From NCBI GenBank assembly GCA_032117235.1, contig JAULZW010000007.1, positions 4,091 to 68,090 of the forward strand: a DNA stretch of 64,000 nucleotides, read 5' to 3'. The notes beneath the pieces are model-generated. The model saw only the letters and a program-made list of their open reading frames with translations. It ran no database searches and was not told where the DNA came from. The position numbers and the translations under genes were made by a program. Origin of the DNA: Minisyncoccota bacterium. GTDB lineage: Bacteria; Patescibacteriota; Minisyncoccia; SW-4-49-11. Shown here in pieces: positions 1 to 64,000 of this stretch (positions within the stretch are counted from its first letter, which is position 1; the number at the start of each line of letters is the position of its first letter).

Positions 1-1254
1 TGCGTCATTTCTAGTAGTGTCATTAGGGTTTAGAACTGTATCAGTAGTCCAATGATTAGAATCGTATCCAAAGGTAGTACCCTGCGTTGCTTTCATCATC
101 ATCATCCAACCTCCACCATCGTATATAGGATCTAGTATAGAGTAAACTTTTGTCGGACCTACTACAGGTAAATCAATCCAGTATACTCCATTACTAGTAA
201 ATCCTTTCTCTACTAAATACTTAGCACTTGGAGCCGCCTTTGCTGGTGAAGATCCATCTTTTACTACTATAGGAGGAGAGTCATCTATTGTAAAGCCTAA
301 TGATTCTAATGACATTCCATCAGTAGTTCCATTTCCTTGAACATAAAAATCTATTGTATTAACTCCCTTTATAAGATTGGATATAATTGTTTCAGCCCCT
401 AATGTATATGTATTATTAGTAGGGTTCCAAACACCATTATTAAGAACTCCATCATTTACCGTATATTTAGGGACCCATGAACCTTGAACCCCTCCACTAC
501 CACTATCATCTGCTGCCCATCTAAATTTTAACCTTAACTTATTTATTTGAGAATCTGGTATATTTGATAAATCTAACTTTTGACGGAATACAAATTGAGT
601 CCACTTAGCATCATTATTTCCAGTATTATTATTAGCAATCCACCCGTCTCTAGCAGTAACATTAGCTACCGAGTAAAATGTATTATTTCCGTTTAAAAAT
701 GAGCTTGCTGAAGTATTATTTGGCAAATCAATATTTGAAACATTAGAAGCTACCTCCCAATAATTTATATTTGTTTTTGTGGTTGAAGCAAATATTATAT
801 CATTAACGGGTAAAATACTGGACTGCATAGAAACAGTATCCTTCCCATCTGCTGAATTAGATTTTATAAATATAGTGACTAATCTATTAGGGGTTACATT
901 TTTAGCAAACAACACTTCTACAACATTAAATAAATTAGGGTCTGTTAAATCAGCATCATTTCGTAATATTTTTTTATTTGTCTGATCAAATTTATAAATA
1001 ATAAGAGCTCCATCTTGATTTATGAATTTTAAATTACTACTATCTACAACATAAACTATTGAAGCTGTCTTCAACTCTTTTTCCATCTTATTTATAACAA
1101 ATTGAAGATTATCTCTCATATTATCACTAGTCTGAGATTCTCTTTGATATTTAATAACACTAGCTACTGGTTGAGATATAACTAGCATAATAATAGACAA
1201 TATACCTACTACTACCATTAATTCAACTAAAGTAAATCCTTTTTTTGTTTTCAT
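1..1254 (-). CDS. Large type IV pilin-like protein, 5'-partial (runs off the window start). N-terminus MKTKKGFTLVELMVVVGILSII is a class III prepilin signal, followed by a C-terminal domain of more than 400 aa.
   Basis: My own reverse-complement translation from the ATG at 1254..1252 gives the canonical G-F-T-L-V-E prepilin motif. I checked the frame for stops over 1-240 and found none. The ORF track does not list it because it is truncated by the window edge. Confidence 0.6.
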   Translation of the reverse strand, partial: MKTKKGFTLVELMVVVGILSIIMLVISQPVASVIKYQRESQTSDNMRDNLQFVINKMEKELKTASIVYVVDSSNLKFINQDGALIIYKFDQTNKKILRNDADLTDPNLFNVVEVLFAKNVTPNRLVTIFIKSNSADGKDTVSMQSSILPVNDIIFASTTKTNINYWEVASNVSNIDLPNNTSASSFLNGNNTFYSVANVTARDGWIANNNTGNNDAKWTQFVFRQKLDLSNIPDSQINKLRLKFRWAADDSGSGGVQGSWVPKYTVNDGVLNNGVWNPTNNTYTLGAETIISNLIKGVNTIDFYVQGNGTTDGMSLESLGFTIDDSPPIVVKDGSSPAKAAPSAKYLVEKGFTSNGVYWIDLPVVGPTKVYSILDPIYDGGGWMMMMKATQGTTFGYDSNHWTTDTVLNPNDTTRNDA

Positions 1255-1259
1255 AAATT

Positions 1260-1772
1260 TCAATCTATTCTATATAATTCAATAGTAGCCTTATACACTC
1301 TCAAGGCTTCACCTCTAGGATTTCTAACCACTACTGTACTAGTAACTTTAGGTATTCCTCCAATGGTAGTAGAATTATCAACCTCAACAAATCTATAAAA
1401 TATTTTATTACTAGTATCTGCTGACATTTTATAGATAGAACCTGCAGTTGGCTCATCTAAGTCACAAGTACTCCCATTAATAATATCATTGACATTATCA
1501 TCTGTACATGTAGAAGTAGAAGTTAAACTTGCTGTAGTAGTATCTACTTGATATGTATTTATACCAGTAGGTAAAACAGTACCATTAGCATAAATTGTTC
1601 TCACTATTTCAAGCCCTTCCGATACTAAAAGATTAGCAGTATTGTCATGTTGTAAAAAAAATTTAGCTCTCATTATGTTTAATTGCAAATCTAACATTGC
1701 TATAAAAGAGGTAGTTAGAATTGTGATGGCAACTAATGATCCTACTAATGTAGCCCCTTTTCTAGTTTTCAT
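1260..1772 (-). CDS. Minor pilin / pseudopilin-like protein. It has a prepilin-like N-terminus but lacks the Glu at +5.
   Basis: N-terminus MKTRKGATLVGSLVAITILTT is a hydrophobic helix right after a basic residue and Gly. It sits between a pilin and pilD. Confidence 0.4.
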   Translation of the reverse strand: MKTRKGATLVGSLVAITILTTSFIAMLDLQLNIMRAKFFLQHDNTANLLVSEGLEIVRTIYANGTVLPTGINTYQVDTTTASLTSTSTCTDDNVNDIINGSTCDLDEPTAGSIYKMSADTSNKIFYRFVEVDNSTTIGGIPKVTSTVVVRNPRGEALRVYKATIELYRID

Positions 1773-1777
1773 ACTAA

Positions 1778-2254
1778 TTATTTTACTTCAATTAAACCAG
1801 AGCTAGTGACTCTAATTGTTTTGGAAATACCTTTAGTCAATGTAATAGACTTTTCAGTAGTGGCTGCAAAAGGTACATCAAAGTTAAATGTAACATCAGC
1901 ATCTATATCGGCATAATTTAAAGTTTTGGTGGACAATGAATAATTAGACTCATTGCAAATAGTTGACGGGGGTGTACTGGAAGTATAAATTGGTTGTATT
2001 TCTTTAGTAGAACTAGTTATTCGCACTCCTATAGAACATAGCTGTTTTATACTATCAATACCTACCGTCTGACTTTTTGAGGGTGCCAAGGCTTCATTCT
2101 GGGCTTTTCTAATAGCTTGAACTACTTGAGAAACATCTTCGTCTAACATAGCTCTTTCTCTAGAAGAAAAAAAACCCTCTACGCTTATACTTGATATAAT
2201 ACCTACTATAGCTAGTGATACTAATATCTCTACTAATGAGAATCCTGTTTTCAT
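1778..2254 (-). CDS. Prepilin-type N-terminal cleavage/methylation domain protein (minor pilin).
   Basis: N-terminus MKTGFSLVEILVSLAIVGII is the classic type IV pilin leader plus hydrophobic helix. Confidence 0.6.
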   Translation of the reverse strand: MKTGFSLVEILVSLAIVGIISSISVEGFFSSRERAMLDEDVSQVVQAIRKAQNEALAPSKSQTVGIDSIKQLCSIGVRITSSTKEIQPIYTSSTPPSTICNESNYSLSTKTLNYADIDADVTFNFDVPFAATTEKSITLTKGISKTIRVTSSGLIEVK

Positions 2255-2256
2255 AT

Positions 2257-3078
2257 TTATATATTAGGCATAATTAAATAATACCATATATTTACATTTG
2301 AGACAAGTTTTATTTCGATTAATGTATATACTATAATAAATGTTAATATAATACTAGGTCCAAATGCAATTTTTTGCTTCAAAGAAGAGTTGTGATTGAT
2401 AATCATTATGATTATGCCCCAAATCATACCTATGAAAAATGAACCGAAAAAAAACGGCATAGCCCAAATTAATGGGATAAATAATCCAAGCCCCAAAAAT
2501 AACTCTATATCTCCCCAACCTATACCTTGCTTTTTGGTAATAACATATAAAAACCAAGTGATAAACATACAAATAATAGCTGTAATAAAAGAATCCGGCA
2601 TTATTCGTGTTTGATAATATTCCAAACCGAACCATATTAAACCTAGAGTTTGAATTGTACGAAGTTGTATGACAGGTATAAGCTGATACTTCAAGTCATA
2701 GACAAATACAATTACTAATTGAGTAATTAAAGTCAGAGTAATTAAAATCTTTGAGATTTGAATCCAACTCAAACTATATAAACTTAATATATCAGGAATA
2801 AATAGATATATATAAGCTGTAAATAACATAGCTGTTATTAACTCTACCAGAGGATATTGAATAGATAGTTTCTGATGACATTTTCTACATTTACCTTTTT
2901 GTATTAAGAAAGATATAATTGGGATAAGCTCACTCCAAGTTAAGATATGTTTGCAATGCATACATTCTGATCTACCATTCCAAAATTTTTTTTCAGTAGT
3001 CATCCGGAATAAGACAACATTCAAAAAACTACCAATCCCAAGTCCTAAGATAAAGATTATAATAAGAACATATAGCAT
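2257..3078 (-). CDS. pilD: Prepilin peptidase (A24 family), PilD.
   Basis: Polytopic membrane protein. N-terminal Zn-binding CxxC...CxxC (CMHCKH...CRKCHQ) after a GSFLNVV segment is typical of PilD. It sits inside the pilus locus. Confidence 0.8.
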   Translation of the reverse strand: MLYVLIIIFILGLGIGSFLNVVLFRMTTEKKFWNGRSECMHCKHILTWSELIPIISFLIQKGKCRKCHQKLSIQYPLVELITAMLFTAYIYLFIPDILSLYSLSWIQISKILITLTLITQLVIVFVYDLKYQLIPVIQLRTIQTLGLIWFGLEYYQTRIMPDSFITAIICMFITWFLYVITKKQGIGWGDIELFLGLGLFIPLIWAMPFFFGSFFIGMIWGIIIMIINHNSSLKQKIAFGPSIILTFIIVYTLIEIKLVSNVNIWYYLIMPNI

Positions 3079-3121
3079 AAATACTAAACTAAAATTTATA
3101 TTTAATTCCAGTGAATTTGAT

Positions 3122-3151
3122 AGATAAGAGAAAATTAATTCTCTCTTATCT
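3122..3151 (-). terminator. Perfect 10-bp inverted repeat (AGATAAGAGA / TCTCTTATCT, 9-10 nt loop) immediately 3' of the major pilin gene. Candidate partial terminator or mRNA-stabilising hairpin.
   Basis: Read directly from the sequence. There is no clean U-tract after it, so it may be an attenuating or stabilising hairpin rather than a full terminator. Confidence 0.35.
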
Positions 3152-3168
3152 ACACAAAGTAACTTGAA

Positions 3169-3630
3169 TTATGGACAAGCTGTTAGTGACGAGTTAACTA
3201 TTGCCTCACCTGTAGCAAGAGTTATAAATCTTGTTGTTCCTGTACTATCTGCACAATACCAGTCAAGTTCATTAGTAGTGTTTCTAGTTCTAACTGCCAT
3301 AACCCAGAATCCAACACCACTATTACCTCTTATAGGAGTAGCTGCATCACCAGTACCCAGAGTTTCTCCATTAGTGGTAAGAGTAGTACGAAGTTGACCA
3401 ATTCTACCGGCAGTGGCAGATAGAGGGTTGAGATACTTATTAGTATTTAATGTATATCCGTCTAATTCCATAATGGATCTAAGAGAGGATAGAGCTGATT
3501 GCACAGAAGCTGCTCTACCACGACTTCTAGCACTATTTACATTTACTAATACTACTGAGGCTAAGATACCAATAATGGCAATTACCACAAGTAATTCAAT
3601 CAATGTAAATCCTTTTTGTAATTTTTTCAT
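3169..3630 (-). CDS. pilA: Major type IV pilin (PilA-like). N-terminus MKKLQKGFTLIELLVVIAIIGILA, C-terminal Cys pair.
   Basis: Canonical prepilin leader. 153 aa with C...C near the C-terminus (disulfide loop). Strong SD AAAGGAGGTG 7 nt upstream and a TATAAT -10 at 3687..3682 suggest a dedicated promoter and high expression. Confidence 0.75.
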   Translation of the reverse strand: MKKLQKGFTLIELLVVIAIIGILASVVLVNVNSARSRGRAASVQSALSSLRSIMELDGYTLNTNKYLNPLSATAGRIGQLRTTLTTNGETLGTGDAATPIRGNSGVGFWVMAVRTRNTTNELDWYCADSTGTTRFITLATGEAIVNSSLTACP

Positions 3631-3689
3631 TTTTTCACACCTCCTTTCTTTATCATATATTTACATTTATTTAATATCTTGATTATATT

Positions 3690-4907
3690 TTAGAATGCTC
3701 CAGCGATATTGTAAATAGGCATTAAAACTGCTAATACAAATATACCGACCCCGACTCCAAGTCCTACTATCATCACTGGTTCTACTAAAACTGTTAGGTT
3801 AGCGACAAGATTATCCACTTCTTGTTTATAGAATCTAGTTAAAGTTTGTAAAACCAAAATAGTTTTTCCTGTTTTCTCTCCTACCGAGATAATCTGAGAG
3901 GCAATATATGGAAATTCCGGGTATTTCATCAAAGTATCAGACAATTGCCCACCACCTTTCACACTCTCAATAGCTTCTAGAATTATTTTTTCAAAAACAG
4001 AATTTCCTACTATTTTAGAGTTTATTTCTAAAGATTGCAGTAATGGAACTCCAGCTCTTAATAAATTACTTAAATTGGTAGCAAATCTAGCTATGTATAA
4101 TTTAGTAAATAATTGTCCAAATATGGGTAGTCTAAGTTGCCATTTATCTACAAATTTCTTACCAAATTCTGTTTTTGTAAAATATACTATACCTGCTACT
4201 ATACCTATAATTCCTATAAGAACTGGAAATATATGTTTTTGTAACAAATTTGAGCCTGAAATTAGAATTTGAGTCATCCATGGTAATTCCTGATCAGAAC
4301 CAGTACTTTCTAAAACCTCAACTAAGTCAGGTAAGACAAAATAGGCTATCCCTAAAGATAAAACTACAAAAATTAGCAGCACAAATACAGGGTAAGATAA
4401 TGCTCCTTTAATTTTATTATTCAAATCATATTGTTCTTCTAGATAATCAGCCATATACAGCAAAGATTCTTGCAACCCTCCAGAAGCTTCTCCCGATCTA
4501 ATTATAGATACGAATAAGTTATCAAATACTTTTGGATTTTTTGCCATAGCATCTGATAACAAAGTACCATCTTGTAATTCTAACACTAATTTATCTAAAA
4601 TTTGTTTGAAATATTTATTTCTATTATTTTGATCTCTTAATACACTTACTGCTTCTATCAAAGGAATTTGCACTTCTAAAAACACAGCTAGAATCCTAGT
4701 AAATACTACCAATTCTCTGGATGATACTTTGTTAAATATTTCTAAGTCTTTCCCAAACAAAGATTGTTTATTAATATCTTGTAGCGAGATTACAATCAAA
4801 TCTTTACTTTGTAGTGCAGTTAGGGCTGAGTCTTCGGTTGAAGCATCAACTACACCTTGTTTGAGTATATTATCTTTAGTTTTTGCTAAATATTTAAATT
4901 TTGCCAT
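3690..4907 (-). CDS. pilC: Type IV pilus platform protein PilC (GspF family).
   Basis: 405 aa with three TM segments and two GspF-type cytoplasmic repeats. Lies between pilT and the pilin. Confidence 0.85.
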   Translation of the reverse strand: MAKFKYLAKTKDNILKQGVVDASTEDSALTALQSKDLIVISLQDINKQSLFGKDLEIFNKVSSRELVVFTRILAVFLEVQIPLIEAVSVLRDQNNRNKYFKQILDKLVLELQDGTLLSDAMAKNPKVFDNLFVSIIRSGEASGGLQESLLYMADYLEEQYDLNNKIKGALSYPVFVLLIFVVLSLGIAYFVLPDLVEVLESTGSDQELPWMTQILISGSNLLQKHIFPVLIGIIGIVAGIVYFTKTEFGKKFVDKWQLRLPIFGQLFTKLYIARFATNLSNLLRAGVPLLQSLEINSKIVGNSVFEKIILEAIESVKGGGQLSDTLMKYPEFPYIASQIISVGEKTGKTILVLQTLTRFYKQEVDNLVANLTVLVEPVMIVGLGVGVGIFVLAVLMPIYNIAGAF

Positions 4908-4916
4908 AAATTTTTG

Positions 4917-5987
4917 TTATGTTGCTGATCTTTTGAGCATACTTCTTAAACTAACTGGGTCTGGAGAGTATAAAAGCGCAGTCTCATAAGAAACTATACC
5001 TCGTACAATTAAATCAAATAATGATACATTCATAGAAATCATCCCTTCTTTTCTATGAGTTTCAATAACTGTATCTAACTGGTAAATACGATTTTCGCGG
5101 ATTAAACTCTTTACAGCATTATTAACTAACAATATTTCTAGAGCTGGGGTTAATTCACCATTAACAGTAGGAATTAATCTTTGAGAAACAACTGCTTGCA
5201 GAGAATTAGCGATTTGAGACCTAACCTGTCCTTGCTGATAAGTTTGGAAAGTATCTATAATTCTATCTATAGATTGAGTTGCACTATTGGTATGAAGGGT
5301 TGAAAAAACTAAATGTCCAGTTTCAGCAGCCGTTACTGCCACCTTCATAGTATCTAAATCTCTCATTTCACCCAATAAAATAACATCAATATCTTGCCTA
5401 AATGAAGCCTCAAGAGCATTACTAAAACTTTTTGTATCATATCCTATTTCTCTTTGAGTAATAATACTTTTATCTGGTTTATATACAAACTCAATAGGAT
5501 CTTCTATAGTAACAATTTTTACATCTCTAGTATGATTAATTTCATTTATAACCGAAGCCAATGTTGTGGATTTACCAGATCCTGTAGGTCCAGTAACTAA
5601 CACAAATCCTTGCATTAATTGAGAAAATTGATGTATAACTGCAGGTAAACCTAATTGCTCAAAAGTAAGTATATCTGAGGGTAAATATCTCATTACTAAA
5701 TTCGGATATCCCTGAGCAATAAAAGCATTTACACGAAATCTAGAGGTAGGCTCATTGAATGTATATGCAAAATCTTGCTCTTGCCCACTATACAAATCGT
5801 CAATCTTATCTTGAGATAACATAGAGCTAAGCAATTCATTGATAGAATCCTTGGTTAAAATATCCTCCTCTATAGTTATTAATCTATTTTTAATTCTCAA
5901 TATTGGCTTACTACCTGTTGTCAAGTGAATATCAGAACCTTTAGCGTTAACAATTTGATTAATTATAGATGATAAATTGATTTGCAT
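4917..5987 (-). CDS. pilT: Twitching-motility / pilus retraction ATPase PilT.
   Basis: 356 aa. Walker A GPTGSGKSTT, Asp box and His box of PilT/GspE ATPases. No N-terminal GspE-N domain. Confidence 0.85.
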   Translation of the reverse strand: MQINLSSIINQIVNAKGSDIHLTTGSKPILRIKNRLITIEEDILTKDSINELLSSMLSQDKIDDLYSGQEQDFAYTFNEPTSRFRVNAFIAQGYPNLVMRYLPSDILTFEQLGLPAVIHQFSQLMQGFVLVTGPTGSGKSTTLASVINEINHTRDVKIVTIEDPIEFVYKPDKSIITQREIGYDTKSFSNALEASFRQDIDVILLGEMRDLDTMKVAVTAAETGHLVFSTLHTNSATQSIDRIIDTFQTYQQGQVRSQIANSLQAVVSQRLIPTVNGELTPALEILLVNNAVKSLIRENRIYQLDTVIETHRKEGMISMNVSLFDLIVRGIVSYETALLYSPDPVSLRSMLKRSAT

Positions 5988-6002
5988 ATATATATTTATA
6001 TT

Positions 6003-6377
6003 TTAATTTTGAGGTAAATACTTTTGTATAGTGCGCAAAACTTCAGTTGGAGTATAATTAGATTTGACCATATAGTCTAAGGCCCCTAACTCAAAAGCCT
6101 GATTAATATCAGCTTGTGAAGACAAATTACTAAGAACTATAACTGGGATATCTTTAAACTTATCTTCCTTCTTCAACCATTTTAATATATCAAATCCACT
6201 AATGTTAGGCAGGACTAAATCTAGCAATATCAAATTTATATTATTCTTATCCAAAATAAACTTTAATTCATCTTTATTAAGTGCAGTAAATACATTTGTG
6301 TTTATTTCTTCTATTTTATTAGAATACATCTGCTTAATAAAGGGATCGTCTTCTATTAGTAGTATGTTATATTTCAT
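6003..6377 (-). CDS. Single-domain response regulator (CheY-like receiver) embedded in the pilus operon (PilH/PilG-like).
   Basis: 124 aa. Acidic pocket EDD near the N-terminus, phospho-acceptor Asp in LILLDLVLP, and a conserved Lys downstream. Confidence 0.75.
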   Translation of the reverse strand: MKYNILLIEDDPFIKQMYSNKIEEINTNVFTALNKDELKFILDKNNINLILLDLVLPNISGFDILKWLKKEDKFKDIPVIVLSNLSSQADINQAFELGALDYMVKSNYTPTEVLRTIQKYLPQN

Positions 6378-6434
6378 GATTTATATATTTATATACTGTA
6401 TTGTGTATATTATATTATAGTTTTTTAATCTTGT

Positions 6435-8150
6435 CTATACTTCTACCATTGTCAATAACTCTGTTAATGATAAATATCCCATTAACACTTTCAGTATTCC
6501 ATCTTGCTTTAAAGTAACATAGTTATTAGTCTTGAGATGATTTATTATATCGTCTACTCCAGTATTTTGTCCAATTATTTCTCTTAATTCTTCTGTCACA
6601 GATAAAACCTCAAAAATAGCCATTCTACCCTTAAATCCATTCGTGCATTTGGGACAGCCTACAGGTTTATAGCCCTTATCAAAATTACCTGAGTATACGC
6701 TTTGGATATATTCAGCATCGAGAGTATTTAGAGAATCTTTAATATATTTTTGTTCCTGTTCAGAAAAAGTGATTTCTTGTTTACACTCTGGGCAGAGTGT
6801 TCTAGATAGTCTCTGAGCTATTACAACTTGCAAAGAAGCTGATAATAAGAAAGGTTCTACTCCCATATCGGTCAATCTAGGGATAGCTCCTGGAGCATCA
6901 TTAGTATGCAATGTTGAGAACACAATATGTCCAGTCAAAGCTGATTGCACGGCTAATCCAGCTGTTTCACCGTCTCTAATTTCTCCCACCATAATAACAT
7001 CCGGATCTTGCCTCAAAATAGATCTCAATCCAGTGGCGAATGTATAGTTAATATCTGGCCTGACTTGCGACTGATTAATTCCAGCTAAATAATATTCTAT
7101 TGGGTCTTCTAAAGTTACTATATTGATATCTTCTGTATTAACCTGAGCTAATAAAGTATAAACTGTAGTTGATTTACCAGATCCAGTAGGACCAGTTAAT
7201 AATATCATACCAAATGGCTTATTAATGGCATCCCGAACTATTTCTGCTTTTGGACCTATGTATCCTAGTGATTCTAATGTCCTTACACCACCTGATGTGT
7301 CTAAAATTCTAAGTACTATTTTTTCCCCATAGTTTGTGGGGAAGGTGGAGACTCTAAAGTCTATTTTTTTATCTTGCTCTATGATGGAAAATCTACCGTC
7401 TTGAGGCTTTCTCTGTTCATCAATTTTTAAATTAGATAATATTTTGATACGGGCTACAATTGCAGGATATAAAACCTTTGGCAATACGAGGCTAGTATAT
7501 AGAACACCATCTACTCTAAATCTAACTCTAACGGAATCCTCTGAACCTTCAATATGTATATCTGATGCATCACCCGTTACAGCTGTTTTTACAATAACAG
7601 ATACTATTTTTATAATTGGAGCAGTTTCTAAGTTTTCTTTATTAACATCTGAAATATCAGGAAGCTCCTTAGTTTCCTCATTTTTTTCTTCAAATTCTTG
7701 AACATTATCTTTCACCGCATTAGTTAATGTATCAAAATCTTTTAATAGATTGGTAATATCATTTTCTGTTGCTACAAATAATTCAAATTTTAAATATTTT
7801 TCTTGAAAAATAAATTTTATAGCTTGAATTGCATTATAGCTATCTGGATCTGAAATAGCTACTGAAATTAAATTATTATCTTTAGCAAAAGGTACTAAAT
7901 TATATTTTCTCATTATAGTAATAGGTAGAATTTCGTACAATTCTTTATCAACTTCATATTCTGATAAGTCAATATAGCTTAATCCCCAAAACTCTGCATT
8001 TATTTTTAATAACTGTTTTTCAGTAAAATTACTAGAAAGAAATTGCTTAATATCATCTTCTGATAAAGAATCAAAATTTGCTATGTCCTTAAATTTTTCG
8101 GGAAATTCTATTTTTAGAGATTCAAATGTTTTTCTTAAATCAAATTGCAT
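6435..8150 (-). CDS. pilB: Type IV pilus assembly ATPase PilB (GspE family).
   Basis: 571 aa. N-terminal GspE-N-like domain, Walker A GPTGSGKSTT, tetracysteine Zn motif CPEC...CPKC. Confidence 0.9.
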   Translation of the reverse strand: MQFDLRKTFESLKIEFPEKFKDIANFDSLSEDDIKQFLSSNFTEKQLLKINAEFWGLSYIDLSEYEVDKELYEILPITIMRKYNLVPFAKDNNLISVAISDPDSYNAIQAIKFIFQEKYLKFELFVATENDITNLLKDFDTLTNAVKDNVQEFEEKNEETKELPDISDVNKENLETAPIIKIVSVIVKTAVTGDASDIHIEGSEDSVRVRFRVDGVLYTSLVLPKVLYPAIVARIKILSNLKIDEQRKPQDGRFSIIEQDKKIDFRVSTFPTNYGEKIVLRILDTSGGVRTLESLGYIGPKAEIVRDAINKPFGMILLTGPTGSGKSTTVYTLLAQVNTEDINIVTLEDPIEYYLAGINQSQVRPDINYTFATGLRSILRQDPDVIMVGEIRDGETAGLAVQSALTGHIVFSTLHTNDAPGAIPRLTDMGVEPFLLSASLQVVIAQRLSRTLCPECKQEITFSEQEQKYIKDSLNTLDAEYIQSVYSGNFDKGYKPVGCPKCTNGFKGRMAIFEVLSVTEELREIIGQNTGVDDIINHLKTNNYVTLKQDGILKVLMGYLSLTELLTMVEV

Positions 8151-8328
8151 ATTTTGTGAATTTATTTAAAGAAATTTTTGATTACAGTAATATTATCTTC
8201 TATTTCAACTTTTTTATTCATAGAATTTAAAATTGGATTTATAATACCATATCCAAAATATAACATAATAATTATGCTTAATATAATTGTTATTGTTGTT
8301 GTGTTTATATTATACTTAAGTTTATTTT

Positions 8329-8901
8329 TCATAATGTTACATAATATGTTTTTACTCTTATTGAAGAGTTAGATTTTTGAGAAAAACCATCTACATCTAA
8401 GTTCGTGGTACCACTCACACTTTGAATATCAATATACTGTTTAGAATCAGCTAATTTAGATAGAAATGAATCTACGGAACTCTTATTACCACTAATAGCC
8501 ATATTGATGTCAATGATTTTTAATTTATTCGATTTTTCAGCACCTCCTAAAATTTCACTTGTATCTAAGTTTTCATCTTCGACATTGGATGTAGGAGCAG
8601 ATTTTTTTGTATCACCTAATTCAATACTTAAGCTAGATATGTTTACACCTGATTCTTGAGTAAAAGAATCTATTAAGTTAATTAGCTTATTCTTATCATA
8701 TTTATCTAGAACAAATTCATTACTAGATTTATACAATTTTTCTGGATTATTATCATTAAAAGCTTGTTTAAGTAGCAACTCTTTTTTCAATTTATCAATA
8801 CTTTCTAAGTCAGCAGACAGCATTGGTAGTAAATTTGAATTTACTAACCAAATTGCTATTAAAAAGATAATTATTGACAAAAGCTTAATTTGATTTGACA
8901 T
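8329..8901 (-). CDS. PilO-like pilus assembly protein (N-terminal TM anchor, periplasmic domain).
   Basis: 190 aa with a single N-terminal TM and a predicted coiled coil. Positioned between pilN-like and pilB as in pilMNO operons. Assigned by synteny and topology only. Confidence 0.4.
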   Translation of the reverse strand: MSNQIKLLSIIIFLIAIWLVNSNLLPMLSADLESIDKLKKELLLKQAFNDNNPEKLYKSSNEFVLDKYDKNKLINLIDSFTQESGVNISSLSIELGDTKKSAPTSNVEDENLDTSEILGGAEKSNKLKIIDINMAISGNKSSVDSFLSKLADSKQYIDIQSVSGTTNLDVDGFSQKSNSSIRVKTYYVTL

Positions 8902-8902
8902 A

Positions 8903-9430
8903 TTATTTTAATTTTATTTGTACATTAAAAGAAACTTTACCACCATCATCAGAATTTAAGGTAGAGAAAGTTACATTACTTATTAAAGGCAAGGCTTTAA
9001 ATGAGTCAATTTGTTTAGTTGTACTCATAAAGGATGGTGTTGACATAGCCATACTTATTTCTTTATTAACTTTATCATATGAAAACTGAGAAACGACAGC
9101 TCCTGGGATATAAGCTGACTCTATAGATTTAATAGCCGCTATTGAATCATAAGAATTATTTATTAAATCAGCAATATTAAATAAACCTTGATCTAAGTCA
9201 GTAGTTATGTAATAACTACTATTGGCATTGTCTAATTTTTCTATATCTTGAGTTATTTTAGCTTTCTCCTGAACAACAAAAAACCAATAAACAAATCCTA
9301 CTATACCAATATATACCAAAAAGAAACCTCCTAGTATATATATTAAAGTATTATCTTTACTTTTAGAGTTTAATTCGTCTAATTGCTCAAGATTTCTTTG
9401 ATTTTTGGGAATGAATTTAATAGTATCCAT
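8903..9430 (-). CDS. PilN-like pilus assembly protein.
   Basis: 175 aa with one TM (IYILGGFFLVYIGIVGFVYWFFVV) about 30 aa from the N-terminus, directly downstream of pilM. Assigned by synteny and topology. Confidence 0.45.
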   Translation of the reverse strand: MDTIKFIPKNQRNLEQLDELNSKSKDNTLIYILGGFFLVYIGIVGFVYWFFVVQEKAKITQDIEKLDNANSSYYITTDLDQGLFNIADLINNSYDSIAAIKSIESAYIPGAVVSQFSYDKVNKEISMAMSTPSFMSTTKQIDSFKALPLISNVTFSTLNSDDGGKVSFNVQIKLK

Positions 9431-9431
9431 A

Positions 9432-10499
9432 CTATTCTATATATTTTTTTAATGCCACACCTATTGACAATATTAAATCCTGCCAAATATCTACCTTCAA
9501 GTCATCATTATCAAGTCCTTTTACACTCAAGTTAGAGATTGGGGATGCAATAGAAATATTCATATTTGTATTATTAAATTGATTTTTGAATATAGAACCT
9601 ATATAATCTCTAACTCCTGTCATCTTAGATGTCCCCCCCAATATAACAACACTATTAATATCAATGTCCATTATCTCTTTCACATTTCCCAATAGTCGAA
9701 TCACATCTTTGACTATAAAAGAATTTATTTTTGACTGAATAAGCTCAGCTATTTTAGGATCTTTATTATTTACTCCATTTTCTTTTTTCAAATTTTCAGC
9801 TTCTAAAATAGAACAACCCCTCATCTGTTTTATGGATTCAGTAATTTGATTTCCCCCAAAATCAAATGATTGGATAGTTTGCAATTTCTTATAAGCATCG
9901 ACAACTATAACCGTACTATTCCTAGCACCTATATCAATAAGACAAGTATTCTCTTTAGGCAAATCAATAGATCTCAAAATTGAGAAACAATCTAATTCAA
10001 AACCCTTTACTTTAATATTTAAAGCCTTAGTTACTTCAAGATATCTATTAGCTACTGTATTAGGTACAGCTATTATCAAAATATTATACTGATCTTGAAG
10101 TTTATTCTTGCCCAGATTAATCCAATCCAATTGAACACTACTAAGTGGAACTGGAATATGCTTTTTAGCTTCCAAAGGAACTGCTGATAAAAACTCCTTC
10201 TCTTCTAATATAGGTACTTGTATAATTGCAAATAAAGCTAAATATGATGGCAGAGCTATATAAGCATTTGACATACGCATACCTGATCTTGCAGTCATAG
10301 CCTTAATTATGTCAGTTATTTTTTGAGGAGCGAGAGCCACATCGCTATCTTTTTGCTGTATTACACTATCAAGATCATCATCCCATATACTATAGTTATC
10401 AATAGAAAAGTTGTTAAGGTTATGACTAACTTCAACAATTTTTATAGTTTGAGTTCCTATATCTATCCCAAAAGATTTATTTTGTCCCAATGTAAACAT
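9432..10499 (-). CDS. pilM: Type IV pilus assembly protein PilM (actin-like ATPase fold).
   Basis: 355 aa. N-terminal FGIDIGTQTIKIV phosphate-1 motif of the FtsA/PilM actin fold. First gene of the operon. Confidence 0.75.
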   Translation of the reverse strand: MFTLGQNKSFGIDIGTQTIKIVEVSHNLNNFSIDNYSIWDDDLDSVIQQKDSDVALAPQKITDIIKAMTARSGMRMSNAYIALPSYLALFAIIQVPILEEKEFLSAVPLEAKKHIPVPLSSVQLDWINLGKNKLQDQYNILIIAVPNTVANRYLEVTKALNIKVKGFELDCFSILRSIDLPKENTCLIDIGARNSTVIVVDAYKKLQTIQSFDFGGNQITESIKQMRGCSILEAENLKKENGVNNKDPKIAELIQSKINSFIVKDVIRLLGNVKEIMDIDINSVVILGGTSKMTGVRDYIGSIFKNQFNNTNMNISIASPISNLSVKGLDNDDLKVDIWQDLILSIGVALKKYIE

Positions 10500-10556
10500 T
10501 GTATCTTTTTTATTTATATTCTATAATATTTACATTATATTACAAAATAAAAAATT

Positions 10557-11267
10557 ATGCAATATATTTTAAATAAAATCATATTGGATGCATTTTTACC
10601 AAATCAATGTGTAGCTTGTCAGAAAATTAATACTGTTAATCTTTGTAGTAATTGTTTAAACTCTATACCTAATACACCTAGCTTATGGTTAAAAGAGCAA
10701 CATTCTGTTCAGCCAATCTTTATACCTAAATCAAACACTATACCAAAAACACTGCGTAAAAACAGCTATCTAGACAGTATATTGAGTTGTACTAATTTTA
10801 AAAATCATATTGTCAAAAAAAGCATACATTACCTAAAATATAAAAATATACCTCAACTATCTCAGCCACTAGGTAGTATTATGCTAAGAGCTCTTAGTCA
10901 GAGTTTAAGAATTAAAGAAAACATTATACTATGTCCAATTCCACTACATCCAAATCGTCTTAGATTTAGAGGATATAATCAGGCTTTACTATTAACTCAA
11001 TATTTAGAATGTAAATTAAATTTACCCATATATAATGGACTTACTAGAATTAGAGATACTCCCAATCAAATGAAAATAACCGATAAAACAACTAGAATAG
11101 AGAATATGAATGATGCATTTGAAGCTAGGCAAGTAGCTGGTTCTGAGGGACAAAATATTATCATCATTGATGACGTGACTACAACTTTATCCACAATACA
11201 GCAAGCTGCCAAAGCACTTTCAAAACAAGGTTTTGCTAGTATAAATGCTTTGATTTTAGCACATTAA
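10557..11267 (+). CDS. comFC: Competence protein ComFC (phosphoribosyltransferase-like). Divergent from the pilus operon.
   Basis: N-terminal Zn-finger CVACQ...CSNCLN. C-terminal PRTase P-loop IIIIDDVTTT. Confidence 0.75.
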   Translation: MQYILNKIILDAFLPNQCVACQKINTVNLCSNCLNSIPNTPSLWLKEQHSVQPIFIPKSNTIPKTLRKNSYLDSILSCTNFKNHIVKKSIHYLKYKNIPQLSQPLGSIMLRALSQSLRIKENIILCPIPLHPNRLRFRGYNQALLLTQYLECKLNLPIYNGLTRIRDTPNQMKITDKTTRIENMNDAFEARQVAGSEGQNIIIIDDVTTTLSTIQQAAKALSKQGFASINALILAH

Positions 11268-11355
11268 GTAAAAGTTGTTGTTAATAATATTATAGTTATG
11301 ATATAATTAATATCACAGAGTATGATTACTTTGATTAATAGATAAAAACACAGAA

Positions 11356-11679
11356 ATGGAAAAGTTTACTGATAAAGAATTTGTATCCTATATTGTAAAA
11401 TCAATTGTGGATAACCCTAATGATGTATTGATTGAAAGAACTGTTGATGAAATGGGTGTTTTAATCACTCTAAAAGTTAACCCAAGTGATATGGGTTATG
11501 TAATTGGAAAATCTGGATCCACTGCTAAAGCCATTCGTTCATTGTTAAGAATAGTAGGTGCTCGTAATAATGCAAGGGTTAATTTAAAGATTTTAGAACC
11601 AGAACAAGGTGCTAGAAAAGAATCTTTACTAGGTAGCCGTGAAGATGTAGACAAAATAGTAGATGACTTAGATATATAG
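11356..11679 (+). CDS. khpA: KH-domain RNA-binding protein (KhpA / YlqC family).
   Basis: 107 aa. KH GXXG loop VIGKSGSTAKAIRSL. Confidence 0.7.
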   Translation: MEKFTDKEFVSYIVKSIVDNPNDVLIERTVDEMGVLITLKVNPSDMGYVIGKSGSTAKAIRSLLRIVGARNNARVNLKILEPEQGARKESLLGSREDVDKIVDDLDI

Positions 11680-11685
11680 CTAAAT

Positions 11686-12378
11686 ATGAGATTTGATGTA
11701 TTGACTATATTTCCGGAGATTGTAGAGTCTTATATCAATACAGGAGTTATAGGTAGAGCCCTAAATTTAAAAAAGACCTTAAATATTGAAGTCCATAATA
11801 TTCGTGATTATACTAAAGATATACATAAAAAAGTAGATGACACGCCATTTGGTGGTGGTGCTGGTATGATTTTACAACTTGAGCCAATTTATAATGCTTT
11901 GAATAATATTATAAAGAATTATCCAAACACTAAAAAACATATAATTTTGACCAAATCTGGAGCGAATATATTTGATCAAAAAAAAGCTATTCAATTAGGA
12001 GAGGATTTCGAACATATTGTATTTATATGTGGAAGATATGAAGGAGTAGATGCTAGAGTAGAACAGTATTTATGCAATGAATCTTTATCAATAGGGCAAT
12101 TTGTATTAACAGGAGGTGAATTGCCTGTACTAGTTATGCTTGATGCAATTTCAAGACATATTCCTGATGTATTAGGTAATAAAGAATCTCTTAAACAAGA
12201 GTCTTGGACTAATACGGACAAACAAGAATACCCACAATACTCTAGACCAGCTATATTTAAGCCTCAACAACCTAAACTTACTAATAAAGATGCTCCTTCT
12301 GATTGGATAGTACCTGAAATTTTATTATCTGGAAACCATAAAGCTATTGAAGATTGGAGAGAACAACATAAAAAATAG
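11686..12378 (+). CDS. trmD: tRNA (guanine37-N1)-methyltransferase TrmD.
   Basis: 230 aa. MRFDVLTIFPE N-terminus, SPOUT-knot motifs (GGGAGMIL, ICGRYEGVD). Confidence 0.9.
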   Translation: MRFDVLTIFPEIVESYINTGVIGRALNLKKTLNIEVHNIRDYTKDIHKKVDDTPFGGGAGMILQLEPIYNALNNIIKNYPNTKKHIILTKSGANIFDQKKAIQLGEDFEHIVFICGRYEGVDARVEQYLCNESLSIGQFVLTGGELPVLVMLDAISRHIPDVLGNKESLKQESWTNTDKQEYPQYSRPAIFKPQQPKLTNKDAPSDWIVPEILLSGNHKAIEDWREQHKK

Positions 12379-12437
12379 TTTCTTACATCCTATGTATATG
12401 ATATAATAATCTCAATATTAAAATATATATTAAAAAT

Positions 12438-12914
12438 ATGACAGATAATAAGTATCCACTAATTTATAGCTATAATGCTCTAGAGTTTGATAAATACCAT
12501 AAATCCCCCACTTGGTATGTTATGTTTTCTGTAATATTTGTATTATTGCTTATATATGCTATAATAACACGGTCTCCTTTAACATTTGTAGTATTTGTAT
12601 TGCTATTTGTAGTTACACTGTTAATTTCTAGCAAAGATCCAGAAGAAATTGTAGTTGAAATTACAAAAAGTGGTATTAATTTAAATAAAAAAACTACATT
12701 TAGATATCAAGATATAGATTCTTTTGGAATATTTATAAGAGACGATGTGAGATTTATCTCGATTTATTTAACAGAAGGAGTGTTAAGATATGCCAGAATT
12801 CCGCTTGGAGAAGAGAATCCAGAAGATATAGCAGATATTTTAGAGCAGTATATTATTCGTGAAGACGGTAAAGAGAGATTTATGGATAAAATAGATCATA
12901 TATTAAAAATTTAA
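12438..12914 (+). CDS. Hypothetical membrane protein (2 TM plus a cytoplasmic domain).
   Basis: ORF with two hydrophobic helices. I recognise no family. Confidence 0.45.
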   Translation: MTDNKYPLIYSYNALEFDKYHKSPTWYVMFSVIFVLLLIYAIITRSPLTFVVFVLLFVVTLLISSKDPEEIVVEITKSGINLNKKTTFRYQDIDSFGIFIRDDVRFISIYLTEGVLRYARIPLGEENPEDIADILEQYIIREDGKERFMDKIDHILKI

Positions 12915-12915
12915 A

Positions 12916-12992
12916 GTACCTATAGCTCAGTTGGATAGAGCGCAGGTTTGCGGAACCTGAGGTCAGAGGTTCGAACCCTCTTGGGTACACCA
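12916..12992 (+). tRNA. tRNA-Arg. Anticodon loop reads TTGCGGA, so the anticodon is GCG. CCA is encoded.
   Basis: Hand-folded cloverleaf: acceptor GTACCTA/TGGGTAC (7 bp, one GU), D-arm GCTC-AGTTGGATA-GAGC, anticodon stem CAGGT/ACCTG, T-arm AGAGG-TTCGAAC-CCTCT, discriminator A plus CCA. Confidence 0.75.
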
Positions 12993-13003
12993 ATATTGTT
13001 ATT

Positions 13004-15130
13004 ATGAATATATTCTATACCCCCATAGAAGATCTAAAACCTAAACCCAATATAAGACTAATTGGGTCTCTAAACAAACTAGGGATTTATAATTTATCAC
13101 AACTTTTACTCTATCCACCTAAAAAATTCATTAACTATAAACATTTTCAGACAATTTCTCAAATATATAATATCCAATCTGGGACTCCAGTTGTACTAGA
13201 AGTAACTATAATTAATAAAAAACAAACCCGGCTACGAGGTAGAAAATTAACATTAGGTGAAGTTACTATTAAAGACAGTACCGGAGAATTTGTTATTACA
13301 TTGTTTAATCAGAAATTATTATTTGAATCTTTACAACTAAATTCCCAATATGCACTATCCGCTATAATTAAGAATGAGACTAAATCCCCTCTTAATAACA
13401 TTAGTTTTGAAAGAATATTACCAAATAAAACTTTATTACATTCTCATAGATTAGTGCCTATTTATCCTGAAACAGCTGGAATTACATCTAAGATGCTTCG
13501 TTATAGAATTAATCTTGCTATTAAACAATTTCCTAATTTACCAGAGACTTTACCAAAATGGATACTAGATACAGCCACTATACCAGATATTAATTCAGCT
13601 ATCCAATATTTACATTACCCTCAGAATACCCAACAAATTAAAAAAGCTAAAGCAAGATTGGTTTTTGAAGAGGCCTTTATAATGCAATTATATATCGCCA
13701 AGCAAAAATTAATTTTTCAATCTAAATATGCTCCTGCTATGATAACTCATACAAGTCATATTAATGAATTTATAAATAATCTAAAATTTAACTTAACAAA
13801 TGCTCAAAAAAAGGCTATTCAAGAAATTTTAGAAGATATCAACAGACCTACTCCAATGAATAGATTATTAGAGGGAGATGTAGGAACTGGAAAAACTATA
13901 GTGGCTATTATTGTTATGCTCAATACTTATTATAACAAATATCAATCTGTATTAATGGCTCCAACGGAAATACTAGCCACTCAACACTTTGAAGGAATTA
14001 CTAAATTAACTGAAAACTTAAACAAACCACCAATAATAGCTCTTATTACCTCCAAAGAATCTCGCATATCTACAGATAAAAATTTAGATTCTTGGACCAC
14101 TATTCCGAAGAAAGATTTACTCAAAAAAATTGAAAGAGGGAATATAAATATTATTATTGGAACTCATAGTGTAATTAGAGAACAATTAAAATACAATAAT
14201 CTAGCTCTAGCTATTGTAGATGAACAGCATCGTTTTGGGGTTAAGCAAAGAGCTGAATTGCAAACAATGATTAGTAAAACAGATGATAAAAGTCCTGATA
14301 CAATATCACATCTTTTAAGTATGACAGCAACCCCTATCCCTAGAACATTAGCCCTTAGTATTTATGGGGATTTAGATTTATCATTACTCAATGAATATCC
14401 AGCTAATAGAAAAGCTATCAAGACTAAATTAGTTCCCCCATCAAAAAGAACAGATGCTTATAATTTTATTCGACAGCATATTACAAGTGGTAGACAAGCC
14501 TTTGTGGTTTGTCCAAAAATTGAAGCTGATGAAAAATCTGACATAAGGTCAGTAGAAGAGACTTTCCTAGACCTATCAAAGAATATATTCCCTGAATTCA
14601 AAGTACAAATGATGCATGGTAAGATGAAAACTGTAGAAAAAGATAATATCATCCAAGCATTCAAACAAAAAGAATTTGATATATTAGTAGCCACATCAGT
14701 TATAGAAGTAGGTATAGACATTCCTAATGCAAGTATTATGCTCATAGAAGGTGCTGAAAGATTTGGACTAGCCCAATTACATCAATTTAGGGGACGTGTG
14801 GGAAGAGGAGAGTATCAATCATTTTGTTTTCTTTTTGAGACAGGAGAAAATGAAGTCTCAATGAATCAAAGACTAAAAGCAATAGAGCAAGCCAATAATG
14901 GCTTTGACTTGGCTGAACAAGATTTAGCTATCAGAGGACCAGGACAATTTATAGGGTCTAATCAATCTGGATTATCCGACATCAGTATGGAGGCTTTGCT
15001 TAATAAAGACATTATATTACAAACTAAAAATATAGTTAATCAGGTATTAACCCAAGATGTTACTCTTAATAGCTATCCGGAATTAAAAACAAGATTATCA
15101 CATTTTGAAGAAAATGTTCATTTTGAATAA
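13004..15130 (+). CDS. recG: ATP-dependent DNA helicase RecG.
   Basis: 708 aa. N-terminal wedge/OB region, Walker A GDVGTGKT, DEQHRFGV (DEQH box), helicase C-terminal motifs. Confidence 0.85.
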   Translation: MNIFYTPIEDLKPKPNIRLIGSLNKLGIYNLSQLLLYPPKKFINYKHFQTISQIYNIQSGTPVVLEVTIINKKQTRLRGRKLTLGEVTIKDSTGEFVITLFNQKLLFESLQLNSQYALSAIIKNETKSPLNNISFERILPNKTLLHSHRLVPIYPETAGITSKMLRYRINLAIKQFPNLPETLPKWILDTATIPDINSAIQYLHYPQNTQQIKKAKARLVFEEAFIMQLYIAKQKLIFQSKYAPAMITHTSHINEFINNLKFNLTNAQKKAIQEILEDINRPTPMNRLLEGDVGTGKTIVAIIVMLNTYYNKYQSVLMAPTEILATQHFEGITKLTENLNKPPIIALITSKESRISTDKNLDSWTTIPKKDLLKKIERGNINIIIGTHSVIREQLKYNNLALAIVDEQHRFGVKQRAELQTMISKTDDKSPDTISHLLSMTATPIPRTLALSIYGDLDLSLLNEYPANRKAIKTKLVPPSKRTDAYNFIRQHITSGRQAFVVCPKIEADEKSDIRSVEETFLDLSKNIFPEFKVQMMHGKMKTVEKDNIIQAFKQKEFDILVATSVIEVGIDIPNASIMLIEGAERFGLAQLHQFRGRVGRGEYQSFCFLFETGENEVSMNQRLKAIEQANNGFDLAEQDLAIRGPGQFIGSNQSGLSDISMEALLNKDIILQTKNIVNQVLTQDVTLNSYPELKTRLSHFEENVHFE

Positions 15131-15139
15131 AAATTAGCC

Positions 15140-16423
15140 TCACAAACTCCAATCAGATTGAATAAATTTATCTAACTTTTTATTATTAATCTTATCATCA
15201 AGACTAAAATTAAATCCTTCTATACCAGATTGTTTTTGAATTTCCAAGTCATACTTATCTAGTTTAGTCAAAGTATAATCAATTACAATATCTTTTGAAC
15301 TATTAACTGGAACTTTAATCTCAAAGCCAGCAATTTTTTTATTATAAGATGTAGTATAATCAACCTCATTCATCCTATTTTCAACACCTATAACACCATT
15401 AACAAAAGAATCCTTAGGTAATAAAACTCTAGTATAAGATTTATAATCATTATTGAGAGGTGAAGCAGATTTAGCTGTATTAATATAAGTAATAATAATT
15501 TTGGAACAAATTTTATCGCCACAGTCCCTAACATCTTTTTTTATAGATCTTTTCATATAATAATCAGTTTTCAAAGCTCCCAAATTAGCATCTACCAACA
15601 TAAAATAATCTCCCTTAATATTAGTGTCTATCTCACCGTCCCAATTTAGTTTGCTAATTTTAGCTTGAATCTTATCATCCTTACTCCAAAGTAAAATTTG
15701 CTTTTGCCGAGCCTGTTCTATAAGCATATTTCCAAGTTTATATAATGTTTGAGGAGAAGCTTTGCGAATTTTATTCTCCATCTGAACTGCTAAATTTTTA
15801 ATTGGCTCTTTACGGTCAGAACGACTTATACCCTTTTCAGCAAATCCAAAATTCAATTCATACTGTACAGATAATAATACATTTTCCGCATTCAATGCAC
15901 CCTCTATTCCTTCAACATATATTGGCCCAATAATCTTTAATATTTCTGGTAAAATAGAAGCATTAAATCCAATAATTCCAGCTATATCTTGAGTCCCCCC
16001 CTCCAATTTATATAAGTCTATAATTTGTTTAGCCGTAGTTGGAAAATCAGGAGACCAATTTGAATCTCTTAATTGCATTGTATTTATACCCAACATATTT
16101 TTATAAGCATCTGGAGCCTCGATACCAGGTTTACCATAATCAAAAACATTTGTATTATAAATAGTATATTTTTTAATTTTACCAGAATTCAAAGTAACTT
16201 CCGCAAAATTTCCAATATAACCTCCTGTTGGTCTTAATTCCAAAGTATTCTGAAATATAACTAAATAAGTAACTTCTTTTTGTGACCTAATAGAATTAAT
16301 AAGATCCAATTCCAACCTATATTTAGACCAGAAAATTGCAATCACAATTATAGCTACAATTACAATAACTACAAATATTAAAGATATAATTTTGAATATA
16401 TTCTTTTTAGAGAAAGACCTCAT
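15140..16423 (-). CDS. DUF4012-family membrane-anchored protein (function unknown, associated with polysaccharide clusters).
   Basis: 427 aa. N-terminal TM, conserved RPTGGYIGNF and DSNWSPDFP motifs shared with the paralog at 51193..53496. Immediately upstream of a GT4 gene. Confidence 0.55.
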   Translation of the reverse strand: MRSFSKKNIFKIISLIFVVIVIVAIIVIAIFWSKYRLELDLINSIRSQKEVTYLVIFQNTLELRPTGGYIGNFAEVTLNSGKIKKYTIYNTNVFDYGKPGIEAPDAYKNMLGINTMQLRDSNWSPDFPTTAKQIIDLYKLEGGTQDIAGIIGFNASILPEILKIIGPIYVEGIEGALNAENVLLSVQYELNFGFAEKGISRSDRKEPIKNLAVQMENKIRKASPQTLYKLGNMLIEQARQKQILLWSKDDKIQAKISKLNWDGEIDTNIKGDYFMLVDANLGALKTDYYMKRSIKKDVRDCGDKICSKIIITYINTAKSASPLNNDYKSYTRVLLPKDSFVNGVIGVENRMNEVDYTTSYNKKIAGFEIKVPVNSSKDIVIDYTLTKLDKYDLEIQKQSGIEGFNFSLDDKINNKKLDKFIQSDWSL

Positions 16424-16427
16424 ACAA

Positions 16428-17636
16428 TCAATATCTTAAAGCCGTATTAACCTGTATCCCAGCTCCACGATATTGACTAGAGTCTCTATAATACACATTC
16501 TCTACAGCCTTAACTATATTATTCCAAGAATAGTGATACTTTATTTCACCCTGTAACATCTCAGATAATTCTAATGCCCCTTTATAGTCACATAACAAAT
16601 TATCCAATTGATGCTTCAGGGAAATTACATTATTAACTCTGGCAACATGTGCTAAATCTCCCACAACCTCTATATTTTCCCTTATATCTGAAACTATAAT
16701 TGGGACACCATAACTACCTGCTTCTAATAATGAAATAGACAACCCTTCCGAAGAGGATGGTAAAACATAAACCGCTGCATTAGCAAATAATTGTTTCAGA
16801 GTTCTACCTGATTGATGACCCGTAAAAATAATATTTTTATCATTATTAGCTAAATTATGTAAATACTTTTCATATTCAGGAGTAAAAGCTCCAGAGCCTA
16901 CAATCACTAGTTTTTTATTATACTTACGAGTCATCTGCTGATAAGCTTGAATCAAAATATGAGCATTTTTATGCTTAACTAGCCTTGCAATAAAAACAAT
17001 ATACCCCCTCTTCTTCAACCCAAATTGAGCCAATTCAGAATCAGAAGTAATATGATTAAAATCTGTACCATTAGGAATATAGGTTGTTTTAATATCAAAT
17101 TCTTTATTAACAAAATACCTAAGACTTTTAGACACCGTAATCACCTCATCAGCAAAATTACAACCCATCCAAGCACCTAGCTTGAGCATAGACTTAGCAA
17201 AAAGATTCCATTTCCCATGATACCAATCCGCACTATGAAAGGTAAATGCAACTTTAGTATATTTGCCACCCAAAATATACTTCAGACCAAACCCAATTCT
17301 AGCAAAAAGAGTAAAAAAAGCAGGTCCAACCGAATTAATATGCAAAACATCCAAGTCAGGAATAAAAAAACTATGCCAAATAGAAGTAAGGGTATGAGTT
17401 CCCGCATCTAGACTTTTAGTAGGAATAGAAGACGTAGCAATAACCTCCACTCCTTTATAATTACCTTCTGGAGCATAAGCTTTACGGGTATACACAATAA
17501 TATCATGACCCCGCCGAGCAAGTCTTACTGCAATATGCTCAACATAATTCTCAACCCCTCCACCAGAAGTTGCAGGTATACCTTTTTGCCCAACAAAAGC
17601 AATTTTCATGACTTGCAAAAATTTAACTATAGTCAT
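16428..17636 (-). CDS. Glycosyltransferase family 4 (GT-B fold).
   Basis: 402 aa. C-terminal EGLSISLLEAGSYGVPIIVSD (the E-X7-E-like region of GT4 retaining transferases). Confidence 0.8.
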   Translation of the reverse strand: MTIVKFLQVMKIAFVGQKGIPATSGGGVENYVEHIAVRLARRGHDIIVYTRKAYAPEGNYKGVEVIATSSIPTKSLDAGTHTLTSIWHSFFIPDLDVLHINSVGPAFFTLFARIGFGLKYILGGKYTKVAFTFHSADWYHGKWNLFAKSMLKLGAWMGCNFADEVITVSKSLRYFVNKEFDIKTTYIPNGTDFNHITSDSELAQFGLKKRGYIVFIARLVKHKNAHILIQAYQQMTRKYNKKLVIVGSGAFTPEYEKYLHNLANNDKNIIFTGHQSGRTLKQLFANAAVYVLPSSSEGLSISLLEAGSYGVPIIVSDIRENIEVVGDLAHVARVNNVISLKHQLDNLLCDYKGALELSEMLQGEIKYHYSWNNIVKAVENVYYRDSSQYRGAGIQVNTALRY

Positions 17637-17736
17637 AAACCGTCATAATTTATGATACCATAAAAATCTATTTTTGTCAAAAAATTATAGCAATCACAAG
17701 TCTATAAAAACGACTCCCCCTGACGACTTAGCGTAA

Positions 17737-17747
17737 GGGGGGGGGGG
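17737..17747. repeat. G11 homopolymer (followed by AGG) just inside the left edge of the GC-rich island. A C5 run lies 17 nt upstream.
   Basis: Read directly. C5...G11 could pair as a hairpin. Long poly-G is also a known two-colour Illumina artefact and a slipped-strand hotspot. Confidence 0.9.
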
Positions 17748-17837
17748 AGGGACAAAAGTGGTATTCAGTTTTTAGTATTTAGTTTTTCAGACTAACTCCC
17801 GGCCTCCAAGGGGGAGTGTATGTGCTTAGTATAGACT

Positions 17838-18413
17838 TTAACTGTAAGTCTCTTCTCCTCTCAAAATGGCTAGTGCTTTGGGCATCATATGGGGTTCATA
17901 GACCCTAATAACTGCTAAAGGTGAAAGGAATCTCCGCTCAATCGTTGCTCCTAACCTATAATCACTACTATCATCAACCCTCTTCCAAGCTAGGTCAGAT
18001 ACGAACAACATAAAGCTTTTGTTGTTCCACTGCTGTTCCATAGTAGGATCAGTAGCAGGAGCTGAAGTATATTTAGTTGTGTGGATAGTAGTTGTGTGGA
18101 TAGAGTTTTTTGTACTGCTATCGTAGGGAACGGGTGTTGATGCCAGAACGGGCGCTGGAGCGGTGGCAACTGATGCAGGCGCTGGAGCGGTGGCAACTGG
18201 TGCCGGTGCTGGAGCGGTGGCAACTGGTGCCGGTGCTGAGGCTGGTATTAGCTCAGATTGTAAAATCCCTTGCCTCTGTCGAGAGCTTTGGATCATACTT
18301 TGAATATCTAACACATCTGCTTTCACAGAAGAGTGGACTTCACTCGCAGCTACAGGAGCTGCAAAGAGCAGGACTGCCGTTGTAAACAGCCCTATAAGAA
18401 ATCGGTTTCTCAT
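17838..18413 (-). CDS. Small secreted protein with a Pro/Ala-rich tandem repeat (APAPVAT units). Foreign GC-rich codon usage. The likely true start is the ATG at 18413, not the TTG at 18494.
   Basis: Signal peptide MRNRFLIGLFTTAVLLFAAPVAASEV begins at an internal ATG preceded by GAGGT. The track's TTG start is the TTGACA -35 hexamer of the promoter. The N-terminal half is about 60% GC. Confidence 0.5.
   Translation of the reverse strand: MRNRFLIGLFTTAVLLFAAPVAASEVHSSVKADVLDIQSMIQSSRQRQGILQSELIPASAPAPVATAPAPAPVATAPAPASVATAPAPVLASTPVPYDSSTKNSIHTTTIHTTKYTSAPATDPTMEQQWNNKSFMLFVSDLAWKRVDDSSDYRLGATIERRFLSPLAVIRVYEPHMMPKALAILRGEETYS
18140..18240. repeat. Tandem 27-nt repeat, about 3.5 copies (CTGGAGCGGTGGCAACTGRTGCMGGYG), encoding APAPVAT/APAPAPVAT/APAPASVAT on the minus strand.
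   Basis: Read directly. Units differ at 2-3 positions. Confidence 0.6.
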
Positions 18414-18465
18414 TGAAACCTCAATAGGACTAATGGACGGCAGCCGACATACTGCCTTGTGGTGA

Positions 18466-18494
18466 TTTATAACATATTTTGTAACTTTTGTCAA
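18466..18494 (-). promoter_or_regulatory. Sigma70-type promoter TTGACA-N17-TATAAA for the 17838..18413 gene.
   Basis: Minus-strand read: TTGACAaaagttacaaaatatgtTATAAA, with the ATG about 50 nt downstream. Confidence 0.4.
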
Positions 18495-18561
18495 TAAATT
18501 ACAAAGATATTTATGTTTTATAAAAAAATAAACTCCTATATTAGGTTATAGTAGTTAGGTA

Positions 18562-18594
18562 TAAAAAAACCACCCTCAACTCTGTGCTGAGGGC
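18562..18594 (-). terminator. Rho-independent terminator after the 18608..19237 gene: CCCTCA-N9-TGAGGG stem followed by a U7 run on the minus strand.
   Basis: Read directly. Minus strand reads CCCTCAGCACAGAGTTGAGGGtggTTTTTTTAT. Confidence 0.5.
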
Positions 18595-18607
18595 GTGATG
18601 TGATGGA

Positions 18608-19237
18608 TCAGTTGTTTTTAGTAAGGAGGCTTGTGGCTTCCTCGTATCTCCCCTGATTAGCAGCTTGGTCGGCTGCTGCGAGGTTGGGATGATGATTGCC
18701 GGCCCGCTTTCTAGCCTTTCTATAGGCATCCTGAGCTTCCTCAGAAGCCGCAAAGCCTTTAAAAGATTCCCTACGTAAAACCTCTCGAGTTTTCAGTGCC
18801 CAATCAAGCTCTTTTTCGCGAAGGAGCTGACTATTAAGGGCTTCACACGAGATGATCGTGTCAGCTCTTACTGAATCGAGGTGGCGGCTAAACTCTTCTT
18901 CTGGAAGGTTTGGCTGAACTGTCGTACTATTCAAGCCTCCGCTCACCCCAGTTCCGAAGAGGGAGAAGGCTGCAGAACCCCCAGTGGAGTTGATATTAGC
19001 AGCCTTGCTCACCACAAGGCGAGATTTAAGGACAACAATCTGTCCGTTGTAGAGGCAGGGGAAGCTGTCCTCCCTCTCAAAACTAGACCTCCCCTCTTGG
19101 CCAGGAGCACCCGGAAATCCGGGCGCAATGGCAGGTGATACTGGGGCTCTATATTCCCAAGCTTTCGCTGGGAGAATAGCCCCAGCCCCAATGACAAAAG
19201 TGGCTAAATACAGCTGAAATCGAGTTAGATTTCTCAT
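18608..19237 (-). CDS. Secreted hypothetical protein (209 aa, signal peptide MRNLTRFQLYLATFVIGAGAILPAKA). Foreign GC-rich codon usage.
   Basis: ORF with a clear Sec signal and AXA cleavage site. About 55-58% GC with C-ending codons against a genome of about 30%. The upstream leader is CU-rich with no SD. Confidence 0.5.
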   Translation of the reverse strand: MRNLTRFQLYLATFVIGAGAILPAKAWEYRAPVSPAIAPGFPGAPGQEGRSSFEREDSFPCLYNGQIVVLKSRLVVSKAANINSTGGSAAFSLFGTGVSGGLNSTTVQPNLPEEEFSRHLDSVRADTIISCEALNSQLLREKELDWALKTREVLRRESFKGFAASEEAQDAYRKARKRAGNHHPNLAAADQAANQGRYEEATSLLTKNN

Positions 19238-19277
19238 GAGAGGACGACGAGGAGATATGGTTTTGAGGGCTAAAGGG

Positions 19278-19336
19278 ACTCTTTAGCACCTTTTAATATA
19301 TATCTACACTGAATATACTAAAAGGTGCTAAAGAGT
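19278..19336. repeat. Perfect 18-bp inverted repeat (ACTCTTTAGCACCTTTTA ... TAAAAGGTGCTAAAGAGT) with a 23-nt loop, in the AT-rich spacer between two island genes.
   Basis: Verified base by base (19278-19295 against 19319-19336). It lies inside the predicted 5' leader of the 18608..19237 gene. A T-run follows on the plus strand. Confidence 0.6.
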
Positions 19337-19422
19337 ATTTTTATCAAAAACCTATCTCTATAAAGATTTAATTATAAATGAGCATCAAATTGGTATAAAT
19401 TATGAATTAATACCATAGGCGG

Positions 19423-19451
19423 AATATAACACAAAATTTTAATTCTGTCAA
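19423..19451 (-). promoter_or_regulatory. Candidate sigma70 promoter TTGACA-N17-TATATT, about 180 nt upstream of the 18608..19237 start.
   Basis: Minus-strand read: TTGACAgaattaaaattttgtgtTATATT. The implied long leader contains the 18-bp hairpin. Confidence 0.35.
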
Positions 19452-19499
19452 ATCATAACAACATCATTGTTATATATTTATAAGTAAAAGAGCCCGCTC

Positions 19500-19531
19500 A
19501 TACATGGGTATGAACGGGCGGGTAAGGTGCT
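19500..19531 (-). terminator. Rho-independent terminator after the 19545..19970 gene (GCCCGTTCAT-N8-ATGAGCGGGC, then TCTTTTACTT).
   Basis: Read directly. 10-bp stem with one mismatch and a U-rich tail. Confidence 0.45.
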
Positions 19532-19544
19532 GAGCAACGAGGGC

Positions 19545-19970
19545 TCAGTGAAGAGAACCACAAGGAGCAGGTGCGTGGTGAACAGGCACGTTGCCCACCA
19601 GGGGTGGGCGTGACCGTTGACCCTGCTGGGAGCAGGTGGCGGGCTGAAGCCGAAGTTGCGTTCCAGCACCAACAAGCAAAACAGGATATCCGGTCTCCGG
19701 TTCAATGAACCGGGTGGCCCCAGGGAAGTTGATGTGGTTGTTGTTGGTCCACAGATCAGGACCGACCTCAACTCCTGCTGTCACCCGGCAACCGTTGTTG
19801 ACGCGGCAATAATGCTGCGCGGCGGATATCGATACGTAGGTTCTGGCCGTCGAGTTGAGAGGCCCCACAGCTACCCGGGGGTAGATTGCCTGAGCCCTGG
19901 CGGGGACGATGGTGGCGGAAGCCACCAGAACGCCGGTGATGATGGCATTGAACTTGGAACGTTTATTCAT
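19545..19970 (-). CDS. Small secreted Cys-containing hypothetical protein (141 aa, signal peptide MNKRSKFNAIITGVLVASATIVPARAQA). Foreign GC-rich codon usage.
   Basis: Sec signal with AXA site, 4 Cys in the mature part. Third codon positions are strongly C/G (atC acC gcC ttC...). Confidence 0.5.
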   Translation of the reverse strand: MNKRSKFNAIITGVLVASATIVPARAQAIYPRVAVGPLNSTARTYVSISAAQHYCRVNNGCRVTAGVEVGPDLWTNNNHINFPGATRFIEPETGYPVLLVGAGTQLRLQPATCSQQGQRSRPPLVGNVPVHHAPAPCGSLH

Positions 19971-19996
19971 GGCATTGCCACGAGGTTTACGAAAAC

Positions 19997-20025
19997 ACTA
20001 TAGCATATTTTATACATTTTGTCAA
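19997..20025 (-). promoter_or_regulatory. Near-consensus sigma70 promoter TTGACA-N17-TATAGT for the 19545..19970 gene.
   Basis: Minus-strand read: TTGACAaaatgtataaaatatgcTATAGT, 26 nt upstream of the ATG. Confidence 0.45.
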
Positions 20026-20036
20026 GAGTAAAGAGC

Positions 20037-20066
20037 AAAAAAAATACCGGCCCTCGAGAGAACCGG
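20037..20066 (-). terminator. Rho-independent terminator after the 20087..20614 gene (ACCGG-N12-CCGGT, then AUUUUUUUU).
   Basis: Read directly. Minus strand reads ACCGGttctctcgagggCCGGTATTTTTTTT. Confidence 0.5.
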
Positions 20067-20086
20067 TTTGAGAATATTGTTGACAC

Positions 20087-20614
20087 CTAGTTACACAGAA
20101 ACCTTACACGCCCATTGTCATATATACATCCACCTCTTCTATGCCAAGTTGGGGCGGGATGTCTCTCATAATTAGAAGGAGATCTGTTACCCCATGTATG
20201 ATTCGAGTAATTTATGAATATATGTGTTCTAGTACTTTCATTAAAGCCTCTATACCCATCACAGTGGCCTAAAATTTGTATAACTAAAGAACAAATATCA
20301 GAATATGGTCTAATTCCTGTTCTTATTATAATACCATTGTACTCAATCTTTTCTAGCCTGGGTTGATTATCATAGTAATTCTGATTATTCCCACTCCTAT
20401 AATGGTAATTTCTTCTATTTATTTCTCTACAATAGTTATTTTCTGGGCTACACCAATTTCCTTGTTGCCAATAACCATCGTTGGCAAGAACCGGAGCTGA
20501 TGGAATAATCCAAAATGACACTGCGAGACAAATGGATTTCAGAGAAGAAAGTTTCATTGGGGTTAATTCCCTAGAGAACAACTTCACCATAGCATAAATA
20601 GCAATATTTAGCAA
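20087..20614 (-). CDS. Small secreted Asn/Tyr/Arg/Cys-rich hypothetical protein with native AT-rich codon usage. Possible start at the internal Met (MKLSSLKSICLAVSFWIIPSAPVLA).
   Basis: ORF with a signal peptide. Low-complexity N/Y/R-rich mature region with 6 Cys. Confidence 0.45.
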   Translation of the reverse strand: MLNIAIYAMVKLFSRELTPMKLSSLKSICLAVSFWIIPSAPVLANDGYWQQGNWCSPENNYCREINRRNYHYRSGNNQNYYDNQPRLEKIEYNGIIIRTGIRPYSDICSLVIQILGHCDGYRGFNESTRTHIFINYSNHTWGNRSPSNYERHPAPTWHRRGGCIYDNGRVRFLCN

Positions 20615-20625
20615 TAGCTGTATTA

Positions 20626-21696
20626 TTATATTGTATCTAAAGCTTTATCTAAGCTAATTTTATAGCTATGATTTTGTATGTAATTTTGTATATTAGATTT
20701 TATAAACTCAACATCCTGGCTATTTAAGTTTATTATCTGTTTATCTAATTCTGAATTGATATTTTCTAATATTATACCTAGATTATAATCTTGTATATCT
20801 CTGCTCATACTATGATTATCAGTGGTTATAACTGGTAAGTTTAAGCTTAAATAGTCTTTGATCTTCCCTGGATCAGCGCATAGTATTTCTGGAGTATTCT
20901 CATATAGGGCTAGCCCATAGCTTATTTGATTTTTACTAATTATATCTATTGTCTCTTGCTCGGTCTGGAACCCGTATAGAGTGATATTATTGACCTGTGA
21001 GTCTAGAATTAATTGTTGTATTTCAGCATACAAATTTCCCTGCCCTATCAAATGCAAATGATAATCGGCGGGTAATTTAGCAAAAGTTTTGACTAATAAT
21101 CTCAGATTATGTCCTTCTTTAAAATTACCCATAAATAGAAACTGCTTTGGATTCGGCTCATATTCTGGCAAATTTTTAGATTTTATACCTAAGGGAACTG
21201 TAAATACTTGTACTCTATTCAAGTTTTTGTTCTGATGCTCCTGTATAATCTGCTTATTGACTGCCCAGACTATATCTGCTCTTATATAAGCTAATTTTTC
21301 TATTCTGTTTATTAAATATCTTGAAGAGAATATATTATTATAAAAATAATAATCATAAGCATAATAAATAATTTTAGCCTTTGGATAATATCTCTTCAGC
21401 GAGAGAGCGATTGAAGCCTCTAGCCAATCTATGGCTAAAATATAATCATAATCTGTATCAAATTGCTTAGAATTTAATAAAATTTTCTTAACTTTATTAT
21501 AATGCCCCCAATAATAAGAAAGTTTAGACTTATATACAGAGATATCTATATTACCTGTATGAGTGGAATAATAGTTTTGGGGATATTGGAGAGAAGGAAA
21601 AAGGAGATAATGCACTGTATGTCCTAAATCCTGAAAACCTTTAATAATATCCTCTGATTTAGCTATATACTGGCGACCCAATACTAAAGTTTTCAT
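20626..21696 (-). CDS. Glycosyltransferase (GT-B fold, GT1/GT4-like).
   Basis: 356 aa. The C-terminal half has the Rossmann-like GT-B pattern FLFMGNF...LHLIGQG...LPVITTD. Confidence 0.6.
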   Translation of the reverse strand: MKTLVLGRQYIAKSEDIIKGFQDLGHTVHYLLFPSLQYPQNYYSTHTGNIDISVYKSKLSYYWGHYNKVKKILLNSKQFDTDYDYILAIDWLEASIALSLKRYYPKAKIIYYAYDYYFYNNIFSSRYLINRIEKLAYIRADIVWAVNKQIIQEHQNKNLNRVQVFTVPLGIKSKNLPEYEPNPKQFLFMGNFKEGHNLRLLVKTFAKLPADYHLHLIGQGNLYAEIQQLILDSQVNNITLYGFQTEQETIDIISKNQISYGLALYENTPEILCADPGKIKDYLSLNLPVITTDNHSMSRDIQDYNLGIILENINSELDKQIINLNSQDVEFIKSNIQNYIQNHSYKISLDKALDTI

Positions 21697-21700
21697 ATTT

Positions 21701-23095
21701 TCAATTCTGCTGATTAAACTTATTTTGGAGCTGATTATAATGCAATACCCCTCCTAATAATAGGAATAATAACCACATCAAAACTGTGCCTCGGAGTAAA
21801 TTATCCCAAAAGCTCACAACATATATAATGGTCATCAAAACTGCTATTGTTAAAATATAGATATTTTTACCTTTTATATATCTATAGTACAATGTAAAAA
21901 GTATATTAATGATTATAGCTAAATATATTATCAAACCTATAATTCCTTGTTCTAAAAAGATTTTAATATAGTCATTATGTACTTCTACTGAGCCTCTATA
22001 AGTACCTCTAGTCTGCTCAATAATAGTCTCAGAGCTACCTGTCCCAAAACCTATAATTGGAGACTCTAAAGCTTTATTATAAGCATCCCGCCACATATTC
22101 AATCGCCATATAACTGAATCACTTGGATCAGAGTTAAACAAACCTGTTACTCTATTAATTACAGGTATTTTGCTTAATGAAGGCAAGTCTAGAATATTGG
22201 TTGAGGCCAAAAAATTATAAGTGAAAATTAAAACTATACTTAAAACAATTAATACTGAACTAATTTTAAGGGTTTTCAATGGATATTGAAACGAACTCAT
22301 TAAAAATACAAATAAAATAAGGCCGAACCAAGCACCTCTTGTGAAAGTTATCAATAAGACAATTACATATAAACATCCAATAATACCAAATATTTCTCTT
22401 TCTAATTTCAATATTTGATTATTTTTATAAAACCATATTACACTAATCAAGGCCAGTATAATTACCGAATAATAAGCTAATACATTAGGATGCCCAAAAG
22501 TAGCTGATATACGATTTTCAAAACCTGGATTAGTATACAGTCCACTGCCAGAAAAATATTCAATATAAGCAACAATTAATGGGATAATACTCCCATAGAT
22601 AATTACTCTAATGATATTAAAAAATTTATTTTGTTTATTCACATATATCCAACCCACAAAATACAATACTATAAAACTCAGAAGTCGAATTGTCTCTTGA
22701 AAACCAGCTAATTTAGAAATACCAGTTAAAGTTAGTCCTATATAAATAAATAATACTATTATTAAGCTTTTTATAAGTGGTATATTAGTATTATTAAATA
22801 TTGTCCTGTTTTTATAAATATATATAAAAGATATTATTATTGTAAAGATAGCAATACTAGGACTTAAAGTAATCATAGGCCAGTCTGGCAAACTCAAATA
22901 TCCAATAATATCTATAGATGGTCTTATAAAAATAAGTGTTAATAAAGCTGATTCCAATGAAACTAATATTAGTAATAACAATAGCCACATTATAATACTA
23001 AATAAAAATATAACTGGCGATATATCTAATACAATACAAAGCAGTAAATTGATACCTCCAAGTACCAATATAATTTTAGAATTTATTTGAGTCAT
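21701..23095 (-). CDS. O-antigen ligase / polymerase family membrane protein (Wzy_C domain).
   Basis: 464 aa with about 10-12 TM segments. TRGAWFGLILFVFLM motif within a large periplasmic loop, as in WaaL/Wzy. Confidence 0.6.
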   Translation of the reverse strand: MTQINSKIILVLGGINLLLCIVLDISPVIFLFSIIMWLLLLLILVSLESALLTLIFIRPSIDIIGYLSLPDWPMITLSPSIAIFTIIISFIYIYKNRTIFNNTNIPLIKSLIIVLFIYIGLTLTGISKLAGFQETIRLLSFIVLYFVGWIYVNKQNKFFNIIRVIIYGSIIPLIVAYIEYFSGSGLYTNPGFENRISATFGHPNVLAYYSVIILALISVIWFYKNNQILKLEREIFGIIGCLYVIVLLITFTRGAWFGLILFVFLMSSFQYPLKTLKISSVLIVLSIVLIFTYNFLASTNILDLPSLSKIPVINRVTGLFNSDPSDSVIWRLNMWRDAYNKALESPIIGFGTGSSETIIEQTRGTYRGSVEVHNDYIKIFLEQGIIGLIIYLAIIINILFTLYYRYIKGKNIYILTIAVLMTIIYVVSFWDNLLRGTVLMWLLFLLLGGVLHYNQLQNKFNQQN

Positions 23096-23828
23096 ATTCA
23101 GTATCTGGAGTAATGTTTGGGGTGTTTTCTGAGTCTAGAATTGGGTTATGCCCCATTGTTACATCATCTGGTATAGGCGGAGATACTATATCTTCAATTC
23201 CAAAATCATAAATAATAGTATTATCCTTCCGTGTTATAACATACCCTATCCCTACCATAAATCCTAGTATAGCTGAGCCGAATAAATTTACCAGAATATT
23301 GGGTCTTCCCACTCCTTCATATAAAGCTGGCTGATTAACTATTTGTACATTAGCTGTTTCACCAAGTAGTGATTTGGCCTGGTCTGTTAATTTGTTAACC
23401 ACAGTTTTGTTCATATTCAAAGCTAATTCAGAGGATTTGTCATAAGTATCTACTGAGATAAATCCTGAACCTAAAGCTCTTGTGACAATGTTTCTAGCAA
23501 ACAATGTTCTTCTGTCTTTTAAATTTTCTGGAAATAGATTCTTTATATTTGTATTTTCTGCAATAACATTAGTGAAAAACACATCCGTATAAACTAAATC
23601 TATTAACAAATTGACATTCGAGTCAATAGATCTCTGAGCGGTATAAGAGTCAATATTAGGATTGGCTTTTTGCAATAAAACTAATTTAGATTCAGCCTTA
23701 TACTGTTTTGGTAAAAGCAAAGTTATTATCAGACCAACTAGTATAAATAATAATGTTATAATTACAATTGTATTAAATTTTTTTGTAGTCTTGGCTGCTA
23801 TTTCATTTAAATTCATACCTGAATTCAT
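23076..23828 (-). CDS. Polysaccharide chain-length determinant (Wzz/Cap5A-like).
   Basis: 250 aa. N-terminal and C-terminal TM helices flank a soluble domain, with the C-terminal GxxxG-like GFMVGIGYVI. The 3' end overlaps the downstream gene by 20 nt. Confidence 0.5.
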   Translation of the reverse strand: MNSGMNLNEIAAKTTKKFNTIVIITLLFILVGLIITLLLPKQYKAESKLVLLQKANPNIDSYTAQRSIDSNVNLLIDLVYTDVFFTNVIAENTNIKNLFPENLKDRRTLFARNIVTRALGSGFISVDTYDKSSELALNMNKTVVNKLTDQAKSLLGETANVQIVNQPALYEGVGRPNILVNLFGSAILGFMVGIGYVITRKDNTIIYDFGIEDIVSPPIPDDVTMGHNPILDSENTPNITPDTEYDSNKF

Positions 23829-23898
23829 TATTATAATTTTATATTATATTATGAAATTATAATAACATAAAAACAGAATATAGCAAAATATATAAAAA

Positions 23899-23927
23899 TT
23901 GACTTTATCTTAAATTTATGATATTAT
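23899..23927 (+). promoter_or_regulatory. Candidate promoter TTGACT-N17-TATTAT for rpmE-prfA-prmC.
   Basis: Read directly, about 35 nt upstream of the rpmE start. Confidence 0.4.
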
Positions 23928-23960
23928 TTTAGACAATTACATATATTTAATGCAACTATT

Positions 23961-24182
23961 ATGAAATCTGGAATTCACCCTCAATACTCACATACAACTG
24001 TTAAATGTATTTCTTGTTCCACTGAGTTTAATATTGGAGCTGTAAGAGAAATAGGGTCAGTTGAAGTTTGTTCTAAATGTCATCCGTTTTATACTGGAAA
24101 AAGGACTCTTGTAGATACCGCTGGAAGAGTAGAAAAGTTCAGATCTAAGTTAGAGAAAAAGGAACAATTAGCTAATAAATAA
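23961..24182 (+). CDS. rpmE: 50S ribosomal protein L31.
   Basis: 73 aa, [10 protein letters not shown]-terminus, CxxC...CxxC Zn ribbon. Confidence 0.85.
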
Positions 24183-24206
24183 TCTTTTCATTACTAAAGA
24201 CAATAT

Positions 24207-25250
24207 ATGAGTAATTCTTTAGTAGAACTCCAAAAAGAGTATTCTGACTTGTCTTTACAAATATCTGATCCCAAGATATTTGCTAGCCCAGATTTTGGTA
24301 ATATTTCAAAAAAACACACTGAAATTGGGCATAAAATTGAATTGTTAAAATCAATTGAAATACTAAAGTCAAAAATTCTAGAGTCTGAAAGTTTATTGCA
24401 AGATCCTGAATTAAAAGAAATGGCTGAGGAAGAGTTGATTCAACTCAAGCTTAAATTAGAGCAAAAAGAAGTAATATGGACTGAACTTATATCTCCTAAA
24501 GAGACTTTTGCTGATGAAATTATTATTGAATTAAGAGCAGGAGCTGGTGGTGATGAGGCTGGATTATTTGCTTTAGAATTATTCAAAGCCTATATTACAT
24601 TTTTACAGAAAAACGGAGCCAAAACTGAAATTTTGTCTATATCTGAGAATTCCGTAGGAGGACTAAAAGAAGTCATTGTAGAAGCCAGAGGGCCTGAAGT
24701 TTATAAATATCTGCAATATGAAAGTGGAGTTCATAGAGTGCAACGAGTTCCCAAAACTGAAAAAGCTGGGCGAGTACATACTTCTACTATCACTATGGCT
24801 GTATTACCAATAGCCAAGGAAGTTGACTTAGAAATAAATACCAATGATTTGAAAATTGATGTTTTCAGATCAAGTGGACCAGGAGGACAAAGTGTTAATA
24901 CCACTGACTCAGCTGTCAGAATAACTCATATTCCAACTAATATTGTAGTATCTTGTCAAGATGAAAAATCTCAACTAAAAAATAAAGACAAGGCAATGAA
25001 AATTTTACGAACTAGAATTTTAGCCCAAATGAAACAAGAGCAATTTGAAAAAGAAGCCGCTTTTCGTAAAAACCAAATTGGAACTGGAGATAGATCAGAG
25101 AAAATTAGAACTTATAATTTTCCGCAGGATAGAATTACTGATCACAGAATTAAACAGAATTTTTCTAATATTGAAGCTGTTTTATTAGGAGATTTTAGTG
25201 GTATTCTAGAAGCCTTAGATGAATATAAAAGAAATCAACCTACAGATTAA
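24207..25250 (+). CDS. prfA: Peptide chain release factor 1.
   Basis: 347 aa. GGQ motif ([11 protein letters not shown]). RF1-type tripeptide region VQRVPKTE (PxT class, not SPF). Confidence 0.9.
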
Positions 25251-26061
25251 ACAAGCTCTAAAAACTAAATCTCCAACTCCAGATTTGGATGCTAACTTAA
25301 TTTTGGAATATGTTTTGGGACTTAGTAAATTAGATATGATAATGCAAGAAAATCATATCTTGACAGATTTTGAATTAAAAGCTGTTAATCACTGTTTAAA
25401 ACTTAGATTAAATAAAATTCCTATAGCTTATATTTTAGGATATAAAGAATTTTATAGTAGAAAATTTATAGTAAATAACAATGTACTCATACCACGACCA
25501 GAAACTGAAGCAATTATAGATATAAGTAAACAGAATTTATCTGAAATAAAGAAACCAGTTATCTGGGAAATCGGTACTGGTAGTGGATGTATATCAATTA
25601 CTCTAAATCTAGAAATACCCAATTCCAAAATTATTGCTAGCGATATTTCTAAAAAAGCCTTACAGATTGCTAAAAATAATGATATAATATTAACAGGTAA
25701 GCAAAGTACTATAGTTTGGCTAGAAGGAGACTTATTATCCCCATTTAGACAACAAAAAACTGAACCTAATATAATTATTGCGAACTTACCTTATCTTGAC
25801 CAAAACCAATATACAGACGACTCTATTCTAGACGAACCTAATATAGCTCTCTACTCCGAACAACAAGGACTGGCTCATTATCTAAGGTTATTAGAAGAAA
25901 TAAAGAGTCGTTTTATAATAGTTCCTAAAATATTATTAGAAATTAACCCAGAACAAGTAAATACTTTAGAATCCCATATAAAGTCTTTAAGTAAAAGTTT
26001 AAAAATAAGCATTTATAAAGACTTGCAGGGATTAGACCGTCATCTTTTAATTGAGACCTAA
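25219..26061 (+). CDS. prmC: Release-factor glutamine N5-methyltransferase PrmC (HemK).
   Basis: 280 aa. SAM-binding IWEIGTGSG, substrate motif NLPY (NPPY variant). Directly downstream of and overlapping prfA. Confidence 0.75.
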
Positions 26062-26097
26062 ATCAAATAATTAAGCGAAGAAAGGAGGTGAATAGAA

Positions 26098-26679
26098 GTG
26101 AGTGAAGAAAAGAAAATAACAGAAGATCAGAACACAGAAGAAGAAGGATTTTGGACTAAAAATATTATTTCAATATTGTTAATAGTATTTTTAATAGTAA
26201 GTGGAGTATATGCCTTTAATCAAGATACCGAGAAAAAAGATAAGACAGTAGAAGAAAAGGTAGAAGAGATTAAGAAAGAAGATAAGAAGGAACCCGAACA
26301 AGTAGGAGAAGAGATTAAAGACCAAGAAATTGCTGAAGACGATAAGGATGATGCCAAAAAAGAAGAGATGAGTACTGATATTCAGAAATCAGAGACAAAA
26401 ATTACTATCAAATCCAATACTGGAGATGGAGTAACTCATTTAGCTCGTAAAGCTATAGCTGAATATATCAAAGACAAAGATATAACTATATCAAAAGAGC
26501 AAAAGCTATATGTTGAAACAGTATTAAAGAATAAGTATTATCAACACCATCTTACTTTATCTCAAGAAGTAGAGTTTGAAGTAAGTGATTTAGAAGATAC
26601 AATACAAAAAGCTCAGAACTTATCAGAAAAAGAAATAAAAGCTTGGGGTAAATATAGTAATTTAGTAACATCACTATAA
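26098..26679 (+). CDS. Hypothetical membrane-anchored, Lys/Glu-rich protein (GTG start).
   Basis: 193 aa. SD GAAAGGAGGTG upstream of the GTG start, a single TM near the N-terminus. Confidence 0.45.
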   Translation: MSEEKKITEDQNTEEEGFWTKNIISILLIVFLIVSGVYAFNQDTEKKDKTVEEKVEEIKKEDKKEPEQVGEEIKDQEIAEDDKDDAKKEEMSTDIQKSETKITIKSNTGDGVTHLARKAIAEYIKDKDITISKEQKLYVETVLKNKYYQHHLTLSQEVEFEVSDLEDTIQKAQNLSEKEIKAWGKYSNLVTSL

Positions 26680-26709
26680 TAAATATAATATAACAAAAAA
26701 ATTAAAAAA

Positions 26710-26750
26710 TTCCCCTTAATTCTGTTTAGAGTAAGGGGAATTATTTTATT
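26710..26750. terminator. Bidirectional rho-independent terminator between convergent genes (TTCCCCTTA-N13-TAAGGGGAA, flanked by an A-run and a T-run).
   Basis: Perfect 9-bp stem read directly. Poly-A lies upstream and TTATTTTATTT downstream. Confidence 0.55.
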
Positions 26751-28104
26751 TACCTAATAATTCTTTAGTGCGTGATGCTTCTCTTAATACAGACTCAGCA
26801 TACCACATATTTTTGACATTACATCCACCAAGATAACATAAGGCAGCTTTTCGCTCTAATTCGTCATTCCCAGCAATAGACTGATCTCCAACTTTACCCA
26901 ATAAAACCATACCCATAGCCAGCATAGCATCCTCCATACTCCAAGGATTTACCGCCGTACCCTTCAATGATTTCAATTTAGCTTCATAACCAAGCCAAGT
27001 AGCTGGCATAATTTGAGCTGGTCCCATAGCTCCTCCAGTACCAATATATTTAGGGTAAGGACATCCAGATACAGGTTGAGTCAGCGGCACTCCAAGATCA
27101 GAAGTAATTTTTTCAAAAGATTGTTCTTCCCTTGCAAAGTTAAGTTTAGTTGTATTACCATCACGAGCAGCACAACCGCTCAAAGAATCTTTATAAAAAG
27201 ATCTCCCAACATTACCACCAAGACCTGATTCAATTTTCATTACTCCAACTAAATACTCTGGTCTAATTTTGTTACCAAGTCTAGCTGAATTAGCTGTGGC
27301 TAAAGAATACGCTTCTTCTAATGAAATAGCTCCCGGCCTTCCATCTGAACCTCCTAATACCTTAATACTATTCAATAAGTTTTGTTTGGTTGTAAATGAT
27401 TGTTTTAGTAAAGCTTCATATTCAGATTGTTGTCCTTTGGTTTGGGTTAATAAAGTTTCCTTATCTTCCTGAGTTTGTTGTAAGAGGCTTTTTTGTTTTT
27501 CTTGAGACTGTTTCAAATTCATCAACTCTTCTTCTTTGTCAAAGAGATGCTTTTTTTCGGACACAATTTCTTTTTCTTTAGCAGAAATTAGAGTGATAGA
27601 CTCAGTAATTGAATCTTGCATAACACCAGTTTTTTGAACAGACCCTAATAGATCAGATAATTGATCTTGGGACAAAACAACCTCAAATAAAGAAACATCT
27701 TTCTGTACATATAAGCTACTCACATATTCTCTAATCAAAGTCTTTTGAGCTCTAATTGTTTGCTCTAAAGTAGATATATACTTTCTAGTTTCACCTAATT
27801 CATCTTGAATCAACTCAATGTCTTTGTTAGTATTCTCTAAACTTTTTTGAGCAGAATCCATTTCTTTATCCAAAGAATCTATTTCTTTGGATAAGGTTCT
27901 AACCTGAACATCAGTTTCTTTTTTAGATTTATTTAAATCATTAATTTTAGTTAACTCCTGATCTAAATTTTTTCTAGTTTCTTCTAGTTTAGAGTTAGCC
28001 AATAAAGTAGATGCTGGATAAAATAAAAGTGAATAACCTAATATAGTAATAGTAGCTAAAGTCTGAACTTTATTGATTAGTTTTTTTTGATTTTTTTTAT
28101 TCAT
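26746..28104 (-). CDS. Secreted coiled-coil protein with a C-terminal lytic transglycosylase-like domain.
   Basis: 452 aa. N-terminal signal/TM and about 250 aa of heptad-rich sequence. C-terminal GAMGPAQIMPATW resembles the MltB/Slt catalytic-region motif (AGAMGPMQFMPSTW). Confidence 0.55.
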   Translation of the reverse strand: MNKKNQKKLINKVQTLATITILGYSLLFYPASTLLANSKLEETRKNLDQELTKINDLNKSKKETDVQVRTLSKEIDSLDKEMDSAQKSLENTNKDIELIQDELGETRKYISTLEQTIRAQKTLIREYVSSLYVQKDVSLFEVVLSQDQLSDLLGSVQKTGVMQDSITESITLISAKEKEIVSEKKHLFDKEEELMNLKQSQEKQKSLLQQTQEDKETLLTQTKGQQSEYEALLKQSFTTKQNLLNSIKVLGGSDGRPGAISLEEAYSLATANSARLGNKIRPEYLVGVMKIESGLGGNVGRSFYKDSLSGCAARDGNTTKLNFAREEQSFEKITSDLGVPLTQPVSGCPYPKYIGTGGAMGPAQIMPATWLGYEAKLKSLKGTAVNPWSMEDAMLAMGMVLLGKVGDQSIAGNDELERKAALCYLGGCNVKNMWYAESVLREASRTKELLGK

Positions 28105-28121
28105 ATTGTGATATTGAGGGT

Positions 28122-28781
28122 TTATTCTGCCTTAGTGTCTTTAGAATTCTTATCGGCTTGAGATTTTTCAAGAGCATCTAATTCTTCTTTAGTCATTTCT
28201 GGTTCTTCTTCCAGCTGAGGAGCTTCAGTCATTGCAATCAATTCATCTCCATCCAACAAAGCCTCAACACCATTTGGTAAATCTAAATCACTAACTCGAA
28301 TTACATCTTCTATATTAGCTAATTTAGATAAATCAACAATAATATGCTCGGGTAAATCTTGAGGGAAAGCCTTTACTTCAATTTCTTGATGTATTTTTAG
28401 TAAAGTGTTTCCAGCTTTCTCAGACTGAGAAACACCTTCAAATTCAAGAGCAACAGGAGTTTCAACTTCTTCATTTAAGTCAGGTGCAAAAAAGTCAACA
28501 GATAGGATTTCAGCTTTTAGAGGGTTTTTCTGAATATCTTTTAACAAAGTAGGATAAGTTTTCTTACCCAAAACTACATTCACTAGACTAGATTCTTCAA
28601 TACCAGATAATAGTTTATCTAAATCTAAGGCATTAACTTGAATTAATTCTGGCTTAGACTGTCCCAAACCACTACCGTACAAAACACCAGGCACCATACC
28701 TTGTGATCTTAAAATAGATGTTTTTTTACTACCTACTTGTTCTCTTTTTTCTACAACGATTGAAAATACTTCTTTTTTCAT
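28122..28781 (-). CDS. rplY: 50S ribosomal protein L25 / general stress protein Ctc.
   Basis: 219 aa. N-terminal L25 fold sequence (RSQGMVPGVLYG) plus an acidic C-terminal extension. Confidence 0.8.
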   Translation of the reverse strand: MKKEVFSIVVEKREQVGSKKTSILRSQGMVPGVLYGSGLGQSKPELIQVNALDLDKLLSGIEESSLVNVVLGKKTYPTLLKDIQKNPLKAEILSVDFFAPDLNEEVETPVALEFEGVSQSEKAGNTLLKIHQEIEVKAFPQDLPEHIIVDLSKLANIEDVIRVSDLDLPNGVEALLDGDELIAMTEAPQLEEEPEMTKEELDALEKSQADKNSKDTKAE

Positions 28782-29116
28782 ACAAATCTAACTTGACATA
28801 CTTATAACTGTAATTATATTATATAGTATATTTAGAAAAATTTCAAATGAATTATATGAATAATGTAAAGAAAAAGCTAAACCTTAAGAAAATAATCAAA
28901 AAAGTAAGCTTTATGATTGGTTTTATAGTAATATTATTAGGGTTATTATCCTATATTATAGCACCTTTCTTTATATAAATTTTTGTAAACTCTAAGACCC
29001 ACGGATATAAAATTATTAACACATAAATTCTCACCATCTCCCGAAAAAGGAACAACGAAGTTTAAAGACAAATAAGCTCATCTATAAAATAAAAGTTTAT
29101 AACTTATACTAAAAGT

Positions 29117-29145
29117 TTGATTTATTCAAAATATTCTGTTATAAT
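29117..29145 (+). promoter_or_regulatory. Promoter TTGATT-N17-TATAAT, 10 nt upstream of tRNA-Gln.
   Basis: Read directly. The spacing to the mature tRNA 5' end is typical. Confidence 0.45.
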
Positions 29146-29155
29146 ATTTTTCAGA

Positions 29156-29227
29156 TGTCCGATCGTCTAATTGGTAGGACGACAGGTTTTGGTCCTGTTA
29201 ATCTAGGTTCGAGTCCTGGTCGGACAA
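29156..29227 (+). tRNA. tRNA-Gln (anticodon TTG). CCA is not encoded.
   Basis: Hand fold: acceptor TGTCCGA/TCGGACA with U1-A72 (a bacterial tRNA-Gln identity element), D-arm GTCT-AATTGGTA-GGAC, anticodon stem ACAGG/CCTGT with loop TTTTGGT, T-arm CTAGG-TTCGAGT-CCTGG. Confidence 0.75.
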
Positions 29228-29235
29228 CATCTTAT

Positions 29236-29682
29236 TTATTGTAATCTATCTTTATCAAAGAAAAATGCCCACCATCTCTCTGGGTTAGTTTGTGCTGGTA
29301 TTCTATTTTCAGATTGAGGGTCTCTTAGTATAGATATTAACTCTTCATTGCTTAAATTAGCTGTAATTGAACCTGGAGTAATCATCACTACTTCTTCTCC
29401 TGATTTTTTAAGATCTAACTTTTGTTTAGCTTCTCTTTCTTGATAAGCTGAAGTACTAATATATTCTTTAATCTTTTCTAGAGAGGCCGTGTCTTGCTTA
29501 ATTCTTTCAACCTGTTTGAGTAATTCTTGTTTCTCTAATTCTCTTGTATATTTTATTTTATATATATTTAATATTCTAATACTCAAAAATATAATTATAC
29601 CTATCAAAGCCAAAGTTATCAATCCATTTTTAATATTTTTTTTGGGTTTAGTTTTAGATTGATTGTATACTCTTTTCCTCAT
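29236..29682 (-). CDS. Septum formation initiator-like protein (FtsB/DivIC family).
   Basis: 148 aa. Basic N-terminus, single TM, coiled coil, then an AYQEREAKQKLDLKKSGEEVVMI motif resembling the FtsB consensus. Confidence 0.5.
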   Translation of the reverse strand: MRKRVYNQSKTKPKKNIKNGLITLALIGIIIFLSIRILNIYKIKYTRELEKQELLKQVERIKQDTASLEKIKEYISTSAYQEREAKQKLDLKKSGEEVVMITPGSITANLSNEELISILRDPQSENRIPAQTNPERWWAFFFDKDRLQ

Positions 29683-29690
29683 ATTCTATA

Positions 29691-30941
29691 TTAATAACCA
29701 CAAGTTGATGGATTAACCGCAGCTCCTTTTGGACTGGACCCAACTCTTAATGAATTAGGTAAATAAATTGTAAAATGCAAATGCGGTCCAGTAGCAAAAC
29801 CAGTATCCCCAATATCTCCTATGCGGTCTCCTCTATTAACTGTCTGACCATTAGACACTCTTTGCTGACTAAGATGTCCATAAAGTGAAAAGTAACCATC
29901 AGTATGCTTGATTACAACCCATTTACCATAAGAATCATCATTGAACCCTACACTAACTATACTACCTGAGGACGTAGCATAAACTGGGGTACCTGTTGGG
30001 GCACCAATATCTATCCCATTATGTCCTGCTCCTCTATAAGCTCCTGATTTAGCAAAAGGAGTCATTCCAAAACCTTGAGTAATTCTTCCTCCCTGTACAG
30101 GCCAAGCGTAGCCACGAGCCGAACAAACGGTTCCTCCTCCTCTTCCAAATTGTCTTAACAAAGCTGCTTCTGCATTCGCTAATTCTACCGCAGTGGATTT
30201 TCGTCGTTCTTCTAAGGACTTTTGTTGAGAGTTTAAACTATTTAGACTAGCACTTAGTTGATTTACTGTTATTTCTGAGGCTTTAGCTTTGTTTTGTACA
30301 CTGTTTTTACTATTCTCAATGGACTCTTTAGTATCTTCTAATGCACCTTGTGTTGAAGCTAAGGTAGCTTTTTGATTAGCTAAATTTTGATTAGTAATAT
30401 CTAAAGAAGTTTTCTTCTCTATAACCTCATCCAATAATGTCTGTATTTTCATCTGAACAGTATTGGAATACTCAATAAAACTAAAGACATCAGATAATTT
30501 ATCTGCACTAACTACGGCTACAACTTCATTGCGAACTAAAGAACTTTTATAAAGACTCTCTACTAAACTTTTAATTGTATCTTTATTAGAAGATATTTCG
30601 GCTTCTAATTCTTGTATATTTTTAGTGGTTTGCTGAATATTATTATCCGTCTCATTAATTTTCTGCCCCACCTCTACCAGTTGACCTTGTAGCTTTTTAA
30701 TGTCTGAATTAATATTATTAATTTGTTGTTTCAGATTATTAACTTCTGCCTCTTTACTAGATTTTTGTTGAGCAGTTTGATTTTTTTTATTCTGAATATC
30801 TTGAATTTGTTTTTCTAACTGTTTGATTTGAGCGTTTTTAGAATTAATTTCAGATTGACTAACTGCTGAAACGAAAGATACTTTTTGTATAAAAACAAAG
30901 CTTAAAATTATAGCAAAACTGAGTATATATCTTAATTTCAT
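29691..30941 (-). CDS. Coiled-coil M23 family metallopeptidase (EnvC/LytM-like murein hydrolase or activator).
   Basis: 416 aa. Signal peptide and a long coiled coil. C-terminal LytM domain with HNGIDIGAP ... HLHF Zn ligands. Confidence 0.8.
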   Translation of the reverse strand: MKLRYILSFAIILSFVFIQKVSFVSAVSQSEINSKNAQIKQLEKQIQDIQNKKNQTAQQKSSKEAEVNNLKQQINNINSDIKKLQGQLVEVGQKINETDNNIQQTTKNIQELEAEISSNKDTIKSLVESLYKSSLVRNEVVAVVSADKLSDVFSFIEYSNTVQMKIQTLLDEVIEKKTSLDITNQNLANQKATLASTQGALEDTKESIENSKNSVQNKAKASEITVNQLSASLNSLNSQQKSLEERRKSTAVELANAEAALLRQFGRGGGTVCSARGYAWPVQGGRITQGFGMTPFAKSGAYRGAGHNGIDIGAPTGTPVYATSSGSIVSVGFNDDSYGKWVVIKHTDGYFSLYGHLSQQRVSNGQTVNRGDRIGDIGDTGFATGPHLHFTIYLPNSLRVGSSPKGAAVNPSTCGY

Positions 30942-30989
30942 ATTGTATTAGATTTGTTATAAAAATATTAATAAAATATTTTTATTTTC

Positions 30990-32420
30990 CTAAGAGAGTA
31001 GTTTAACCGCATATTGTATGCGACGAATTGATTCATCTTTTCCTAATATGGCTATCATTTCAAATGGGGACGGTGACTTTTCTCTACCTGACAAGGAGAC
31101 TCTCAACGGCCATAAAATCTCTCCCATTTGTTTATTTTCTGCTTGTATATTATGTTTTATAAAGTTCTCAATTTCAGATGTCTCAATATCTTTTATATTA
31201 TACAATAATCTTTGACTACACTCAAGACTAGCTCTAATTTGCTCCTTATTCATCTCTTTATAAACTAATATTTGAGGGTTATAGATTGGTTGTTTCCAAA
31301 AAAAGTCTATCTCCTTGCCTATATCTGAGAATTTTTTGATTCGCTGTATTTCAAGTTTTATAATTTGAGTTAATTGTTTTTCAGTCCACTGACTAAGCTC
31401 AAAACCATTTTTAATTAAATATTGTCTACCTAACTCTAATTGCTTTTCTTGGCTTAATTGCCTGATATAATGGGAGTTGATTGAGTCTAACTTTTGAATA
31501 TTGAATATAGCCCCACTTTTTTGCACTCGCTTCAAACTAAACTTCGCGATTATTTCACCTAAAGTATAGTACTCTCTATCGTTGCCTTCATTCCAACCTA
31601 ACAAAGCTAAGAAATTGACTAGAGCTTCAGGTAAATATCCTTGTTCTCTATATTCTCTGATTGAGGTAGCTCCGAATCTTTTTGACATTTTGGATTTATC
31701 TGGAGCTAAAATTAGTGGTAAATGAGCGAATTGCTTAGGCTTAAACCCTAAAGCCTGATTAATTAATATCTGCTTTGGGGTGTTAGCAATATGATCATCT
31801 CCTCTAATAATATGTGTTATTTGCATTAACTCATCATCTATCACCACTACAAAATTATATAGTGGATAGCCTAAATTCTTAGCTATCACAAAATCTCCTA
31901 AAAGTGAGTTATCGAATTCTATTTTACCTCTTATTTTATCTTCAAAAATAATTTTACTGTCTGGCACTTTGAATCTAAGCACTGATTGCTCAGTTGGTTC
32001 AACTTTTTGCTCTCTATATGGAGACCTTAGCACAAATTGTTTATTGGCTTGTTCGGCTTCCATTTTCATTGTCTCTAATTCTGTCTCTGTCAAATTACAC
32101 CAATAAGCATCTCCTCTAGCTATTAATTGCTCTAAATATGGTTTGTACGTATTGCTTCTATGACTTTGGCGATATGGTCCTAAATCCCCCAATTCACCCT
32201 TGGATGAAACACCTTCATCTGGAATTAAACCTAGCCACTCTAAGCCTTCAACAATATCTTGTTCTGATTCTTTAGTAGACCTTGCAATGTCTGTGTCTTC
32301 AATTCTAATTATAAATTTTCCTTGTTGATTTTTGGCATATAAATAATTAAATAAGGCAGTTCTAGCTGTTCCTATGTGTAAATTACCTGTCGGAGAAGGA
32401 GCTATTCTAGTTTTTATCAT
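30990..32420 (-). CDS. gltX: Glutamyl-tRNA synthetase.
   Basis: 476 aa. HIGH motif (PSPTGNLHIGTA), KMSKR-like motif, class I catalytic core. Confidence 0.9.
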   Translation of the reverse strand: MIKTRIAPSPTGNLHIGTARTALFNYLYAKNQQGKFIIRIEDTDIARSTKESEQDIVEGLEWLGLIPDEGVSSKGELGDLGPYRQSHRSNTYKPYLEQLIARGDAYWCNLTETELETMKMEAEQANKQFVLRSPYREQKVEPTEQSVLRFKVPDSKIIFEDKIRGKIEFDNSLLGDFVIAKNLGYPLYNFVVVIDDELMQITHIIRGDDHIANTPKQILINQALGFKPKQFAHLPLILAPDKSKMSKRFGATSIREYREQGYLPEALVNFLALLGWNEGNDREYYTLGEIIAKFSLKRVQKSGAIFNIQKLDSINSHYIRQLSQEKQLELGRQYLIKNGFELSQWTEKQLTQIIKLEIQRIKKFSDIGKEIDFFWKQPIYNPQILVYKEMNKEQIRASLECSQRLLYNIKDIETSEIENFIKHNIQAENKQMGEILWPLRVSLSGREKSPSPFEMIAILGKDESIRRIQYAVKLLS

Positions 32421-32462
32421 AAACTTAATTTTATAATTCTGATTATATTATAGCATATATAT

Positions 32463-33350
32463 TTACTTTCGTATAAAGTTGAAAGTGTCTCTTAATATCA
32501 ATCCTGTTATAAAAATACTTGATAACATATACACTAATCCTCTACCCAATATACTTTTATAATACCATTTTACAAAATATCTATTAAATCCTCTTTGCCA
32601 ATATAATCTTTTACTGATATTCCATAATTTTTTGGTACTTGCTCCATGATAATGGTACATTTTAGAATCGGCTAAATAATAGGTTCTATGACCTCTTGAT
32701 TGTAAATTTTTAGATAAATCTACATCATTGAAAAATAACCAATAATCCGAATTACCATCAAATCCCCCTATTTCTTGCATAATTTGACTTCTAATCATAA
32801 TAGCTGAAGCCATTGGTTGCTCACATTCTTGGCTTTGAGTATAGTCAAAATCATCATCCCACTTCAACTTTAAGATAGAATTTAATATATGCCTTAAAGT
32901 AGGTAATTTACGACAACTTTTTTGAATTTTACCGTCTGGATATTGTAATTGTGGAGCTACCATCGTATATTCAGGATGCTTATCTAGGTACTGAACTAGA
33001 TTATTTATACTGTATGGTTGTATTACAATATCTTGATTAAGCCAAAGAGTATATTCGCCTTCAATATACTCTAAAGCTACATTATTACCGACCGCATAAC
33101 CTAAATTAGCACTATTTTTTATAATATTTAGTTGAGCTTTATTTTTATCCCAATTTTGTTGTAAATTTTCTAAATATTCAATTGTATTATCTTTAGAAGC
33201 ATTGTCTACTATAATTAACTGGTAATATTCTGTATAATTTTTAATAATTGAATGTATACAGTTTTGTAAATCTTTTTGGTTATTCCAAGCTAAAATTACA
33301 ATAGATAATTTTGGTTGCTTCATAGTGGAGATTTTATATAATCTTTCCAA
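32463..33350 (-). CDS. Glycosyltransferase family 2.
   Basis: 295 aa. LSIVILAWN...VDNASKDNT (GT-A DxD region). Confidence 0.75.
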   Translation of the reverse strand: MERLYKISTMKQPKLSIVILAWNNQKDLQNCIHSIIKNYTEYYQLIIVDNASKDNTIEYLENLQQNWDKNKAQLNIIKNSANLGYAVGNNVALEYIEGEYTLWLNQDIVIQPYSINNLVQYLDKHPEYTMVAPQLQYPDGKIQKSCRKLPTLRHILNSILKLKWDDDFDYTQSQECEQPMASAIMIRSQIMQEIGGFDGNSDYWLFFNDVDLSKNLQSRGHRTYYLADSKMYHYHGASTKKLWNISKRLYWQRGFNRYFVKWYYKSILGRGLVYMLSSIFITGLILRDTFNFIRK

Positions 33351-33997
33351 ATTTTAAATAATTCTCCAGTAGCTATTACATCTCTCATACAATATTCGGC
33401 TATTTGCTGATACTTTCCTTGATTAAATAGTTCTGGAACATCTAGTCCTGTAATACCTTCACTTTTAGGACTAATTATTCCAAATCTTTTACAAAAGTAA
33501 TCTAAATTAAATTTTTTAGTTGAATTATAAAATGTTAATTGGTCAAATAAATCTATATGCTCTTTATCTGAATAGCGATAAGGAATTAGATTTTTGGTAG
33601 GTTTGATTTTATGTACTGCAGATCTCATCAAAATATAGGGACAATCAAACCCTCTCCCATTAAAAGTTACAAAAGTATTATATTTTCGAATAGTAGCCCA
33701 AAATTTTTCCAATATTTCCGCCTCAGTACCTACTAGATAATGAACACTTTCCTTCTCATATCTTTCTTCTAAATTTCCTTCTGGAGCCTGTAAATAAACA
33801 CTTTTGATATCTTTGTCTGGATCATATAAGCCAATAGCTACAATTTGTCCAGTTAGTGGATATAAACCTAAAGTTGTTTTGACTATTTCTTGAGCTTCTT
33901 CTGTCTCAGCGTATTTTAATAAATACCTTTGTGTTTCTAGATCTATGGTATCCCAACTATCTCCAATGGTTTCTATATCAAAGACTAAATGTGACAT
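33320..33997 (-). CDS. Predicted DEDDy-type 3'-5' exonuclease (PolB-exonuclease-like, RNase H fold).
   Basis: 225 aa. Exo I FDIETIG, Exo II NGRGFDCPYI, Exo III YCMRDV. Confidence 0.5.
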   Translation of the reverse strand: MSHLVFDIETIGDSWDTIDLETQRYLLKYAETEEAQEIVKTTLGLYPLTGQIVAIGLYDPDKDIKSVYLQAPEGNLEERYEKESVHYLVGTEAEILEKFWATIRKYNTFVTFNGRGFDCPYILMRSAVHKIKPTKNLIPYRYSDKEHIDLFDQLTFYNSTKKFNLDYFCKRFGIISPKSEGITGLDVPELFNQGKYQQIAEYCMRDVIATGELFKIWKDYIKSPL

Positions 33998-34008
33998 ATA
34001 TCTGTATG

Positions 34009-34752
34009 TTATTTGTATTCTTGTATTATACTGTATTTTTGGATAAATTCATATATTTCATTAAATACTTCCAGTTTACGTCTATCTAAATTTACTAGAT
34101 GATATGAATCTTGTACCCTCATAATATGAATGTTGTTTGATGGGGTTTTTAGTCTTTTTTGGAATAGGGATAAATTATAATCAGGAACTATATGATCAGT
34201 TGTAGATTGAATTAAAAGTATAGGTAAATCTATATTCTGAACATATTTTTGTCTTATCTTCCTAGTTAACAAACATACTTGAGCTGCAGAGCTTATTGGA
34301 AAATATTTATAAGCACCTTTACGTGAAAGAGATATATTTTGTATTCTTTCGTCCGTAAAAGGATTCTTCCTATGTACTAGATATGGGATATATTTCAAAA
34401 AATAGGCAAAATAGCGTAATATAAAAGGTATCTTTATTTTAAGTGGAGTACCAATAGTAATCACTCCAGCTACTTTATACTTTGAAGCCAAATATAGTGC
34501 CAACTGTCCTCCCATAGACAAACCCCCAACAAAAATATAATCCCATTTTTTTACAACTTCTAAATAAGTTTCTTCTGCTTGTTTTAACCAGTCCTCATGT
34601 GTGACTCCGTGCAAATCTGATGGTTTAGTGTTATGCCCTTTGAGATTGATACTATGATACTCTATATTATATTGCTTTAGATACTCTATCATTTCCTGTA
34701 AGTCATCTTTTGTTGAAGCCCATGCTGGAAACCATAATACTCCTATTTTCAT
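34009..34752 (-). CDS. Alpha/beta-hydrolase fold esterase/lipase.
   Basis: 247 aa. Nucleophile elbow GLSMGG (GxSxG), C-terminal His. Confidence 0.65.
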   Translation of the reverse strand: MKIGVLWFPAWASTKDDLQEMIEYLKQYNIEYHSINLKGHNTKPSDLHGVTHEDWLKQAEETYLEVVKKWDYIFVGGLSMGGQLALYLASKYKVAGVITIGTPLKIKIPFILRYFAYFLKYIPYLVHRKNPFTDERIQNISLSRKGAYKYFPISSAAQVCLLTRKIRQKYVQNIDLPILLIQSTTDHIVPDYNLSLFQKRLKTPSNNIHIMRVQDSYHLVNLDRRKLEVFNEIYEFIQKYSIIQEYK

Positions 34753-34760
34753 ATATTTAA

Positions 34761-35927
34761 TTAACCTTCAAAAGATCTAATATAATACATCATTTCTAAA
34801 TAAAATTGTAAGTTATGACGGCTCAAATACTCCATTGCATATTGTTCTTTGACATTATATAGATGCCTGATATAGGCTCGGCTATAATCTTGAGAGCCTT
34901 GCCATTCAGCGTAAGGATCAATTGTGCTAATATCTTCTCTATATATTAGATTTTGAATTTTGAGAATATCAAAGAATTTATTTACTGGAAGTCTAGCTTC
35001 ATTTTGAGTTTGCTGTAAATCTCTTAAATATTGATGTACCTCTTGCTCCTTATTAGCTGATTTCCAAATATAAACTGTTCCATGACGAGCTTCTCTAGTA
35101 GGGATAACACAATCAAACATATCCACTCCAAGTGAAGTAGCATAGGCTATCTCTTCAGGCTTACCAAGTCCCATCAAATATCGTGGTTTATCATCTGGTA
35201 AAAGAGGAGCCGTCCATTGTATAACTTTTAATACTTCTGCTCGTGATTCTCCCACTGAAACTCCACCAATAGCATATCCATCAAAACCAATGGTTTGCAA
35301 TTGACTTAAGCTTAATTTTCTTAAATCTTCATATACACCTCCCTGTACAATACCAAATAAAAGTGGTTTGGTATTATCTGGTCGAGGATTAGTTTTTAAC
35401 AACCTTTCTAATTCATCTTTGGACCTTTTTGCCCACCTAGTAGTTAATTCTAAAGATTTTAAGATATATTCTCTGGATGAACCTCCGGGAGGACATTCAT
35501 CTAAGACCATAATAATATCACTCCCTAGATAATACTGCGTACGAATTGACTCTTCTGGACTTAATAAATGTTCACTACCATCTATATGAGATCTAAAATA
35601 AACACCTTCTTCTGTAATTTTATTAATTTTAGATAAACTAAATACTTGAAAGCCTCCACTATCAGTTAAAATAGCCTTAGGCCAATTTGTAAACTGATGC
35701 AGACCTCCCAACTTATAGACCAACTCATATCCTGGCTTTAGATAAAGATGATAAGTATTCATCAATATAATATCTGTATTAAATTGAGAATTCATCTCTT
35801 GATTTCCAACTCCCCTAATACTACCTTTAGTAGCTACTGGCATAAAAAACGGTGTATGTAATTTACTATGTACAGCATCTAAAACTCCATGTCTTAAGTT
35901 ATAGCATTTATATTTAAGTTCAAACAT
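34761..35927 (-). CDS. tgt: Queuine tRNA-ribosyltransferase.
   Basis: 388 aa. FMPVATKGS, TDSGGFQVFSL catalytic Asp region, C-terminal Zn site partly retained. Confidence 0.85.
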   Translation of the reverse strand: MFELKYKCYNLRHGVLDAVHSKLHTPFFMPVATKGSIRGVGNQEMNSQFNTDIILMNTYHLYLKPGYELVYKLGGLHQFTNWPKAILTDSGGFQVFSLSKINKITEEGVYFRSHIDGSEHLLSPEESIRTQYYLGSDIIMVLDECPPGGSSREYILKSLELTTRWAKRSKDELERLLKTNPRPDNTKPLLFGIVQGGVYEDLRKLSLSQLQTIGFDGYAIGGVSVGESRAEVLKVIQWTAPLLPDDKPRYLMGLGKPEEIAYATSLGVDMFDCVIPTREARHGTVYIWKSANKEQEVHQYLRDLQQTQNEARLPVNKFFDILKIQNLIYREDISTIDPYAEWQGSQDYSRAYIRHLYNVKEQYAMEYLSRHNLQFYLEMMYYIRSFEG

Positions 35928-35929
35928 AA

Positions 35930-37816
35930 TTACTCCTCTACACTTATATCTCCACTGAAATCACTTACTGATGGTACATCTAAAATACCTGATAAATCTT
36001 TTCCTGTAAAGTCATCTTTCCCTGTATAGTTGATTCTACTTAGTAATTGTGGGGTTTTTCCTACTTGATTAATAGCAGGAGTAATTCCAATTTGAAACAC
36101 AGCTCTATATAAAGGCCTTAAAAGTCCAATATTAGCTGGGACTTTACCTAAATTCCAAGTAATTTCTTTGGTCCTCTCATTATAAGTTACTTCTCCATTA
36201 GTAGTAATTGTTTTACCAGTCCAACTGACATTGTCTGGTAAGGATGTTCTAAATGCAACTCCAGAAACATCGTTGGTTAAGTTTTGGACCTCTAAACTAA
36301 CTGAAAAAGTAGTTGTTTGGGCTAATTTCAACGGAATGGGTCCAGTATTAATAATGGAGCTATCTTTACTAACATAAGAGATTGTAGCTTTAGGTATAAT
36401 TCTAGTAGCTAATTTAACCTCACTGGAATTTCCTTGAATTAGTTTATTGACTCCTAATGTAGTAGGCACTTCATCACTTTCAAAAGTTACATTGGTTTTA
36501 ATAATATAATTCACATCTTGAAAGTTTTCAATAGGAATGTTTCTTTTTACAGGAATATTAAAGGTAACTTCTCCTTGTTCATTTGGACCAAAAGTTTTAA
36601 GTTGAGGGATGGTATTTGCTCTCCATATAATAGTATTTGTACTAGCATCGAAATCAGCACCTTTGGCATTTAATTTACTTAAATCTAATAACCTACTATC
36701 TAATTGAACTCGTAGAGAACCTTCCCCTATTCTGACTTGAGTATTATTCTTAAATGTAATATTATATTCTAAACTATCCCCCGCAGATACCACTCCAGTA
36801 TTAACTTTTTGCACAATATTGACATAAGGTGATCCAAGAGTAGTAGATTTTTGAGTATTAGAATAGAGAGTAAAAGCACCTTGTCTAGATTCTCCTATTT
36901 TAGCCTTTATAATTTTGATTTCTTGTTGACTACCACCTAAATTACCTGCTATAGTAAATTCATAAGAGGCTTTAGATTTTAAACTTGGAATTAAAAATAT
37001 GTTCTTTGAATTACCAGTAGCTGGGATTGTTGAGGAGGTAAAAGCAAATGTATCAGGATATTCTAATTGTAATTCTAAATTACTCAAATCATTATTCCCT
37101 TTGTTATTAACAGATATTACATAATTAACAGTATCGCCACTAACACTTTGTAGCGGAGCTTGAATGTCTACTATTACTGGGCTATCCGCAATTGTAGTTG
37201 CAAATTCAGTTTTAGAATCAAAACTAGAAGTTAATATCGTGGGTACATAATTTAGCGTAGCTTTAATAGTATGAATACTACCTAATTCACCTATTAATCT
37301 ACCTTTAATTATAATCTCTCCTTTAGAACGAGGACTTAATTCTGGTAATTCATATTCTCTAATTTCAGATTTAGTCTGACCCAGTATGTCTAAAGATGAG
37401 TCTATTAATGCATTTGGAACTTCTACTGTAATTTTTGTGTTTTTTAATGCTACTAGATTATCATTTCTGTATGTTAAAGTATATGAGACATCTTCTCCAG
37501 CTGAGACTTGATTAGAACCCGTAATTTCCAATATTACTCTTTTATCTGAGAATCTTTGTTGATTTAATTGATACAAGAAACCTATAATAATAGCAATACC
37601 CACTAATCCAGTTAAAATAATACTGTAAAGTGTGATTTTTTTCTTATGCTTTTGAAAAAAAGGTTGCTCTGGTTCCTCAACTGGCTTAAACTCAGTAGGG
37701 ATAGGGGCATTATGTTTAGCATAGACACTATATGGAGTATTATGAATTCTTTCTTTATCTAGCTCAGCTTGATTTTCTTTTTTATAAATTTTTTTCTCAA
37801 TCTCTTCTAATGTCAT
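35930..37816 (-). CDS. Large membrane-anchored surface protein with beta-rich repeat domains (DUF11/CARDB-like).
   Basis: 628 aa. Cytoplasmic N-terminus of about 60 aa, one TM, then about 540 aa of extracellular Thr/Ser/Asn/Gly-rich repeats. No catalytic motif recognised. Confidence 0.4.
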   Translation of the reverse strand: MTLEEIEKKIYKKENQAELDKERIHNTPYSVYAKHNAPIPTEFKPVEEPEQPFFQKHKKKITLYSIILTGLVGIAIIIGFLYQLNQQRFSDKRVILEITGSNQVSAGEDVSYTLTYRNDNLVALKNTKITVEVPNALIDSSLDILGQTKSEIREYELPELSPRSKGEIIIKGRLIGELGSIHTIKATLNYVPTILTSSFDSKTEFATTIADSPVIVDIQAPLQSVSGDTVNYVISVNNKGNNDLSNLELQLEYPDTFAFTSSTIPATGNSKNIFLIPSLKSKASYEFTIAGNLGGSQQEIKIIKAKIGESRQGAFTLYSNTQKSTTLGSPYVNIVQKVNTGVVSAGDSLEYNITFKNNTQVRIGEGSLRVQLDSRLLDLSKLNAKGADFDASTNTIIWRANTIPQLKTFGPNEQGEVTFNIPVKRNIPIENFQDVNYIIKTNVTFESDEVPTTLGVNKLIQGNSSEVKLATRIIPKATISYVSKDSSIINTGPIPLKLAQTTTFSVSLEVQNLTNDVSGVAFRTSLPDNVSWTGKTITTNGEVTYNERTKEITWNLGKVPANIGLLRPLYRAVFQIGITPAINQVGKTPQLLSRINYTGKDDFTGKDLSGILDVPSVSDFSGDISVEE

Positions 37817-37859
37817 ATGTTTATTTTATTTATATCTAAACTTAATTATATCATATTTA

Positions 37860-38564
37860 TTAAATAATATTCAAGGAATTGCTTTTTAAGCCATACCAAT
37901 GCAGTTGATGCTGTACAAGATTCCATGGAAACTCTTTAACTTCTATCCAAACACCTTTTTGCCATTGTCTCAATACATAAATCAAATCGCTATTGATAGA
38001 CATATAATCTTCAAATTCAGACTTTAACTCAGATACAACTAAACCTCCAGCACGAATACTAATACCAAAATCCTTTGATTTAGTAGCTCCAGTTACAACA
38101 CAATGTGATAAGTTTATCCCATACCCCAGAGTATACAATAATCTCATTAATAGCCATCCAATTAAAATCTGATACTGAATAGAATGTTTTTTCACTAAAT
38201 CTACATATTGTTCAATGCATTCAAAAACATTTATATCACTATGATTCTCATCAGTTAACTGATCTAAAAGTTCAAATATAATTCCCATCAAAGCAGTTGA
38301 TTTTAAATCTAAATATAAATCAGAATAAGAATCTATATCTTTAATAGCAATTAAGCGAGCAGTATTCCTTCCAATAATAAATTCTATCTCGGATTTTCCC
38401 CAATCATATAATCGATATTGTAGCTTTGAAGTTGGTTTCTTTATACCCTTTAATAGTAGGGTTTGTTTACCATAATTTTTTGTATAAAAAACCCCTAATC
38501 TATCCACATCAGGTAAATCTATTTGTTTAATTAAATAGGCCTCACTACCGTGTATAGTAGCCAT
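37860..38564 (-). CDS. recO: DNA repair protein RecO-like.
   Basis: 234 aa. N-terminal OB-fold pattern (AYLIKQIDLPDVDRLGVFYTKNYGKQTLLLKGIKK) similar to RecO. The C-terminal Zn finger is apparently absent. Confidence 0.45.
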   Translation of the reverse strand: MATIHGSEAYLIKQIDLPDVDRLGVFYTKNYGKQTLLLKGIKKPTSKLQYRLYDWGKSEIEFIIGRNTARLIAIKDIDSYSDLYLDLKSTALMGIIFELLDQLTDENHSDINVFECIEQYVDLVKKHSIQYQILIGWLLMRLLYTLGYGINLSHCVVTGATKSKDFGISIRAGGLVVSELKSEFEDYMSINSDLIYVLRQWQKGVWIEVKEFPWNLVQHQLHWYGLKSNSLNII

Positions 38565-38567
38565 AAA

Positions 38568-40355
38568 TTAGACTTCTATTATCACTGGAATAATCATTGG
38601 TCTTCTATGTGTTGTTTTGAATAAGAATAAACCTAAATCCTCTCTAATAGATTGTTGTAGATATTCAATACTTTGATCCTCCCCACTTTGAGCAAATTTT
38701 TGTTCAATATTCTCTTTTACCTTTTCTTTAATAGAGTCTAAAAGTTTAGTTGAAGTCTGAATATGTACAAAACCTTTAGAGACAATTTCAGGCTCTCTAA
38801 TAATCTTAGCTTGCTGTAAATTTAATAATATAACAATAGTCAAAATTCCATCTTGAGCTAAAGACTGTCTATCTCTAATTACCATTTCTTTTAAGTCTCC
38901 TACCCCTAGTCCATCTACCATCATATTACTAGCATTTACTTTTTCAGTAGTAACTCTGGCCTCTCCTTTATAAATTTGAATAACTCTTCCATTATCTGTT
39001 AGTAGAATATTATCTTTTGGAACGCCTACTTCTTGTGCTAAGTCAGAATGAGATTTAAGAGCATAAAAATCACCATAAATTGGCTGTAAATATTTTGGTC
39101 GTATTATTTCTAATAATTGTTTTAAGTCTTCTTTATGAGCATGTCCTGACACATGTACCTCCATCATTTTATAGTGAATAATATTGGCTCTTTGTCTAGC
39201 TAAAGCATCTTTTATTTTTTGTACTGACTCTTCATTACCTGGAACTACGGATGAAGAGAAAACAACCGTGTCTCCTGGTTCAATTTGAAAATTACGATGT
39301 TCTTTATTAGCGATTCTAGTTAAAGCAGATCTTTCATCTCCTTGAGCTCCAGTACAAATGACAGTAATATTTTCTGGTGGCATTTTACTAGCTTCTTGAG
39401 CTGTAATTATAGTTTGTGGAGAGAATTTAGCATATCCGATTTCATGTAAAATCTGAATATTGGTTTTCATACTAAAGCCTTCAATTACTACTTTACGATT
39501 ATATTTTTCTGACAAATTAATCATTTGTTGAATTCTATTCAAGGTACTAGAGAAAGTAGTGACAATGATTTTACCAGTGGCATTTTCAAAAATATGATCG
39601 ATATTATTCTGAATAGTCATCTCAGACACTAATTTCCCTGGTCTAGAAGCACTAGTACTATCTGAGAGTAATAACAAAACTCCTTCATCTCCAATTTTTT
39701 TATACATATCTAAGTCGGCCGGCTCTTCTCCAACAGGAGTAGCATCAATTTTGAAATCTCCTGTGTGTAGAATTACACCTTCTGGAGTTTCAATTTTAAT
39801 CATTGTAGAGTCAGGGATACTATGATTAATGTGCAAAAATGTAACTGTAAATACTCCAAATCTCAACTTTTCATTTAATTTAGCTATATGCCCATTAAGT
39901 GGAGGTAAAGTGGTAAATTCTCCCTGCCTTCTCTGCATCATAGCTAAAGGTAAAGCTGGAGCGTAAATAGGTGGATTTCCTATCATAGACATCACTTGAG
40001 AGACTCCACCAATATGATCCATATGTCCATGAGTAATTAAAACAGCTCTAATATTTTCTTCCTTGCCTTTCAAATAGCTTGGATTAGGTATAATATAATC
40101 AATTCCTGGCTGATCTTCTTCAGGGAATTTCATACCGATATCTATAACGATAATATCTTTACCGTATTCTATCACAGTCATATTCCTTCCACCTATTTCC
40201 TCAGATCCACCTAAAGGAATAATTTTCAAGATATTATCTTTAGTTTCAAATGGGTCTTTAGCATTAAGATATTGATTAGCCTTGTGACTTAAATCTTTCA
40301 CAAAAGTTGTGCCTCTCTTAATTTTAGAGTTATTATTAGCTTGCATATTAAACAT
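38568..40355 (-). CDS. rnj: Ribonuclease J (beta-CASP metallo-beta-lactamase RNase), catalytically intact paralog.
   Basis: 595 aa. Intact motif 2 ITHGHMDHIGG. Beta-CASP and C-terminal domains present. Confidence 0.85.
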   Translation of the reverse strand: MFNMQANNNSKIKRGTTFVKDLSHKANQYLNAKDPFETKDNILKIIPLGGSEEIGGRNMTVIEYGKDIIVIDIGMKFPEEDQPGIDYIIPNPSYLKGKEENIRAVLITHGHMDHIGGVSQVMSMIGNPPIYAPALPLAMMQRRQGEFTTLPPLNGHIAKLNEKLRFGVFTVTFLHINHSIPDSTMIKIETPEGVILHTGDFKIDATPVGEEPADLDMYKKIGDEGVLLLLSDSTSASRPGKLVSEMTIQNNIDHIFENATGKIIVTTFSSTLNRIQQMINLSEKYNRKVVIEGFSMKTNIQILHEIGYAKFSPQTIITAQEASKMPPENITVICTGAQGDERSALTRIANKEHRNFQIEPGDTVVFSSSVVPGNEESVQKIKDALARQRANIIHYKMMEVHVSGHAHKEDLKQLLEIIRPKYLQPIYGDFYALKSHSDLAQEVGVPKDNILLTDNGRVIQIYKGEARVTTEKVNASNMMVDGLGVGDLKEMVIRDRQSLAQDGILTIVILLNLQQAKIIREPEIVSKGFVHIQTSTKLLDSIKEKVKENIEQKFAQSGEDQSIEYLQQSIREDLGLFLFKTTHRRPMIIPVIIEV

Positions 40356-42114
40356 TAATTATTATTGGTAAAATCATGGGTCTTCTTTCAGTTTTAGTTA
40401 ATAACAATCTACCGATATTTTCTCTAACCTCACCTTTAACATAGTCTAAATTCACTTCATCTGTCTCTTTAATTAGAGTATTTATAATCAACTTTGCCTG
40501 TTCTTTAATCTCATCAAATAATTTCAATGAGGATTCATTATCGACAAAACCTTTAGATTCTAAAACTATATCATTTATAATATTTCTAGATTGCAAATCT
40601 ATTAAAGCGATAATATGTAATATTCCTTCCTCTGCCATAGATTTTCTGTCATGTATAACTACATTAGTTAAATCTCCAACTCCAAGCCCATCTACAATTA
40701 TATCCGAAGCTGGTACTTTTTCTGGAGTAACCCTTCTTTGTTTATAATCAAAAAGAAGAACTTTACCATTCATACCTACTATCACATTACGATCTGGATA
40801 TCCCCCTTTAATTGCAATATCTCCATTAGACCTTAGTAAATGATGGGAACCTGTAACTGGGATATAATATTTTGGTCTTACAGCTTTCAACATAGCTAAA
40901 GTATCTTCATACCTAGCATAGGCTCCATATTTAGTATCTAATTCCTGATAATACTCTACAAAGGCTCCTAATTTAGCAAAATTATCATTAACTCTTGCTA
41001 CAGATCTAGCATTACCTGGTATTAAATCGGCCGGATAAACCACAATATCTCCTGTTTTAATACTAAAGGAATGATGCTCACCATTAGCTAATCTCATCAA
41101 ATGAGGGATGTCGTCTCCATGAGAACCCGCAATTAGTACTACTAGTTTTTCTCTTGAAATATCAGACAACCCACTAGGTCCGACAATAGTACCAGATTTA
41201 ATCTTAATAAAACCCTTTTTACGACAAGTATTAAATGTATTTAATAAACTTTTACCTTCAATAAACAAGTGTTTGCTATGATTTTCTACCGAATTTACAA
41301 TTTGTTGCATTCTACTAATCATAGAAGGAAAAGTTGAAATATAAATTGTTCCCGTGTTTCTGGCAATAATGGAGTCAATATGGTCAGCTATAGAGTCTTC
41401 AGTGGGAGCAAAGCCCTGTGATTCACTAGCCAGACTACCAGTCAATAAAGCAAATGCATCAGATCCTGCTAAATCCTTAATATAATCTAATAGTTCTGAT
41501 TTATCAACACTATTATTATCCAGCTTATAGCTAGAAAGATAAAAAACTTTCCCTTGCATAGTATAAACACATAGTCCAACGGATCCAATTACATTAAATG
41601 GGGTTGGGAATGCATTAACTTTGAATGAACCTACCCTAATGGAAGTATATGGCTTAATAATATGCTTTTTATATTTTATACCTTGAGAATAAAAATCATG
41701 TCTAGATTCTAGAATAGCAAACAAAGCCTCAGTTGCATAAATATGCAAATTAGGAAATAAATGTAAAAGATAAGGTACAGCTCCAATATGATCGGGATGT
41801 GGAGAAGTCAAAAACACTCCTCTAACCTTACTAATATTATTTTTTAAATATTGAGTGTTAGGAATAAGATAATCTATACCTGGTTGATTTACACCGGGAA
41901 TTTGCAAACCCATATCTATAATTAGAATATCATTTTCTTGTTCCAAAACATACATATTCTTACCAACTCCATCTAATCCACCTAGAGGAATAATTTTAAG
42001 AGATTGTCTAGATGTGTCGGGGATAATTCTTTTTTGGGAAAAATTTTTACCTTGATCACGGGAACGATTAGTACGCACGTTTGATCTAGTATGAAATCTT
42101 TTTGATTGTGTCAT
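40348..42114 (-). CDS. Ribonuclease J paralog with a degenerate metal-binding motif (RNase J2-like).
   Basis: 588 aa, colinear with the downstream RNase J. Motif 2 reads LTSPHPDHIGA (first His replaced by Ser, Gly by Pro). Basic N-terminal extension. Confidence 0.7.
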   Translation of the reverse strand: MTQSKRFHTRSNVRTNRSRDQGKNFSQKRIIPDTSRQSLKIIPLGGLDGVGKNMYVLEQENDILIIDMGLQIPGVNQPGIDYLIPNTQYLKNNISKVRGVFLTSPHPDHIGAVPYLLHLFPNLHIYATEALFAILESRHDFYSQGIKYKKHIIKPYTSIRVGSFKVNAFPTPFNVIGSVGLCVYTMQGKVFYLSSYKLDNNSVDKSELLDYIKDLAGSDAFALLTGSLASESQGFAPTEDSIADHIDSIIARNTGTIYISTFPSMISRMQQIVNSVENHSKHLFIEGKSLLNTFNTCRKKGFIKIKSGTIVGPSGLSDISREKLVVLIAGSHGDDIPHLMRLANGEHHSFSIKTGDIVVYPADLIPGNARSVARVNDNFAKLGAFVEYYQELDTKYGAYARYEDTLAMLKAVRPKYYIPVTGSHHLLRSNGDIAIKGGYPDRNVIVGMNGKVLLFDYKQRRVTPEKVPASDIIVDGLGVGDLTNVVIHDRKSMAEEGILHIIALIDLQSRNIINDIVLESKGFVDNESSLKLFDEIKEQAKLIINTLIKETDEVNLDYVKGEVRENIGRLLLTKTERRPMILPIIINV

Positions 42115-42293
42115 ATAATATATTAAATAAAATTGTTATTATTATTTTCTTTAAGAGCTGATTGTGATATCTCTGCCTATAATATAAAATTAAATGTGTA
42201 CTTCAACAGAAATCTGTTTTTTACTCTAAAAAAATGTAGACTCTAGAGAATCGAACTCTAATTTACTCCTGATTAGTAAAATCTGTCTAAAAA

Positions 42294-42575
42294 TTATTTT
42301 GATTCTTTAACTTTGGCTCTGGTAATGGATATTTTACTACCTTCAACAATATTGTTTTTAACTAAAAGATTATGTACAGTTTGTGAGGGTTGTGCTCCAA
42401 CAGAAATCCAATACTTAATTCTATCACTATTAAGTGTATTATCTTTATTAACAGGATTATACATTCCTAAAGATTCAATAAATTTACCTTTTACTGGACG
42501 AGTTTTTTCAGCTACTACAACTTTATAGACGGGGGAATTCTTTTTACCAACTCGTGACAATCTAATTCTTAACAT
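42294..42575 (-). CDS. rpsP: 30S ribosomal protein S16. The true start is probably the internal ATG at 42575 (MLRIRLSRVGKK); the track's N-terminal extension is unlikely.
   Basis: MLRIRLSRVGKKNSPVYKVVVAEKTRPVKGKFIESLGMYNP matches the S16 N-terminus. Confidence 0.8.
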   Translation of the reverse strand: MLRIRLSRVGKKNSPVYKVVVAEKTRPVKGKFIESLGMYNPVNKDNTLNSDRIKYWISVGAQPSQTVHNLLVKNNIVEGSKISITRAKVKESK

Positions 42576-42712
42576 AATTGAAAATAAAAAATTTATAAAT
42601 TTATTACTGTTAATAATATCATAATTTAATGATGCTGTCAATATTAAAAATATATCTATATTGTTATCCTAATCTAAATAATGTATAATAATATTATATT
42701 TAATTATGCATT

Positions 42713-43282
42713 ATGAACAACTTTTGGATTAATTTTAAAAACAACTATCCTCATAGTTTGATTTTACTATTCTTTTCTATTACTGGTTTCTGGGCTGCTT
42801 TTACTATCAGTTTTGAGAAATTTATGATTCTTAAAAACCCACTTTACACCCCAGGGTGTAGCATTAATGCTTGGATTGACTGTGGTAAAGTAATGAATAG
42901 TCAATATGCTACTATGTTTGGATTTCCTAATTCCTGGCTTGGTATGATTGGCTGGCCTATGGCTTGGCTTACGGTATTATATCTTTTGACTCACAAGCAA
43001 TTATCTAAACCTTTTATGATGATTGCAATGTCAATAACATTTCCTGCTGTCATTATATCTTATATCTGGACATATTTAGCTTTCTTTGAAATTGGGGCAG
43101 TTTGTCCTTGGTGTATTCTATCTTGTGTATCAGCCACTATTTCTTGTGCTACATTAGTTGACCTTAATCGCAGAAAGGGATTTATAAAATTTCCAATCAA
43201 ATCTTTTAATAATTGGACTATTACATTGGTATCCTGGTTTGGATTATGGGCAATACTATTATATGTAGCAATTTGGAGTTAA
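42713..43282 (+). CDS. Vitamin K epoxide reductase (VKOR)-family membrane protein (disulfide-bond formation).
   Basis: 189 aa, 4-5 TM. Loop Cys pair C-x7-C (PGCSINAWIDCG), then the SQYATMFGFPNSWLGMIGW segment and active-site CPWC. Confidence 0.5.
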   Translation: MNNFWINFKNNYPHSLILLFFSITGFWAAFTISFEKFMILKNPLYTPGCSINAWIDCGKVMNSQYATMFGFPNSWLGMIGWPMAWLTVLYLLTHKQLSKPFMMIAMSITFPAVIISYIWTYLAFFEIGAVCPWCILSCVSATISCATLVDLNRRKGFIKFPIKSFNNWTITLVSWFGLWAILLYVAIWS

Positions 43283-43401
43283 AGATTAAAAAAGATTAAC
43301 TTTATCAAATTATCTATCCCATAGAAAAGCAAAATTAATTTTATTGTTGCTTTGTATATAGCACTTTAGAGAAATTATGTACATATATTCTGAGTGATAT
43401 A

Positions 43402-44229
43402 CTAAGGAATGATATTTTTTTGTATTAAGAAGGTGTCCAATAAAGAATCACCATCTGATAGGTTGCTGATAATAAATTGAATAGTTCCAAAATAATACCT
43501 TGATTTACTCCAAAAATAAATACTATCCCCATTCACAACATCAAGGTTCACACCACCACTATAAACGTTATCCTCCGAACCGCTTATTAAGATAGAGCCG
43601 TTCTTGTAGATTCTCCAGTCGTTAGTGTCATCAAAATCATCTACCAGAACATTCAATGTAATTGTGGTATTTATTCCTAATATAGTTACAGTATTACTAG
43701 AGGCTCCCATACCATCGTCCGTAATATCAGGATCCCACCACATTGTATTGCTAGGTGTAAAATCTGGTGGTGATAAATTTATAGCTATGATCTGTCCTAA
43801 TTCTGAACTTGGAGCTGTAACACTGATTCTGTTATTGGCTGAGTTTCTATTAACTCTATAATTTATTACACCTGGATCAGCTGGTATTGCTGCTATATAG
43901 TTTGGGACTAAACCTCTAAGGTCGACCTTTCCATCACATAAGTTAGTTGGACTTAATGTGTCTGTTGTTGTCTGATTTCCTGTATTGCAAACTTCTTTGG
44001 GTGTATCTGTTATTCCTATTGGATAACTTCCTGTCTCTATTAAATATTGTTCTAGACCTTTGTATATACTATTTATCTCTGCTTTCCTCTCTGCATTCCT
44101 TACTTGACTTATTTGTCTTGTTGGGTTTATAGCAACGAGTACTATCGCTGATAATATCCCTATCGCTGCTATTACGAGTAATATCTCGAGTAATGTGAAT
44201 CCTTTTTGCACTCTTTTAGCTTTATGCAT
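43402..44229 (-). CDS. Orphan type IV pilin-like protein with a large C-terminal domain (275 aa).
   Basis: N-terminus MHKAKRVQKGFTLLEILLVIAAIGILSAIVLV is a canonical prepilin leader. Confidence 0.6.
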   Translation of the reverse strand: MHKAKRVQKGFTLLEILLVIAAIGILSAIVLVAINPTRQISQVRNAERKAEINSIYKGLEQYLIETGSYPIGITDTPKEVCNTGNQTTTDTLSPTNLCDGKVDLRGLVPNYIAAIPADPGVINYRVNRNSANNRISVTAPSSELGQIIAINLSPPDFTPSNTMWWDPDITDDGMGASSNTVTILGINTTITLNVLVDDFDDTNDWRIYKNGSILISGSEDNVYSGGVNLDVVNGDSIYFWSKSRYYFGTIQFIISNLSDGDSLLDTFLIQKNIIP

Positions 44230-44307
44230 ATATTTTTATTATCTTTTCTTTGTACTATAATATTAGTATTATCACCCCACCCCACGTTTTGTATAGGGCT
44301 GGACGAG

Positions 44308-46341
44308 TTATTTTGTTGATTTGGCCAGTCGTCTTAAGAGTGCATCTATTCTTGGTTCTTGACCTCGGAATCTTTTGTAAAGAATCATTGGATGTTCTGA
44401 GCCTCCTCGAGATAATATATGTTCTCGGAAACTAACTCCAATTTCAGAATCAAGAATTTTTCCTTGAGATAAGAAATACTCAAAAGCATCTGCATCTAAT
44501 AATTCAGAGTATTTATAACTATAATATCCAGCTGAATATCCTCCATCGAAAATATGACTAAAAGCTGAGCTAATTAAAACTCCTTCCTCTGTTGGGAATA
44601 GAGCCGTAGACTTATTAATATCCTCTTCTAGAGTATTGACATCCACAGAACTGAACTCTCTAGTATTATAATGCCAAGCTAAATCTAATCGTCCTAGTCG
44701 AACTTGTCTTACAGTAGCTGCTGCTTCGTGGAAAGATGATATCGCTTGAATAGTCTGTATATCCTGCTCTGAAAGGGACGCCCCTGTTTGCCAATGCTTG
44801 GCTATATTCTGTAATATATCTGGCTCATATACCCAATTCTCCATTAATTGAGATGGTAATTCTACAAAATCCCAATAAACATTAATTCCATTTAACGAAG
44901 CATATTTACCCTTACCTAAAAGACCATGCAAACCATGTCCAAATTCATGGAATAAAGTCAAAACTTCTTGTAAAGTTAATAAGGCCGGAGCCCCACCTTG
45001 TGGTCTAGAGAAATTTAATACTAGAGATATATGAGGAGTATAAGTTTTATTATCTTTAGTATGAGCTAATCTAAATTCTGTCATCCAAGCTCCAGATGAT
45101 TTACCAGGTCTTGGGTGATAATCAAGATAAAGTATACCAATATGCTCTCCATTCGCTTCTTGCACTTCATATACTTCTACTTCAGGATTATACACTGGGA
45201 TATCTGATCTTGATACAAATTGTAGTCCGTATAATTCTTTGGCTATATGAAATAATCCTTGTAAAACTTGGTTTAATGGGAAATATTCTCTAATTCGCTC
45301 CTCATCAAATTGATATCTCGTTTGTTTGATTTTATCGGCATAATAGGCATAATCATAGGCTCTTAGCTCATTTATTTCAGAACTTGCAAATTGAGATATA
45401 TCTTCAATTTCTGATTTCGCTCGATCAATAGACTTCTCTAATAATTGATTTAATAAATCCTCTACTTTGCTTGGATTTTGTAACATTCTTTTCTCAAGTA
45501 CATAATCAGCATGAGTCTCATATCCTAGTAATTGGCCACGATTTTGCCTTATAGTAGCGATTTGTTTTAAAATTAATCTATTATCATATTGATTGCCCTG
45601 AGCCCCTCTTGTATTGTAAGCTAGGAATAATTCTTTTCTTAATTCCCTATTATCTGCATATTGCATAAAAGGAATATAAGAAGGATAAGACAAATCAAAT
45701 ATCCATTCATTAGGATTATCTTTATTCTTGGCGCTTGCAATAATAGATGCTGGTAATCCTTTCAGATCAGCTTTATCGGTAATGATGAGTTTATAGTCAT
45801 TATTCTCGGCCAGTACATTTTGGCCAAATTTTTGAGATAAATTAGAGATTTGCAAATCAATTTCTCGTAATTTTTGCTTTTGCTCTTCTTCTAATAAAGC
45901 TCCGTTTCTCGTAAAAAAAGAATAAGTTTCCTCTAATAAAGTTTTTTGCTCCGGAGTGGGTAAATTTAAATTGTTCTTATTCTCATAGACCTGCCTCACT
46001 TTAGAGAATAATTTGGGATTAAGAGAAATATCATTCCAAAACACTGTAGTGATCTCTCCCAATTTCAGCACTACTTCTTGTAATTCTGGATTAGTATCAG
46101 CTAAATTCAAATTCTCAGCGATACGGTGAATATACTGTACCTCATAGGTGGAGTATTCTAAAGCTTCAATTGTATTGTTAAAATCTGGATCAGATACTCC
46201 TTCAATAGCTTTGACTTTATCCTTGGCAATTGCTATATGATGCTGAATTGCCTCAATATAATGAGATGGTTTAATCTCTACAAATGGAATAAAACCATCT
46301 GGAGTATTAAAGGATAAGCCTATCAGTGAATTGGAGCTCAT
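44308..46341 (-). CDS. M3 family metallopeptidase (Dcp / oligopeptidase A-like).
   Basis: 677 aa. HEFGHGLHGLL (HEXXH) plus the downstream Glu ligand region. Size typical of M3A. Confidence 0.8.
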   Translation of the reverse strand: MSSNSLIGLSFNTPDGFIPFVEIKPSHYIEAIQHHIAIAKDKVKAIEGVSDPDFNNTIEALEYSTYEVQYIHRIAENLNLADTNPELQEVVLKLGEITTVFWNDISLNPKLFSKVRQVYENKNNLNLPTPEQKTLLEETYSFFTRNGALLEEEQKQKLREIDLQISNLSQKFGQNVLAENNDYKLIITDKADLKGLPASIIASAKNKDNPNEWIFDLSYPSYIPFMQYADNRELRKELFLAYNTRGAQGNQYDNRLILKQIATIRQNRGQLLGYETHADYVLEKRMLQNPSKVEDLLNQLLEKSIDRAKSEIEDISQFASSEINELRAYDYAYYADKIKQTRYQFDEERIREYFPLNQVLQGLFHIAKELYGLQFVSRSDIPVYNPEVEVYEVQEANGEHIGILYLDYHPRPGKSSGAWMTEFRLAHTKDNKTYTPHISLVLNFSRPQGGAPALLTLQEVLTLFHEFGHGLHGLLGKGKYASLNGINVYWDFVELPSQLMENWVYEPDILQNIAKHWQTGASLSEQDIQTIQAISSFHEAAATVRQVRLGRLDLAWHYNTREFSSVDVNTLEEDINKSTALFPTEEGVLISSAFSHIFDGGYSAGYYSYKYSELLDADAFEYFLSQGKILDSEIGVSFREHILSRGGSEHPMILYKRFRGQEPRIDALLRRLAKSTK

Positions 46342-46358
46342 GCTCTTAAAGTTTTAGA

Positions 46359-46931
46359 TTATATTCTTTTCTCTACAATTTCCCAGTTAATGGAGGAGAG
46401 ATAAGTAGACACATAATCAGCTTTAGTAGCTGGAGTATAATCAACCATAAAGGCATGCTCCCATAAATCAATTACCAAAACAATAGGAAGGCCAGCCAAA
46501 TGCCCAAGTTCATGATCAGCCACCCAAGCATTGATTAGAGTATTGTTCTCAGAATCATAATAAGTAATTACCCAACCTATCCCTCTCATACTAGCCAATC
46601 TTTTTAAATCATCAATATAATTTTCAAAAGAACCATATTGAGTTTGGATTAGGAGTGTTAATTTAGAATTTACATCTAGATTTTTAGATCCTTCAACTAA
46701 TTGAGAGAAATAATACTCATGCAATCTCATTCCATCAAATTCAAAACCTAATCTTCGCTGTAGTTCTGAGACTATAACAGTATCATCTCCAGATTTAAAA
46801 GTATTTATTTTATCTAATAAAAGATTGGTGTTTTTAACATATCCAGCATATAGACCTAAATGTAGAGCGATTTGCGCTTCAGATAAAGCAGTATTCTTAG
46901 GGATATTGAATGATTTTTCTATATAATACAT
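46359..46931 (-). CDS. Fe/Mn-type superoxide dismutase-like protein.
   Basis: 190 aa. C-terminal DLWEHAFMVDY matches the D-x-W-E-H-A-Y-Y metal-ligand motif, and the central LHEYYF is conserved. N-terminal His pair only partly conserved. Confidence 0.5.
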   Translation of the reverse strand: MYYIEKSFNIPKNTALSEAQIALHLGLYAGYVKNTNLLLDKINTFKSGDDTVIVSELQRRLGFEFDGMRLHEYYFSQLVEGSKNLDVNSKLTLLIQTQYGSFENYIDDLKRLASMRGIGWVITYYDSENNTLINAWVADHELGHLAGLPIVLVIDLWEHAFMVDYTPATKADYVSTYLSSINWEIVEKRI

Positions 46932-46964
46932 ATTATTAAAAGTTAATTCTGTGTATTTATTATA

Positions 46965-47564
46965 CTATGTTTTATCCAAAATATCTAATAACTTTACCAT
47001 AACTTGCTTGGTTGCTCTAATATCACCAAGAGCTGTATGAGCCTCATAGTCTTTAATTTCTAAAACATCAGTTAATCCTCCTGGATTGGAAAGAGAAGTA
47101 GATTTAAATATAGGCTTTTGATCCTTACGAATTTTCAATAAATTAATTGTATTAGCTAAAACTTTAGTATCAATAACATTATGCCCTATTAATTCTTTCC
47201 AAAATAGCTTGTCTTTATCTACACTACCAAAAATATAATTAAGATAGGCAAAGTCCATAGTGATAAAATGAGCAAATAAAATAGGCTTGTCTTCAAAATG
47301 TTTTTGTACAAATTTAGTAATTTGTTGTACTAATTTAGAATAAGACACCCCTTCAGACTCGACCTTTTTTAAATCTAATTTGTTGATAGACATAGATTCT
47401 TTAGTAATCTCAGCTCCTATTGGTACTTTAACCAAGGTCTGATAATGTGCAATTTCTTGTAAATTTTCATCTAATACAATCATTGCTAATTCTATCAATG
47501 CATTTTTATGCGGATGCTGTCCAGTAAATTCCGTGTCTATTCCTAAATATATTCCTTTTTTCAC
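46965..47564 (-). CDS. DEDDh 3'-5' exonuclease (DnaQ/RNase T-like).
   Basis: 199 aa. Exo I GIDTEFTG, Exo II HFITMDFAYL, Exo III HTALGDIRAT. Confidence 0.65.
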   Translation of the reverse strand: MKKGIYLGIDTEFTGQHPHKNALIELAMIVLDENLQEIAHYQTLVKVPIGAEITKESMSINKLDLKKVESEGVSYSKLVQQITKFVQKHFEDKPILFAHFITMDFAYLNYIFGSVDKDKLFWKELIGHNVIDTKVLANTINLLKIRKDQKPIFKSTSLSNPGGLTDVLEIKDYEAHTALGDIRATKQVMVKLLDILDKT

Positions 47565-47603
47565 AATGTATTTATAAAGTTAATATAATAATTATATCAT
47601 ACT

Positions 47604-47636
47604 AAAAACAAAAACCCCCAATTTAATGAGGGTCTT
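47604..47636 (-). terminator. Candidate terminator after rplL (short ACCC/GGGT-type stem followed by UUUUUGUUUUU).
   Basis: Read directly. The stem is weak but the U-tract is long. This is the expected position of the rplL terminator. Confidence 0.35.
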
Positions 47637-47665
47637 TGTAAACTAGATAAAACTATTTGATTAGT

Positions 47666-48064
47666 TTATTTTACAACAACAGTTGCTCCAGCTTCTTGTA
47701 ACTTAGTCTTCAGTTCGTCTGCGTCTGCTTTTGAAACTCCTTCCTTAACAGCCTTAGGAGCTGCATCTACGATATCTTTAGCTTCTTTTAACCCAAGTCC
47801 AGTAGCTTCTTTAACTACTTTGATAACTTGAATTTTAGAACTTCCAGCATCCTCAATGATAACATCAAAGGTTGATTTCTCTTCAGCAACTGGAGCATCT
47901 CCAGCAACTGGAGCTGCAAAACCTACTGCAACTGGAGCTGCAGCTGATACTCCTAAAACTTCTTCTAGAACTTTTACAAGTTCAGATAGTTCAATAACAC
48001 TAAGATTCTTGATTTCATCAACAATCTTTTCAAATTTTTCTGGTACTATAAATCCTTCTGACAT
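47666..48064 (-). CDS. rplL: 50S ribosomal protein L7/L12.
   Basis: 132 aa. N-terminal dimerisation helix, Ala/Pro hinge, C-terminal [16 protein letters not shown]. Confidence 0.9.
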
Positions 48065-48083
48065 ATGATTATAATTAAATTAA

Positions 48084-48608
48084 TTATTTAGTGTCTCTAT
48101 AAGCTGATAAAACAGTTACGAGACCACGAGATACTCCTGAAGTTACTTGCAAGAATTGAGTCATTGGAGCTGCAATAGTTCCTACTACTTGAGCCTGCAA
48201 TTGTTCCTTAGAAGGTAATTTGGCAAGAGTTGTTACCTGTTCAGGTATAAGATATTTTCCATCTAATAATCCCCCTACTAAAGTAAAGGTGTTTTTAGGT
48301 GCTGATTTAGAAAAGTCATTAATTACCTTAGCTCCAAAAACTGGATCATTAGCAAAAACAACTCCAAGATTTCCTGGTAATTGTTCAGATAAAGAAAGAT
48401 TAACTCCTGTATTTTGTAAAGCTTTATTGAATAAAGTTTTCTTTACAACTTTATAAGTTGCTCCTTCTTCTCTTAATTTAGTTCTAAGGCCCTGCAATGC
48501 CGAAACACTAGATCCTTGAAAATCAGTAAAGACCATACCATGTGCCGAAGCAATAGTATCTTGCAACTCTTGCAACATTTCTTTTTTGCGTGATTTTGTT
48601 AACGCCAT
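48084..48608 (-). CDS. rplJ: 50S ribosomal protein L10. The true start is probably the ATG at 48608 (MALTKSRKKE).
   Basis: MALTKSRKKEMLQELQDTIASAHGMVFTDFQG matches the L10 N-terminus. The track's 20-aa extension is unlikely. Confidence 0.85.
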   Translation of the reverse strand: MALTKSRKKEMLQELQDTIASAHGMVFTDFQGSSVSALQGLRTKLREEGATYKVVKKTLFNKALQNTGVNLSLSEQLPGNLGVVFANDPVFGAKVINDFSKSAPKNTFTLVGGLLDGKYLIPEQVTTLAKLPSKEQLQAQVVGTIAAPMTQFLQVTSGVSRGLVTVLSAYRDTK

Positions 48609-48878
48609 AATATTATTAGCTATATAATTTAACAAAAAAGCCCGACCTTTAGCCGAGACATTATACAAATTTAGTGAAATTTATCACCGATTTGCCTACA
48701 TAAGACTTCTGTGTATACACTGCTTATGGTCTCTGGCTTATAGCTTTGTAATTAATTATACAATAAAGTATAAATATAGTCAATATGTTATATAGAAAGA
48801 AGCCATATTGGTAAATAACAGAGGTGAGCAATTTAGAAAAAAGTAAAAATAAATTAATAAGACATATCTACTTAAACT

Positions 48879-48911
48879 AAAAAAGCACCTTTTTTATATA
48901 GATGCTTTTTT
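48879..48911 (-). terminator. AT-rich hairpin terminator after the Hsp20 gene (AAAAAAGCATC-N12-GGTGCTTTTTT, one mismatch).
   Basis: Read directly. Confidence 0.35.
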
Positions 48912-48922
48912 AAAAAGTTTTA

Positions 48923-49447
48923 TTATTTAACAGGAATTTTCTTAATCTTTACTTTTTCTGATTTTGGCAAAGTAATTGTCAGAACTCCATCTTTTAACTC
49001 AGCTGCTGACTTCTCAGCGTCTACATCAATTGGTAAAATTACTGAACGAGAAAATGGACCCCAATAACATTCTTGATAGAAATAATTTTCTTGTTTAACT
49101 TTTACTGAGTTTTTCCTTGTTCCTGATATAGTAACCATATCATTAGTGATAGACACATCTAAATCTTTAGCGGTAACTCCAGCAATTGTAGATACAATCA
49201 CAATATCATTATCTGTTTGATATACATCAATAGTTAATGCTCCCTCTACCAATTCATCATCTGTTTGGAATGTAGCTTGAGTAGAAATTTTAGAGTCAGT
49301 AACATATTCATCTATTGATGCAGAGTCTGAGTCCAAATCTGATACTCCTGAGAATCTGCTTCTTAGGTCATGTTGGATGTCTTCTTCTATTACTGGTTGC
49401 TCTTCAAAATCTACAGCTCCTGTTAATTTTCTTAAAATACTAGACAT
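48923..49447 (-). CDS. Hsp20 / alpha-crystallin small heat-shock protein.
   Basis: 174 aa. ACD region with C-terminal GVLTITLPK. Confidence 0.75.
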   Translation of the reverse strand: MSSILRKLTGAVDFEEQPVIEEDIQHDLRSRFSGVSDLDSDSASIDEYVTDSKISTQATFQTDDELVEGALTIDVYQTDNDIVIVSTIAGVTAKDLDVSITNDMVTISGTRKNSVKVKQENYFYQECYWGPFSRSVILPIDVDAEKSAAELKDGVLTITLPKSEKVKIKKIPVK

Positions 49448-49521
49448 AATTTTAAATGAATTGTTATATAAACTATTACATTAGTATTATAATATCAAAT
49501 GTTTCAAAAAAAAGCAAGAGC

Positions 49522-50241
49522 TTAAGTTGAACTACCTTTTACTGACCTTAGTCTTAAATGTTTGATAGTAAAAATCATCCCGATAAATAATGGTATACAT
49601 ATTAGAAAATAAAATGCTACTATTATTATACCACCACCCCCAATAGTGGATAGTTCTATTACCAAATTCCACAGACCATGGAATAGTATCCCAGCTAAAG
49701 CAAGCCAAACTCCGTTAATCTTATTTTTATATTTGAAATACAAAACTAATCCATATGTGAATAAAAAGCTAGATATAATATGTATAATTAATGATGTAAA
49801 TGCTCTTAAAACCAAGAGTTGCTGTATTGCTCCAAAGTTATCTTTATAGTATTTGAGTACATAGGCTAAATTTTCAATACCAGCAAAACCTAAGGCTAAG
49901 GTAGCTGCATAAATAAAGGTATCTATTGGCTCGTCCCAGCGACTAGTACTAATGGCAAACCAATAAACAAAAGCTCCCTTAAAAACTTCTTCAGCAAATG
50001 CTCCAAAAATAAATTTATTAAGAGTGTCTGAAGTAGGGATTAATAATATATCTAATAGTTCTCTACCCCACATGGAAAATAATATTATAGGCACAGCAAT
50101 AAAACTACCTAATATAAAGGCTTTTGCTATATCGGTAGATTTTTCTGGATGGACATCTTGAGACAATACAAAACCTAACCAAGCAAAGCTAGGTATATAG
50201 GCAATTATTATAGTAATAATTAACGGTATATAATTAGTCAT
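49522..50241 (-). CDS. CPBP (CAAX protease / Abi) family intramembrane metalloprotease.
   Basis: 239 aa polytopic. Motif 1 AEEVFKGAF (EExxxR-like), FxxxH, FHGLWN. Confidence 0.6.
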   Translation of the reverse strand: MTNYIPLIITIIIAYIPSFAWLGFVLSQDVHPEKSTDIAKAFILGSFIAVPIILFSMWGRELLDILLIPTSDTLNKFIFGAFAEEVFKGAFVYWFAISTSRWDEPIDTFIYAATLALGFAGIENLAYVLKYYKDNFGAIQQLLVLRAFTSLIIHIISSFLFTYGLVLYFKYKNKINGVWLALAGILFHGLWNLVIELSTIGGGGIIIVAFYFLICIPLFIGMIFTIKHLRLRSVKGSST

Positions 50242-50248
50242 AAAAATT

Positions 50249-51187
50249 TTATATTATTTTCATTTTTTCGTGCAGGTATACAACTTCTTCTTCTATATAA
50301 ACACCAAATTCTTGCCAAACCTTATCCTTTACCATCTGAATTAGTTTCACAACATCTGCAAAACTACCATTTCCAGTATTAATCATATAATTAGCATGCT
50401 TATCACTAACTTGTATTCCTCCACAACTGATACCTTTTAACCCAGCTTTTTCTATCAAATATCCACTTGGAATAACACCCTTTTCAACAAATTTATCTAG
50501 ATCTGGATATTTATTATAGAGTGATATATCAATATCCCCTTCATAATTCTTAAAGATACATCCTGAGCAAGCTACTCCAATTGGCTGATTTTTATTTTTT
50601 CTAATAATATTATCCCTTACCAATTTTTGACTAATTGCAACATCTCCGGTTTCTAATTCAAATAATCCCCCTAGAATAATGTCTTTATTGTCCTCTGCTT
50701 TAAATGAGCTATATCTATAATGAAAATCTAATGCATTAGCTTCAATATCAATAATTTGTCCATCTCTATATATTCTAACTTGCTTTAATCTATCTTTAGT
50801 TTCACCTCCAAATGCACCAGCATTACCTCGAATTGCACCCCCCAAACTAGATGGGACAGATGGAGCCCATTCAAGACCGGTTAAATTATTTTTATGCCCA
50901 AAAGCAGTAAGGGCAGCCAAAGACACACCTGCTTCTGCAAAAAGTAAAGTATCACTTATATTAATAGCTCTAGTGTTCATTTTTAAGATAAGACCATCAA
51001 TGTTTTCATCCGTAATCAGAAGGTTACAACCAGCTCCAATAATTCCAACTGGGAAGTGTCTTTCCTGAGCGAATCTTAGAGCGGAGATTACATCATCATT
51101 ACTTTCAGCAAAAACAACATATTGAGCCCTCCCTCCTATCTTAAAAGTTGATAAATCTTTTAGTAATATATTTTCCTTTATGTTCAT
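50249..51187 (-). CDS. murB: UDP-N-acetylenolpyruvoylglucosamine reductase.
   Basis: 312 aa. FAD-binding N-terminal domain (LSTFKIGGRAQYVV...GAGCNLLI). Confidence 0.8.
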   Translation of the reverse strand: MNIKENILLKDLSTFKIGGRAQYVVFAESNDDVISALRFAQERHFPVGIIGAGCNLLITDENIDGLILKMNTRAINISDTLLFAEAGVSLAALTAFGHKNNLTGLEWAPSVPSSLGGAIRGNAGAFGGETKDRLKQVRIYRDGQIIDIEANALDFHYRYSSFKAEDNKDIILGGLFELETGDVAISQKLVRDNIIRKNKNQPIGVACSGCIFKNYEGDIDISLYNKYPDLDKFVEKGVIPSGYLIEKAGLKGISCGGIQVSDKHANYMINTGNGSFADVVKLIQMVKDKVWQEFGVYIEEEVVYLHEKMKII

Positions 51188-51192
51188 ATTTT

Positions 51193-53496
51193 CTACTTAA
51201 TTTGAACTCCTATATATTCATCTGTTCTCAATACTCCGTCTGTAACTTTATACCCCGTCTCCGTACTTTCAAGGTCAAAAGACGACTCTTTCCAAATTGA
51301 CTTTTTATTTTTAGGTAAGTCCAAACTATATTGATATTTTATTCCCAAAGCACCCGATTGCTTCTGTAAAATTAAAGAATATATATCATAAGACTTAAAC
51401 TTAAATGGTAATTCATATTCTATCATAACTTGGCTAGTTTCTCCAGGTTTAGTAAACACCCAACCACCTATTACTAATTTTCCACTTTCTTCAAAAACAT
51501 CAATATCCCAGTCTTCATTATGAAATAAAGTTGCATTAATAGCTTTTAAATCAGAATCTTGTTCGTAACCCGCCACACCTTCTAATATTTCTTTTTCAAC
51601 TTTATCTTTATATCCGGAAACATTAAGGATACGAGACCCCTTAGGAATATATGTTCTCATATAATTTATATTATCCTGATTCCACCATTCAAATTCAGTA
51701 TCTCCTCCCTTATGCTCTCTACTAACTATAACTTTATTAATAGCATTACCCTTATCTTCTATTTTGGTAGATATGCTCAAATTCTCTTGCATTACTCCAT
51801 CTGTTTTATACCCACCAATATTACTATGTACAACAGACAAGTAATCCTCTGGGGCATCATATAATTGACCACCTAAATTATATTTATTAACCATATCCTG
51901 TAATTTTGTATCTAAAAAATATAATAACACTTGCTTCTCTTGAAATGAATTATTTAACGTCTCTATAATTTTTTGGTATTGATTAGCATCTGATGACAAT
52001 AATTTATTTATTAATATAGGAGCTAAGTCGGCTATAAATTGTTTTGGTTTATTTTTAACCTTATCATAAGCTACCCCAGTCTGATATTGAGTTATCTTAA
52101 CAAAATTATCTGCATTAATAGTAATATTGTAGTCTTCTAGTGTTATTGGGCCTGTGATTAAAAGCAATCTCTCTATTACAGTGGGGGTTAAAGAAATCAC
52201 CCCATCTGGAGTTGCTCCACCTGTTTTTTCATAAAATGAAATTATTTTCTGAGCACTTGTGGGAAAATCTGCAAACCAATTTGAATCTCTTAGGTACCAA
52301 CGAGTAGTTAATTCTTGTAATGGAGCAGGAGCTAAAATATTTTTCGCCAATTGACCGTCTGGATTATATATTTCTTTAATATCTAGACTTTTTACTACCC
52401 CTCTATCAATATTCATCATTCCAAAACTACCGATAAATCCACCTGTTGCCCTTAACTCTTGATTATTCTGGAATATAAAAACATATCTTTTCAAAATATC
52501 ACTCCCTACAAAATTAAGAAATATGTCAATATAAGGATCAGAGTTAATAATAGCTTCCTTTAATTTGGGAATATCTTGATTTAATTGACGCAAAACAGAT
52601 CCTTTGTGTCCAGGAACTAAATTAATAGGTAATTTACCAAGGTTAATATGTAACTCATGTAGGGCTGGGATTAGTTTTTGATTTAATTCTTTAATTTTTT
52701 TAATACCATCCACCATAGTAATTGGCTTAGTATTATCAAAAGGGTTAATTTCCTTAGATATAAATGGCTCCATTGTATCTGATAACTCACCTGTAATAGA
52801 TATGACTTCTGATACATTAGAAGTTAAATCACTACCATCTTGTATAATAGATAATCCTGGCAAAATGGATAATAATATACTGAGATTACCCTGTATAGAC
52901 GCTATATCTTCGGCACTATTATCAATACCATTCGCTATCTCATTTAATGATGTAGCTAAAGTATTAAAATTTTCAATATTAGTAGATTTTAATAAATTTT
53001 CACTAGCAGCTGCTTGTAAGAGCAGATTGTCTTTCACTCTAATGCCATTATTTGCCATATTAAGTGACGGTATACTAATTACCATTATAAGACATATTGA
53101 TATAAACACCGCCATAGAAGCCCTAGCAGCATAAATAGACTGTTTATTAATTATTAATAATTTTTTTATTCGATGAAAAGACTTATATCTATCATAGTTA
53201 TATTTTTTTGCTGATTTTGGTATAAATTCTATTCTAATAGGAGTTGATATGTTTATATATTTTTCTGGTTCTATGTAATCATTCTGTGAATCATCATATA
53301 ACGGTAACTCAAACTCTAATAAGTCTATATTCTTATTGTGATTGACATTATCATCTCTTATTAAAGGAACTTCAAAGTTTGCAAGAGAATTAATATCTTT
53401 TGGTAAGTTAGATTTTTTATAAATAGACTTTTTTTCTGCTCTAGATTCGATTTGAATTTTTCTTAAGTCAACAATCGATGAGCTTTTTTTTATCAT
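51193..53496 (-). CDS. Large DUF4012-family protein with an N-terminal extension of about 340 aa (paralog of 15140..16423).
   Basis: 767 aa. TM at about residues 125-145. Conserved RATGGFIGSFG and DSNWFADFPTSAQKI motifs align with RPTGGYIGNFA and DSNWSPDFPTTAKQI of the smaller paralog. Followed by a GT4 gene. Confidence 0.55.
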   Translation of the reverse strand: MIKKSSSIVDLRKIQIESRAEKKSIYKKSNLPKDINSLANFEVPLIRDDNVNHNKNIDLLEFELPLYDDSQNDYIEPEKYINISTPIRIEFIPKSAKKYNYDRYKSFHRIKKLLIINKQSIYAARASMAVFISICLIMVISIPSLNMANNGIRVKDNLLLQAAASENLLKSTNIENFNTLATSLNEIANGIDNSAEDIASIQGNLSILLSILPGLSIIQDGSDLTSNVSEVISITGELSDTMEPFISKEINPFDNTKPITMVDGIKKIKELNQKLIPALHELHINLGKLPINLVPGHKGSVLRQLNQDIPKLKEAIINSDPYIDIFLNFVGSDILKRYVFIFQNNQELRATGGFIGSFGMMNIDRGVVKSLDIKEIYNPDGQLAKNILAPAPLQELTTRWYLRDSNWFADFPTSAQKIISFYEKTGGATPDGVISLTPTVIERLLLITGPITLEDYNITINADNFVKITQYQTGVAYDKVKNKPKQFIADLAPILINKLLSSDANQYQKIIETLNNSFQEKQVLLYFLDTKLQDMVNKYNLGGQLYDAPEDYLSVVHSNIGGYKTDGVMQENLSISTKIEDKGNAINKVIVSREHKGGDTEFEWWNQDNINYMRTYIPKGSRILNVSGYKDKVEKEILEGVAGYEQDSDLKAINATLFHNEDWDIDVFEESGKLVIGGWVFTKPGETSQVMIEYELPFKFKSYDIYSLILQKQSGALGIKYQYSLDLPKNKKSIWKESSFDLESTETGYKVTDGVLRTDEYIGVQIK

Positions 53497-53506
53497 ATCA
53501 AAATGT

Positions 53507-54646
53507 TTATACCTTGCTTTTATTATACAATTTTTTTGTTTTTTCTGCCATATCTGACCAAGAATATTGATTCAAAATACTTTGATGATATTTTTTCTGT
53601 AATTCACGTTTTTTCTTATCTTTAATAAAGACAGATAATACTTCCTGCATATTATCTTTAGATTTTGGATTAAAATAATCTATATGTTCTCCAAAAATCT
53701 CAGGTAAACAAGTAGCATTTGATATAACTATTGGAGCACCTAAAGCTATAGCTTCTAATGGAGGTAAACCAAATCCCTCATATAAAGATGGAAATACATA
53801 GAATAAACATTTCTCATACAATGAAATCAACTGCTCATCTGCTACATATCCTGGGAATATGACTGAATGAGATAATCCCAATTTATTAACTTTCGTAATA
53901 ATTTGTTCAAAAAAATGATCCCTCTTACCTACTAATACTAATTGTAATTGTGAGTCTATGTCTGATTTTTGTTTAAGATTATAGAATACATCAATGAGAC
54001 GATCAATATTTTTATGGGGATATACATTACCCACATAAAGTAGATACTTACCCTCAATAATTTCATATTTATCGAATGAAAATGGCTGGGCATTAAGAGG
54101 ATTAAATCGCTCTAAATCAACTCCCTCATATATCATTGCCATTTGATTAGATGGAATATTAAAATGTCTCACAATAGATTGTCTCGTATATTCTGATATA
54201 GTGATGATTTTTTTTGCAGTATATACTGCATTCATAATAGTCAATCTGTATGCTATATTTTTAATAGCATACATAATTCCATTTAATCTTGAAGCCTTAC
54301 GAGTGGGATATTCTAATAAAATTAAATCATGTATAGTAACCAAATAAGGTTTTCTATATAAAATAGGGATGTTAAAATGCAAAAAGTGCATTAAATCTAA
54401 TCTATATTTTTGTAATAATTGGGGAAATAATAATTGTTCCTGCCAAGAGTACCAAGGGATATCAGCTAAAATTTTATGAAAATTAGGATTTTTAGGTCTA
54501 TATTCTTCAATATTATGAACCCCTAAAAAGATATAGTATTGATTATGATGATCAATATTCTCTAACTCTTCAATAAGTTTCTGAGTATATCTACCTAAAC
54601 CTTTACCGCTATTTCCAAAAAATCGTGCATCTATTCCTATTTTCAT
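53507..54646 (-). CDS. Glycosyltransferase family 4.
   Basis: 379 aa. YEGFGLPPLEAIALGAPIVISN GT4 C-terminal signature. Confidence 0.8.
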   Translation of the reverse strand: MKIGIDARFFGNSGKGLGRYTQKLIEELENIDHHNQYYIFLGVHNIEEYRPKNPNFHKILADIPWYSWQEQLLFPQLLQKYRLDLMHFLHFNIPILYRKPYLVTIHDLILLEYPTRKASRLNGIMYAIKNIAYRLTIMNAVYTAKKIITISEYTRQSIVRHFNIPSNQMAMIYEGVDLERFNPLNAQPFSFDKYEIIEGKYLLYVGNVYPHKNIDRLIDVFYNLKQKSDIDSQLQLVLVGKRDHFFEQIITKVNKLGLSHSVIFPGYVADEQLISLYEKCLFYVFPSLYEGFGLPPLEAIALGAPIVISNATCLPEIFGEHIDYFNPKSKDNMQEVLSVFIKDKKKRELQKKYHQSILNQYSWSDMAEKTKKLYNKSKV

Positions 54647-54650
54647 AGCA

Positions 54651-57600
54651 TTATATTGTATTGTCTAATAAATCTCGAATGAATTGTTCTGTCCCATTCT
54701 GATTTTTGGGATAATTACTAATATCAGGGAAGTCTAAATTAATGATTTTATGATAAATTATCTTAACTAAATGGGCTATATAATTAATATCTGTATCTGT
54801 GATTTTCAAATCAAGAGAGATATATTCCCCTGCTATAGTAGGCTCTAAAAAGTCAATTCTACCTTGTATAGGTTTATCTTGATATTGACCTGACACTTTT
54901 AATAATAAGGCATAAAACCAAAGCTGTCTCTTAAACGCATCCAGCTTATTAGCTTTAGACTTATTATCCCAATTTAAAATTGGGGTACCAGTTTTAAATT
55001 CTACAACAGTGTAGTGATTAGCATGTTCTTCTATTCTATCAATAACTCCAGTCAAAGGAACTTCCTCATATTCCAAAAATAATTGTCCCAAATTGTATTC
55101 GGATTGATGTGAAACTAAAAATTTATCTCTTGTAGCCTGTATTAAATTGGGCAATTGGTCTTGTAGTTTATTAAACACTAAATCTGTATCTTCAACACTT
55201 AATTGTTCTTGATATAAAACTTTTATAGCAAAGTTATTCAACTCATCTAATGTAGGAAACATTTTATTGGATTGCAATTGTATTGATATATAATTAAATA
55301 CTTTATGTATAACATTTCCATAAGTCATCGCTGGATTATTTATAGACGGGAATCTCAACAAAACTGACTCCAGAACATTTAATGGACCTCCATATTCTAA
55401 ATCTACAAATTTATTAATATGTGAAGCACTTAATTTATACTTTTGCACCACTCCTTCCAAAAATGAAATTTCTTGTATATGCATGTCTACTGGCTGCATA
55501 GATTTAAGGATTCCTTTAGTCAAATCTTTAGTATTTACATATGGAGTAGGCGTAGTATCTAAGAACTCTAAATATGGTAAAGCTTGTCTTTCCTTCCCTT
55601 TTTCATTATATAAATGGCTAGTAATAAATAAATTTATTTTAGATCTTGTCAATGCTACAAATAATAGTCTTAAAAAATCATCTTCCGAATCTTGACGAGG
55701 TACAATAGGTAAATTAATAGGAAATGGATATGGAAAAGATGGACCTTTGTTACTCCAGCCTTGGGTATGAGTTCCAATTACAAATACAGTTTCAAACTCT
55801 AAACCTTTAACTTTATGAGCTGTCATTAATTTGACAGTATGTTTGCCACTATTAAGTGATAAATTAACCATCATACCACCTTGGTTTTGATAGGCTTTAA
55901 TTGTATTTAGCCCATCTAATAAAGTAATTCTTTTCCCTTTTTTATATGAAGTTATATTATGAATGAAGGCTTCAATTTTTGATAAATTAGCAATATAATT
56001 ATTCTGATTTAATTCAAAAGCATTATTTCCAAAATAATATTGGTAAAATTTAGAGTTAATTTCTACACTACTATCAACTGACCTCATAAGTTTAAATAGA
56101 ATAACCTCAATAGTTTCATACTCAGACAAAATAGCTAGATTCAAAAATAACTTTCCTATCTCTTGTAACGATGTATCATTTGAGTTATATAATCTTTCAA
56201 TATGGGTCTGTCTATAATCTCTCTGTTGGAAAAATTGCCAAATATTTAATTTGTCTATACCCCAAAATGGATAACTCAAAATTTCTGGCAATAAATCATT
56301 TCGGGGAGACTGTGTAGGTGTCAGAGAATATACAAATTGTAACATTATAACTAACTGATGAATTATAGTTTCATTCAACAAATTATATTGTTTATCATAA
56401 TCAATTGGTAAATCATACTCTGCTAAAAATGGTACTATTGCTTCCAAAGCTCTATGATTTCTAGCTATAATTGCAATTTCAGATAAATCCATTTGCTGTT
56501 TACGATACTCCTCTATTGTACTTGCAATCCAAGCATACTCCTCAGCCTGATTTTTAAACTCATAATAAGCTAAATCTCCATCTTGTCTTAATTTAGCTGA
56601 TGTTAATGTTTTTTCTAATACTTCAATTCTATTTTCTAGTCTATCCTTACCTTGAGTAATAACTTTTCTTGCAATATCTAAAATTTCTTGTCTAGAGCGA
56701 TAATTAGTAGTCAGTACAATTAATTTAGCAGTTGGGAATTTATTTTGAAAAGACAACATATGTGAAACATCTGCCCCCTGAAATCCATACACCGCCTGAT
56801 CATCATCCCCTACAACTAATATATTCGGCTCTATATTATCTCCCACCAAACTCAAAACCAATTGCATTTGTGCCTCATTTGTATCTTGAAATTCATCTAC
56901 TAAAATAAATTGATATTTTTCCTGTAATTTATTCCTTAATCCTTCATTTTTTTTAAGCAAAGTTAAAGCATTCAATAACATATCTGAAAAATCTAATAGC
57001 TTATTCTCATCTAAATATTCTTGATATTTCTTATAAATTTCTGAAATAGCTTTCTGCTTTTCTAATCTTTCTACATCAATCAAAGTTTTCTGTCCGTCTT
57101 TTTCCTTTATAAGATATCTATTTTTCCATTGAGAAATAGGAGTGTATTTACTTTCCAATAATTCAGTTTCCTCTAAGACCTCTAAAAGTGATTTTTGCAA
57201 CTTTGTACCGTAGGTTTCAAAATAGTTGTTAGAATTAGTAACAGTTATAGATTCCACCAAAATACGAATACTATTTAATTTATCTACCCTATCTTTATTT
57301 CCATTAAGAGAAATGTGACTAAATTTTTGTATAATAGGTATGATTTTATCAAATTCAGCTTTATTTTGGTCTAGTATTTGCATATACTCAGCAGGAGTAA
57401 GTCCTGCCTGCTTTATATAATTGATACTTTTAGCTATATTATTAATTAACTTACTTCTATCCGTACCTTTAGGAATTAAAATATTGTTATAGGGTAGTTT
57501 AGCAATAATATCTCCAATGATTTCAGCTATAAAAACATCGTCAATAGCAGTTCTATCAAGTCCGTCTGTATATTCAGTATAATCTTTCAATAAAGATTGC

Positions 57601-57884
57601 CCAAAGCTATGAAAAGTATGAATATTCACCTTATAAGCTTGTTTACCTATAAAAGAAGCTAATCTATGCCTCATATTATAAGCTGCTGCATCCGTAAAAG
57701 TAAGACAAATAATATTCTCTGGCAAAACATCTTGTGAATGCAAAATATTAGCTACTCTTAAAGATAAAAGCTGTGTTTTGCCTGACCCAGGTCCCGCTAC
57801 AACCATAACTGGTCCTAGTAAAGTATCCACAGCTTGTTTTTGTTGAATATTTAATTCTCGATAAGCTTTTTCGTAAATTGACAT
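54651..57884 (-). CDS. UvrD/PcrA-family SF1 helicase fused to a C-terminal RecB-family (PD-(D/E)xK, Cas4-like) nuclease domain (AddA/AdnB-like).
   Basis: 1077 aa. Walker A AGPGSGKTQ, SF1 motifs through VGDDDQ, C-terminal GVIDRIEE ... VVEFKTG ... QLWFYALLL (nuclease motifs II, III and QxxxY). Confidence 0.7.
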   Translation of the reverse strand: MSIYEKAYRELNIQQKQAVDTLLGPVMVVAGPGSGKTQLLSLRVANILHSQDVLPENIICLTFTDAAAYNMRHRLASFIGKQAYKVNIHTFHSFGQSLLKDYTEYTDGLDRTAIDDVFIAEIIGDIIAKLPYNNILIPKGTDRSKLINNIAKSINYIKQAGLTPAEYMQILDQNKAEFDKIIPIIQKFSHISLNGNKDRVDKLNSIRILVESITVTNSNNYFETYGTKLQKSLLEVLEETELLESKYTPISQWKNRYLIKEKDGQKTLIDVERLEKQKAISEIYKKYQEYLDENKLLDFSDMLLNALTLLKKNEGLRNKLQEKYQFILVDEFQDTNEAQMQLVLSLVGDNIEPNILVVGDDDQAVYGFQGADVSHMLSFQNKFPTAKLIVLTTNYRSRQEILDIARKVITQGKDRLENRIEVLEKTLTSAKLRQDGDLAYYEFKNQAEEYAWIASTIEEYRKQQMDLSEIAIIARNHRALEAIVPFLAEYDLPIDYDKQYNLLNETIIHQLVIMLQFVYSLTPTQSPRNDLLPEILSYPFWGIDKLNIWQFFQQRDYRQTHIERLYNSNDTSLQEIGKLFLNLAILSEYETIEVILFKLMRSVDSSVEINSKFYQYYFGNNAFELNQNNYIANLSKIEAFIHNITSYKKGKRITLLDGLNTIKAYQNQGGMMVNLSLNSGKHTVKLMTAHKVKGLEFETVFVIGTHTQGWSNKGPSFPYPFPINLPIVPRQDSEDDFLRLLFVALTRSKINLFITSHLYNEKGKERQALPYLEFLDTTPTPYVNTKDLTKGILKSMQPVDMHIQEISFLEGVVQKYKLSASHINKFVDLEYGGPLNVLESVLLRFPSINNPAMTYGNVIHKVFNYISIQLQSNKMFPTLDELNNFAIKVLYQEQLSVEDTDLVFNKLQDQLPNLIQATRDKFLVSHQSEYNLGQLFLEYEEVPLTGVIDRIEEHANHYTVVEFKTGTPILNWDNKSKANKLDAFKRQLWFYALLLKVSGQYQDKPIQGRIDFLEPTIAGEYISLDLKITDTDINYIAHLVKIIYHKIINLDFPDISNYPKNQNGTEQFIRDLLDNTI

Positions 57885-58011
57885 AATATTTTTAATTTAG
57901 TAGTTTCATTATATCATAAAAAAGAAAAAATTTTCTAAGTAATTAAAAAATGGAGCTTTTACTAATAAAATAGTTATACAAACTCCATTATTTAATTTGT
58001 TAATTGAAAAA

Positions 58012-59046
58012 TTACCAGTTTAAAGTTCCACCTGTTTGATATTCAATCACACGAGTTTCAAAGAAATTCTTCTCCTTAGCTAAATCTACTGATTCAGACA
58101 TCCATGGAAATGGATTATCTGTCCCATACACAATTGGTAGGCCAACTCTTTGTAATCTTCTATCTGCAATATATTCAATATAGCGTCTAAATCCATCTTG
58201 TGAAATTCCCATAATACCTTTAGGGAAACAAGTAGTAGCAAATTCATACTCTAAACCTACTGCTTCCTTAATCAAATCTGTAATATGAGTTTGAAATTCT
58301 TGCGTCCATAATTCTGGTTGTTCCTGTTTGATAGCATTAATCATATCAGCTCCGAAGTTGAGATGAGTAGATTCATCTCGCATAATATATTGGATTTGCT
58401 CAGCACTACCAGTCATTTTATTTTGCCGCTGAAAACCAAATATCACTGCAAAAGAGCTATAAAAGAAAATACCCTCTACAATTAAAGAAAAGACACAAAG
58501 ATTTTCTAAAAACTTTTGATCAGATGCAAAAGTACCAGTCTTGAAGTTAGGATTCAAGATCCCGTCATTAAATGATAGGAAAAATGAAGCTTTATTATAA
58601 ATACTTTCAACTTCTCTATACATATTGAATATCTCCGCACCATCAAGTCCTAAACTTTCTACAATATATTGATAAGCCTGAGTATGAATAGCCTCTTCAT
58701 AAGCTTGTCTCAACAAAAACATTCTAATTTCAGGAGAAGTAATATGCTTATAGGTAGCAAGTACCAAATTATTGGCAGCAAGAGAATCAGCAGTAGTAAA
58801 AAATCCTAATACAGTTTTGAAGGCAAGCCTCTCATCTTCGGTCAAAATATTATTTGATTTCCATTGTTCGACATCAATTTGCATACCAATTTCAGTTGGA
58901 AGCCAATGATTAGCATTCCCAGTTAAATAAGCATCCCAAGCAAAAGTATGTTTCATAGGATGTAACTGTACAACATCCGCATCTTTACCATTAATAACTC
59001 GTCTGTCGTTAATATTAACTCTTTGATTTGTTTGGGTAATAGGCAT
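58012..59046 (-). CDS. nrdB: Class Ia ribonucleotide reductase beta subunit.
   Basis: 344 aa. Di-iron ligands (EEAIHTQAY), radical Tyr region. Confidence 0.9.
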   Translation of the reverse strand: MPITQTNQRVNINDRRVINGKDADVVQLHPMKHTFAWDAYLTGNANHWLPTEIGMQIDVEQWKSNNILTEDERLAFKTVLGFFTTADSLAANNLVLATYKHITSPEIRMFLLRQAYEEAIHTQAYQYIVESLGLDGAEIFNMYREVESIYNKASFFLSFNDGILNPNFKTGTFASDQKFLENLCVFSLIVEGIFFYSSFAVIFGFQRQNKMTGSAEQIQYIMRDESTHLNFGADMINAIKQEQPELWTQEFQTHITDLIKEAVGLEYEFATTCFPKGIMGISQDGFRRYIEYIADRRLQRVGLPIVYGTDNPFPWMSESVDLAKEKNFFETRVIEYQTGGTLNW

Positions 59047-59072
59047 GGTGATTATATTTAGATTTTAATAGT

Positions 59073-61988
59073 TTATTGACAGGACTCGCAAATTTGACCT
59101 TCTATGACAGCAAAGATATTAGATTTCTCTGGCTGTGGAGGTAAATTCTCAAGAGATATTGATGAAGTTGAGATGGTAGTATTAAGATTAGGAACTTTAG
59201 TTGAATCTAATTCTATTGCACTTACCTCTACTGGTTGAGCTTCAGGCATACCCTGTTGCTCGATACTTGTATTTACTGTTGCTGTTGATTGACTAAAGTC
59301 TCGGCGATGAGTTGTCCCAAACTCATTAATATTAACTGTTGATTTTTCTACTTGGGATATAGCAAGAGTTCTTAGATAATAGGTTGTCTTTACTCCCATT
59401 TCCCATGCATACATATATACATCAGCAATCTCTTTACCAGACACTCCACGATAAAAAATATTAAGAGACTGACTTTGATCCATCCATTTACCTCTATAGG
59501 CCGCGGCTTTAATCAACCATTTTGGATCAATTTCAAATACCTCTTTATATTTAGCTCTCAGATTAGCTGGAATTTCGTTAATTTGAGCAATAGATCCATC
59601 AAAATATTTGATTTTATCAGCAATAATTGGATTCCATAAACCAATTTTTTTCAAATCTTCAATCAAATAAGAGTTAATAACAGTGAAGTCTCCAGCCTGA
59701 TTAGATTTGACATATAAATTCTTATAGATTGGTTCATTGGCTGGTACAGCATCAGTAATATTAGCTAAATTAGAAGTAGGAGCAATGGCCATAGTGTTAG
59801 AGTTACGCATACCATATTGCTTGATTGACTCTCTGACAACTGACCAATCTAATCGCTCTTTTCTATCTACTGGAATTTGCATTTCACGAGCTTGCTCTAA
59901 TAGTTGAATAGTATCTACTGGCAAAATTCCTCTATCCCATTTTGATCCCTTAAAGCTTTCATAAGCTCCTTTTTCTCGAGCTAATTGACTAGAAGCTAAG
60001 ATAGAATAGTATGAAATCACCTCCATAGATGAATCAGCAAACTGTACTGCCTGCTCTGAGTCAAAATTAATATCTAATTGATACAAAGCATCATGATATC
60101 CCATAATTCCAAGTCCAATCGGACGATGTCTCTTATTGGATACTTCACCTTCTTTAGTTGGATAAAAATTAATATTAACCACATTGTCTAACATTCTAAT
60201 CGCAATTGGCACTACTCTTGAGATTAACTCTTGATCAAAGCTTCCATCTTTGACAAAATACTTTAAGTTAAGAGAACCAAGATTACACACAGCTGTCTCA
60301 TCAGCTGAATTATTAAGCGTAATTTCAGTACAGAGATTAGAATTATGAATAACTCCTACATGATCTTGTGGTGAGCGAATATTAGAGGGATCTTTGAAGG
60401 TAATCCAAGGATGACCTGTCTCATATAACATAGTGATCATTTTTCGCCAAAGATCTTTAGCCTTCATCCGTCTAAACAACCTAATTTTACCTTCATCAGC
60501 TAGTCTCTCATAGTTCTTATAGGCAATATTAAATTCTTGTCCATAAATATGATGTAAATCTGGAGTCTCGTCTGGAGAAAATAATGTCCACTCTCCATCT
60601 TGACGAACTCGCTCCATAAATAAATCTGGAATCCAATTAGCAGTATTCATATCATGAGTACGGCGTCTTTCATCCCCAGTATTTTTTCTTAGCTCCAAAA
60701 AATCTTCTATATCTAGATGCCAAGTCTCGAGATAAACCACCGCAGCCCCTCGTCTTTTTCCACTACGATTAATAGCAGCTGTAGTATCATTAGCTACTTT
60801 AAGAAATGGAATGATACCCTGACTTTCTACTCCAGTACCTTTAATTAAGGCACCAATTCCTCTCAAGTTAGTAAAGTCAGTTCCTATTCCTCCAGACCAT
60901 TTTGACATCTGAGCATTATCTCCTATCACCTTAAAAATATGCCCTAAATCATCTTCTATAGTATTAAGATAACAAGAAGATAATTGAGGATGATTAGTAC
61001 CTGCATGAAATAAAGTTGGAGTAGATGGTACAAAATACATCTTAGACATAATTTCATAAAAATCTACTACTTTTTGCTCTCTAACTTCAGGTTTTTCAAC
61101 TAAAGCCAATCCCATAGCTACTCTCATCCAAAATCCCTGCGGAGTATCAAACATTCTCTTACTTACCGGATCTTTGATAAAATATCTATCATATAATGTC
61201 TGAATACCTAAGAATTTGAATAAATTATCTCTCTCAGGTTTGATTTTACTAGCTAACCATTCTAGATTATAGTCAAGCATATCCTTACTTAATATCCCCA
61301 CATTTACTGCAGCCTGAATATTATTAACAAAAGCTTCCTGATAAAGACTATCCAAATTTGAATAATCTAAATCTTCTCCAATAACTCCCTCATAAATAGT
61401 ATTTAGTAATAATCTTGCTGCCAATACTGAATAGGCAGGATCACGATCAATATAAGACCGTACTGTCATAACAATAATTTGTGAAATTTCCTTGGTTGTC
61501 ATCCCATCATAAATACTATTTTCAATTCCAGAAATAATTAAATTAACATCAATATCTTTTTCTAATCCTGCAAGATAATAAGATATTGTCTTATTAATAT
61601 TATATCTATTAAATGAAACCACCTCTCCAGAAGCTTTGCGTACTTTCAAAGTTGGATGAGCACCTTCTAATTTAGCCTGTTCTTCTCTACGGGCATCATC
61701 ATGAGCTTTGCGGTATAAAATATATCCTTTAGCTACATCATAAAAACCTCTTTCCATTAATTTGTTTTCTACAATATCCTGTACAATTTCAACACTAGGA
61801 TAATTATCAACAAATTGAGCATCAAGAGCTACTACTACTGATTCGGTAACTCCATCAACTTGTTTTGCCTCCTCGGCAGTAAAATTTTGTTTTACATCAA
61901 GAAATGCCTTACTAATTGCTTTCCAGATTTTTGCTTGATTAAATGCTACAGTTGAGCCATCTCTTTTGGTAATTTGTGTAACTGCCAT
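59073..61988 (-). CDS. nrdA: Class Ia ribonucleotide reductase alpha subunit with two N-terminal ATP-cone domains.
   Basis: 971 aa. Two ATP cones (ITKRDGSTVAF, VRKASGEVVSF), catalytic core, C-terminal Cys pair. Confidence 0.9.
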   Translation of the reverse strand: MAVTQITKRDGSTVAFNQAKIWKAISKAFLDVKQNFTAEEAKQVDGVTESVVVALDAQFVDNYPSVEIVQDIVENKLMERGFYDVAKGYILYRKAHDDARREEQAKLEGAHPTLKVRKASGEVVSFNRYNINKTISYYLAGLEKDIDVNLIISGIENSIYDGMTTKEISQIIVMTVRSYIDRDPAYSVLAARLLLNTIYEGVIGEDLDYSNLDSLYQEAFVNNIQAAVNVGILSKDMLDYNLEWLASKIKPERDNLFKFLGIQTLYDRYFIKDPVSKRMFDTPQGFWMRVAMGLALVEKPEVREQKVVDFYEIMSKMYFVPSTPTLFHAGTNHPQLSSCYLNTIEDDLGHIFKVIGDNAQMSKWSGGIGTDFTNLRGIGALIKGTGVESQGIIPFLKVANDTTAAINRSGKRRGAAVVYLETWHLDIEDFLELRKNTGDERRRTHDMNTANWIPDLFMERVRQDGEWTLFSPDETPDLHHIYGQEFNIAYKNYERLADEGKIRLFRRMKAKDLWRKMITMLYETGHPWITFKDPSNIRSPQDHVGVIHNSNLCTEITLNNSADETAVCNLGSLNLKYFVKDGSFDQELISRVVPIAIRMLDNVVNINFYPTKEGEVSNKRHRPIGLGIMGYHDALYQLDINFDSEQAVQFADSSMEVISYYSILASSQLAREKGAYESFKGSKWDRGILPVDTIQLLEQAREMQIPVDRKERLDWSVVRESIKQYGMRNSNTMAIAPTSNLANITDAVPANEPIYKNLYVKSNQAGDFTVINSYLIEDLKKIGLWNPIIADKIKYFDGSIAQINEIPANLRAKYKEVFEIDPKWLIKAAAYRGKWMDQSQSLNIFYRGVSGKEIADVYMYAWEMGVKTTYYLRTLAISQVEKSTVNINEFGTTHRRDFSQSTATVNTSIEQQGMPEAQPVEVSAIELDSTKVPNLNTTISTSSISLENLPPQPEKSNIFAVIEGQICESCQ

Positions 61989-62064
61989 ATCTGTATATAT
62001 TATATTTATCTATTATTATGAGCGGTAAAATTATTATAGCAGATTTATTCTGTATATACAACTT

Positions 62065-62084
62065 TTATACTATATATAGTATAA
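62065..62084. promoter_or_regulatory. Perfect 20-bp palindrome TTATACTATATATAGTATAA upstream of nrdA. Its core CTATATATAG matches the NrdR-box core CwAtATaTwG. A second palindrome TGTATATACA lies at 62051-62060.
   Basis: Palindrome verified by hand, about 77-96 nt upstream of the nrdA ATG. Comparison is to my recollection of the NrdR-box consensus acaCwAtATaTwGtgt. The flanks differ (ata/tat instead of aca/tgt), and no nrdR gene is in the window. Confidence 0.35.
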
Positions 62085-62230
62085 AAAAGCTAATTTTTAC
62101 TACTATAAGCAAATTTTACTTATATTTTAAACAATAGTTATCCACAACAATCAAAGTATAGCCTTAACAATTATTGTTAAATCCATACTTTGATTTCATC
62201 TTGATATTTATATAGTTATAAATAATATAC

Positions 62231-62259
62231 AAAAAAGAGCCCTTATTGGACTCTTTTTT
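62231..62259 (-). terminator. Hairpin terminator after rplA (AAAAAAGAGCCC-N5-GGACTCTTTTTT, one mismatch, U-tract).
   Basis: Read directly. Confidence 0.4.
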
Positions 62260-62282
62260 GTAATTAAATTTACAAGTTTTAA

Positions 62283-62963
62283 CTATAATTTAATTTTAAT
62301 AGATGGACTTTGAGTAAGAGAAAGGTAAATATTTTTCACAAATTCACCTTTTACCTTTTCTGGCTGATGTTTTTGTACTTCTGCTACAAAATCTCTAATA
62401 TTTTTCTCTAATTCATCTGTACTAAAGGTAACATTACCAATAGCTTGATGAATAACACCAGTTTTATCCATTCTAAATTCTGACTTTCCAGCTTTAAATT
62501 CCTGCACCACTCTTTCCACATCATCCGTAACCGTACCATTTTTAGGAGATGGCATCAATCCTTTTGGACCTAAAATTTTAGCCACAGGAGCTACGAATCT
62601 CATAAAGTCAGTAGTGGCAATAATTACATCATAATCTATACCTCCAGCTTGCTTTATCTCATCAATAATCTCCTTCCCCCCAACTCTATCTGCTCCAGCT
62701 GTCTGAGCTTGTTTTAATTTAGATTCATCTTCTGTAAGCACTAAAACAGTTTTGCCTTTAGACACTGGTTTACTAAAAATAATACCTCCTCTAACTGACT
62801 GAGGACCTTTGGTCCCTTTAAGATTAGCCTTAATATGAACGTCTACACTTTCGGTGAATTTAGCTCTTGATAGACTTAAAACTAATTCAACTGCTTCTGT
62901 AAGTGGGTATACTTTTGTGCGGTCTATTTTTTCTAAAATATTGCGATATGATTTAGATCTCAT
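62283..62963 (-). CDS. rplA: 50S ribosomal protein L1.
   Basis: 226 aa, typical L1 sequence throughout. Confidence 0.9.
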   Translation of the reverse strand: MRSKSYRNILEKIDRTKVYPLTEAVELVLSLSRAKFTESVDVHIKANLKGTKGPQSVRGGIIFSKPVSKGKTVLVLTEDESKLKQAQTAGADRVGGKEIIDEIKQAGGIDYDVIIATTDFMRFVAPVAKILGPKGLMPSPKNGTVTDDVERVVQEFKAGKSEFRMDKTGVIHQAIGNVTFSTDELEKNIRDFVAEVQKHQPEKVKGEFVKNIYLSLTQSPSIKIKL

Positions 62964-63013
62964 AGTTATTGTAATTATGTAGTACTAGCGAATATTATAA
63001 ATATAATACTCTC

Positions 63014-63439
63014 CTACTCTGTTATTTCGATTCCCATTGAACGAGCAGTTCCTTCTACTATTTTTGTGGCAGCTTCTAGATTAAAAGCATTCAAGTCTGG
63101 GAGCTTTTTCTCAGCAATCCCTGCTACTTGAGCTTTAGTCAATTTACCAACTTTAGTTTTATTAGGAGTAGCTGAACCTTTATTTAATTTCAACTCTTTT
63201 TTAATTAAAGCTGAAACTGGAGAGATTTTTAAGATAAACTCAAAGGTTCTATCTTCATAAATTGTAACTTCTACAGGTAGAACTTCTCCAATTTGGTCTC
63301 TAGTAGCATCATTGAACTTAATACAAAATTCTTGTAACTTAATTCCATGGGGGCCTAAAGCTGTTCCTACTGGTGGAGCTGGATTAGCTTGACCTCCTTT
63401 TACTTGTAGTTTAACTACTGATTTAACTGACTTACTCAT
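63014..63439 (-). CDS. rplK: 50S ribosomal protein L11.
   Basis: 141 aa. KLQVKGGQANPAPPVGTALGPHGI is the conserved L11 N-terminal domain. Confidence 0.9.
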   Translation of the reverse strand: MSKSVKSVVKLQVKGGQANPAPPVGTALGPHGIKLQEFCIKFNDATRDQIGEVLPVEVTIYEDRTFEFILKISPVSALIKKELKLNKGSATPNKTKVGKLTKAQVAGIAEKKLPDLNAFNLEAATKIVEGTARSMGIEITE

Positions 63440-63594
63440 ACACTCTATTCCCTATTAGTACATAATATAAAATTAATTATATCATAAATATATTGTTTTG
63501 TGAAGAGTATATATGAGATTGTGGGAATTAGAGATATATTTAAAGGTGTTAAGTTAGTAATATATTTAATAAGAGATAAATCTATTATATAATA

Positions 63595-64000
63595 TTATCC
63601 CTTATTTTTCTGACAAGCTTTAATAAAACCCTTGAATAATGGATGTGAATCAAGTGGATGTGAAATTAATTCTGGATGAAATTGAGTTGCTATAAAGAAA
63701 GGATGGCTTGATAATTCTATTATCTCTATTAAATCATTATCTGTATTAATCCCTGCAATTGTCAAACCAGATTTTTCTAATAGTTCTCTATATGCATTAT
63801 TGACTTCATAGCGATGCCTATGTCTTTCTACAATTTGAGCTGAATTATATAGTTTACGAGTTAAGGTTTTTGGAGCTATATCACAACTATATTCTCCTAA
63901 TCTCATTGTACCTCCCATAACTCCTTCCTGTATATTAATATCTTGACCCTCCATAGTGGTGATAACTGGATTTTCTGTCTTGGCATCAATTTCAGTAGTA
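63595..64000 (-). CDS. pyrG: CTP synthase, C-terminal (glutamine amidotransferase) part. 5'-partial at the window end.
   Basis: GGTMRLG, ERHRHRYEVN, HPFF...QFHPE motifs of the PyrG GATase domain. The frame stays open to position 64000. Confidence 0.8.
   Translation of the reverse strand, partial: TTEIDAKTENPVITTMEGQDINIQEGVMGGTMRLGEYSCDIAPKTLTRKLYNSAQIVERHRHRYEVNNAYRELLEKSGLTIAGINTDNDLIEIIELSSHPFFIATQFHPELISHPLDSHPLFKGFIKACQKNKG

Follow-up and report, generated by a model that had tools for sequence, protein, structure and literature searches.

The pilus systems closest to the one described here are those of Streptococcus sanguinis and of Nanosynbacter lyticus TM7x, one of the Saccharibacteria. 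The type IV pili of S. sanguinis include the modular minor pilins PilB, with a vWA module, and PilC, with a concanavalin-A-like lectin module; the filament presents the grafted binding module, and the lectin module binds glycans (PMC8179133, PMC9934059). Similarly, TM7x T4P-1 and T4P-2 include the large minor pilins PilX1 (beta-jelly-roll) and PilX2 (beta-propeller), which have C-terminal lectin-like domains and are likely tip proteins, PilX2 being needed for host binding; neither a response regulator nor comF is mentioned in that report (0 occurrences, PMC11623550). CheY-like, receiver-only proteins that regulate pilus motors, keep the phospho-acceptor site intact and are associated with PilB/PilT are represented by PilG and PilH in Pseudomonas, DrdR and EmvR in Xanthomonas and EpsW in Myxococcus (PMC13507683, PMC11973254, PMC4671073).

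The gene cluster at the start of the 64-kb stretch of DNA analysed here (the window) comes from a freshwater member of the Patescibacteria (Paceibacteria/Parcubacteria-like) and is probably its main type IV pilus locus, specifying a retractile, T4aP-like system without a secretin and with lectin-like tip modules. As originally predicted, all the core components are found together in one operon (Table 1), with intergenic gaps of -4 to 90 nt, and the order of 13 genes, including those for a receiver and a ComF-family protein, is kept in approximately 10 related loci. The cluster is complete and ordinary for its group, the tiny freshwater Patescibacteria/CPR, its single oddity being the giant putative tip pilin. 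As in S. sanguinis, the genes (PilM/N/O, PilB, PilT, PilC and PilD) are those of a retractile, monoderm-type pilus, and a small pilin module has further sequence grafted to it; by contrast, two modules, one PA14-like and one intelectin-like, are stacked on a core minor pilin that resembles PilW/ComGF, these modules are neither vWA nor ConA and are swapped among close relatives, and a receiver gene lies between pilB and pilT. Relative to TM7x, likewise a CPR bacterium, the present bacterium belongs to another class (Paceibacteria-like, freshwater), and the predicted grafted folds are different. Type IV pili that bear modular lectin pilins are already known from CPR bacteria; what is new here is the pilin architecture.

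Table 1. Features of the pilus locus and associated genes, with positions in the window
Feature	Position	Strand	Details
Pilus gene cluster	1..10499	-	PilM, PilN-like, PilO-like, 56-aa membrane protein, PilB, receiver, PilT, PilC, major pilin, PilD, three minor pilins
Large modular pilin	from 1254, running off window start	-	418 aa inside window
Module M3 start, fibrinogen/intelectin-like, residues 329-418	1..270	-	Remainder, to residue 611-619, beyond window edge
Module M2, PA14/CBM-like beta-sandwich, residues 153-328	271..798	-	AF2 pLDDT 92, pTM 0.89
Module M1, PilW/ComGF-like pilin carrier, residues 1-153	796..1254	-	N_methyl 1.1e-7
Minor pilin, PilV-like	1260..1772	-	MKTRKG/ATLVG; +5 residue not Glu
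Minor pilin, GspH/FimU-like	1778..2254	-	MKTG/FSLVE; N_methyl 1.7e-5
PilD prepilin peptidase / N-methyltransferase	2257..3078	-	A24_N_bact 1.7e-30, Peptidase_A24 1.6e-12
Stem-loop directly 3' of major pilin stop	3100..3168	-	-25 kcal/mol, z = -6.1
Major pilin, 153 aa	3169..3630	-	MKKLQKG/FTLIE; N_methyl 2.6e-10; C-terminal Cys pair
Major pilin leader	3631..3700	-	TATAAT at PilC stop, Shine-Dalgarno
PilC platform protein	3690..4907	-	Two T2SSF stretches, 1.3e-50
PilT retraction ATPase	4917..5987	-	TIGR01420 420 bits, above 319 cutoff
Receiver-only (CheY-like) response regulator	6003..6377	-	PF00072 1.3e-19
PilB extension ATPase	6435..8150	-	T2SSE 2.2e-125, MshEN
56-aa membrane ORF between PilO-like gene and PilB	8162..8332	-	ORF list
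PilO-like single-pass membrane protein	8329..8901	-	Position and topology only
PilN-like single-pass membrane protein	8903..9430	-	Position and topology only; N-terminal hydrophobic segment
PilM, actin-like cytoplasmic platform protein, first pilus-cluster gene	9432..10499	-	PF11104 7.8e-29
ComF-family protein, Cys4 zinc ribbon and PRTase-like domain	10557..11267	+	TIGR00201 74 bits, GntX 77.5 bits, E about 1e-21
Second modular pilin, 275 aa	43402..44229	-	N_methyl 1.8e-6; unlinked to pilus locus, adjoins VKOR gene

PilM scores 112 bits against TIGR01175, below the cutoff of 133, and is 57-99% identical to its positional counterparts in the related loci L002 and L008-L014. The PilN-like protein has no match in Pfam, NCBIfam or PDB sequences, and the PilO-like protein none to any family or PDB sequence; they are 38-54% and 34-47% conserved, respectively, at these positions in relatives. 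The C-terminal part of the 56-aa ORF is 48-59% conserved in L009-L011, L013 and L014, and the gene call is also present on independent contigs. PilB, which has a Walker A motif and a CPEC...CPKC zinc motif, scores 540 bits to TIGR02538 (T4aP PilB) versus 241 to ComGA, while PilC scores 299 bits to GspF, 268 to the PilC model and 125 to ComGB. To our knowledge, Com operons lack PilT, PilM and N/O-like genes. The presence of these partners, together with the PilB and PilC scores, therefore indicates a retractile T4aP-like machine of monoderm type, and the label "competence-type" originally given to the locus has been dropped.

The major pilin is only 39-72% identical among relatives. Upstream of it, the predicted-promoter TATAAT and the Shine-Dalgarno sequence AAAGGAGGTG that had been picked out beforehand are both present, and are conserved in four related loci; a generic promoter scan of this AT-rich sequence (95 sites vs 71 +/- 9 expected) was uninformative. 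None of 200 shuffled sequences folds as well as the stem-loop immediately downstream of the gene. This region has a mean column identity of 84% over five loci, and is near-identical through the stem-loop in loci where the pilin protein itself is 39-58% identical. It has no U-tail and found no match in an Rfam search, and could serve as an attenuator, stabilise the mRNA 3' end or anchor recombination.

Both minor pilins of the original prediction were found. The GspH/FimU-like protein scores 28 bits to GspH and 32.6 bits to PRK10506, both under cutoff, and the PilV-like protein, 43-62% conserved in relatives, matches TIGR02523 with an E-value of 1.8e-4, likewise below cutoff. The large pilin, previously described as a possible tip adhesin of more than 415 aa, remains a candidate for that role on account of its lectin- and adhesin-like modelled folds, but its length was underestimated because the window edge cuts the gene: the full-length protein, represented by P0001 (100% identical over the window's 418 aa), is 611-619 aa long and comprises three modules, each with its own separate set of homologues. 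M1 matches a ComGF-like model at 32.6 bits (cutoff 80), and shares 57-66% identity with pilins, about 380 aa long, in which LamG takes the place of the grafted modules.

Fold comparison of the extra modules, suggested alongside the original prediction, recovered similarity to lectins and adhesins: PA14/CBM35 folds for M2, and intelectins and ficolins for M3. The similarity in fold is moderate (TM 0.41-0.47, E about 1e-3). The best Foldseek matches of M2 are carbohydrate-binding PA14 domains, as are also found in Flo/Epa adhesins, namely Marinomonas MpIBP (6x8a, 5j6y) and an insert in Kluyveromyces marxianus beta-glucosidase (3ac0), although with TM of only 0.41-0.45 (E about 1e-3) and no Pfam PA14 match. 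Its nearest sequence relatives are PEP-CTERM proteins of about 230 aa (37-56% identical), and the loop motif W-A-A-D-D-x-G is invariant, which we take to be reminiscent of the Asp-cis-Asp calcium/sugar site in PA14 lectins.

The greater part of M3 falls beyond the window edge. The AF2 model, of high confidence over most of the domain, has block-mean pLDDT of 82-98 over residues 331-520 and 53-98 over the remainder, and its four best-ranked distinct PDB proteins are all intelectin-family (X-type) lectins, aligned along the whole domain of about 280 residues; headed by Xenopus XEEL (4wmo, 5zc0), lamprey serum lectin (7e1e) and human intelectin-1 (4wmq, 6usc), with probability 1.0 and TMt 0.43-0.47, they are followed by the fibrinogen-like domains of ficolin, tenascin and angiopoietin. 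Both M3 and the intelectins have the Y.C...GGGW motif, which belongs to the fibrinogen-like subdomain, and their C-termini end similarly, in ...Y.R. Sequence similarity is weak, with 11-12% identity, 18.7 bits for the GGGW motif to NF040941 (GGGWT; cutoff 30), an E-value of 0.46 against the lamprey lectin and, by hhalign against human intelectin-1, an E-value of 3e-4 at a probability of 38-41%. Conservation of the calcium and ligand residues is not demonstrable: the intelectin ligand-site residues N260, E262, H263 and E274 have no clear counterparts, and only a low-confidence alignment sets the intelectin motif WNENG.GLYP opposite CNTEHHCIGGGGYFPE of M3. Intelectins are immune lectins that animals secrete; M3, by contrast, comes from bacteria or phage and is fused to pilins, PA14 or collagen repeats. 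Its unannotated family comprises about 960 clusters, one member being a cyanophage protein, and has no characterised member; the domain almost always comes last, at the very C-terminus, in surface-type proteins 250-3800 aa long, many of the large ones also having PA14, GLEYA or collagen repeats.

The grafted modules vary between close relatives. Orthologous large pilins may have LamG in place of M2-M3, or, as in P0070, a PA14 domain inserted inside the pilin module, while strain variants differ almost only within three M3 loops. M3 is also found on two carriers of the other pilin family (P0058 and P0081), in P0019 a PilX-like pseudopilin carries M2, and 63 nt of the M3 3' end survive as a fossil downstream, after the neighbouring PilX-like gene just past the window edge, whose product bears an FGE-sulfatase-like domain. 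The unlinked 275-aa protein, which had been proposed as a further large pilin, proved to be a prepilin. In its family a pilin module of about 150 aa is 41-74% conserved and the C-terminal module is variable, the 120 matches including 20 with FGE-sulfatase, 33 with LamG and 10 with Gly_rich_2, as well as Fibrinogen_C, PA14+GLEYA and others; its own C-terminal 120 aa have no detectable relative.

The receiver lies between pilB and pilT, as had been noted, and does so too in L002, L004, L006, L008-L014 and L027. No output domain was found in a family scan, and the phospho-acceptor set D10, D11, D53, S83 and K105 is invariant across orthologues. EpsW is its second-best NCBIfam match (59 bits), all scores being far under the family cutoffs. 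Unlike PilG/PilH, DrdR/EmvR and EpsW, it is embedded between the motor genes rather than in a chemosensory operon; no histidine kinase is present in the window.

The ComF-family gene diverges from pilM across 57 nt, in agreement with the original prediction, and this pairing is conserved in at least seven related loci (L002, L008-L010, L012-L014). Its product scores below the curated cutoffs of both TIGR00201 and GntX, and weakly matches the Helicobacter pylori ComFC structure 7p0h. Together with the weak ComGF-like similarity of M1, this could suggest a competence pilus like the ComG system of Bacillus and Streptococcus, capturing extracellular DNA for ComEC/ComFC import as a source of nucleotides or for transformation; this is unlikely, as PilT, PilM and N/O-like genes are present, the ATPase and platform protein fit T4aP/T2SS models far better than ComGA/ComGB, the minor pilin modules are lectin-like rather than DNA-binding, the housekeeping genes khpA and trmD come after ComF, and neither ComEC nor ComEA is among the scanned ORFs of the window, which spans only 64 kb of the genome. 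CPR genomes do widely encode ComEC (86% of them; PMC6744442), ComFC and DprA alongside type IV pili, and Saccharibacteria show natural competence (PMC6744442, PMC10187176), but mutants of a non-essential pilus, TM7x pilus-2, are still competent (PMC11623550), and in Southlakia comEC is dispensable and the pilus genes essential (PMC10187176).

It is more doubtful still that the extra modules are non-adhesive, being either a tip-delivered enzyme or effector, for glycan remodelling or host wall lysis, or a structural spacer. M2 and M3 match no catalytic family, even though PA14 also occurs inside glycosidases, such as the beta-glucosidase that provides the best M2 match, and the neighbouring PilX-like pilin bears its sulfatase-like domain; and while the M3 family lacks a characterised member, its closest folds are all non-enzymatic lectins and its C-terminal position on many large surface proteins is the usual context of a binding domain. 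That the locus builds a type II secretion-like pseudopilus and not a surface pilus is very improbable: PilB, PilC and several pilins score nearly as well to GspE, GspF, GspG and GspH, but PilT is bona fide, PilM is present, GspD, GspL, GspM and GspC are absent from the locus, the major pilin has a C-terminal disulfide loop typical of T4a pilins, and type IV pili are visible on relatives among the CPR (PMC11623550).

In the retractile, lectin-tipped pilus that we favour, PilM, the N-like and O-like proteins and PilC would form the membrane platform, PilD would process the prepilins, and the major pilin would be polymerised by PilB and depolymerised by PilT, the balance between extension and retraction most likely being tuned by the receiver once phosphorylated by a kinase. 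By analogy with other systems, the core minor pilins (GspH-like, PilV-like, the large PilW-like and PilX-like) would prime assembly and end at the tip, where M1 would present M2 and M3; judging from their modelled folds, these most likely bind surface glycans on a host or partner cell. Precedents exist in the modular lectin pilins of S. sanguinis (PMC8179133, PMC9934059) and in TM7x, where host binding requires lectin-like minor pilins (PMC11623550). ComF may couple the pilus to DNA import, as an add-on rather than the defining function. The grafted modules, as exchangeable cassettes that differ between close relatives, probably set binding specificity, and extension, binding and then PilT-driven retraction would attach the small cell to its target.

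Thirteen minus-strand genes of a type IV pilus locus, separated by -4 to 90 nt, run from position 10499 to the window start. The ORFs of the window are uninterrupted when read with genetic code 11, and its G+C content is around 31%. Domain and family matches place the pilus genes, item by item, where the original prediction had described them. Its observation that comF is transcribed divergently from the pilus genes is likewise borne out, and the arrangement is conserved in relatives. The two single-pass membrane proteins encoded after pilM gave no match in Pfam, NCBIfam or PDB sequence searches, and are putatively assigned as PilN and PilO on the basis of the characters listed in the table, including conservation in relatives.

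Features of the window, with their positions, strands and supporting observations
Feature	Position	Strand	Observations
PilM	9432..10499	-	PF11104, 7.8e-29; TIGR01175, 112 bits vs cutoff 133
PilN-position single-pass membrane protein	8903..9430	-	position, size, one membrane segment, conservation
PilO-position single-pass membrane protein	8329..8901	-	position, size, one membrane segment, conservation
56-aa membrane ORF (orf56)	between O-like gene and pilB	-	
PilB	6435..8150	-	T2SSE, 2e-125, and MshEN; Walker A; Cys4 motif
Receiver-only response regulator	6003..6377	-	124 aa; PF00072, 1.3e-19
PilT retraction ATPase	4917..5987	-	TIGR01420, 420 bits, above cutoff 319
PilC	3690..4907	-	T2SSF x2, 1.3e-50
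Major pilin	3169..3630	-	153 aa; MKKLQKG|FTLIE; N_methyl; C-terminal Cys pair
Stem-loop	3100..3168	-	65 nt; 15-bp stem; no U-tail
PilD	2257..3078	-	A24_N and A24
GspH-like minor pilin	1778..2254	-	
PilV-like minor pilin	1260..1772	-	no Glu5
Large pilin	starts 1254, runs off window start	-	
ComF-family gene	10557..11267	+	57 nt from pilM
DUF4012 proteins	15140..16423 and 51193..53496	-	427 and 767 aa
GC-rich ORFs	17838..18494, 18608..19237, 19545..19970; also 20087..20614	-	first three: one per GC-rich block
Repeat-domain protein	35930..37816	-	628 aa; DUF11, DUF7507, DUF7927
RNase J paralogues	38568..40355 and 40348..42114	-	595 and 588 aa; overlapping
VKOR-family disulfide oxidoreductase	42713..43282	+	
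Fifth prepilin	43402..44229	-	275 aa

The locus had been labelled as competence-type, a designation that the family scores do not sustain. PilB scored 540 bits with the T4aP PilB model TIGR02538 (equivalog cutoff 676), 522 with GspE and 241 with ComGA; similarly, PilC scored 299 bits with GspF, 268 with the PilC model and 125 with ComGB. ComG operons are characterized by the lack of both PilT and PilM, each of which is present here, PilT scoring above its curated cutoff. A ComG-type competence pilus therefore does not fit, given ComGA and ComGB scores far below those for PilB and GspF and the presence of PilT and PilM. Of the components expected of type IVa-like machinery, the locus encodes PilB, PilC, PilD, PilT, PilM and a major pilin whose signal peptide is of class III, together with the putative PilN and PilO. 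No secretin (PilQ) domain was found in the locus or in the scanned ORFs of the window, which matches the monoderm/CPR pattern and agrees with published work (PMC6744442). Judged from its gene content, the predicted product is a retractile, monoderm-style T4aP-like machine without a secretin, of the type widespread in CPR bacteria (PMC6744442).

Type IV pili together with ComEC, ComFC and DprA are hallmarks of CPR genomes (PMC6744442, PMC10187176). The top matches of the ComF-family protein, annotated by JGI as a 'ComF family protein', were the ComF and GntX models (E ~1e-21), at 74 bits for TIGR00201 (cutoff 233) and 77.5 bits for GntX (cutoff 304). A zinc ribbon (DZR_2, 21.9 bits) and a PRTase-like domain (Pribosyltran, 19.6 bits) were also detected, both below their cutoffs. 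Downstream of this gene lie those for KhpA, TrmD, tRNA-Arg and RecG; neither ComEC nor ComEA was found among the scanned ORFs of the 64-kb window. As comF is conserved beside the pilus genes, the locus may contribute to DNA uptake; this would not be its defining feature.

A scan with the pilin module, using one genome per species, identified five close loci, including those of a Lake Mendota MAG recorded as Candidatus Paceibacteria bacterium, two river MAGs recorded as Candidatus Parcubacteria bacterium and one genome labelled as Saccharibacteria, and a scan of metagenomes with the receiver protein yielded seven more. Wherever a locus is long enough the order is identical: comF is divergent from pilM, followed by the N-like and O-like genes, orf56, pilB, the receiver, pilT, pilC, the major pilin, pilD, two minor pilins and the large pilin. 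The lowest identities among these loci are 57% for PilM and 62% for ComF. Because the order is the same in every such locus, the embedded receiver and divergent comF are fixed features of the clade.

The receiver belongs to the CheY-like receiver (REC) domain family (PF00072, 70.8 bits, above the cutoff of 30.2), and its complete phospho-acceptor set of D10, D11, D53, S83 and K105 is unchanged in four orthologues. In the metagenome scan the PilB-receiver-PilT arrangement was found only within the close clade, where receivers are at least 70% identical, and matches at 40% identity or below were not flanked by pilus genes; this method reaches close relatives only, and hence provides no evidence that the arrangement is absent elsewhere. 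No histidine kinase is encoded in the 64-kb window. Judged from gene position, the receiver most plausibly biases the balance between PilB and PilT. PilG/PilH, DrdR and EpsW are analogues for such a role; the link here is the position between pilB and pilT.

A second conserved feature is the stem-loop that follows the major pilin stop codon and precedes pilD. It has a predicted folding energy of -25 kcal/mol (z = -6.1) and is near-identical in five loci, against identities of only 39-58% for the neighbouring pilin protein. One stem pair varies, reading G-U at one locus and A-C at a second, and no full compensatory change was seen. The element may act as an attenuator, as a 3' stabiliser of the mRNA or as a recombination anchor through which pilin alleles are exchanged. 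Conservation extends to the Shine-Dalgarno sequence of the major pilin and to a TATAAT motif at the PilC stop.

The large pilin at the window start was predicted to exceed 415 aa; 418 aa lie inside the window. The full-length form of 616 aa (P0001), recovered by protein search, is 100% identical across the 418 window residues, and strain variants measure 611-619 aa. It has the leader MKTKKG|FTLVE and an N_methyl match (1e-7), and BLASTP matches divide it into three modules, each with separate relatives: M1 (residues 1-152), M2 (153-328) and M3 (329-616). In architecture this is a modular type IV pilin (sensu Raynaud et al. 2021), as is the 275-aa pilin elsewhere in the window. Plain sequence searches of the PDB with the full protein matched pilin N-termini only, and a profile search with alignment A3 recovered chiefly the PA14 region from homologues (RsgI3), along with a lamprey lectin at E 0.46.

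M1, the carrier module, has weak similarity to PilW/ComGF-type proteins and is 57-66% identical to pilins of around 380 aa with a LamG domain instead. For M2, the relatives are PEP-CTERM proteins of around 230 aa, at 37-56% identity. A global MAFFT alignment of the large pilin with all 119 matches set M2 homologues against M3 and was replaced by module-specific alignments; M1 and M2 consequently have pLDDT below 50 in the full-length AF2 job, and M2 was modelled separately. From 38 homologues, M2 is predicted to be a beta-sandwich (pLDDT 92, pTM 0.89). The closest PDB folds are the PA14 domains of a K. marxianus glucosidase insert and of a Marinomonas ice-binding adhesin, the latter sugar-binding, followed by CBM35, MAM and Eph ligand-binding domains (E ~1e-3, TM 0.41-0.45). 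As M2 has no Pfam match to PA14 (PF07691), it is PA14-like in fold rather than a demonstrated member of that family. It has an invariant W-A-A-D-D-x-G loop, which we take to recall the Asp-cis-Asp sugar site of PA14 lectins.

M3 is 39-82% identical to stand-alone proteins of around 260 aa, PA14+GLEYA proteins of around 480 aa (for example in Aquirufa) and a collagen-repeat protein. The full-length AF2 model has block-mean pLDDT of 82-98 across residues 331-520 and 53-98 across the rest. The four best-ranked distinct PDB proteins all belong to the intelectin (X-type) family, including Xenopus XEEL, lamprey serum lectin and human intelectin-1, and these matches span the whole of M3 (Foldseek probability 1.0, TM 0.43-0.47); they are followed by the fibrinogen-like domains of ficolin, tenascin and angiopoietin, across the first ~105 residues of the module. 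No Pfam model matched M3, which scored 18.7 bits with the NCBIfam model NF040941 'fibrinogen-like YCDxxxxGGGW' (cutoff 30). An hhalign alignment to human intelectin-1, the sequence of which was verified as identical to 4wmq, gave E 3e-4 and a probability of 38-41% over the first ~80-90 aligned columns only. This sequence evidence, though weak, appears to agree with an intelectin/fibrinogen fold. The calcium and ligand site of human intelectin-1 consists of N260, E262, E274 and H263. A low-confidence greedy extension of the hhalign alignment places WNENG.GLYP opposite CNTEHHCIGGGGYFPE, such that the equivalent of N260 is conserved and the other site residues are not clearly so.

Relatives of M3 form 961 representative clusters at E <=1e-3, as found by a search with the protein P0077. 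The domain is nearly always at the extreme C-terminus of its host proteins, which are 250-3800 aa long. A homologue is present in Prochlorococcus phage P-HM2 (BFVD E3SSV2; Foldseek E 2e-21, TM 0.70, 35% identity). Within the literature searched, no paper linked intelectin to pilins or dealt with fibrinogen-related or intelectin domains of prokaryotes.

The modules grafted onto these pilins differ among relatives. LamG is found on the orthologous pilins of all five related genomes and on 17 of around 20 database orthologues, and one orthologous pilin has a PA14 domain inserted inside the pilin module. M3 is also fused to the other pilin family (P0058 and P0081), and M2 to a PilX-like pseudopilin (P0019). 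Similarly, in the family of the 275-aa pilin, the ~150-aa pilin module is 41-74% conserved and the C-terminal modules vary: the 120 matches include 33 with LamG, 20 with FGE-sulfatase, 10 with Gly_rich_2, one with a canonical Fibrinogen_C and one with PA14+GLEYA. For the 120-aa C-terminal module of the 275-aa pilin itself, no relative was detected.

Just outside the window start, the large pilin is followed by a gene that is seen on L027, a 135 kb JGI contig from the same organism, the downstream context of the large pilin being taken from the variant P0244. At 7871-9115 it encodes a 414-aa PilX-like pseudopilin (KKGDISLLVTLMV..., no Glu5) with a C-terminal FGE-sulfatase/C-type-lectin-like module (21.6 bits with PF03781, cutoff 23.3). 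At a related locus (L002), its orthologue is 149 aa long and lacks the extra module. This gene is flanked by a 63-nt direct repeat, the copies of which (7802-7864 and 9124-9186) are 89% identical. The large pilin gene has the first copy as its 3' end, within M3; the second copy, just after the stop of the PilX-like gene, still reads ...TGINRPARVEVYIR-stop / ...EGDSCTDPTGINRPARVEVYIR-stop, in another frame. As it retains an M3 ending, the second copy is the fossil of a replaced M3 module and thus a footprint of module replacement.

Variation between strains falls almost wholly in M3. Four variants (P0001 and P0243-P0245) have no differences in M1 and one in M2, and the other 17 fall in three M3 loops (residues 523-527, 556-557 and 576-588), including a 5-residue indel. 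This pattern, drawn from four sequences only, would be expected if diversifying selection acted on binding loops. Diversity-generating retroelements classically target FGE-sulfatase/C-type-lectin modules. Such an element is rejected here: the scanned ORFs include no reverse transcriptase, and neither the window nor L027 contains a template/variable repeat pair. The 275-aa pilin gene adjoins one for a VKOR-family disulfide oxidoreductase, in keeping with the link reported for CPR genomes between pilins and enzymes that form disulfides (PMC6744442).

A number of other loci in the window concern the cell surface. The genes of two DUF4012 proteins, each beside one for a GT4 glycosyltransferase, are 74% identical over 65 nt (16007-16071 and 52228-52292); this points to a pair of paralogous surface-glycan modules. 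Within a surface-polysaccharide cluster (glycosyltransferase, Wzy, Wzz and DUF4012) lie three blocks of 45-59% G+C, at 17838..19970, separated by AT-rich spacers in this 31% G+C genome. Each block holds one ORF with a signal-peptide-like N-terminus, one of these ORFs also having an APAPVATAPAP repeat, and none has a Pfam match, an Rfam match or viral relatives. As an independent Logan contig has the 141-aa and 209-aa ORFs in this setting too, they are not a chimera of one assembly; these ORFs may encode horizontally acquired small secreted proteins. DUF11, DUF7507 and DUF7927 repeats are typical of surface-exposed proteins, and the 628-aa protein that combines them is another candidate cell-surface protein, unrelated to the pilus locus. 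The window also encodes two overlapping RNase J paralogues, the second of which has much weaker metallo-beta-lactamase and beta-CASP scores.

The best-supported reading of the locus is a retractile glycan-binding pilus. The core minor pilins, GspH-like, PilV-like and PilW-like in the window and PilX-like just outside it, would form a tip complex displaying the lectin-like modules. These would bind glycans on host or partner surfaces, and PilT-driven retraction would then pull the cells together. There is precedent for modular pilins in PilB and PilC of S. sanguinis (PMC8179133, PMC9934059) and for lectin-like minor pilins in PilX1 and PilX2 of the Saccharibacteria strain TM7x (PMC11623550), and modular pilins are known in 264 architectures, CPR examples included (PMC8179133). 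What is new is the tri-modular architecture on a PilW-like carrier, the predicted intelectin-like M3 family, the direct footprints of module exchange and the conserved pilB-receiver-pilT arrangement.

A broader reading, that the lectin-like modules of CPR pilins are exchangeable host-specificity cassettes and that M3 is at the same time a large intelectin-like family of prokaryotes and phages, is rather improbable as a whole. Under its cassette part, M2-M3, LamG, FGE-sulfatase-like and fibrinogen-like modules may recombine among at least three carriers (PilW-like, PilX-like and the PilA-like family), with fossils like the 63-nt M3 remnant as possible traces of the shuffling, and with variation that may gather in binding loops. 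Were the broader reading true, the set of grafted modules would fix, and quickly retarget, the host range of an epibiont, and X-type lectins would not be an animal invention.

The findings at this locus overturn no current ideas; they extend what has been published on modular pilins and on CPR pili. The locus draws attention to an unannotated domain family of around 960 clusters, cyanophage included, with a fold like that of animal intelectins, to a receiver consistently placed between the extension and retraction motors, and to an unusually conserved RNA hairpin behind a fast-evolving pilin gene. To our knowledge, how ultrasmall CPR/Patescibacteria recognise and attach to hosts is largely unknown beyond a few oral Saccharibacteria. 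With two lectin-like modules on a putative tip pilin, differing among close relatives, the locus would represent a testable candidate for such recognition in a freshwater Paceibacteria-like lineage.

Follow-up and report, generated by a model that had tools for sequence, protein, structure and literature searches.

Gene content of the two loci

The window (the whole 64,000-nucleotide stretch of DNA analysed here) comes from a CPR bacterium and harbours two gene pairs, each combining a gene for a family-4 glycosyltransferase (GT4) with a gene for a protein of the DUF4012 family (Table 1), and both pairs are old and separately conserved. A preliminary description of this DNA gave the coordinates of the four reading frames correctly, as judged from the ORF list, and rightly placed each pair on a single strand, yet it had the GT4 gene following the DUF4012 gene, whereas all four genes lie on the minus strand and GT4 comes first in transcription. 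Each DUF4012 gene is predicted to be co-transcribed with a gene of its own subfamily of cytoplasmic GT4. A sigma-70-like site that precedes the start of GT4-A by 16 nt, matches 11 of 12 consensus positions and is among the top three such sites in 9.2 kb is a candidate promoter for the two-gene GT4-DUF4012 operon of locus 1.

Table 1 Positions of the genes, protein regions and other features of the two loci within the window
Feature	Position	Strand	Evidence and remarks
DUF4012 short type, 427 aa	15140..16423	-	ORF; PF13196, 89.8 bits; AF2 model, pLDDT 93, pTM 0.88
GT4 'A type', 402 aa	16428..17636	-	Pfam; 4 nt upstream of short DUF4012 gene
Sigma-70-like site, candidate promoter	17652..17680	-	TTGACA-17-TATCAT, with TG; consensus match only
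GC-rich cassette of four small ORFs	17700..20620	-	Composition; ORF list
Third GT4-like glycosyltransferase of locus-1 cluster, 356 aa	20626..21696	-	Pfam Glyco_trans_1_4 and Glycos_transf_1, ~2e-8
Wzy_C-family membrane protein, 464 aa, ~10 TM segments	21701..23095	-	PF04932, 70 bits
Wzz/PCP-like chain-length determinant, 250 aa, 2 TM segments	23076..23828	-	PF02706, 30.4 bits
MurB (UDP-N-acetylenolpyruvoylglucosamine reductase)	50249..51187	-	Pfam MurB_C and FAD_binding_4; 5 nt downstream of long DUF4012 gene
DUF4012 long type, 767 aa	51193..53496	-	ORF; PF13196, 103.5 bits; AF2 model, pLDDT 66.6
Long copy, conserved DUF4012 core, aa 336-767	51196..52491	-	BLASTP; homologous to short copy aa 53-417
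Long copy, extracytoplasmic helical region, aa 150-335	52492..53049	-	Secondary structure of model; alignment of relatives
Long copy, single TM helix, aa ~120-149	53050..53139	-	Hydrophobicity scan; helix 118-170 in model
Long copy, cytoplasmic tail, predicted disordered, aa 1-119	53140..53496	-	pLDDT < 50; alignment of 41 relatives
GT4 'B type', 379 aa	53507..54646	-	Pfam; 10 nt upstream of long DUF4012 gene

Architecture and conservation of the DUF4012 proteins

Both proteins score above the PF13196 cut-off of 28 bits, and all 240 of the 240 homologues listed carry the same domain. BLASTP aligns residues 53-417 of the short copy with residues 338-734 of the long copy at 30% identity over ~375 aa (E 1e-36), which bears out the earlier proposal that the two are paralogues; the alignment spans the whole extracytoplasmic part and reaches beyond the TM anchor alone, and the motif blocks quoted as common to both (RPTGGYIGNF / RATGGFIGSF and DSNWSPDFPTTAKQI / DSNWFADFPTSAQKI) are present as given. 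The DUF4012 gene was duplicated anciently, and the copies in the window are anciently diverged members of the family.

Both copies have the topology of type II membrane proteins, in which a single TM helix follows a cytoplasmic N-terminus that is short in one copy and long in the other; the N-terminal anchoring previously described was recovered as one hydrophobic helix in each, preceded by basic residues. In the short copy the N-in anchor (aa ~11-33) is followed by an alpha/beta domain (aa ~47-270) and a beta-sandwich (aa ~270-427), and these two domains, in this order, make up a conserved extracytoplasmic unit of ~380 aa. The entire unit is conserved in a family of 13,080 representatives at 50% clustering, and the Pfam DUF4012 model, with its 144 positions, represents only about a third of it. 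Around 25 residues, mainly charged or polar, are near-invariant in both subfamilies; those that are invariant or at least 85% conserved include N59, E62, R64, G67, G68, D95, D120, N122, W123 and K205, together with D272, N280, K285, D287, R332, Q396, K397, Q398 and G400. Because these near-invariant positions are mostly charged or polar, the conservation pattern suggests that DUF4012 is an enzyme, and E62, R64, D95, D120, K205, K285 and R332 are candidate catalytic residues. Motifs proper to the family are QNNxELRxTGG[FY]IG, RDSNWxxDFP, N..G.KTD and QKQSG.

The long copy carries an additional N-terminal region, previously put at about 340 aa and measured here at 335 aa. Its cytoplasmic tail shares the short motifs [IV]xDLR, F.[IV]PL and [IF]xF[IV]P.SAK with relatives (alignment of 41 relatives), and its helical region, modelled with long helices at 174-203, 216-246, 261-288 and 296-329, is conserved within the long subfamily (relatives at ~35% identity and ~83% query coverage). 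HHalign gives no indication that this extension (aa 1-335) is Wzz-like (Prob 1.5%). In Moraniibacteriota an unannotated upstream neighbour of ~350 aa is Wzz-like (HHalign 95.3%); the idea that this neighbour and the extension are split and fused versions of one protein was rejected (HHalign Prob 1.3%).

GT4 partners and their association with DUF4012

The two partner genes score above the Pfam cut-offs for both Glycos_transf_1 and Glyco_transf_4, as expected of GT4 enzymes, and reach no equivalog cut-off in the NCBIfam scan. The N-terminal half of GT4-A has a weak DUF1972 / Cps2T-like (rhamnosyltransferase-like) character, and the protein aligns over its full length with the NCBIfam Cps2T model at 7e-20, but far under the cut-off. 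GT4-A and GT4-B share 24% identity over their C-terminal 232 aa, about half their length (E 4e-14). The original notion of a duplicated pairing does not hold: GT4-A and GT4-B are members of separate subfamilies, each teamed with a DUF4012 subtype of its own, so that duplication of the pair en bloc, including a recent one, was rejected. Pfam matches to 'GT4-conflict' were taken as generic GT4 similarity rather than as a sign of a defence system.

Among related CPR genomes, the adjacency of GT4 and DUF4012 is conserved and specific to subtype. Orthologues of GT4-B (35-80% identity, full length) occupy position -1 in 38 of 61 long-type loci, and those of GT4-A are found in 50 of 78 short-type loci, at -1 in 17 and at -2 in 33. 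Direct adjacency, the form first described, is not universal, being seen in 17 of 72 short-type loci. Neither of the two outcomes named in the preliminary description as speaking against it, namely an alignment confined to the TM region or an adjacency not conserved elsewhere, was found. One relative, at 40-44% identity, carries both modules with synteny intact on a single contig of 1.17 Mb.

It could be argued that the adjacency is without functional meaning and results from mere packing in a compact genome, given that genes are tightly spaced throughout the window (gaps of 4-10 nt), that some neighbours are clearly unrelated (a UvrD-like helicase and RecG), and that outside CPR the arrangement is not kept, being absent from a Rhodococcus and an Eubacterium eligens replicon. 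However, the subtype-matched GT4 stays directly upstream down to ~28-35% DUF4012 identity, no GT4 is labelled at +1 in long-type loci, and the pair persists while the flanking genes change, so we regard packing as a highly improbable explanation.

Envelope and peptidoglycan genes around the two pairs

The cell-envelope glycopolymer setting suggested previously is well matched by the neighbouring genes, which in locus 1 encode a Wzz-like protein, a Wzy_C-family protein and a third GT4, and in locus 2 include the gene for MurB immediately after that for DUF4012. The Wzz-like protein exceeds its PF02706 cut-off of 25.5 bits and also matches TIGR01006 at 8e-8, under the cut-off of that model; the Wzy_C-family protein is either a polymerase of repeat units or an O-antigen-ligase-like protein, and the third GT4 has a counterpart with 74% identity in a related locus. 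Neither a Wzx/MOP flippase nor a priming transferase was found in the window cluster (phmmer for MurJ/Wzx-like proteins in the window), and both may be encoded elsewhere in the genome. The only multi-TM ORFs of the window are Wzy and four others, which by position and length we take to be PrsW, VKOR, prepilin peptidase and PilC.

Neighbours in relatives include rmlBCD, ftsW, murG, murC, murB and murJ. In 39 short-type loci the gene directly upstream encodes a Wzz-like protein, and the genes downstream of the short type are rmlC, rmlB and rmlD, or ftsW-murG-murC-murB. Long-type loci have murD-ftsW upstream, with MurJ at +1 in 21 loci and MurB at +1 in 11, and MurB also occupies +1 in a relative with ~40% DUF4012 identity. 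In distant relatives the gene order is Wzc-like kinase, LMW phosphatase (Wzb), DUF4012. In streptococcal cps loci this location beside Wzz/kinase genes is that of cpsA, an LCP gene.

Capsule loci of the Wzx/Wzy type in Gram-positive bacteria follow the order cpsA-cpsB-cpsC-cpsD-cpsE ... wzy, wzx. Locus 1 resembles them in bringing Wzz-like, Wzy_C-family and GT4 genes together on one strand, as do distant DUF4012 loci in containing a Wzc-like kinase and an LMW phosphatase. However, no flippase, priming transferase, kinase or phosphatase was found in the window cluster, which is interrupted by a GC-rich cassette encoding small predicted secreted proteins, and DUF4012 occupies the position at which an LCP gene would be expected.

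Such surroundings raise the alternative that DUF4012 has no catalytic role and serves as a membrane-anchored scaffold or co-polymerase partner that organises or regulates Wzy/Wzz or FtsW/MurJ, for example by setting chain length or by coupling polymer export to wall growth. The regular adjacency to Wzz-like proteins or Wzc/Wzb fits this role, no catalytic family is recognised by sequence, and the ~185-aa helical ectodomain segment and conserved tail motifs of the long type could bind partners, but that extension is not Wzz-like and the short type lacks it altogether. Moreover, a pure scaffold would not usually keep ~25 positions near-invariant across 13,080 representatives and both subfamilies, the more so as Asp, Glu, Arg, Lys, Asn and Gln account for many of these positions, and the alternative appears unlikely to us.

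An envelope-glycopolymer role is not in itself a new idea, since the DUF4012 family, its enrichment in CPR and Gram-positive bacteria, and its link to CPS/EPS clusters are already in the literature (PMC6744442, PMC5412050). The family corresponds to fam000574 (Meheust et al. 2019), and its member BL105A_0406 belongs to the EPS cluster of Bifidobacterium longum 105-A, in which the order is priming GT, DUF4012, wzz (PMC6744442, PMC5412050). The CPR origin of the window fits the reported enrichment, and here, as in B. longum, DUF4012 belongs to a polysaccharide cluster containing a Wzz-type protein and glycosyltransferases, joined in relatives by rml genes. The window genome differs from B. longum in having two DUF4012 subtypes, each with a dedicated GT4, and in that its long subtype lies in a peptidoglycan context (MurB, with FtsW and MurJ in relatives) rather than in an EPS cluster.

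Structural comparison with LCP proteins

The LCP family (LytR-CpsA-Psr; PF03816) includes Cps2A, TagT/U/V and S. aureus LcpA, and in Cps2A an arginine cluster (R267, R362, R374) together with D234 and D246 binds pyrophosphate and Mg2+. The family is characterised by an alpha-beta-alpha fold built on a central sheet of 5-7 strands, by a hydrophobic tunnel for the polyprenyl chain and by Mg-dependent phosphotransferase or pyrophosphatase activity. Members are anchored by an N-terminal TM segment and have an extracellular domain, with active sites that contain conserved Arg and Asp residues (PMC7831098). DUF4012 has the same general layout, an N-terminal TM anchor followed by an extracytoplasmic alpha/beta domain, as well as many conserved Arg, Asp and Lys residues, and its gene adjoins the Wzz/kinase genes in Wzy-type clusters, with rhamnose and peptidoglycan genes close by. 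Its invariant E62, R64, D95, D120, K205 and R332 could correspond to the pyrophosphate- and Mg2+-binding residues of Cps2A. In a Foldseek search with the confident AF2 model of the short copy, eight chains of four LCP proteins were matched (3nro, 3owq, 3nxh and 3tep/4de8/2xxq/3tel) at E 3.5e-4 to 1.1e-3, probability 0.99-1.0 and 215-256 aligned columns; these fold matches are borderline, with TM 0.35-0.45 by target length and rmsd 6-13 A. Judged from the length of the alignments and the fold of the targets, LCP is the only recurrent match among the top 50 PDB hits that we assign to the N-terminal alpha/beta domain, whose elements follow the order three-strand meander, helix, strand, helix, strand, three helices, strand, helix, strand, an order that we take to be co-linear with the LCP domain. 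The beta-sandwich, an additional C-terminal domain relative to LCP, matches beta domains of M1 aminopeptidases, OST48/Wbp1 and lpg2210. With the model of the long copy, which is poor overall (pLDDT 66.6) and of low confidence precisely at the invariant loops, only the beta-sandwich was recovered and the LCP fold match was not.

Sequence comparisons point the other way. No PF03816 match was found in the DUF4012 proteins in the Pfam or NCBIfam scans, the DUF4012 profile recovered no LCP protein among all PDB sequences at E <= 10, and the LCP HMM found nothing in the DUF4012 proteins. HHalign of a 157-sequence DUF4012 profile against a 120-sequence LCP profile gave P = 0.004 with the TM segment and P = 0.039 (Prob 1.3%) without it; sequence homology to LCP was rejected, as the former value largely reflects TM-to-TM matching and the profiles were negative. 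The signature motifs GxD, RSD, PRD, RxR and GDxGRxxRQ are missing from DUF4012, and R119 and R204, which would map to the LCP catalytic arginines, are not conserved in the long subfamily, where the consensus at the R119 column is H and the R204 column is unconserved (P484 in the window long copy). A canonical LCP gene is also absent from the window and from 151 related loci, as searched with the LCP HMM.

A further alternative is that DUF4012 is another kind of extracytoplasmic glycan-processing enzyme, such as a hydrolase, lyase, transglycosylase or polymer-releasing enzyme, which acts on a glycopolymer or on peptidoglycan and is not a ligase. Invariant E62, D95, D120, D272 and D287 would suit glycosidase-type catalysis, the large beta-sandwich could bind carbohydrate, and peptidoglycan-synthesis genes are close by. 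However, no glycoside hydrolase, lyase or lytic transglycosylase was matched in the top 50 PDB hits or in Pfam, and LCP is the only enzyme family that matches the alpha/beta domain, which leaves such chemistry improbable.

Proposed function

Taken with gene context, the conservation pattern suggests that DUF4012 is probably an extracytoplasmic enzyme of envelope-glycopolymer synthesis coupled to GT4. Under this model, GT4 would extend a lipid-linked sugar precursor at the cytoplasmic face, the precursor would then be flipped by a flippase of the MurJ/Wzx type (as in relatives), and at locus 1 flipping would be followed by Wzy/Wzz-type polymerisation. DUF4012 would act outside the membrane on the lipid-pyrophosphate-linked glycan, at a late step of cell-wall assembly, and would most likely move the glycan onto peptidoglycan as LCP ligases do. 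The short-type module would serve a Wzy-dependent, possibly rhamnose-containing polymer, and the long-type module, with MurB, FtsW and MurJ as neighbours, would serve one whose synthesis keeps pace with that of peptidoglycan.

That DUF4012 is an LCP-like ligase joining glycopolymer to peptidoglycan is a reading that we put forward tentatively. The broader proposition, that it forms a second ligase family, either distinct from LCP or extremely diverged, which fills the LCP role in CPR and in many Actinobacteria, Firmicutes, Chloroflexi and Cyanobacteria, seems to us rather doubtful. If DUF4012 did fix wall polysaccharides to peptidoglycan, a gap in surface building would be filled for CPR and many monoderm bacteria, and the CPR protein would be a core wall-assembly enzyme wired into a division and cell-wall cluster (murD-ftsW-DUF4012-murJ; GT4-DUF4012-murB) as well as a new extracellular enzyme target. 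For the episymbiotic lifestyle of CPR, as for host interaction in bifidobacteria, the cell surface is of central importance, and DUF4012 (13,080 representatives at 50% identity) ranks among the larger envelope families that are still uncharacterised. For this envelope-associated DUF there is now a testable proposal in terms of residues and partners (a dedicated GT4, a Wzz-like protein, MurJ and FtsW), for which B. longum, Rhodococcus and Streptomyces are tractable hosts.

A GC-rich cassette within locus 1

The Wzz, Wzy and third GT4 genes of locus 1 are split from the GT4-DUF4012 pair by a cassette of 46-49% GC, against ~30% elsewhere, that comprises four small ORFs with signal-peptide-like N-termini and no Pfam matches. 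An origin as an assembly chimera was rejected on the basis that its position is conserved in relatives, which have a GC-rich stretch at the equivalent point, and a structured RNA was rejected with no Rfam match at E <= 0.1. Actinomyces oris LcpA reportedly glycosylates the surface protein GspA, and by analogy one might speculate that the short-type module glycosylates the small secreted proteins of the cassette. Promoter-like sites precede two of the cassette ORFs, and terminator-like hairpins follow three.

Two conserved DUF4012 modules and their glycosyltransferases

The window encodes two paralogous type II membrane proteins of the DUF4012 family, each with a large and strongly conserved ectodomain, and each encoded immediately downstream of a cytoplasmic family-4 glycosyltransferase (GT4) specific to its subfamily. 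Residues 53-417 of the short copy align with residues 338-734 of the long copy at 30% identity (E = 1e-36), and this alignment takes in the whole ectodomain, so that the likeness extends beyond the TM region; ORFs, Pfam matches and alignment agree with the preliminary description of two paralogous DUF4012 proteins with GT4 neighbours, and the motif blocks quoted there for both proteins are present exactly as given. The same description had each GT4 gene following its DUF4012 gene. Adjacency on a common strand holds, with gaps of 4 nt (short pair) and 10 nt (long pair), but the order is reversed, since all four genes lie on the minus strand and each GT4 gene is thus upstream of its DUF4012 gene. 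Nor is a duplicated pairing borne out, as identity between GT4-A (beside the short copy) and GT4-B (beside the long copy) is no more than 24% across the C-terminal halves (E = 4e-14), and a distinct GT4 subtype goes with each DUF4012 subtype.

Features of the two DUF4012 loci and other features located in the window
Feature	Position	Strand	Description
Short DUF4012	15140-16423	-	427-aa ORF; PF13196, 89.8 bits (cut-off 28)
GT4-A	16428-17636	-	402-aa ORF; Pfam Glyco_transf_4 and Glycos_transf_1
Promoter-like site	17680-17652	-	near-consensus, extended -10; 16 nt upstream of GT4-A
GC-rich cassette	~17700-20620	-	small secreted-looking proteins; between GT4-like protein and GT4-A
Cassette ORFs	17838-18494, 18608-19237, 19545-19970, 20087-20614	-	four, small; signal-peptide-like N-termini
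GT4-like protein	20626-21696	-	locus 1, third in order
Wzy_C-family membrane protein	21701-23095	-	locus 1, second
Wzz-like protein	23076-23828	-	locus 1, first
Long DUF4012	51193-53496	-	767-aa ORF; PF13196, 103.5 bits (cut-off 28)
Long-copy tail (aa 1-119)	53140-53496	-	cytoplasmic
GT4-B	53507-54646	-	379-aa ORF; Pfam Glyco_transf_4 and Glycos_transf_1
Ribonucleotide reductase	58012-61988

We compared 80 genome loci of short-copy relatives and 71 metagenome loci of long-copy relatives, with genes called and neighbours labelled; the nearest homologues and their loci come from metagenome-assembled genomes of Paceibacteria, Parcubacteria and Moraniibacteriota, which identifies the source as a CPR (Patescibacteria) bacterium. 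The window itself lies on contig Ga0207935_1000004. A GT4 gene lies directly upstream of the long type on the same strand in 38 of the 61 loci having an upstream gene, all 38 being full-length orthologues of GT4-B (35-80% identity) and not of GT4-A, and none was labelled at +1 in these loci. For the short type, a GT4-A-type gene occupies -1 in 17 of 78 loci and -2 in 33, and in 39 loci the gene intervening before DUF4012 encodes an unannotated protein of ~350 aa with two TM segments. Matched by HHalign to the window's Wzz (95.3%), this protein, at -1 in Moraniibacteriota and without a Pfam match, is a diverged Wzz/PCP-like protein; its C-terminal end forms a long, charged tail on the cytoplasmic side (L068:4572-5624 and 38 other loci). 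Both modules recur on one 1.17-Mb contig of a relative at 40-44% identity and with the window's synteny (Wzy, GT4, variable region, GT4, DUF4012, then convergent RecG; and GT4, DUF4012, MurB, PrsW, Hsp20). The two modules are therefore ancient and separately conserved, and do not stem from a recent duplication of the pair. The expected adjacency in other genomes is therefore seen within CPR (38/61 long type; -1 or -2 in 50/78 short type) but not outside it: the DUF4012 gene of a Rhodococcus plasmid has flippase, pyruvyl-transferase and GDP-fucose genes in its vicinity but no immediately adjacent GT4, and no GT4 was found near DUF4012 on a Eubacterium eligens replicon. That the adjacency is without meaning seems very improbable.

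Conserved unit and fold

A profile search found 13,080 family members among 1.84 billion representatives. The match covers positions ~40-425, giving a conserved unit of ~380 aa as against 144 positions in the Pfam model, which on the window proteins (aa 50-184 and 336-472) marks the first third; a QKQSG motif lies in the C-terminal beta-sandwich, which is part of the unit. Each copy has a single N-terminal TM helix preceded by basic residues, which places the C-terminus outside. The AF2 model of the short copy (pLDDT 93, pTM 0.88) comprises the TM helix, an alpha/beta domain (about 47-270) and the beta-sandwich (about 270-427). The long copy, poorly modelled (pLDDT 66.6), adds a helical ectodomain segment (aa 150-335), kept throughout its subfamily, and a cytoplasmic tail, predicted to be disordered but with conserved short motifs, at which partners in the cytoplasm may dock. 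The tail of distant long-type members starts MFDVRPV..GDLD..[KR]I and also carries LDLR, LPTKEEIL and FYFPE; the window copy keeps IVDLR, FEVPL and IEFIPKSAKKY.

About 25 positions, mostly charged or polar, are (near-)invariant over both subfamilies, including (short-copy numbering) the blocks QNNxE62xR64xTGG[FY]IG, D120-x-N122-W123, N280..K285-x-D287 and Q396-K397-Q398-x-G400 and the residues D95, K205, D272 and R332. We infer an enzyme signature from them; the alternative of a non-catalytic scaffold is unlikely.

Foldseek matches of the short-copy model to the PDB were assigned to domains by aligned length and target fold, residue ranges being absent. Those assigned to the beta-sandwich (beta domains of M1 aminopeptidases, Wbp1/OST48 and lpg2210) we consider uninformative. 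Those assigned to the alpha/beta domain comprise eight chains of four LCP (LytR-CpsA-Psr) proteins, Lmo1026, Lin1025, TagV/YvhJ and Cps2A (E 3.5e-4 to 1.1e-3, probability 0.99-1.0, 215-256 aligned columns, TM 0.35-0.45 by target length), and suggest a borderline LCP-like fold, with an order of secondary structures that we take to be co-linear with the LCP domain. The likeness is clearly limited: no sequence link was found by Pfam, by the DUF4012 profile against PDB sequences or by an LCP HMM, HHalign with TM helices removed was insignificant (P = 0.039), and the matches were not recovered with the poor long-copy model. LCP enzymes are Mg-dependent phosphotransferases, anchored by a TM segment, which transfer polyprenyl-PP-linked glycopolymers to peptidoglycan by means of a conserved Arg and Asp cluster (PMC7831098). 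R119 and R204, which would correspond to two of the LCP arginines, are not retained in the long subfamily. Glycan processing by some other chemistry is as unlikely as the scaffold.

Gene context and proposed role

Both modules are set within Wzy/Wzz-type or peptidoglycan-synthesis gene sets. Locus 1, followed along the minus strand, ends with the cassette, GT4-A and the short DUF4012 gene, convergent with RecG; the promoter-like site 5' of GT4-A and the lack of terminator-like sites within either gene in our scan fit a two-gene operon. Locus 2, on that strand too, runs UvrD/AddA-like helicase, GT4-B, long DUF4012, MurB (5 nt downstream), PrsW and Hsp20. Among relatives, recurring short-type downstream neighbours are rmlC, rmlB and rmlD, or trmD-ftsW-murG-murC-murB; long-type loci have murD-ftsW directly upstream in 10, and a MurJ-family flippase (21) or MurB (11) at +1. 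Distant relatives (24-25% identity) show a Wzc-like Wzz-kinase, LMW phosphotyrosine phosphatase and DUF4012. No LCP gene was detected in the window or the 151 related loci (HMM from 120 LCP proteins). In Bifidobacterium longum 105-A, priming transferase, DUF4012 and wzz form a conserved block with rml genes nearby, and that description of the EPS cluster mentions no LCP gene (PMC5412050).

DUF4012 is probably a GT4-coupled extracytoplasmic enzyme of an envelope glycopolymer. GT4 would add a sugar to a lipid-linked precursor on the cytoplasmic side, the precursor would be flipped and, in locus 1, also polymerised, and DUF4012 would then act on it at the outer side of the membrane. Transfer of the glycan onto peptidoglycan in the manner of LCP enzymes is the leading single hypothesis, tentative as to chemistry.

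Earlier work reports DUF4012 as enriched in CPR and Gram-positive bacteria with a suspected envelope function (PMC6744442), and as a conserved gene of the bifidobacterial EPS cluster (PMC5412050); in the literature searched, as far as available, DUF4012 is rarely named, PF13196 is unmentioned and no fold or mechanism is proposed. New here are the pairing of each subfamily with a GT4 of its own, the setting among division/cell-wall genes and MurJ in CPR, the full length of the conserved unit, its invariant residues and the borderline LCP-like fold: a sound, moderate finding that gives a known but uncharacterised family a sharper, testable hypothesis.

Other features of the loci and window

In more distant long-type relatives (L116, L117, L121, L122, L127, L129-L133, L140), DUF4012 sits in a division/cell-wall-like string, murD, ftsW, DUF4012, murJ, lepA, an unusual place for an uncharacterised gene; a DivIC-like gene lies further along in other loci. 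At locus 1, the ORFs for the Wzz-like and Wzy_C proteins have 20 nt in common (23076-23095), which suggests translational coupling.

The cassette has 46-49% GC against ~30% for the genome, and its ORFs match nothing in Pfam, nor the cassette anything in Rfam. One ORF contains APAPVAT repeats; two ORFs each have a near-consensus TTGACA-17-TATAxT site with TG upstream, a third such site lies 5' of GT4-A, and terminator-like GC-rich hairpins follow three of the four. The cassette may encode surface proteins, which the products of the glycosylation genes on either side possibly modify. In relatives L001-L004 the corresponding position is occupied by DNA of 48-57% GC whose ORFs are partly homologous (65% and 46% identity), and a more distant relative has there a variable region with a weak IS200-like transposase match. 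Positions 1-11300 and the remaining window hold typical CPR content, including a type IV pilus set (two T2SSE ATPases, PilC-like T2SSF, PilM, prepilin peptidase, N_methyl pilins), two RNase J paralogues, VKOR, ribonucleotide reductase and genes for ribosomal proteins L1, L10, L11 and L7/L12.

Follow-up and report, generated by a model that had tools for sequence, protein, structure and literature searches.

A probable native, hypervariable expression locus of GC-rich secreted-protein genes in an AT-rich freshwater Paceibacteria genome

Why does the AT-rich, small genome of a freshwater member of the Paceibacteria (CPR) carry GC-rich genes for exported proteins among its surface-glycan genes, and were these genes recently acquired, as the initial annotation proposed? 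The window (the 64-kb stretch of DNA analyzed here) has 31% GC overall, with a 400-bp background of 30.8% ± 3.5% and a peak of 43% outside the locus. Sliding-window analysis confirmed the compositional deviation, with z values of 5 to 8.3 for island windows. These data cover 64 kb, and further GC-rich genes may be present elsewhere in the genome. The three open reading frames reported previously (17838 to 18413, 18608 to 19237, and 19545 to 19970; here S1, S2, and S3) have exactly these coordinates, to which we add that all lie on the minus strand. The GC content of 55 to 65% attributed to them holds for S3 (58.9%) but not for S1 (47.2%) and S2 (51.0%). Their spacers had been described as AT-rich, which is correct for the cores (25 to 33% GC) but not for entire spacers (33 to 39%), because the terminator hairpins within them are GC-rich. 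The GC3 values of S1, S2, and S3 are 0.37, 0.46, and 0.62, compared with 0.14 to 0.26 in all 56 other genes, including those encoding ribosomal proteins. Codons ending in G and those ending in C are both elevated, and the encoded proteins have more Ala, Pro, and Arg and less Ile and Lys. A fourth secreted-protein gene, S4 (20087 to 20557, minus strand), was overlooked previously; it is part of the block and is close to native composition (36% GC, GC3 of 0.29).

The locus extends from 17.65 to 20.6 kb and consists of units S4, S3, S2, and S1. GT4-family glycosyltransferase genes flank the block on both sides, and beyond them lie genes for Wzy_C and Wzz proteins on one side and for a DUF4012 protein on the other. 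The Wzy_C match adjoining the locus has an E value of 2e-19, with GT4, GT, and Wzz genes also adjacent, although in NCBIfam the same protein gives only a weak match, to RfaL. The earlier placement of these genes between glycosyltransferase genes of a cell-envelope glycan cluster, in a small-genome bacterium, is thus borne out by the flanking genes and the taxonomy.

All four products pass a crude signal-peptide test (n-, h-, and c-regions plus positions -3/-1), with sites VAA/SE in S1, AKA/WE in S2, ARA/QA in S3, and PVLA/NDG in S4. All 34 island proteins from relatives also passed this test (38 of 38 including the window), compared with 14 of 56 background proteins. Searches with S1 to S4 against Pfam, NCBIfam, PHROGs, PADLOC, and PDB sequences gave no family match, and S1 returned only low-complexity matches to its Ala/Pro linker from the PDB. 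No fold or solved-structure match was found for the island proteins, and AlphaFold models were poor (pLDDT of 61.5 and, for S3, an uninformative 43.5). Searches of phages, plasmids, viral contigs, and GTDB genomes turned up no homologues beyond this group of AT-rich genomes, and the 1.84 billion representative proteins searched yielded only 7 clusters of the S2 family. All four are orphan proteins with predicted Sec export, which agrees with the initial annotation of three small exported proteins with Sec signal peptides and no recognizable family.

The block reads as four monocistronic units, each with its own predicted sigma-70-type promoter and intrinsic terminator, and S3, S2, and S1 have extended -10 elements; all features given below are on the minus strand. 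S4 encodes a protein of 156 amino acids with seven Cys residues. Its putative promoter (TTGCTA-17-TGc-TATGGT, 20586 to 20614) is a weak one from our own reading that scores 8/12, under the threshold of the promoter scan, and its terminator was predicted by scan at 20046 to 20067 (9-bp stem, then a T-run). Homologues occupy the same slot in L003, L008, L009, L011, L012, L014 to L016, and L018, and S4 is the most widely kept gene of the locus and the sole remaining island gene in L013. S3 is preceded by a promoter scoring 11/12 (TTGACA-17-TATAGT with the extended -10 TG, 19997 to 20025) and followed by a scan-predicted terminator at 19492 to 19519 (12-bp stem, then a T-run). Its product of 141 amino acids has four Cys residues and a conserved core, YPRVAVGPLNS..SISAAQ.YCR..GCRVTAGVE..LW; relatives include P0002 (63% identity) and syntenic genes in L003, L008, L015, L016, and L019.

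The units of S2 and S1 also carry conserved 5' leaders. The promoter scan places the S2 promoter module, GATGTTGTTA-N4-TTGACA-17-TATATT with an extended -10, at 19423 to 19465. Its upstream element plus -35 (GATGTTGTTA-N4-TTGACA) occurs once in the window, compared with 0.07 copies expected, and once in each related locus, invariably within the island. The conserved leader of ~180 nt (19238 to 19422) contains a conserved hairpin of ~24 bp at roughly 19265 to 19335, has a folding z of -8.4, and is 77 to 89% identical to those of L003 and L008, compared with 66 to 69% for the coding sequence (CDS). Compensatory changes were looked for in this hairpin and none were seen, and the leader has no match in Rfam. 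S2 encodes 209 amino acids with a conserved VSPAIAPGFPGAPGQEG motif, two invariant Cys residues, and a C-terminal helical hairpin (...HPKLAAAD..GRYEEA..LL), and its scan-predicted terminator lies at 18571 to 18595 (10-bp stem, then a T-run).

For S1, we read a promoter, TTGACA-17-TGt-TATAAA (18466 to 18494), with almost no variation across L003, L019, and the distant L022. Folding and conservation identify a 5'-untranslated-region stem-loop, GGCAG-N8-CTGCC (18439 to 18456), which is invariant across every S1-bearing locus, L020 and L022 included, and may be an mRNA-stabilizing 5' hairpin. The protein of 191 amino acids consists of a helix, a linker rich in Ala, Pro, Ser, and Thr that varies in length, and a conserved C-terminal domain (DEAWRR.D..DYRLGA..ER...APH.LP.ALAILRGE..Y). 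The linker repeats (27 nt, 3.3 copies, 18151 to 18238; 15 nt, 2.3 copies, 18074 to 18107) are in frame, which supports S1 as a coding gene, and the N terminus is homologous to proteins of 358 to 395 amino acids in the same slot of other relatives (hhalign, 92.5%). A probable terminator (CTCCCCC...GGGGGAG plus a T-run, 17714 to 17749) was found by our own reading and is absent from the scan output because its loop is too long. It holds a C11 homopolymer at 17737 to 17747, and its CCCCC/GGGGG style is shared by terminators of relatives. The edge of the locus is the extended -10 promoter of the downstream GT4 gene (16428 to 17636) at 17652 to 17680, which scores 11/12. A perfect -35 with a 17-nt spacer and TG occurs at five sites in 64 kb, preceding S3, GT4, S2, rpsP, and rplK. 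Judging from promoter quality alone, the island genes may be highly expressed.

A GC-rich block is found at the same site beside the same GT4 gene in ~12 independent assemblies or metagenome-assembled genomes (MAGs) (RecG 75 to 90% identical), and ENA, JGI, Logan, and NCBI assemblies repeatedly show the order Wzz-Wzy_C-GT-[small genes]-GT4-DUF4012-RecG. The GT-side junction is reproduced in an independent Logan assembly and the same layout in at least 10 other assemblies, which rules out an assembly artifact. Sharp composition steps, and one Logan contig that terminates within the S1 repeat, would fit GC-rich DNA of another organism joined onto a CPR contig during assembly or binning, but the probability of such a chimera is negligible, as different projects and samples have yielded independent assemblies with identical junctions and native AT-rich spacers interleave the GC-rich genes.

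Blocks of 47 to 69% GC with AT-rich spacers occupy the site in nine of 10 RecG-anchored loci (10 GTDB species; MAGs of Paceibacteria/Parcubacteria/Minisyncoccia), L013 being the exception; the L017 contig stops at GT4, and its island region lies outside this sample. In ~240 kb from the 10 loci, the only genes with a GC of ≥0.42 are island genes. Deeper relatives (RecG 75 to 80%) still have an island GC3 of 0.5 to 0.7, and S2 has GC3 values of 0.46, 0.45, and 0.47 in three lineages with a pairwise dS of ~1. Among the window, L003, and L008, the dS of S2 (~0.9 to 1.1) equals that of the flanking GT and Wzy genes (0.6 to 1.3), in line with joint vertical inheritance. Conservation is higher in the AT-rich spacers than in the coding sequences. 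Between L003 and L019, flanking proteins are 93 to 94% identical (dS of 0.2 to 0.4) and spacers 88 to 98% identical, whereas S2 is just 50% identical (dS of 1.36) and the S3-like gene 38%. L009 has the closest RecG (89%) yet a different island gene set.

We consider the 17.65- to 20.6-kb region to be, with somewhat better than even probability, a native, clade-conserved, hypervariable expression locus of this Paceibacteria lineage. The AT-rich spacers would be under strong purifying selection and could provide the homology arms that let related lineages swap divergent coding alleles and entire gene sets; with such exchange, the locus would resemble a variable locus of the surface-antigen or O-antigen type that is under diversifying selection. 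Its products may be abundant cell-surface or extracellular proteins, and an effector or adhesin role, as first suggested, is conceivable. The coding sequences have long kept their GC-richness, which is not a sign of decaying foreign DNA, because it persists among lineages that have reached saturation at synonymous sites. It may be kept up by selection that favors stable and highly structured mRNAs, in keeping with the S2 folding and covariation results below, together with a Gly/Ala/Arg/Pro-rich protein composition, and/or by GC-biased fixation when divergent alleles recombine. The near-native composition of S4 and the balanced polarized W>S and S>W counts in S1 and S2 weigh against this account, although parsimony is unreliable at such divergence. 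An odd GC composition is maintained lineage-wide at one fixed spot while gene versions appear to be swapped.

Recent horizontal acquisition of the island from an unrelated donor, the reading first proposed, has very little probability left. It would account for a composition that deviates at all three codon positions and in amino acid usage and for products that are orphans. However, the same genes, position, and GC-richness are present in relatives that are not one strain and whose flanks are as diverged as S2 itself. The initial annotation had looked to relatives carrying these genes with native codon usage for evidence against recent transfer, and that evidence is the stronger in that the genes are GC-rich there too. 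Recent acquisition is further contradicted by the conserved, native-type promoters in the spacers, by the scarcity of S2 clusters and the lack of outside homologues described above, and by the failure to find an integrase, tRNA, or att/direct repeats at the locus. A single transfer in the distant past, from a GC-rich donor lineage (perhaps diderm, host) to the ancestor of the clade, followed by slow amelioration or present selection, is unlikely but deserves more weight. GC1, GC2, and GC3 are all shifted, with a GARP-rich signature typical of GC-rich organisms; the gradient of GC3 among genes, from 0.29 to 0.62, could mean different ages; and the same slot in relatives holds an outer membrane protein beta-barrel-like protein ending in ...GF or ...FRF, which is odd for a presumed monoderm. 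Against this, donor homologues are not detectable in the databases searched, S2 GC3 is stationary across the three lineages and high GC3 is retained in the deeper relatives, GC-richness is confined to coding sequences, and, by a rough calculation, neutral decay (equilibrium GC3 of ~0.19) would have had to start from a GC3 of about 1 or more in the ancestor.

GC-biased gene conversion at a recombination hot spot, in which heteroduplex repair raises GC where alleles differ (coding sequences) and spares the spacers, is improbable as the explanation. The mosaic replacement of alleles amid conserved spacers and the incongruence of island type with RecG similarity are in its favor, and the joint shift of G- and C-ending codons and nonsynonymous positions, with ribosomal-protein genes that are not GC3-rich, is the expectation for a fixation bias rather than for translational selection. 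However, gene conversion effects reported in bacteria are a few percent GC3, too small for 20 to 40 points, and excess mRNA structure and compensatory changes in S2 would be left unexplained. Furthermore, S4 is as divergent as the other island genes and yet is not GC-rich; therefore, divergence or recombination alone fails to predict GC.

Structured RNAs often form GC-rich islands within AT-rich genomes, and the blocks could be noncoding RNA genes whose open reading frames are by-products of GC-richness; a separate promoter and terminator accompany each block. Folding z values relative to shuffles are -4.8 for S2, -2.7 for S1, -1.5 for S3, and -0.3 for S4, compared with +0.9 to -1.45 for six background genes, and five S2 orthologues range from -2.9 to -8.7. 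The S2 consensus fold (seven genes), ~16 short helices across the 630-nt CDS, has 34 compensatory pairs compared with 12.7 ± 4.5 in codon-column shuffles, a null that does not preserve clustering of conserved blocks and is applied to seven phylogenetically related sequences. With the alignment made by the tool itself, each of the five covariation measures is higher than in all 500 shuffles. The GT356 control has no excess, nor does S1 (12 pairs compared with 12.3), and values for the 270-amino-acid family (50 compared with 39 ± 4.5) and S3 (15 compared with 7.5 ± 4.6) are marginal, so that the excess is clear for S2 only. A purely noncoding role is nevertheless very unlikely: S2 has a dN/dS of 0.25 to 0.39 with most changes at third positions, island indels and repeats are multiples of 3, signal peptides, Cys residues, and motifs are conserved, and no Rfam match was obtained even at an E value of ≤1. 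A dual function, as mRNA with an additional RNA-level role, is conceivable. Dual-function or structure-rich mRNAs include RNAIII/hld and SgrS/SgrT; like these, S2 is a coding transcript with evidence of selected RNA secondary structure, but this structure is spread through the CDS and is predicted from sequence folding.

The Ala/Pro-rich linker of S1 may span the wall and may be O-glycosylated by the products of the adjacent GT4, GT, Wzy_C, and Wzz genes. PglL/TfpO-type O-oligosaccharyltransferases prefer Ala/Pro/Ser-rich acceptor regions. Apa of Mycobacterium tuberculosis is an Ala/Pro-rich secreted glycoprotein of a monoderm; S1 likewise combines a signal peptide with a downstream Ala/Pro-rich repeat linker but shows no sequence homology to Apa. 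Parallels are offered by PglL/TfpO-type Wzy_C O-oligosaccharyltransferases (PMC9829042) and by a monoderm adhesin gene beside its own glycosylation genes, cnm next to pgfS in Streptococcus mutans (PMC5856776), where, as here, a terminator separates the candidate substrate gene from the glycosyltransferase gene. S1, with its low-complexity linker, lies between genes for GT4-family transferases and for a membrane protein with a Wzy_C domain, whereas S2, S3, and S4 have no obvious acceptor tracts. Glycosylation here is putative, being read from the genes, and the Wzy_C protein could equally be a wall-polysaccharide polymerase or ligase.

The locus resembles a classical horizontally acquired genomic island in its deviant composition and codon usage and its exported orphan products, but it differs in lacking detectable mobility genes, direct repeats, and donor homologues, in its clade-wide occurrence at the same site with a flank dS of ~1 or more, and in a deviation restricted to coding sequences. 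Hypervariable surface loci with conserved flanks include O-antigen/capsule loci, flagellin or pilin variable regions, and SAR11 HVR2. As in these, a fixed slot, here among envelope-glycan genes, has conserved flanks and content that is divergent or replaced between close relatives and incongruent with core-gene similarity. Unlike in these, what varies is a set of small monocistronic genes for secreted proteins rather than sugar-pathway genes, and the most conserved parts are the internal intergenic spacers. Hypervariable surface islands usually have lower GC than their own genome, whereas the variable genes here are 15 to 30 points above it.

GC content per 1 kb is 24 to 36% across the window and rises to 38 to 49% at 17 to 20 kb alone. 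At a resolution of 200 to 400 bp, this rise separates into three blocks (z = 5 to 8 relative to a background of 400-bp windows with 30.8 ± 3.5% GC), and the limits of the blocks match exactly those of three minus-strand ORFs: S1 (positions 17838 to 18413; 47.2% GC), S2 (18608 to 19237; 51.0% GC), and S3 (19545 to 19970; 58.9% GC). The spacer cores between the blocks have 25 to 33% GC. The block includes a fourth gene of like architecture, S4 (20087 to 20557; 156 aa; 36% GC), although the initial annotation counted three genes and overlooked it. That observation was otherwise largely right: the ORFs and the composition scan bear it out, with the correction that its GC figures were overstated for S1 and S2 and understated for the spacers. 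GC3 is 0.37 in S1, 0.46 in S2, and 0.62 in S3 and lies between 0.14 and 0.26 in every other gene of the window, including the ribosomal-protein genes for L1, L10, L11, L7/L12, L25, and S16. G-ending and C-ending codons are alike raised in S1 to S3, and the encoded proteins are richer in Ala, Pro, and Arg and poorer in Ile and Lys. Thus, the island has the deviant base composition and codon usage of a genomic island (GC of 47 to 59% versus 31%; GC3 of 0.37 to 0.62 versus 0.14 to 0.26).

Comparison with homologues indicates that S1 to S4 are real genes. The dN/dS of S2 is 0.25 to 0.39, with most change at third positions, and the protein keeps invariant Cys residues, a conserved VSPAIAPGFPGAPGQEG motif, and a C-terminal helical hairpin. 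Homologues of S1 retain the signal peptide, an amphipathic helix, and the C-terminal domain and vary in the length of an Ala/Pro-rich linker; the DNA repeats of S1 have periods of 27 and 15 nt and are thus in frame. In S3, a core with Cys is conserved. All four proteins pass a heuristic signal-peptide test (n, h, and c regions plus the -3/-1 positions), which agrees with the earlier description of S1 to S3 as small secreted proteins and extends it to S4. The same heuristic is passed by 34 of 34 island proteins from relatives and by 14 of 56 background proteins of the window. After residue 40, the maximum KD-19 value is ≤1.17, which gives no further transmembrane segment, and there is no Cys at +1 that would mark a lipobox. 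S1 to S4 are therefore predicted by these heuristics to be exported in a Sec-dependent manner with a type I signal peptide.

Neither S1 to S4 nor the island proteins of relatives had matches above noise in Pfam, NCBIfam, PHROGs, or PADLOC. Sequence and profile searches of the PDB returned matches to the Ala/Pro linker or chance matches only, with no solved structure or fold matched, and the AlphaFold models were poor (that of S3, from two sequences, had a pLDDT of 43.5 and was unusable). No PADLOC defense model matches S1 to S4 or the four flanking genes. An Rfam search of 17400 to 20800 at E ≤ 1 gave no real match (only a chance isrG match at 15 bits), and two tRNAs were the only matches in the whole window at the gathering score. 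The adjacent GT4 gene (16428 to 17636) matches Pfam PF20706 “GT4-conflict” (38 bits, over the cutoff) beneath stronger generic GT4 matches; no PADLOC defense model was found for it.

Textbooks would attribute secreted orphan genes in a sharply bounded compositional island to recent horizontal gene transfer, and the initial annotation had accordingly proposed a recent foreign acquisition. This claim fails in the comparison with relatives that the annotation itself had suggested, as they hold the same genes, which are GC-rich there too. An independent Logan assembly, found by exact-sequence look-up, has the same GT-S4-S3-S2-S1 junctions and ends inside the S1 tandem repeat. On the contigs encoding the S2 homologues P0005, P0009, and P0012, the order is Wzz, Wzy_C, GT, two small genes, S2, S1, GT4, DUF4012, and RecG, and the island counterparts are likewise GC-rich. 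When one genome per GTDB species was scanned with RecG as the anchor (RecG identity of 75 to 89%), 10 MAGs labeled Paceibacteria, Parcubacteria, or Minisyncoccia were recovered, with two bearing a “Saccharibacteria” label; several are from lake and river samples. GC-rich genes are present at the slot in eight of the nine RecG-anchored loci that cover it (the contig of L017 stops at GT4, ahead of the slot, and is not counted) and, without exception, in those loci that were found by way of S1 or S2 and extend across the slot. In the RecG-anchored loci, these genes lie by GT4 with AT-rich spacers between them and reach 47 to 69% GC per 100 bp; across approximately 240 kb from ten loci, a GC content of ≥0.42 is seen in island genes only.

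The exception among these loci is L013 (RecG 87% identical), in which one S4-family gene of 128 aa is all that separates GT4 from the next GT (L013:4671-5540), so that the locus exists there in a naturally near-empty form. The suggested check for sister genomes with GT4 and GT adjacent without the insert found only this one near-empty case, which retains an S4-type gene. The patchy presence expected of a genomic island, with the empty site being commonest, was not found. No flanking direct or att-like repeats, integrase, transposase, or adjacent tRNA was found at the island; the nearest tRNAs are at 12.9 and 29.2 kb, and the neighbors are GT, Wzy_C, and DUF4012 genes. GT4-family genes lie on both sides, in line with the glycosyltransferase flanks first described. 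A recent horizontal insert is ruled out by the same slot and the same GC-richness in diverged relatives, without signs of mobility or a donor. Together with the replicated junctions, this indicates that the island is a lineage feature and neither an assembly artifact nor a recent insertion.

Homologues of S2 number 11, with 45 to 72% identity (alignment A1), and the S2 profile finds seven clusters among 1.84 billion representative proteins. All of the profile members with retrieved DNA are on AT-rich contigs, and those of the distant members carry a GC-rich S2-S1 pair. Protein homologue searches gave only four relatives of S1 and one of S3. Scanning GTDB genomes with the S2 profile gave no relatives, which places S2-bearing lineages outside the GTDB species representatives, though their RecG relatives are within them. 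A metagenome pattern scan gave three true loci and a spurious one (L023). No homologues were found in a plausible donor lineage, and viral contigs, phages, and plasmids had no match to the island proteins. The literature on Patescibacteria/Parcubacteria yielded nothing relevant on GC-rich or hypervariable islands. The distant S2 relatives P0024 to P0026 end in ...PVRGLW or ...PVRALW, and a neighboring Gly-rich secreted protein (L022:7353-7808) ends in ...TQLQW; these C termini may represent a sorting or anchoring motif.

Among the window and the related loci L003 and L008, the dS of S2 is 0.9 to 1.1 and cannot be distinguished from that of the flanking GT (0.6 to 0.9) and Wzy (0.7 to 1.3) genes; S2 has therefore codiverged with its flanks. 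The GC3 of S2 in these three lineages is 0.46, 0.45, and 0.47, respectively. By a rough estimate, neutral decay over a dS of ~1 with a genomic GC3 of ~0.19 would remove about two-thirds of the S2 GC3 excess, so that a stationary value of 0.46 under neutral decay would imply an impossible ancestral value. The GC3 of the island is still 0.5 to 0.7 in deeper relatives. These comparisons indicate that the GC-richness of the island coding sequences is maintained and not residual.

Between L003 and L019, the flanking proteins are 93 to 94% identical (dS of 0.2 to 0.4) and the spacer DNA is 88 to 98% identical, whereas the S2 proteins are 50% identical (dS of 1.36) and the S3-like proteins are 38% identical. 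L009, whose RecG is nearest to that of the window, has another gene set at the slot. This mosaic of similar flanks and spacers with divergent coding sequences or different genes indicates that homologous recombination has replaced coding alleles and that its breakpoints lie in the conserved spacers. Signs of a diversity-generating retroelement target were not found: 15 to 24 kb contains no TR/VR-like direct repeat, and the divergence spans the whole coding sequence.

The genes also appear to be transcribed independently. Promoter-like sites before S3 and S2 score 11 of 12 with an extended -10, and the predicted promoter of S1 was read by eye as TTGACA-17-TGtTATAAA. The combination of a perfect -35, a 17-nt spacer, and TG occurs at five sites in 64 kb, before GT4, S2, S3, rpsP, and rplK. 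A hairpin with a T-run follows each of S4, S3, and S2, and a CCCCC/GGGGG hairpin with a C11 tract follows S1. This homopolymer (17737 to 17747, minus strand, in the S1-GT4 spacer) is the 5′ arm of the terminator-like hairpin, and its length could vary by slippage or sequencing error.

The S2 promoter and 180-nt leader are 77 to 89% identical among loci, versus 66 to 69% for the coding sequence; the values for the S1 promoter and 5′ untranslated region (UTR) are 79 to 89%, with the distant L022 included, versus 58 to 59%. The S1 5′ UTR contains a hairpin, GGCAG-N8-CTGCC (18439 to 18456, minus strand), which is invariant in all S1-bearing loci, including L020 and L022, and is probably an mRNA-stabilizing 5′ hairpin. 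The S2 leader (19238 to 19422, minus strand; folding z = -8.4) contains a near-perfect hairpin of ~24 bp at 19265 to 19335, the 3′ arm of which is overlapped by a short alternative hairpin, GCTAAAGAGTCCCTTTAGC. This S2-leader hairpin has no Rfam match; it could act in the RNA, in regulation or processing, or else be a palindromic operator. A promoter-associated element, GATGTTGTTA-N4-TTGACA (19446 to 19465), occurs exactly once per locus and is island-internal in every case (compared in the window and in L001 to L005, L009, L011, L012, L014 to L016, L018, and L019). It precedes S2 in the subclade of the window and a GT4-adjacent gene for a 358- to 395-aa protein in the other subclade, and is a candidate activator or UP-element site. 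The 358- to 395-aa protein and S1 have an N-terminal module in common (hhalign, 92.5%). The locus thus looks like a series of expression slots that stay in place while the coding sequences in them are exchanged, and its conserved promoter and leader elements may serve as regulatory sites.

Coding sequences that stay 15 to 30 GC points above an AT-rich genome, in lineages saturated at synonymous sites, require an active force, for which RNA-structure selection, biased gene conversion, and protein-composition selection are candidates. The island is a compact natural test case, with S4, at native GC in the same locus, as an internal control. Translational selection was rejected because the GC3 of ribosomal-protein genes is 0.14 to 0.19 and because G- and C-ending codons both rise. 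Secretion itself was rejected as a cause because the pilins and M23 peptidase of the window have native GC3. Relative to dinucleotide shuffles, the folding z score is -4.8 for S2, -2.7 for S1, -1.5 for S3, and -0.3 for S4; it is +0.9 to -1.45 for six background genes and -2.9 to -8.7 for five S2 orthologues. The consensus fold of seven S2 genes, on a codon alignment, comprises 80 pairs, and compensatory changes occur in 34 of these, versus 32 ± 7 and 12.7 ± 4.5, respectively, in codon-column shuffles, with the structure being derived from the same alignment and the sequences being related. In the alignment made by the tool itself, all five covariation measures for S2 exceed 500 of 500 shuffles, and 85% of cells pair, versus 74% in shuffles and 39 to 52% when slid. 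A clear excess is confined to S2. The control gene GT356 has no excess, and Wzy has no excess of covariation.

The S2 mRNA thus appears to be structurally constrained, and a contribution to GC-richness from selection for structured, stable mRNAs is supported but unproven. GC-biased fixation during allele exchange is the second candidate; parsimony polarization of W>S versus S>W changes is balanced in S1 and S2, and the flanking controls show a saturation artifact. An ancient foreign origin is the third. These three explanations are not mutually exclusive.

The glycan genes beside the island provide a context for its products. A gene at 21701 to 23095 matches Wzy_C (PF04932; E = 2.4e-19), with a Wzz-like gene nearby, and together with the GT4-family genes it matches the neighborhood expected of a Wzy_C-type O-OTase system, in which a Wzy_C-domain membrane protein is encoded near glycosyltransferases for lipid-linked glycans. 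The expected acceptor is Ser/Thr in an Ala/Pro-rich region of low complexity; as a potential region of this kind, S1 has the linker of variable length, and S2, S3, and S4 have no clear one. S1 is a plausible O-glycosylation substrate by analogy with cnm/pgfS (PMC5856776) and Wzy_C-type O-OTases (PMC9829042). The conserved slot between GT4, GT, Wzy_C, and Wzz, the signal peptides and Cys pairs, the S1 linker, the strong predicted promoters, the rapid evolution, and the allele exchange suggest that the proteins are abundant, are either exposed on the surface or released, and face hosts or phages. Both free-living and host-attached cells have been observed among freshwater Paceibacteria (PMC9166423).

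At the GT4-adjacent slot, the secreted proteins of 358 to 395 aa are encoded on the minus strand at L012:13552-14691, L009:10059-11135, L015:15080-16243, L011:14308-15495, L014:15068-16252, and L018:14790-15920. They have an S1-like N terminus, a Pro-rich linker, and C-terminal alternating hydrophobic strands ending in ...GF or ...FRF, and they have no Pfam or PDB match. Their C-terminal domain resembles outer-membrane beta-barrels, which would be unexpected in CPR cells, as these are presumably monoderm.

Overall, we infer that this hypervariable locus for secreted proteins is specific to the lineage, that it is transcribed independently, and that its deviant composition is actively maintained; its mechanism and function are likewise inferential. 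Variable surface loci are a known kind; this one is unusual in that its GC excess persists, its internal spacers are conserved, and it has a structured coding sequence. As the island proves to be old and maintained in the comparative data, composition alone misleads in CPR genomes. This conserved set of exported proteins, which evolve fast, have strong predicted promoters, and are encoded beside envelope-glycan genes, is a concrete candidate for the surface or host-interaction repertoire of Paceibacteria, which have no known cultured representatives. It is conceivable, but in our view improbable, that the locus is a clade-wide expression site in which RNA-selected GC-rich transcripts encode interchangeable host- or phage-facing surface proteins. 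The transcripts would then be exceptionally structured, long-lived mRNAs or dual-function RNAs, and the OMP-like beta-barrel of sister lineages would be secreted and possibly inserted in the outer membrane of a diderm host. In that case, GC-richness that persists within an AT-rich genome would be the hallmark of a new class of genes constrained as both RNA and protein and would lead to host-interaction factors of Paceibacteria.

A type IV pilus cluster (1260 to 10499) also lies in the window, upstream of the RecG region. It encodes several pilins, a prepilin peptidase, PilB/PilT-like ATPases, PilC, and PilM; its composition is native, and such a cluster is ordinary in CPR.
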